This document shows, one piece after another, positions 1-32,000 of a stretch of 32,000 bases of DNA. The stretch comes from Nitratidesulfovibrio vulgaris str. Hildenborough (lineage in GTDB: Bacteria; Desulfobacterota; Desulfovibrionia; Desulfovibrionales; Desulfovibrionaceae). The notes under the pieces are model-generated. The model was not told the origin of the DNA. It ran no database searches and saw nothing but the letters and a program-made list of their open reading frames with translations. Location: positions 150,001 through 182,000 of the forward strand of contig NC_005863.1 of the NCBI RefSeq assembly GCF_000195755.1. Reading direction: 5' to 3'. The translations under genes and the position numbers were made by a program. Within the stretch, counting starts at the first letter, position 1, and every line of letters begins with the position of its first letter.

Positions 1-1
1 C

Positions 2-1243
2 GCCACGGTGGACAAGCTTTCCGGCACGGGCCTCATCTCGCAGGGGCGTCAGCAGAAGGAGTCGGGCCAGTCGAATCAGGCGCAGCGCGGCGGGCAGGCC
101 TCGCAGCAGGATTCGGGCGGGGCGCAGGACGGTCAGCAGGTGAGCATCATGGCCGACCCGCGCGTCAACGCCGTCATCGTGCACGACGCCGTGTACCGGA
201 TGCCCTACTACGAGTCGGTCATCGGCGACCTCGACAGGCCGGTCGAACTCGTGGAGATACACGCCGCCATCGTCGACATCGACACCAACTTCAAGCGCGA
301 CCTCGGCGTCACCTATCAGGCCACGGTGGGCAAGGACCAGCGGTGGGCGGGCGGTGCCGACGTATCCACGGGCACCGACAAGTTCACCCCCCTGCCCGTA
401 CCCGGCGTGCCGCAGGGCAGCGGCCTGACCCTCTCCACCATCTACACCATGGGGTCGGACTACTTTCTCGCCCGCATCAACGCCCTCGAGAAGAACGGCG
501 AGGCCCGGATGCTGGGGCGGCCCTCGGTGCTGACCGTGGACAACGTGCAGGCCACCCTCGAGAACACCAGCACCTATTATATACAGGTGCAGGGCTATCA
601 GGCCGTCGACCTCTTCAAGGTCGAGGCGGGCACGGTGCTGCGCGTGACGCCGCACATCATCAACAACGACGACGGCACCGACGCCATCAAGCTGGTGGTG
701 AGCGTGCAGGACGACCAGAACAACCAGACCACGCCGACCTCGACCTCCACCACGCAGGCCATCCCGCCCATCAAGCAGACGAAGATCAACACGCAGGCCA
801 TCATCGGCGCGGGACAGAGTCTGCTGATTGGCGGCTACTACTACGAACAGAAGGCCACCAGCGCCGACGGCGTGCCCATCCTCATGAACATCCCGGTGCT
901 GGGCAACCTGTTCAAGACCCAGTCGAAAGAGAACAAGAGGATGGAACGCCTCATCCTCATCACCCCCAAGGTGGTGCGCCTCGACAACCTGCCGGGGACC
1001 CCGCCACGGGTCGACGACCCCGCCTTCCACCGCACGGCCACCCAGTCGGACTATGCCGAACGCACCCCCACGCCGCCCCCGTCGCGCCGTAGCGGTTGCA
1101 GCCGCGCGCCCGACAATGCGCCGGAAGCGGCTTCGGGTGCGGCAGGTGGCACGGGAGGAACAGGGGTGACAGCGAACACAGAAGGCGGCACCACGCCCCA
1201 AGCGGCCACATCCCCTGTCCCTGCGTACGGAGTCGCCCCATGA
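2..1243 (+). CDS. sctC: T3SS outer-membrane secretin SctC (YscC family). It is 5' truncated by the window edge and has a Pro/Gly/Thr-rich C-terminal tail.
   Basis: Secretin C-domain motifs are present (GRPSVLTVDNVQATLE, PILMNIPVLGNLFK, ERLILITPKVV). The ORF is open to the window start. It overlaps the next gene by ATGA. Confidence 0.9.
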   Translation, partial: ATVDKLSGTGLISQGRQQKESGQSNQAQRGGQASQQDSGGAQDGQQVSIMADPRVNAVIVHDAVYRMPYYESVIGDLDRPVELVEIHAAIVDIDTNFKRDLGVTYQATVGKDQRWAGGADVSTGTDKFTPLPVPGVPQGSGLTLSTIYTMGSDYFLARINALEKNGEARMLGRPSVLTVDNVQATLENTSTYYIQVQGYQAVDLFKVEAGTVLRVTPHIINNDDGTDAIKLVVSVQDDQNNQTTPTSTSTTQAIPPIKQTKINTQAIIGAGQSLLIGGYYYEQKATSADGVPILMNIPVLGNLFKTQSKENKRMERLILITPKVVRLDNLPGTPPRVDDPAFHRTATQSDYAERTPTPPPSRRSGCSRAPDNAPEAASGAAGGTGGTGVTANTEGGTTPQAATSPVPAYGVAP

Positions 1244-3048
1244 GCAGTAGCGGCGACATCATCCTTCGCGTCTTCTCCGGCCCCCATACGGGGGCCGAGG
1301 TGGTGCTTCCGCCCGGCGACCATGTCATCGGCACCGAAGACTCGTGCGACATCATCCTCTCCGACGGCGGGCTTGCGCCACGCCACGTCTCCATCGGCGT
1401 CACCGCCGGAGTGCCCGGTGCGCCATCCACCGTCCACATCACCCCGCTTGACGGCCCGGTGCGCTACGACGATGCCGAGGTGCCCGCCACGGGCGTGACC
1501 CTCGCCCCGGCGACCCCCTGCCACATCGGGGAGACCTGCCTTGCATGGAACACCCCCGGCGCACCGTGGGAGACCTTCGACCTGACACCGCGCCAGTCCG
1601 TGACGGCTGCCGACGCGGCAGCGGGAACATCCGCCATGGCGGGTGGCGACCCTGCGGCGTCCACGCTTTCCGCCAATGCGGCCGCCAGTGCATCCCCATC
1701 GGGCGCGGCGGGCGATGCCCCCTCGGGCGCATCCCAGACGCCAACACTTTCGGCAACGCCTGCCAACGAAGTTGACGACCTCGTACTCGGCAGCCCCACC
1801 CGGCCCCACCACGAAAAACGCTGGCGGTCGGCCCTGCTGGCTGCCGCCGTCATGCTGCTGTGCACCAGCACGGTGGTCATCACCCTTGAGACACGCCCGC
1901 CCGCACCCCCTGAACGCGCGGCGCACCTTGCGGCGCAGCTTCATGCCGCGGGACTGACCGCCTTGCGCGTCGAGGCACGCCCCGAAGGGGTGGTCGTCTC
2001 CGGGCTGCTGGACGACGAGGCACAGCGCATCCGCCTGTGGGACATGGCACGGAACCTGCTGTACCGGGTACAGCTTGAGGTGGCTGTGCGCAGCGACGTG
2101 CTGCACGCCGTGAAAGCCGCCTTCAACAGCCGTGGCATCTACCCCGAGGTGACGTTCATGCCCGCCGCCGACACCACGCCCACCACACCGCCCCTGTCCG
2201 CGCAGGCCATGCCCAAGGCTGTGCCGGGTACGCCCGACGCCGGGACGGGTCTCGCGCAAAGCCCAGACACGGCGACCACCAGCATGGCGGGCACCGGCAC
2301 GGCAGCGAGTGGCGTTGCGGGTACAGGCGGCAACGGCGGCAACAACAGCGACGGAAAGAGCATCGGCGGCATGACGGCAGGCACCGTGCCCGCCGGGGCT
2401 GCGACGCTGGCATCCGCCCCGCTTGCGACCCCGCAAGCCAAGGCGGGTCTGCGTGTCGCGGGCTACATGCGCGACGGCGTGGTGGAGGCATGGGCCTTCG
2501 ACGCGCTGCGCGAAGACGTGCCGCAGATGCCGCACGTCACCCGCGACCTGCGCTATGCCAGTCAGGTGGCCCCCGTCCTCGACCCGCTGCTTGCCGACGC
2601 GGGGCTGAAGCATGTGCAGACGCGTTACCTTTCAGGCGTGGTGCAACTCTCCGGCGACCTCGACGCGGCACAGCGCGAGGCCCTCGACACCGTGCTGGCG
2701 CAGACGCGCACGCGGCTTCAGGTCGACATCCCCTTCGAGGTCGTCCAATCGGCCCCGGCACCCGACAAGAAACAGCAGGAGGCCCCCGCCCCGGTGGCGG
2801 GCCGCGGCTTCACCCCCGCACGGCAAGAGGCCGCAGCCCCGGCACAGGCCGAGGGGCCACAGGGCATCGACGTGCGCAGTGTCACTCTCACGCCGTTACG
2901 CTTCGTCACCACGGGCGACGGACAACGCATCTTCGAAGGCGGCATGCTGCCGGGCGGCTATGTCGTCGAATCCATAAGCACCACCGAACTCCATCTGCGC
3001 AAGGATGGACGTTCCACCATCTACCGACTGAGAGGTTCCCATGACTGA
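1240..3048 (+). CDS. sctD: T3SS inner-membrane ring protein SctD (YscD family). It has an N-terminal FHA-like domain, one TM segment and a periplasmic domain.
   Basis: The ATG at 1240 overlaps the sctC stop (ATGA). The N-terminus MSSSGDIILRVFSGPHTGAEVVLPPGDHVIGTEDSCDIILSD is a typical YscD FHA fold signature. The TM segment is WRSALLAAAVMLLCTSTVVITL. Its position after sctC fits the family. Confidence 0.8.
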   Translation: MSSSGDIILRVFSGPHTGAEVVLPPGDHVIGTEDSCDIILSDGGLAPRHVSIGVTAGVPGAPSTVHITPLDGPVRYDDAEVPATGVTLAPATPCHIGETCLAWNTPGAPWETFDLTPRQSVTAADAAAGTSAMAGGDPAASTLSANAAASASPSGAAGDAPSGASQTPTLSATPANEVDDLVLGSPTRPHHEKRWRSALLAAAVMLLCTSTVVITLETRPPAPPERAAHLAAQLHAAGLTALRVEARPEGVVVSGLLDDEAQRIRLWDMARNLLYRVQLEVAVRSDVLHAVKAAFNSRGIYPEVTFMPAADTTPTTPPLSAQAMPKAVPGTPDAGTGLAQSPDTATTSMAGTGTAASGVAGTGGNGGNNSDGKSIGGMTAGTVPAGAATLASAPLATPQAKAGLRVAGYMRDGVVEAWAFDALREDVPQMPHVTRDLRYASQVAPVLDPLLADAGLKHVQTRYLSGVVQLSGDLDAAQREALDTVLAQTRTRLQVDIPFEVVQSAPAPDKKQQEAPAPVAGRGFTPARQEAAAPAQAEGPQGIDVRSVTLTPLRFVTTGDGQRIFEGGMLPGGYVVESISTTELHLRKDGRSTIYRLRGSHD

Positions 3049-3250
3049 ACCGCGCGCATCGGCGTTCGACCTTGCCGACGACCACTCCGGCGTCAAGGCC
3101 CGCGCCCTGAAGGAAGAACTGCTCACCCTCGACATGTCGGTGAAGCGCACCATGGACGCCGGGCTCACCCCCGACGACATGAAGGTGGCACAGGCCGCCC
3201 GCGACGCCGTTCAGGCCGCGTCGCGCGTGGTCGAGGCCCTTTCCCGCTGA
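3041..3250 (+). CDS. Small helical protein, YscE/PscE-like needle co-chaperone. The call is positional.
   Basis: It is 69 aa, predicted helical, lies immediately upstream of the needle gene and overlaps the sctD stop by 8 nt. Its size and position match yscE in the Ysc order. Confidence 0.5.
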   Translation: MTEPRASAFDLADDHSGVKARALKEELLTLDMSVKRTMDAGLTPDDMKVAQAARDAVQAASRVVEALSR

Positions 3251-3275
3251 CCCCGTAAACCCGCAGGAGGATACC

Positions 3276-3527
3276 ATGAACGTCGGTAACGCCCCCGGAC
3301 TCGACCTTGGCAAGATGTTCCAGACAGGTGTCGACAGCCTCGGTGACAAGGGCAAGGCACTTCAGGACAAGATGGGCACGCTCATGCAGCAGGAACAGGT
3401 CAGCCCTGAGCAGATGCTGCAACTGCAATTCGAGATGGGCCAGTACAACGCCACACTCGAAGCGCTGTCGTCGGTCACCAAGAGCATGACGGACATGCTG
3501 AAGAGCCTTTCGCAGCGCACCGGCTAG
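3276..3527 (+). CDS. sctF: T3SS needle filament protein SctF (YscF/PrgI/MxiH family)
   Basis: It is 83 aa with an AGGAGG RBS. The helix-turn-helix needle pattern is present, with C-terminus QLQFEMGQYNATLEALSSVTKSMTDMLKSLSQR. Confidence 0.85.
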   Translation: MNVGNAPGLDLGKMFQTGVDSLGDKGKALQDKMGTLMQQEQVSPEQMLQLQFEMGQYNATLEALSSVTKSMTDMLKSLSQRTG

Positions 3528-3721
3528 CACCGCGTGCGGGTGTGTGGGGGGCCGCGGCCCCGCCCGCTCCGCCCGTCACGGGCGCAGCCGTCATGCGGCT
3601 ATCGCGCCCCATGGTGCGCATGTCGTGCGCGTGACGCGCTCATGTAGCGCACATGTCGCGCCCGTATCACACCCGGCTTGTGTCCGGCCTGTGCCAGTTT
3701 GCCTGAACAGAGGAGAGAACC

Positions 3722-4087
3722 GTGTTTTCAGATTCCGACATATCGCTGTTGCTCGATGTGGCCAACGCCGCCTGCCATAAGGGCCATGTGGCCGACGCCC
3801 GCAGCATCTACGAAGGTGTGCTGGCCGTGCGCCCCGGCTTCGCCCCCGCACGTCTCGGGCAGGCCCTCAGCCACGCCGTGGTCAACGAATTCGCAGAGGC
3901 AGAACGCATCATCAACGAAGAGGTGCTGGCAGAAGCCCCCGAAGACACAGATGCCAAGGCCCTGCTGGGCCTGACCTACTTCCTCGCCGGACGCGACGAA
4001 GAGGCCCGGGACGTGCTGCGTCCCGTGGCAGAGGGCGACACCCCTGCCGCCTATGTCGCAAGGGGACTTCTGGAAGGCATCCGCTAG
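3722..4087 (+). CDS. TPR-like needle chaperone (YscG/PscG-like)
   Basis: It has a GTG start with an upstream GAGGAGAG RBS and is 121 aa. The TPR-like sequence is ARSIYEGVLAVRPGFAPARLGQALSH...ALLGLTYFLAGRDEEARDVL. It sits after sctF, as yscG does. Confidence 0.6.
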   Translation: MFSDSDISLLLDVANAACHKGHVADARSIYEGVLAVRPGFAPARLGQALSHAVVNEFAEAERIINEEVLAEAPEDTDAKALLGLTYFLAGRDEEARDVLRPVAEGDTPAAYVARGLLEGIR

Positions 4088-4129
4088 CCCCGCCCACGGG
4101 GGCGCAACGGCACTGCGACCGGAGACGCC

Positions 4130-4945
4130 ATGGACATAGCCGCCGTCGGCAAGGCGTCGTCACGCCTTCTTGAGGCGCTTGAGAAGTTGAGTTCCTCGCC
4201 GGGGGCCGACCTCAAGAGCGCGACCGGGCCTTCGGGCCAGCCAGACCCTGAACTGGTGCGCGCCTTTCTGGACGCGCTGGAGGGTACGGGTGGTGCGTCG
4301 TCGGGTCTGCAAGGCGGTGCTGGCGGGCAGGGTCTATCCGGCCCCACGGCCCTGTCCGATGACGGGCCGGGAGGCTTGCCGCTGCACGGCGGGCCGGAGG
4401 CCATGCCCGGTGTCGGGCCCGATATCGGGCCCGAAGCGGCATCGGGGATAGGGTCTGACACGCGGCCCGACGCCGTGCGGGGCAAGGCCGCGTCAGGCGG
4501 CATTGAGGACGGACACGACCCGACACGGCCCGAGGCCACGGGTGTGCCGGAAGGAACGGGCGCAACGGATAAGACGGGCACCACCTATCATGTGGACGAT
4601 GCGGCACGCCGCACCGGAGTAGAAGAGATGGGCCTCGGCGAGACGTCGCCTACGTCACCGCAAGGCGCAGACCGCACGCACGCGCCCGATGGCGTGCGCA
4701 CCTCGCCCGAAGTGCCGGGAACGGGCCACGAATCCGGCGCAGGGCGCGGTGCCTCCGGGGCGGATGACCCGCTGCGCGAACTGGCGCGACTGGTCGAACG
4801 GGTTGCCACCGGGCAGCCCACGCCCACCGAACTCTACAGGCTGCAATACATGGTGGGCATGTTGCGGCTTCAGGCATCGAGCGGTACTCAGGTTTCACAG
4901 CAGGCTACGCAGGGTCTCGAATCCCTGCTCAAGCAACAGGGCTAA
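4130..4945 (+). CDS. sctI: T3SS inner rod protein SctI (YscI/PrgJ family) carrying a ~160-aa Gly/Pro-rich internal insertion
   Basis: The N-terminal ELVRAFLDALEG and the C-terminal ELYRLQYMVGMLRLQASSGTQVSQQATQGLESLLKQQG resemble the conserved ends of YscI-type rods. The gene lies directly upstream of sctJ. Confidence 0.6.
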   Translation: MDIAAVGKASSRLLEALEKLSSSPGADLKSATGPSGQPDPELVRAFLDALEGTGGASSGLQGGAGGQGLSGPTALSDDGPGGLPLHGGPEAMPGVGPDIGPEAASGIGSDTRPDAVRGKAASGGIEDGHDPTRPEATGVPEGTGATDKTGTTYHVDDAARRTGVEEMGLGETSPTSPQGADRTHAPDGVRTSPEVPGTGHESGAGRGASGADDPLRELARLVERVATGQPTPTELYRLQYMVGMLRLQASSGTQVSQQATQGLESLLKQQG

Positions 4946-4969
4946 TCCGCCACCGAGCGAGAGGACACG

Positions 4970-5785
4970 ATGGGACGACGCGACAGGGCATACGGACTTC
5001 TGGCCACATGGCGAAACGTCGCGTTGGCGGCACTTCTGCTTGTGCTCCTCACCGGCTGCAAGGCTGAACTCTACAAGGGTTTGAACGAGGAACAGGCCAA
5101 CACCATGCTGGCTACCCTCCTCAAGCGCGGCATCGAGGTCGACAAGCAGTCCGAGGGCAAGAACGGCTATACGCTGAGCGTCGAACGCAGGCAGGTGGTG
5201 CAGGCCCTCGAGGTGCTGCGCGAGAACAGCCTCCCGCGCGAGCAGTACCAGAGCCTCGGCAAGGTCTTCTCCGGCGATGGCATGATCGCCTCGCCCTCCG
5301 AAGAGAAGGCCCGCCTCTCGTACGCCATCTCGCAGGAACTGGCAGACACCTTCTCGCGCATCGACGGCGTGCTGACGGCCCGCGCCCACGTTGTGCTGGC
5401 CTCGTCCGACGTGGGCACCGACACCCGCACCCCCGCCTCGGCTGCCGTCTTCCTGCGCCACACCGAAGACTCGCCCGTGGTCAACCTCATCCCCAAGATA
5501 CGCGAGATGACAGCCAAGGCCGTGCCGGGGCTGGACTACGAGAAGGTGTCGGTCATGCTGGTGCCCGTGCGCGAGAGCGTCACCGTGCCCCTGCGCGACG
5601 CCCCCACCCTGCTGGGCATTCCGCTGCCTTCCGATTCGGGGCCCTCGTACCTTCTCGCCGGGGCCGCCATCGCGCTGCTGTGCGCCCTTCTCGCCCTCGC
5701 CCTCATGGGCGTGCGTGCGGGGCTTGCCACGCTCGAGGCCCGCAAGAACGCAGCTGCCGACGCAAAGCAGCACGGCGGAGACTAG
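4970..5785 (+). CDS. sctJ: T3SS inner-membrane ring lipoprotein SctJ (YscJ/PrgK family)
   Basis: A lipobox LLTGC is followed by ELYKGLNEEQANTMLATLLKRGIEVDK...YTLSVE, the typical YscJ N-terminus. A C-terminal TM segment is present. Confidence 0.9.
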   Translation: MGRRDRAYGLLATWRNVALAALLLVLLTGCKAELYKGLNEEQANTMLATLLKRGIEVDKQSEGKNGYTLSVERRQVVQALEVLRENSLPREQYQSLGKVFSGDGMIASPSEEKARLSYAISQELADTFSRIDGVLTARAHVVLASSDVGTDTRTPASAAVFLRHTEDSPVVNLIPKIREMTAKAVPGLDYEKVSVMLVPVRESVTVPLRDAPTLLGIPLPSDSGPSYLLAGAAIALLCALLALALMGVRAGLATLEARKNAAADAKQHGGD

Positions 5786-5791
5786 CCCACC

Positions 5792-6715
5792 ATGAACCGG
5801 GCGTTCTTTCTGGATATCCTGCGACGCAAGCCGGCCCTGTTCCAGGCCATGCTCGCGTTCAACGCCGAAGGGTCGCCGTCTGCGTCGGGACTTGCCGACG
5901 TGCTGACGCGGGCCGTACCGGGCATCGACGCAGGGCTGTTGCTCACATCTCCCGACGTCCGCAGACGCCTCACCGCACTGTGCCCTGTGGCTGCGCCCGG
6001 TGAGACGGCTGCGGGTGCGCCGGGCCACGGCGCGGCTGGCAGCACAGCTGGCAAGACATCCGGCAGCACACCGGGCAACACCTTTGGCCCCGACACAGCA
6101 ACATCCGGCGAGCGGGCTTCCGAGGCTACGGCCCCCGGCGCACCGGCTTCGGGCGCACCGCGCGTGCCCTTCTGGGATTTCGCCGAAGAATCGCGCAGAC
6201 TCGCCCTGCTGCCCGCCCCCGCCGTGGACAGGCTGGCCCTCACCTTCGGCGCGGCACTGCACGGCAACGCCTTCGCCGTCCTCGTCCGGCGCGACGACGT
6301 GCTCACCCTGCGCGCCGCCCTCGGTGAAGACCTCTACGCCTACGGGCTGCACCGGGGCCGCTACCAGCTTGGCGGCGTGCGTCGCCACTTCTCGCCGCTG
6401 CGCGACGCCGAACGCACGGGCGAGGGCATCGCCCGGCGCATCCGCACCGACGGCCTCACCGCGCTTGGCGTGTGCATCGCCCGCTGGCCCGACGTGCTGC
6501 GGCGTCGGCTGGTCTGGCCCGACAGCATGTCTGGCATCTCCTCGGGCAACACCCCCGGCAACACCCCCGAAGACATCACAGCCGACATCATCTCCGGCAC
6601 CTCTCCCCGGTGGGACGAGGCGCGCAGGCAGGCCGCATGGCCCGACATCTGGTTCTCGCTACGGAAACTGCTCCTCAAGGAGGTCGCACCGCAATGGGCG
6701 CCCTGTTTCGACTGA
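5792..6715 (+). CDS. sctK: Putative sorting-platform protein SctK (YscK-like), with a low-complexity insert
   Basis: The call rests on its position between sctJ and sctL. The C-terminal half (RRLALLPAPAVDRLALTFGAAL...LRAALGEDLYAYGLHRGRY) resembles YscK/HrpD5-type proteins. This family is weakly conserved. Confidence 0.5.
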   Translation: MNRAFFLDILRRKPALFQAMLAFNAEGSPSASGLADVLTRAVPGIDAGLLLTSPDVRRRLTALCPVAAPGETAAGAPGHGAAGSTAGKTSGSTPGNTFGPDTATSGERASEATAPGAPASGAPRVPFWDFAEESRRLALLPAPAVDRLALTFGAALHGNAFAVLVRRDDVLTLRAALGEDLYAYGLHRGRYQLGGVRRHFSPLRDAERTGEGIARRIRTDGLTALGVCIARWPDVLRRRLVWPDSMSGISSGNTPGNTPEDITADIISGTSPRWDEARRQAAWPDIWFSLRKLLLKEVAPQWAPCFD

Positions 6716-7311
6716 ACGCCAGCACCGTCGTCCCCGCTGCGGGCCGCCGCGTGTTGCGCGCGGCTGATGCCGCCCTGCTGTGCGAGGCGCAGGACATCCT
6801 TGCCGCCGCCCGTGAACGTGCCGCCGCGCTGGAACGCGAGGCCGAAGAGGCCTACGCCAGACGCCTTGACGAGGGCTACAACGACGGTCTCGAACAGGGC
6901 CGCATGGAACACGCCGAGAAGGTGCTTGAGACCGTCCTCTCCTCTGTGGAGTTCATCGAGGGCATCGAAGGCACGGTGGTGCGCGTGGTCACCGAGTCCA
7001 TCCGCAAGGTCATCGGCGAGATGGACGACGACGAACGCATCGTGCGCATCGTGCGCAACGCCCTCGTCGCCGTGCGCAACCAGCAGCGCGTGACCATCCG
7101 CGTGGCCCCCGCAGACGAGAAGGCCGTCACCGAATCGCTTGCCGCCATGCTGCAACGCGCCCCCGGCAGCGTGGGCTTTCTCGACGTGGTGGCCGACCCG
7201 CGCCTTGCGCGGGGGGCGTGTCTGCTTGAAAGCGAACTCGGCGTGGTGGACGCCAGCCTCGAGACCCAACTTGCCGCGCTGGAGAAGGCGTTCCATGCCA
7301 AGATCAGGTGA
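6694..7311 (+). CDS. sctL: T3SS stator/ATPase regulator SctL (YscL/FliH family)
   Basis: An internal ATG at 6694 is preceded by AAGGAGG (6678-6684). The product is 205 aa. A charged coiled N-terminus (EAQDILAAARERAAALEREAEEAYARRLDEGY) is followed by a FliH-like C-domain. Confidence 0.8.
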   Translation: MGALFRLNASTVVPAAGRRVLRAADAALLCEAQDILAAARERAAALEREAEEAYARRLDEGYNDGLEQGRMEHAEKVLETVLSSVEFIEGIEGTVVRVVTESIRKVIGEMDDDERIVRIVRNALVAVRNQQRVTIRVAPADEKAVTESLAAMLQRAPGSVGFLDVVADPRLARGACLLESELGVVDASLETQLAALEKAFHAKIR

Positions 7312-7433
7312 CGCACCCCTGCGGGCGAGGGCGGCAGCAGCCCGGCATCCGAAGAAGAACGCCCCCCTTGTGCGCCCGCCGACCCTCTCCGGTGCCGTGC
7401 GCCATTTCGCGGACACCTCGGCGGCTGGCCTTT

Positions 7434-7504
7434 CCGGGCCTGACCTTCAGCAGGCACACCTTCAAGGGGCACACCTTAAGGGGACACATATCACCGGGCC
7501 TGAC
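7434..7504. promoter_or_regulatory. Direct-repeat cluster in the sctL-sctN intergenic region, a candidate regulator binding site
   Basis: CCGGGCCTGAC occurs exactly at 7434-7444 and 7494-7504. These two copies flank three tandem ~14-bp units: GGCACACCTTCAAGG, GGCACACCTTAAGG, GGACACATATCACC. Confidence 0.3.
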
Positions 7505-7638
7505 TCTTACAGGACGGCCCCTTACGGCGTGGCGACATCGTTCCGGGCGGCAGCGCACAGGCACCGCACCCCCACGACGGCAACCGCCGCCGTGCCCCGC
7601 CACCCTGCAACACACCGCGCCCCGCGGCAGGAGTCGGC

Positions 7639-8955
7639 ATGGCCTTCGAATACATAGGCCCGCTGCTTGAAGAGGCCGTCAACAGCGGCCCCTCGGTCGA
7701 GGTGCGCGGTCGCGTCGAACAGGTGGTGGGAACCATCATCCGCGCCGTGGTGCCCGGGGTGAAGGTCGGCGAACTGTGCCTGCTGCGCAACCCGTGGGAC
7801 GACTGGAACCTGCGGGCAGAGGTGGTGGGTTTCGTCAAGCATGTGGCGTTGCTCACGCCGCTGGGCAATCTTCAGGGCATCTCGCCCGCCACGGAGGTCA
7901 TCCCCACTGGCGAGATTCTCTCCATCCCCGTCGGTGAAGACCTCTTGGGGCGCGTCCTCGACGGCCTTGGCGACCCCATCGACGGCGGCCCGCCGCTGAA
8001 GCCGCGCACCCGCTACCCCGTCTACGCCGACCCGCCCAACCCCATGACGCGCCGCATCATCGACAGGCCCATCTCGCTGGGGCTGCGTGTCCTCGACGGG
8101 GTGCTCACCTGCGGCGAAGGCCAGCGCATGGGCATCTTCGCGGCTGCGGGCGGCGGCAAGAGCACCCTACTCTCGAGCATCATCAAGGGATGCTCTGCGG
8201 ATGTGTGCGTGCTCGCGCTCATCGGTGAACGCGGGCGAGAGGTGCGCGAGTTCATCGAACACGACCTCGGCCCCGAAGGACGCAAGAAGGCGGTGCTGGT
8301 GGTATCCACCTCTGACCGTTCGTCCATGGAACGGCTGAAGGCCGCCTACACGGCGACCGCCATCGCCGAATATTTCCGCGACCAGCGGCGCAGCGTGCTG
8401 CTGATGATGGACTCGGTGACGCGCTTCGGACGCGCCCAGCGCGAGATAGGGCTGGCAGCGGGCGAACCGCCCACGCGCCGGGGCTTTCCGCCGTCGGTCT
8501 TCTCGACCCTGCCGCGCCTCATGGAACGTGCGGGCAACTCCGACAGGGGTTCCATCACCGCGCTGTACACCGTGCTGGTGGAAGGCGACGACATGACAGA
8601 ACCCATCGCCGACGAGACGCGCTCCATCCTCGACGGGCACATCGTCCTCTCGCGCAAGCTGGCGGCAGCCAACCACTACCCCGCCATCGACGTGCAGGCC
8701 AGCGTCAGCCGCGTCATGAACGCCATCGTCGGCAAGGAGCACAAGGGCGCGGCGCAGAAGCTGCGCAAGATTCTCGCCAAATACGCCGAGGTGGAACTGC
8801 TGGTGCAGATTGGCGAATACAAGAAGGGTTCCGACAAGGAGGCCGACGACGCGCTGGCGCGTGTGGGCGCGGTGAACGCCTTCCTGCGGCAGGGTCTCGA
8901 CGAGCGAAGCACCTTCGACGAGACGCTGGCGGCCCTGTACAAGGCCACGGAGTAA
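7639..8955 (+). CDS. sctN: T3SS ATPase SctN (YscN/InvC family)
   Basis: Walker A is [14 protein letters not shown] and Walker B is [11 protein letters not shown]. An F1-like ATPase fold signature runs throughout. An AGGAG RBS is present. Confidence 0.97.
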
Positions 8956-8958
8956 CAC

Positions 8959-9453
8959 ATGGCCCGCGCCGCCTATCCGCTGCAACCGCTGCTCGACGTA
9001 CGGCACTTCCGCGAGAACGCGGCGGCAGGGGCGTTGCGCCTTGCCGAACGCGCCCTGCGCGAGGCCGAGGACGACGAACAGCGTCGGCGCGACGAACTGG
9101 CGGCCTACCGCGCATGGCGGCCCGACGAGGAAGAGAGACGCTACGACGCCATCATGGGGCAGGTCATGGCCCTCGCCGACCTCGACCGCTTCAAGGCGGG
9201 GCTGGCGGCCCTCGCACAGGGTGAACTGCTGCGCGAGGAGGAGGTTCGCACGGCGGAACGCGCCACCGAAGCCTGCCGCAAGGCGGTGCTCGCCGCGCGC
9301 GAGGCTGCGGCGCAGGCACGGCGCGACACCATGAAGATAGCCACGCACCGCGACATCTGGCGCGAGGCGGCACGGCGCGAGGCCGAACGGCTTGAAGACC
9401 TCGAGATGGAAGAGTTCAGAACGCCCCCCTCACCGGAGGGCGACGACCTGTGA
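8959..9453 (+). CDS. sctO: T3SS stalk protein SctO (YscO/FliJ-like coiled coil)
   Basis: It is a 164-aa, Arg/Glu/Ala-rich coiled coil directly downstream of sctN. Confidence 0.7.
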   Translation: MARAAYPLQPLLDVRHFRENAAAGALRLAERALREAEDDEQRRRDELAAYRAWRPDEEERRYDAIMGQVMALADLDRFKAGLAALAQGELLREEEVRTAERATEACRKAVLAAREAAAQARRDTMKIATHRDIWREAARREAERLEDLEMEEFRTPPSPEGDDL

Positions 9454-9483
9454 CCACGATGACGCGTGAAACGGCGGGAACAC

Positions 9484-10158
9484 ATGGCTGATTTTCTGAA
9501 GATCGACGCGGAACGGCTCGACCGTGCCGTCGCCCACGAAGAGGGACGCAAGACGCCACCTTCATCGCAGGAGGTGGATGCCTTCGACCGGGTCATGCAG
9601 CGCCCCGGCGACGAACGGCAGAACGGCTCTCATGACGGCATGGAGGGCGACGGTGATACGGGCGCGGATGGCGCCCCCGATACCGGTACCGACACCCTGC
9701 CCGGTGCCACGGCCTCGCCGTTCCAGTTGCTGGGCGGGGCCATGCAGGGCCTGCTCACCCTGCACGGCGCAGAGGCGGCAGAGGGCGCACAGCAGCCCCA
9801 CGCCATGACCGACGCCGACAGCCTCGCCAGCACACTGGTCGAGCGCATCCTCGTCTCCTCGCCCGGTTCCGGCACTGCCGAGATTCGCATCATCCTCGGC
9901 GACGGCGTGCTGCCCGGTACCGAGATTCACCTCGCACGCGGGGCCGACGGCCTTCTCTCCGTCTCGCTACAGACCACCGACCCCGGCTCGTTCCAGAGTC
10001 TGGTCGCCGCCCGCGACGGGCTGCAACAGCGGCTGGAACGCCTCGAACAGGGGCAGGTGCGCGTGGAGGTGAGTCAGGAGGCGCGGCCCGACGACGGCGA
10101 CGCCGACCGCAGGTCGGCAGGCTACATGACGCAACAACCCGACGAGGAGCGACGCTAG
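9484..10158 (+). CDS. sctP: Needle-length/substrate-switch protein SctP (YscP-like, C-terminal T3S4 domain)
   Basis: It lies between sctO and sctQ. The C-terminal LVERILVSSPGSGTAEIRIILGDGVLPGTEIHLARGADGLLSVSLQ resembles the T3S4 domain of YscP/FliK. The start is ambiguous (GTG 9466 or ATG 9484). Confidence 0.6.
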   Translation: MADFLKIDAERLDRAVAHEEGRKTPPSSQEVDAFDRVMQRPGDERQNGSHDGMEGDGDTGADGAPDTGTDTLPGATASPFQLLGGAMQGLLTLHGAEAAEGAQQPHAMTDADSLASTLVERILVSSPGSGTAEIRIILGDGVLPGTEIHLARGADGLLSVSLQTTDPGSFQSLVAARDGLQQRLERLEQGQVRVEVSQEARPDDGDADRRSAGYMTQQPDEERR

Positions 10159-10159
10159 C

Positions 10160-11614
10160 GTGCCCACCACTCCCGCATCCGCCCCGCATCAGGGTAGTAC
10201 TCCCTCAAGTCAGGGCCACACGCCTCCAAGTCAGGGCCACACGCCTCCAAGTCAGGGCCACACGCCCGCGAGTTCAGGCGTCATTCCCGCGCTCAGGCCG
10301 CCACGGGTCTCTCCGGCGGCCACGGCCCTGCTCAACGTGCTGCACACCCGCAGCCAGCCGTGGCGCGTTCAGGCGGGCACCCTCGCCTGCGGTCTCTCTG
10401 TCCCGGTGGAACAGCTTCCGTTCGTTCCGGCGTACAGCTTCAGGCTGCTCATCGGTGACGCCTCGTGCCGTCTCGACGCCGGGGCGGGCCTGCCGGTGCA
10501 CAGCCACCCCGCGCTGGCGGGCGTGCAGGGCGACGTGGACCTGCCCGACGCCCTGCGGCTGGCCCTCGCCGAATTGCTTCTGGCCCCCCATTGCACCGCG
10601 CTGGCAACCCTTCTGGGCACCACCGTCCGGGCCGAGGCCATGGAGACGCCCCCGGCGGCCTCCACAGACGCCGCCCCCGGTGTGGCTTCGGGCACGAGTG
10701 CGGGGCACGATGCACCGCCCCCCGGCAGTTGCGCCGTGGTGCTTGCACTCTCCGTCCCGACAGGTGACACAAAGGGCGGCACGGCAGCTGGCGGGACGAC
10801 GCCCGCCCCGGATACCGGCGGTGATGGCGACAACCGCGACAGCGGCAGCGCGGGCCATACCGTCGTGCCCCTGCGGTTGACGCTGCCCGTGGCCCTTGCC
10901 ACCTCACTGGCGGCGCAACTCATGGCCCTGCCCGAACGCCACACCCCGCGCGAGGACATTCCCGTCACCGTCACCATCGAAGCCGGAAGGATGCGCCTTG
11001 CCGCGCATGAACTGGCGACGCTGGCCGTCGATGACGTGCTGCTGCCCGAAGACTACCCCGCCCTGCGCGGGCGCATCGCCCTCATGACAGGGCCGCACGC
11101 CTTCGCCTGCTCCCTGACCGAAGGGCGGGCCACCGTGCTCGACGCCACGCCCGCACCGAACACCCCGGAGTCACCCATGAGCGACCAGCAGACCCCCGAA
11201 GTCCCCGCAGGGCTGGATACCGCAGCCCTCGAAGTGGACATCGTCTTCGAACTCGAACGCCGCACCATGAAGCTGAACGACCTTGCGGCCCTCGCCCCCG
11301 GCTACACCTTCGCCCTCGGCACCGACCCCCTCGCCCCGGTGACGCTGCGGGTGCAGGGACGGAACATCGGGCGCGGGCGACTCGTCGACCTTGACGGTAC
11401 GCCCGGCGTGCAGGTGCTGCACCTTGAGAGCGCATCGCCCCATCAGGCAGACGGCGGCGGGGCAGCCGGTGCAGGAACCGGTACGGCTACGGGTGCAGGC
11501 ATGTCGGGCGGTGCTGGTGGCACGCCTACTGGCAGCGCGACAGCCGGAACGTCCACCGGCAGCACTGCCGGCGCGACCGCAAGGCCCCCCCTGTCCACGG
11601 GAGACGACGCGTGA
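10160..11614 (+). CDS. sctQ: Sorting-platform/C-ring protein SctQ (YscQ/SpaO family), with long low-complexity inserts
   Basis: The C-terminal SpoA/FliN-like domain reads EVDIVFELERRTMKLNDLAALAPGYTFALGTDPLAPVTLRVQGRNIGRGRLVDLDG. Its position before sctR fits the family. Confidence 0.8.
   Translation: MPTTPASAPHQGSTPSSQGHTPPSQGHTPPSQGHTPASSGVIPALRPPRVSPAATALLNVLHTRSQPWRVQAGTLACGLSVPVEQLPFVPAYSFRLLIGDASCRLDAGAGLPVHSHPALAGVQGDVDLPDALRLALAELLLAPHCTALATLLGTTVRAEAMETPPAASTDAAPGVASGTSAGHDAPPPGSCAVVLALSVPTGDTKGGTAAGGTTPAPDTGGDGDNRDSGSAGHTVVPLRLTLPVALATSLAAQLMALPERHTPREDIPVTVTIEAGRMRLAAHELATLAVDDVLLPEDYPALRGRIALMTGPHAFACSLTEGRATVLDATPAPNTPESPMSDQQTPEVPAGLDTAALEVDIVFELERRTMKLNDLAALAPGYTFALGTDPLAPVTLRVQGRNIGRGRLVDLDGTPGVQVLHLESASPHQADGGGAAGAGTGTATGAGMSGGAGGTPTGSATAGTSTGSTAGATARPPLSTGDDA
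10206..10268 (+). repeat. In-frame 21-bp tandem repeat x3 in the 5' part of sctQ
   Basis: CAAGTCAGGGCCACACGCCTC occurs at 10206, 10227 and 10248. The third copy has 2 mismatches. The repeats encode SQGHTPP x3. Confidence 0.9.
11177..11614 (+). CDS. Candidate internally translated SctQ-C (SpoA domain only), nested in frame within sctQ
   Basis: An in-frame ATG at 11177 is preceded by GGAG (11167-11170). It lies just upstream of the SpoA domain and would give 145 aa. Confidence 0.35.
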   Translation: MSDQQTPEVPAGLDTAALEVDIVFELERRTMKLNDLAALAPGYTFALGTDPLAPVTLRVQGRNIGRGRLVDLDGTPGVQVLHLESASPHQADGGGAAGAGTGTATGAGMSGGAGGTPTGSATAGTSTGSTAGATARPPLSTGDDA

Positions 11615-12261
11615 CAGGCGTAGCCCCACTGTATTTCATCGCGGGCATGGCCCTGCTGGGTCTTGCGCCGTTCTTCCTGATGATGGTCACCTCGTACGTG
11701 AAGATCGTGGTCGTCACCTCGCTGGTGCGCAACGCCCTCGGGGTGCAGCAGGTGCCGCCCACCATGGTCATGAACGGCCTCGCCATCATCCTGAGCATCT
11801 TCATCATGGCCCCGGTGGCCTCGGGCACCCTCGACCTCATGCAGAACATGAAGATCGGCCCCGACCCGGCCCCGCGTGAGATCATCGCCCTGCTGGACAA
11901 GGCCTCGCCCCCGCTGCGCGGCTTTCTCGAACGCAACGCCGACGACAAGGTCGTAACGGTGTTCATGAGCACCGCCAAGCGCATCTGGCCCGCCGACCAG
12001 CACGCCAGCATCTCGCGCGACAACCTGCTCATCCTCATTCCGTCGTTCACCATCTCCGAACTGACGCGGGCCTTCCAGATTGGCTTTCTGCTCTATCTGC
12101 CCTTCGTCGCCATCGACCTTGTCATCTCCAACATCCTGCTTGCCATGGGCATGATGATGGTCTCGCCCATGACCATATCGCTGCCCTTCAAGCTGCTTCT
12201 CTTCGTCACCCTCGACGGCTGGCTCAAGGTCAGTCAGGGGCTGCTTCTCAGTTACCGCTAG
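11611..12261 (+). CDS. sctR: T3SS export-apparatus protein SctR (YscR/FliP family)
   Basis: A FliP-family signature is present (FFLMMVTSYVKIVVVTSLVRNALGVQQVPP, GFLLYLPFVAIDLVISNILLAMGMMM). The GTG start overlaps the sctQ stop. Confidence 0.93.
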   Translation: MTGVAPLYFIAGMALLGLAPFFLMMVTSYVKIVVVTSLVRNALGVQQVPPTMVMNGLAIILSIFIMAPVASGTLDLMQNMKIGPDPAPREIIALLDKASPPLRGFLERNADDKVVTVFMSTAKRIWPADQHASISRDNLLILIPSFTISELTRAFQIGFLLYLPFVAIDLVISNILLAMGMMMVSPMTISLPFKLLLFVTLDGWLKVSQGLLLSYR

Positions 12262-12291
12262 CACGGGGCCGCGCGCCCCATCGGAGCCTCT

Positions 12292-12627
12292 ATGCAGATT
12301 GTCACCACTGAACGCGACGGCATCACCGTCATCTCCCTCACCGGGCGCATGGACGCCACCACCGTGGCCTCGTTCGACGAGGCATGGCGCACCTGCCTCG
12401 ACAACGGGGCGCGGCGCATCGTCGTCGACCTTGGCGGCGTGGAGTACATAAGCTCGGCGGGGCTGCGGGGCATCCTCTCGCTGCTCAAGGCGAGCAAGGC
12501 GGCGAAGGGCGGACTGGCCTTCTGCAATGTGGGACAGATGGTGGCAGAGGTGTTCCGCATCTCCGGCTTCACGTCGATGCTCGCCGTGTTCCCCGGTCTC
12601 GACGAGGCCCTCGCCTCTCTCGCCTAG
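12292..12627 (+). CDS. STAS-domain anti-sigma-factor antagonist (SpoIIAA/RsbV/BtrV-like)
   Basis: It is 111 aa, with ITVISLTGRMDATTVASFDE...IVVDLGGVEYISSAGLRGIL. This is a typical STAS fold, with the conserved phospho-acceptor Ser context ISSAGL. Confidence 0.85.
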   Translation: MQIVTTERDGITVISLTGRMDATTVASFDEAWRTCLDNGARRIVVDLGGVEYISSAGLRGILSLLKASKAAKGGLAFCNVGQMVAEVFRISGFTSMLAVFPGLDEALASLA

Positions 12628-12642
12628 CCGGAGGACGGACGC

Positions 12643-13059
12643 ATGGCCACCCTCTCTGTTCCGGCAAGCATCGAGCACCTCGCCACGGTCAACGCCTTCA
12701 TCGCCGAGCATATGCCCGAGCAGCATCGCGGCATCATCCCGCAGGTGGAGCTCACCGCCGAAGAACTGCTGGTGAACGTGTTCAGCTACGCCTACCCCGA
12801 CAGCCCCGGCAAGGCCGAGGTGGGCTGCCGTGTCGTGCTGTTCGACGACGCGCCCTTCTTCTGCCTCACCGTCAGGGACTGGGGCGCACCGTTCAACCCC
12901 TTCAGCGAGGCACCCACGCCCGACACCTCGCTGGATGTGGAGGAACGGCCCGTGGGCGGTCTCGGGGTGCATCTCATCAAGTCCATGGTGGGGCATTACA
13001 GCTACAGCCACCACGAGGCGTCGAACCACATCGAACTCTACTTCCCCCTCGGCGACTGA
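12643..13059 (+). CDS. Anti-sigma factor / serine protein kinase of the RsbW/SpoIIAB/BtrW type (HATPase_c)
   Basis: It is 138 aa. It has an N-box-like EELLVNVFSYAY, a G1-like VRDWGAPFNP and a G2-like GGLGVHLIKSM. It sits directly after the STAS gene. Confidence 0.8.
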   Translation: MATLSVPASIEHLATVNAFIAEHMPEQHRGIIPQVELTAEELLVNVFSYAYPDSPGKAEVGCRVVLFDDAPFFCLTVRDWGAPFNPFSEAPTPDTSLDVEERPVGGLGVHLIKSMVGHYSYSHHEASNHIELYFPLGD

Positions 13060-13069
13060 CGGGGGCACC

Positions 13070-14422
13070 ATGCACCACACCCGCGCCACGCATCCCCACC
13101 GCACCATGCCCGCCACGAAGCGGACATGGCCCGCGCTGGCGGGGTGCTGCGCGCTGGCGGTGCTGGTGCTCGGCCCGTGGGAGACGGTGACGGCGGAGAC
13201 GGGACAGCCCGCACTGTACGGCATCATCTCCGAAGAGGTGAACGTCTCTGAACGCCAGCCCGTGCGCCTTGTGCCGCATGGCCCCCTCGTGCGCGGTGCG
13301 ACGCCCGGTGCGGGCGGTGTGCCCGATGACTCCGATGTGCCCGGCGCAAACGTTGCGGGTGGCGCAAACGGCGCGGACAAGACGAACGGTACACCCGATG
13401 CGGACGGTGCGCCCCACGCCAACAGTGGGCATGGTGTGCATGGCGTAGATGGTCTGGATGACGCGGATGCAGCCACGGCCTCTGCCCGCGTCCCGGCGTC
13501 ATCCGCAGACGTCGCCTCCGGTCACGCCGAGACCACCACACCCCCGGCAGATACCGCCGGGGTGATGCCGCAAACGGCAGTGCCGCAACGACCTGCCCGC
13601 CCGGTACGGCCGGACGCACAGACCGCAACGCACAGCCCTGCGCCATCCGGCATCCCTCATGCCGTGGGCGATGGGGCACGGGTCGCACCTTCGGGAAGGG
13701 CGTCCGGCACCACGACGTCCCAACCGTCCGGCCCGGCTGCAAGACCGGCGGATGCCCCGGCAGCCGTGACGACGGCAACGCCTGCGTCCGCAACACGTTA
13801 CGGTACGACTTCCGGCACGGTGCACTCCATCCCGTCCGTCTCGCAACACGCTACCGCGTCCGTCTCGGAACACGCTACCGCGTCCGCATCGCAACACGCT
13901 ACCGCGTCTGTCTCGCAGCACGCCACAACCTCCGAGAACCTTCTCGACAGCATGGATGTCTACGCCCTCTCGCCCCACGCGGCGCGCCTCGCCCTGCCGC
14001 GCATGGTGCCGGTGGTCGTGGCGGAACGCCTGCGTGTGGCGCGTCCCGCCTTCCCCTTCTGGGAGTCTGCCATCGACAAGGCCAGCCGCACCCACGCCCT
14101 CGACCCGCGCCTCATCGCGGCGGTCATCAGGGCCGAATCGGGCTACGACCCCGGCGCGGTCTCGCCCCGCGGGGCACAGGGCGTCATGCAGATCATGCCC
14201 GCCACGCAACGTGAACTGGGACTCGACGACCCCTTCGACCCCGAAGCCAACGTCGAGGCCGGAAGCCGCTACCTCCGGCAGCAACTCGACCGCTTCGGCA
14301 GCCTCGAACTGGCGCTGGCGGCCTACAACGCAGGCCCCGGCAACGTGCTGAAATACGGCGGGATGCCCCCGTTCGACGAGACCCGCACCTTCGTGCGGCG
14401 CGTACTGGACGGCATGCGATGA
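13070..14422 (+). CDS. Secreted lytic transglycosylase (SLT domain) with a ~280-aa low-complexity N-terminal extension. It is likely the T3SS-specialised peptidoglycan hydrolase.
   Basis: The C-terminal SLT motifs are AVIRAESGYDPGAVSPRGAQGVMQIMPAT and LALAAYNAGPGNV. A signal-like MPATKRTWPALAGCCALAVLVLG is present. The start is ambiguous (13070 or 13106). Confidence 0.8.
   Translation: MHHTRATHPHRTMPATKRTWPALAGCCALAVLVLGPWETVTAETGQPALYGIISEEVNVSERQPVRLVPHGPLVRGATPGAGGVPDDSDVPGANVAGGANGADKTNGTPDADGAPHANSGHGVHGVDGLDDADAATASARVPASSADVASGHAETTTPPADTAGVMPQTAVPQRPARPVRPDAQTATHSPAPSGIPHAVGDGARVAPSGRASGTTTSQPSGPAARPADAPAAVTTATPASATRYGTTSGTVHSIPSVSQHATASVSEHATASASQHATASVSQHATTSENLLDSMDVYALSPHAARLALPRMVPVVVAERLRVARPAFPFWESAIDKASRTHALDPRLIAAVIRAESGYDPGAVSPRGAQGVMQIMPATQRELGLDDPFDPEANVEAGSRYLRQQLDRFGSLELALAAYNAGPGNVLKYGGMPPFDETRTFVRRVLDGMR
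13835..13930 (+). repeat. In-frame 24-bp tandem repeat x4 inside the transglycosylase gene
   Basis: Units of the form TCCGTCTCGCAACACGCTACCGCG start at 13835, 13859, 13883 and 13907. They diverge progressively and encode SVSQHATA-like octapeptides. Confidence 0.9.
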
Positions 14423-14778
14423 GCGCCGTCATGCACCACGGTGGGGGGCACCGTGCGCCCTTCGCGCCACGCCCCCACGGCATCCCAACGGGGCAGGCGT
14501 CCGGGCAGGCGTCCGGGCAGACGACAGGGCCGACCGCATCGACCGAACGGCATCACAGCCGACAGCACGGAACCGGACGGGGCACCACGCCACGGGAGGT
14601 CGCAATGCCACCGATGTCGGCACGACAGGCATCACTGCCAACGATGGTGGCACAGACGATGCGGCATTCCACGCACGTCCGCGCCATCCCGCACGCCTCA
14701 AACGCGACACATTTCAGGAATACACATGGTTACGACACCGCGCCACCCGCTGGCACGGAGATTGGAAAGCACTGGTAA
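14419..14778 (+). CDS. Doubtful His/Gly/Thr-rich hypothetical ORF. It may be non-coding regulatory DNA.
   Basis: Its ATGA overlap with the transglycosylase stop suggests translational coupling. Against it, the composition is low-complexity, third-position GC bias weakens in the 3' half, and no family is recognisable. Confidence 0.15.
   Translation: MSAVMHHGGGHRAPFAPRPHGIPTGQASGQASGQTTGPTASTERHHSRQHGTGRGTTPREVAMPPMSARQASLPTMVAQTMRHSTHVRAIPHASNATHFRNTHGYDTAPPAGTEIGKHW
14648..14662 (+). promoter_or_regulatory. Sigma54-type (-24/-12) promoter candidate 1
   Basis: TGGCACAGACGATGC keeps GG-N10-GC spacing. It lies ~135 bp upstream of the chaperone ATG. Confidence 0.3.
14751..14765 (+). promoter_or_regulatory. 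Sigma54-type (-24/-12) promoter candidate 2
   Basis: TGGCACGGAGATTGG matches TGGCACG-N4-TTGC except for the final C. It lies ~30 bp upstream of the chaperone ATG and just upstream of the AAGGAG RBS. Confidence 0.3.
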
Positions 14779-14795
14779 AAGCAAGGAGCGATGCG

Positions 14796-15263
14796 ATGAC
14801 CATTCGTGAAAACGCACAGCAGATTCTCGACGGGCTGGCCGAAACGCTTCAGTGCGGCCCTCTGGCCTTTGACGACGCCAACAAGGTCGATTTCGGCATC
14901 GATGAGGACATGGGCGCCATCATCTACCTCTCCGAAGACACGTCCAGCCTCGTGGTGAGCATCATCCCCGGCAGGGTCGACCCCGACGACACCGGGCTTC
15001 TCTACGACATCCTCTGCGGCAACTACATGTGGGGCTTCTCTGCGGGCGGCAACATGGGCATCGACCGCGAGACGGGCCTTCTGTCCATCCACCGTCTCAT
15101 CGAACTTCCCGTAGATGTGGCAGGCGACCCCATGGCCTTCCCTGAACTCTTCGCCGCCATGGTCGGCGCTGCACGGTACTGGCGCGCACGCCTCGCCCCC
15201 GAAGGCACGGCCCCCGCAGCCTCCGGCGCACCGACCGACTTCTCCGGCATGATCCGCATCTAA
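14796..15263 (+). CDS. Class I T3SS effector chaperone (CesT/SycE/SicP-like)
   Basis: It is 155 aa and acidic, with an AAGGAG RBS. The pattern LAFDDANKVDFGIDEDMGAIIYLSEDTSSLVVSIIPGRV...LLYDILCGNYMW...GIDRETGLLSIHRLIEL is typical of Tir-chaperone-family proteins. Confidence 0.7.
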   Translation: MTIRENAQQILDGLAETLQCGPLAFDDANKVDFGIDEDMGAIIYLSEDTSSLVVSIIPGRVDPDDTGLLYDILCGNYMWGFSAGGNMGIDRETGLLSIHRLIELPVDVAGDPMAFPELFAAMVGAARYWRARLAPEGTAPAASGAPTDFSGMIRI

Positions 15264-15322
15264 CAGCACCCACGAAGCCACCGCACGCACCGCTCACGGT
15301 AGCGCGCGACCATGGAGGAAGC

Positions 15323-32000: not shown

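Follow-up and report, generated by a model that had tools for sequence, protein, structure and literature searches.

A STAS protein and an RsbW-type kinase follow sctR in the Ysc-type type III secretion cluster of Desulfovibrionaceae and may form a dedicated partner switch with a PP2C phosphatase

[quoted passage not shown] Two open reading frames, DVUA0123 and DVUA0124, lie directly 3' of sctR, on the same strand and after a 30-nt gap, as the original prediction had placed them, and the HMM searches that it had named as a check on their families identify them as STAS (PF01740) and HATPase_c_2 (PF13581) proteins (Table 1). The genes sctS, sctT and sctU are, as had been noted, absent from their expected place 3' of sctR, and the operon is closed instead by an SLT gene. 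The cluster carries the Ysc-type markers YscX, a YscY-like TPR protein, SycN and HrpJ+TyeA, and the best structural matches of SctN and SctV are Ysc-family proteins, SctV reaching 775 bits against the LcrD-type structure 7alw. Third-position GC is 0.89 in the STAS gene and 0.88 in the kinase gene, like that of the T3SS genes alongside. Further downstream lie the genes for a CesT-family chaperone and an 826-aa protein, which are candidates for a chaperone and its effector in this T3SS.

Table 1. Features at and around the STAS and kinase genes, in window coordinates.
Feature	Position	Strand	Evidence or remark
sctC (cut), sctD, needle sctF, TPR chaperone, hypothetical, sctJ, sctK-like, sctL, sctN, sctO, sctP, sctQ	8..11614	+	Pfam/NCBIfam matches, RefSeq; same operon, 5' of the pair
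sctR, export-apparatus subunit	11611..12261	+	PF00813 2e-64; NF009438 EscR/YscR/HrcR 3.4e-87; TIGR01102 yscR 9.5e-77; RefSeq = sctR
sctR-STAS spacer, 30 nt	12262..12291	+	GGAG ribosome-binding site at 12283-12286; too short for a promoter
STAS-domain-only protein, DVUA0123-type anti-sigma-factor antagonist, 111 aa	12292..12627	+	PF01740 6.8e-21
RsbW/SpoIIAB-type serine kinase, DVUA0124-type, 138 aa	12643..13059	+	PF13581 5.7e-19
SLT-family lytic transglycosylase (DVUA0125); closes the long T3SS operon	13070..14422	+	PF01464 1.1e-28; RefSeq CDS L001 32628-33980
Two sigma54-type -24/-12-like sites	14648-14663 TGGCACAGACGATGCG; 14751-14766 TGGCACGGAGATTGGA	+	pattern matches only; 5' of the CesT chaperone gene
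CesT-family chaperone	14796-15263	+	PF05932 7.4e-26
826-aa protein	15323-17803	+	no family match in Pfam or NCBIfam

DVUA0123 is a single-domain protein, PF01740 spanning residues 3-106 of its 111. It also matches PF13466 (6.4e-16) and the 'anti-sigma factor antagonist' model TIGR00377 (5.7e-21), the latter at 74.4 bits and thus above the curated cut-off of 53.45, and among PDB structures it matches those of the SpoIIAA type (4hyl, 3.7e-10; 1th8_B, 1.4e-7). The ISSAGL phospho-serine context that had been read in the protein is present at residues 53-58, and Ser55, whose codon occupies 12454-12456, aligns with the phospho-serine of SpoIIAA (an alanine in PDB 1tid_B). Ser55 is predicted from this alignment to be the phospho-acceptor, and the surrounding motif EYISSAGLR is kept in all 10 T3SS-linked STAS orthologues.

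The gene that follows encodes, as the original prediction had it, a 138-aa HATPase_c protein of the anti-sigma kinase type: PF13581 covers residues 6-132 and the N box (E41-x3-N45, at 12763-12777), the G1 box (D79-x-G81-x-x-F84, at 12877-12894) and the G2 box (G105-G-L-G108, at 12955-12966) are intact. Residues invariant among 24 kinase orthologues comprise E40, E41, two leucines, a valine, N45, D79, G81, F84, R102 and G105-G108. A profile search of the PDB matches the kinase to the RsbW structure 6m36 (4.5e-6), and its match to the NCBIfam RsbW model NF003144 is weak (1e-3). The archetypes of such modules, RsbU/RsbV/RsbW-sigmaB and SpoIIE/SpoIIAA/SpoIIAB-sigmaF of Bacillus subtilis, have the same serine in the STAS loop and the same N, G1 and G2 boxes in the kinase. 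They differ in that here no sigma gene is co-encoded, the phosphatase input is a transmembrane Cache-HAMP protein and the NCBIfam equivalog scores fall far below their cut-offs, at 44.6 against 114.75 for the STAS protein (SpoIIAA) and 18.5 against 145 for the kinase (RsbW). Given the latter score and the lack of a sigma gene at this locus and at related loci, the kinase is RsbW-like in fold and motifs but is not filed as an anti-sigma factor. A tblastn search of 72,556 plasmids with the kinase returned only the three N. vulgaris megaplasmids and two unrelated weak matches. Three apparent kinase fusions, P0005 and P0010 with SctP/SctQ fragments and P0011 with a STAS domain, were considered as a link to the sorting platform and rejected; an identical kinase sequence is joined in all three to unrelated or truncated N-termini, and they are taken as chimeras of assembly or gene calling. 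The contigs behind P0010 and P0011 are about 1.1-1.3 kb long, and that behind P0005 is 15.5 kb.

The pair is tightly set within the operon, with intergenic gaps of 30 nt (sctR-STAS), 15 nt (STAS-kinase) and 10 nt (kinase-SLT), and the kinase has a GGAGG ribosome-binding site 8 nt upstream of its start. Between sctR and the SLT gene, scans detected neither a sigma70-like nor a -24/-12 site. A terminator-like hairpin at 12829-12852 lies inside the kinase ORF, is a single match where 2.5 are expected by chance, and is no credible terminator. A promoter or terminator belonging to the pair was thus rejected, and independent transcription, which had been named as a finding that would count against a role in the T3SS, is not predicted between sctR and SLT. 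In a published regulon prediction, the operon DVUA203-DVUA0125, predicted to be sigma54/DVUA0100-dependent, includes both genes, and its supplementary table of sigma54 T3SS operons gives them as an anti-sigma antagonist and a kinase (PMC4641369). A literature search with the locus tags and with terms for the T3SS and STAS proteins of Desulfovibrio and Bilophila found DVUA0123 and DVUA0124 named only in that supplement, and found no published analysis of them beyond the operon-table entry. Both promoter sites of that table were recovered independently in the -24/-12 scan. Over the whole locus the pattern occurs 10 times against 9.2 expected, which is the level of chance, and individual sites therefore count only through their position; the -24/-12-like sites at 14648-14766, pattern matches only, may show where the operon with the STAS and kinase genes stops on its downstream side. 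The SLT gene follows the kinase in five related loci, not in all; since different loci have different genes at this place, a role of SLT as an obligate third partner was rejected.

The arrangement is not confined to N. vulgaris. The order sctQ-sctR-STAS-kinase is found in 10 of 10 other distinct loci with a kinase identity of 43-70%, Bilophila wadsworthia and Desulfovibrionaceae MAGs among them, and at identities of 42% or below none of 71 loci has a T3SS gene within 10 kb, these being ordinary PP2C-STAS-kinase modules. The survey of other loci that the original prediction proposed has therefore found the same insertion throughout the first group and nowhere in the second. Since the order recurs in all 10 loci it is neither a chance juxtaposition nor a one-off insertion. 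As judged by gene order, the STAS-kinase pair is a fixed, conserved part of the Ysc-type T3SS in Desulfovibrionaceae. Outside T3SS loci, the closest relatives of the kinase belong to modules of other Thermodesulfobacteriota (L014, L015), which would fit a recruitment independent of that of the Bordetella Btr module. In metagenomes the components are abundant, and one kinase cluster has 502 member sequences. Given that the pair stands exactly at the point where the canonical yscN-U order is rearranged, and that the genes 3' of the kinase vary among loci, it could be supposed that a generic stress-signalling cassette has landed at the sctS-T-U breakpoint and has no role in the T3SS. However, this is very improbable: none of the T3SS-linked loci, from several genera, has lost the arrangement, neither the catalytic nor the phospho-acceptor motifs vary, the spacing is operonic, and a matching PP2C lies in the same cluster in several lineages. 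Sequence and synteny, with linkage held across genera, give good support to the reading of the pair as a partner-switching module associated with the T3SS.

The original prediction had sctS-T-U missing from their expected place and saw no PP2C phosphatase or cognate sigma factor in the window. The window indeed holds no PP2C or sigma gene, but sctS-T-U and a PP2C gene, DVUA0099, were found just outside it, in a divergent operon of the same T3SS cluster with the order sctW...sctV-sctS-sctT-sctU-EBP-PP2C, where EBP is the sigma54-dependent activator DVUA0100. The proposed check of the replicon for PP2C and sigma genes thus yielded the phosphatase, and no sigma-factor gene is annotated in about 76 kb (plasmid positions 100000-165000 and the window); the gene tables of related T3SS loci contain none either. 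The transcription factor specific to this cluster is an enhancer-binding protein (EBP), not a sigma factor. These results bear on the possibility that the module is a canonical anti-sigma one, in which the kinase would hold a chromosomal sigma factor and the site in the T3SS operon would serve only for co-expression, so that assembly is reported to a distant regulon. The family names and best structural matches, RsbW and SpoIIAA, would agree with this, as would the ordinary PP2C-STAS-kinase cassettes that are the closest non-T3SS relatives. Nevertheless, such a role is improbable, given the absence of a sigma gene from the sequences just described, the non-sigma outputs of many Gram-negative partner switches (PMC8256260) and the way the pair stays next to sctR without exception over 43-70% divergence, which argues for a role internal to the T3SS.

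DVUA0099 (724 aa) closes the divergent operon, about 26 kb from the STAS-kinase pair. It consists of a transmembrane segment, a Cache-like extracytoplasmic domain, a second transmembrane segment, a HAMP domain and a PP2C/SpoIIE domain, the two segments lying at residues 7-28 and 385-408 and PF07228 (SpoIIE) at residues 528-721 (1.2e-48). This domain retains its metal-binding motifs (GGD, GDVSGKG, TDG, DDIT), and the PDB matches include Rv1364c (1.2e-14) and a Pseudomonas response-regulator PP2C (4.4e-13). Full-length orthologues lie directly 3' of sctU-EBP in L086 (42% identity), where the EBP and PP2C genes overlap by 4 nt, and in L088 (71%), and the orthologue in L087 adjoins T3SS translocator and effector genes. 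In some genomes that carry the T3SS-linked pair the best orthologue is outside the T3SS cluster, near hisA in both L085 and L089 and elsewhere in L090, and a Bilophila-type locus (L091, with an 'uncultured Bilophila sp.' query) has no PP2C 3' of sctU-EBP. DVUA0099 is the probable cognate phosphatase of the STAS-kinase pair, and only the probable one because some genomes with the pair have their PP2C outside the T3SS cluster. A 124-aa ORF between the EBP and PP2C genes (L001 5299-5673, 'DORF807') was considered as a fourth component and is probably not a gene; its product is rich in Arg, Pro and Cys and has no family match, and in L086 and L088 the EBP and PP2C genes abut with no such ORF between them.

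From the gene identities, motifs, operon context and conserved synteny observed here, and from the existence and architecture of the PP2C, we infer the phosphorylation, signal, phenotype and output of the switch. The sigma54 promoter in front of the long structural operon would drive the STAS-kinase pair together with sctC...sctR, so that the two proteins would appear only along with the machine itself. The kinase would phosphorylate the STAS protein on Ser55, an extracytoplasmic cue at the Cache domain would activate the PP2C and so lead to dephosphorylation of STAS-P, and the phosphorylation state of the STAS protein would set whether the kinase is partnered with it or with something else. 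That the three proteins form a functional switch is very likely, and that this switch is dedicated to the T3SS is likely. Put together as a complete, split, three-component partner switch dedicated to a Ysc-family T3SS and acting most plausibly after transcription, the reading is offered tentatively.

Among known systems, the Desulfovibrionaceae module is closest by protein families and gene context to the partner switch of the Bsc T3SS in Bordetella bronchiseptica/pertussis, made up of BtrU (PP2C), BtrW (serine kinase) and BtrV (STAS). There, too, genes of these three families are linked to a T3SS locus of the Ysc family. Secretion needs each of the three Btr proteins, by a mechanism that is unknown (PMC7498569, PMC8256260), and the phospho-serine of BtrV is Ser55 (PMC8256260), the position assigned by alignment in DVUA0123. 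Beside btrU lie alr, an MFS gene and an ABC-transporter gene (PMC7498569); likewise, Ala_racemase_N, 760-780-aa MFS and ABC_sub_bind proteins flank the PP2C orthologues of four Desulfovibrionaceae loci (L086, L087, L089, L090). A sigma-factor target is without evidence in either system. The two differ in layout, the Desulfovibrionaceae module being split, with STAS and kinase genes in place of sctS-T-U after sctR in the structural operon and the PP2C at the end of the divergent operon or elsewhere. The Desulfovibrionaceae phosphatase has a Cache-HAMP transmembrane sensor. [quoted passage not shown] Because no sigma factor is encoded nearby and the Bordetella Btr switch, so far the one T3SS-linked module of its kind to have been studied, acts after transcription, a post-transcriptional output is taken as the likeliest: by analogy, and still more guardedly than the reading as a whole, the switch may license secretion or the production of T3SS proteins rather than release a sigma factor. 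The STAS, kinase and PP2C proteins are probably the on/off switch of the Desulfovibrionaceae secretion machine, much as in Bordetella.

Where the phosphatase gene is in the cluster it is coupled to the EBP gene, and this speaks at least as strongly for an output at the level of transcription. The same parts could act with the RsbW-like kinase as an anti-activator of the EBP (the DVUA0100 family), such that dephosphorylated STAS protein would pull the kinase off the EBP and a signal through the Cache-PP2C would turn on the two sigma54 T3SS operons. Since these operons encode all four players a feedback loop would result, and the cue at the Cache-HAMP-PP2C protein would possibly be a gut or host signal. 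The EBP gene follows sctU in all four loci examined (L001, L086, L088, L091), with the PP2C gene directly coupled to it in three lineages, and one EBP cluster in metagenomes has 923 member sequences. Receiver, PAS and GAF domains are all absent from the EBP, whose N-terminus is just a conserved stretch of about 100 aa, helical or coiled-coil in character, and activators of this kind, without a sensory domain, are typically controlled in trans (PMC4641369). A HAMP-like EBP N-terminus, suggested by eye from the likeness of RLAEAFGMMLV to QLARAFAFMGE of the PP2C, is not supported: Pfam gives no HAMP match even at E = 10, and a profile-profile alignment covers only 15 columns at 20% probability. 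Consistent also with control of the EBP, the classical action of RsbW-type proteins is to sequester a transcription factor, the surroundings hold no sigma gene, and all components belong to the predicted DVUA0100 regulon. However, we know of no precedent for an RsbW-type protein that binds an EBP, Bordetella transcription is governed by the separate pair BtrS/BtrA and not by the switch, and the PP2C is not adjacent to the EBP in Bilophila-type genomes. In addition, the GAFTGA loop reads G[VI]ATGV in 118 of 120 homologues of the EBP, so that sigma54 activation by this family is only predicted. On balance, an output through the EBP appears rather unlikely.

Other systems share parts of this logic. 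In Pseudomonas syringae, HrpV (an anti-activator) and HrpG (an anti-anti-activator) control the sigma54 EBP HrpS, itself without a sensory domain, and both are encoded inside the structural operons of a Hrp1-family T3SS and act without phosphorylation. A binder and a counter-binder that gate a sigma54 T3SS activator in trans resemble the control of the EBP outlined above, but HrpV and HrpG are unrelated to the switch proteins and have no STAS, GHKL or PP2C domain. PspA acting on PspF is a further example of anti-activation of an EBP. SiaA/SiaB/SiaC-SiaD of Pseudomonas aeruginosa combines a membrane HAMP-PP2C protein, a kinase and a small phospho-switch protein with a non-sigma output; SiaC does not belong to the classical STAS proteins, and the system acts on a diguanylate cyclase, which controls biofilm, and not on a T3SS. 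Among NCBIfam models the L086 PP2C orthologue matches SiaA best (3e-23), at 82 bits, which is far below the cut-off of 700. Chlamydia trachomatis, likewise Gram-negative and dependent on a T3SS, has the partner switch RsbU-RsbV1/RsbV2-RsbW, with two STAS paralogues where the Desulfovibrionaceae module has one. Its phosphatase is, in the account of Soules 2020 that PMC8256260 gives, a membrane protein with a periplasmic sensor and a PP2C output, and a membrane sensor domain with a PP2C output is also the plan of the Desulfovibrionaceae PP2C. Chlamydia differs in that its partner-switch genes lie outside the T3SS operons, its T3SS is of a different family, and the reported target is the housekeeping sigma66.

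Ysc-type T3SSs of Desulfovibrionaceae are present in N. vulgaris, in the human pathobiont Bilophila wadsworthia and in many gut and animal MAGs, and the literature search found one paper on their regulation, a computational regulon prediction, and none on their signal, substrates or function. A STAS/kinase/PP2C switch with an extracytoplasmic Cache sensor offers a handle on what turns this T3SS on, and D. vulgaris Hildenborough is open to genetic manipulation. If the output were the EBP, the known range of targets of partner-switching modules would extend to a sigma54 activator, to our knowledge for the first time, and the module would be the master switch of the T3SS in gut Desulfovibrionaceae such as Bilophila wadsworthia. 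In either case the module provides a second lineage to set beside the Btr switch of Bordetella, whose mechanism has been unknown since 2004, and a conserved target shared by the two would be a strong candidate.

The two reading frames directly behind sctR belong to the families proposed in the original prediction, an STAS antagonist and an RsbW-type kinase. The STAS protein matches PF01740 (6.8e-21) and scores over the cut-off of TIGR00377 'anti-sigma factor antagonist', its closest solved structures are SpoIIAA-type (4hyl, 3.7e-10; 1th8_B, 1.4e-7), and the predicted phospho-serine context is upheld by the alignment of Ser55 (Y-I-S-S-A-G-L) with the SpoIIAA phospho-acceptor serine, which is alanine in 1tid_B. 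The kinase matches PF13581 (5.7e-19), and a profile of 24 orthologues finds RsbW (6m36) at 4.5e-6; none of these orthologues departs from the GHKL N box (E-E-L-L-V-N), the RsbW-type G1 box (D-x-G-x-x-F) or the G2 box (G-G-L-G). Six kinase entries of the searched metagenome protein collection (P0005, P0010, P0011, P0021, P0024 and P0097) carry foreign N- or C-terminal extensions (SctP/SctQ fragments, STAS, frameshifted tails); from their appearance these are chimeric or frameshifted assemblies rather than natural fusions.

The pair (12292-13059) follows sctR with the expected gap of 30 nt, with 15 nt between STAS and kinase and 10 nt between kinase and SLT gene, and a Shine-Dalgarno sequence precedes both. 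The third-position GC of the pair (0.88-0.89) matches that of the flanking T3SS genes. No sign of independent transcription was found: a scan of the sctR-SLT interval gave neither sigma70-like nor -24/-12 sites, and its sole terminator-like hairpin falls within the kinase ORF, one match being fewer than expected by chance. Over window positions 11600-14500 the sequence matches plasmid pDEVAL01 of Nitratidesulfovibrio (Desulfovibrio) vulgaris RCH1 at 100% identity and two other pDV1-type N. vulgaris megaplasmids at 96-98%.

Features of the window, mapped by ORF calling, codon-position GC and HMM scans, and of related loci (L001, stretch of the RCH1 plasmid record NC_017311.1 around the T3SS cluster; window position = NC_017311.1 position - 144557)
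Feature	Location	Strand	Remark
sctC (cut), sctD, needle gene, TPR chaperone, hypothetical gene	window start		in this order
sctJ, sctK-like, sctL, sctN, sctO, sctP, sctQ	upstream of sctR		in this order
sctR	11611-12261
STAS	12292-12627
HATPase_c_2 kinase	12643-13059
SLT transglycosylase	13070-14422
CesT chaperone	14796-15263
826-aa protein	15323-17803		no family match
Type I-C CRISPR-Cas and array	18125-27711
ZIP transporter, LuxR-type response regulator, 7TMR-DISM histidine kinase	27828-31501	-
sctS-sctT-sctU	L001 7445-9564 (NC_017311.1 132444-134563)	-	behind sctV, outside the window
EBP (T3SS-linked sigma54 activator)	L001 5670-7397	-	homologues P0163-P0282
124-aa 'hypothetical protein'	L001 5299-5673	-	375-nt spacer between EBP and PP2C
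PP2C-side cassette	L086 12064-17223; L090 12060-16955; L089 20027-22019; L087 5155-6830

Several cluster proteins carry long low-complexity inserts not present in orthologues, and in-frame tandem repeats occur in sctQ (21-nt unit x2.9 at 10206-10266, encoding QGHTPPS) and in the SLT gene (24-nt unit x3.8 at 13833-13923, encoding SQHATASV). The CesT-family gene and the 826-aa ORF, with sigma54-type -24/-12-like sites upstream at 14648-14663 and 14751-14766, look like a candidate T3SS effector operon. Further downstream, the type I-C locus is complete (cas3, cas5c, cas8c/csd1, cas7, cas4, cas1, cas2), with an array at 25898-27711 of 28 copies of the 32-nt repeat GTCGCCCCCCACGCGGGGGCGTGGATTGAAAC, degenerate at the far end, and the metal transporter, regulator and kinase genes past it have no evident T3SS link.

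The arrangement recurs in other T3SS loci, mainly of Desulfovibrionaceae. At least 178 kinase relatives were present in the database at E <= 1e-3, and one genome per species gave 80 loci, which were searched by tblastn with 18 cluster proteins. At kinase identities of 43% or more, the order sctQ-sctR-STAS-kinase was found in every locus with upstream DNA present, giving ten distinct loci, among them those of Bilophila wadsworthia ATCC 49260, of Desulfovibrionaceae MAGs and of a few contigs whose bins bear other names, with SctN 83-93% identical and the STAS motif EYISSAGLR retained throughout. At 42% or less, none of 71 loci has a T3SS gene within 10 kb; these loci hold PP2C-STAS-kinase cassettes of the ordinary kind, and the nearest belong to Syntrophobacteraceae and Desulfoferrobacter. 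The STAS-kinase pair is strictly T3SS-linked, and that it is a passenger cassette is highly improbable. The kinase is followed by SLT in five loci and by something different in others, and the conserved unit is therefore sctR-STAS-kinase. Two T3SS-linked contigs (L011 and L013, SctN 83-84% identical) are binned as 'Sutterella' and 'Acutalibacteraceae', and a 5-kb contig without sctN (L012) is labelled only 'bacterium'; mis-binned Desulfovibrionaceae contigs are a likelier explanation than transfer.

The pair does occupy the usual position of sctS-T-U, and the RefSeq plasmid annotation places these genes behind sctV in a divergent operon that lies between 5 and 16 kb ahead of the window start, so that they have been moved, not lost. 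This operon reads sctW, sycN, yscX, a yscY-like TPR gene, sctV, sctS, sctT, sctU, the EBP gene (labelled a sigma54-dependent Fis-family activator), a 124-aa ORF and a PP2C gene (a 724-aa 'SpoIIE family protein phosphatase'). Given that the order sctV-sctS-sctT-sctU-EBP is common to L001 and the related loci L086, L088 and L091, this rearranged form of the Ysc layout typifies the family. Assignment to the Ysc type follows from the markers YscX, YscY-like TPR, SycN, an HrpJ+TyeA gatekeeper, YscO and YscP, and from the best structural matches, which are LcrD-type for SctV (775 bits against 487 for SsaV) and score 541 for SctN against 428 for EscN. The Ysc family likewise includes the Bsc T3SS of Bordetella. 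The 124-aa ORF is Arg/Pro/Cys-rich, has no family match and no homologues in related loci, and is probably spurious.

The phosphatase has hydrophobic segments at residues 7-28 and 385-408 around a region of ~350 aa with weak Cache matches, followed by a HAMP domain and a PF07228 domain (1.2e-48) with all four aspartate motifs. Encoded after the EBP, it completes the partner-switch module within the T3SS cluster, where all three cognate families keep their catalytic and acceptor motifs intact and lie in a co-transcription context within predicted sigma54 T3SS operons. The original prediction saw neither a PP2C nor a sigma factor gene in the window. No sigma-factor gene is annotated over the ~76 kb from record position 100000 to the window end; the phosphatase gene lies in the cluster, outside the window. 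A distant sigma factor as the target of the kinase is unlikely.

Full-length PP2C orthologues (40-71% identity) lie directly 3' of sctU-EBP in L086 and L088. In L087 the orthologue has T3SS translocator, CesT and IpgD genes as neighbours, and in L085, L089 and L090 it occupies chromosomal sites unconnected with the T3SS; L085 shares one assembly with the T3SS locus L002, where phosphatase and pair are both present, unlinked. On the Bilophila-type contig L091 the operon ends at sctU-EBP with no PP2C after it. The rearranged T3SS locus L087 (GCA_031551765.1) also encodes, at 4449-5138, a 229-aa HATPase_c_2 protein that shares 31% identity with the kinase and is extended by 100 aa at its N-terminus, divergent from the translocator genes and near CesT, IpgD and PP2C, with no STAS gene in view nearby. 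The PP2C-side cassette encodes an ABC substrate-binding protein of family PF04392, an MFS protein of 760-780 aa whose N-terminus carries a long extension, and either an Ala_racemase_N-like protein or a GNAT; it is not beside PP2C in N. vulgaris.

In the EBP the GAFTGA loop is replaced by G[VI]ATGV in 118 of 120 homologues (GFATGV and GSATGV in the other two), and the N-terminal ~100 aa are conserved, helical or coiled-coil, and without a Pfam match; two long low-complexity stretches are inserted in the copy of N. vulgaris. A sigma54 regulome study of D. vulgaris Hildenborough (PMC4641369) reported the loop of DVUA0100 as GVATGV, with a long N-terminal region without assigned function, and predicted that it drives the divergent T3SS operons DVUA0106-DVUA0099 and DVUA203-DVUA0125; two promoter sequences in its file 6 are the sites independently located here at L001 14459(-) and 14851(+). 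Its supplementary table labels the pair as anti-sigma antagonist and kinase, and the pair is therefore annotated already and assigned to a T3SS operon. Its main text contains neither 'anti-sigma' nor 'phosphatase', it alone mentions DVUA0123/DVUA0124 in a search by locus tags, and no recognition of the pair as a T3SS switch was found in the literature searched.

It is proposed that the kinase would phosphorylate STAS at Ser55, that the Cache-HAMP-PP2C protein would reverse this on an extracytoplasmic cue, and that the state of STAS would decide whether the kinase is free for a second partner. By analogy with Bordetella, where secretion depends on BtrU, BtrW and BtrV alike and BtrV acts post-transcriptionally, transcription being controlled separately by BtrS and BtrA (PMC7498569, PMC8256260), the output may tentatively be regarded as Btr-like. 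Close to this in likelihood, though itself rather doubtful, is anti-activation of the EBP by the kinase: the EBP lacks a sensory domain, its gene comes next after sctU in each of the four loci examined and is translationally coupled to PP2C in L086, and its control of all module players would create feedback. Such logic has precedent in HrpV/HrpG, which act on HrpS.

One observation speaks for common descent with Btr, namely that alr-like, MFS and ABC-type genes, compared by family name only, accompany the phosphatase in both: in the btr locus of Bordetella, alr, btrO (MFS) and btrN (ABC transporter) lie interspersed with btrU, btrW and btrV, and in L086, L087, L089 and L090 PP2C is accompanied by Ala_racemase_N, 760-780-aa MFS and PF04392 proteins. 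In contrast to Btr, the module here is split, the STAS-kinase pair is fixed in the structural operon at the usual sctS-T-U position, and regulation of the cluster falls to a sigma54 EBP whose GAFTGA loop is a variant instead of to an ECF sigma factor. The Cache-HAMP input of the N. vulgaris sensor phosphatase resembles chlamydial RsbU. Given that the parts are canonical and that the link between a partner switch and a T3SS is established in Bordetella, the system is not of a new kind. Its main use is as a way into the unstudied T3SS of gut Desulfovibrionaceae and as a second system for working out the Btr mechanism.
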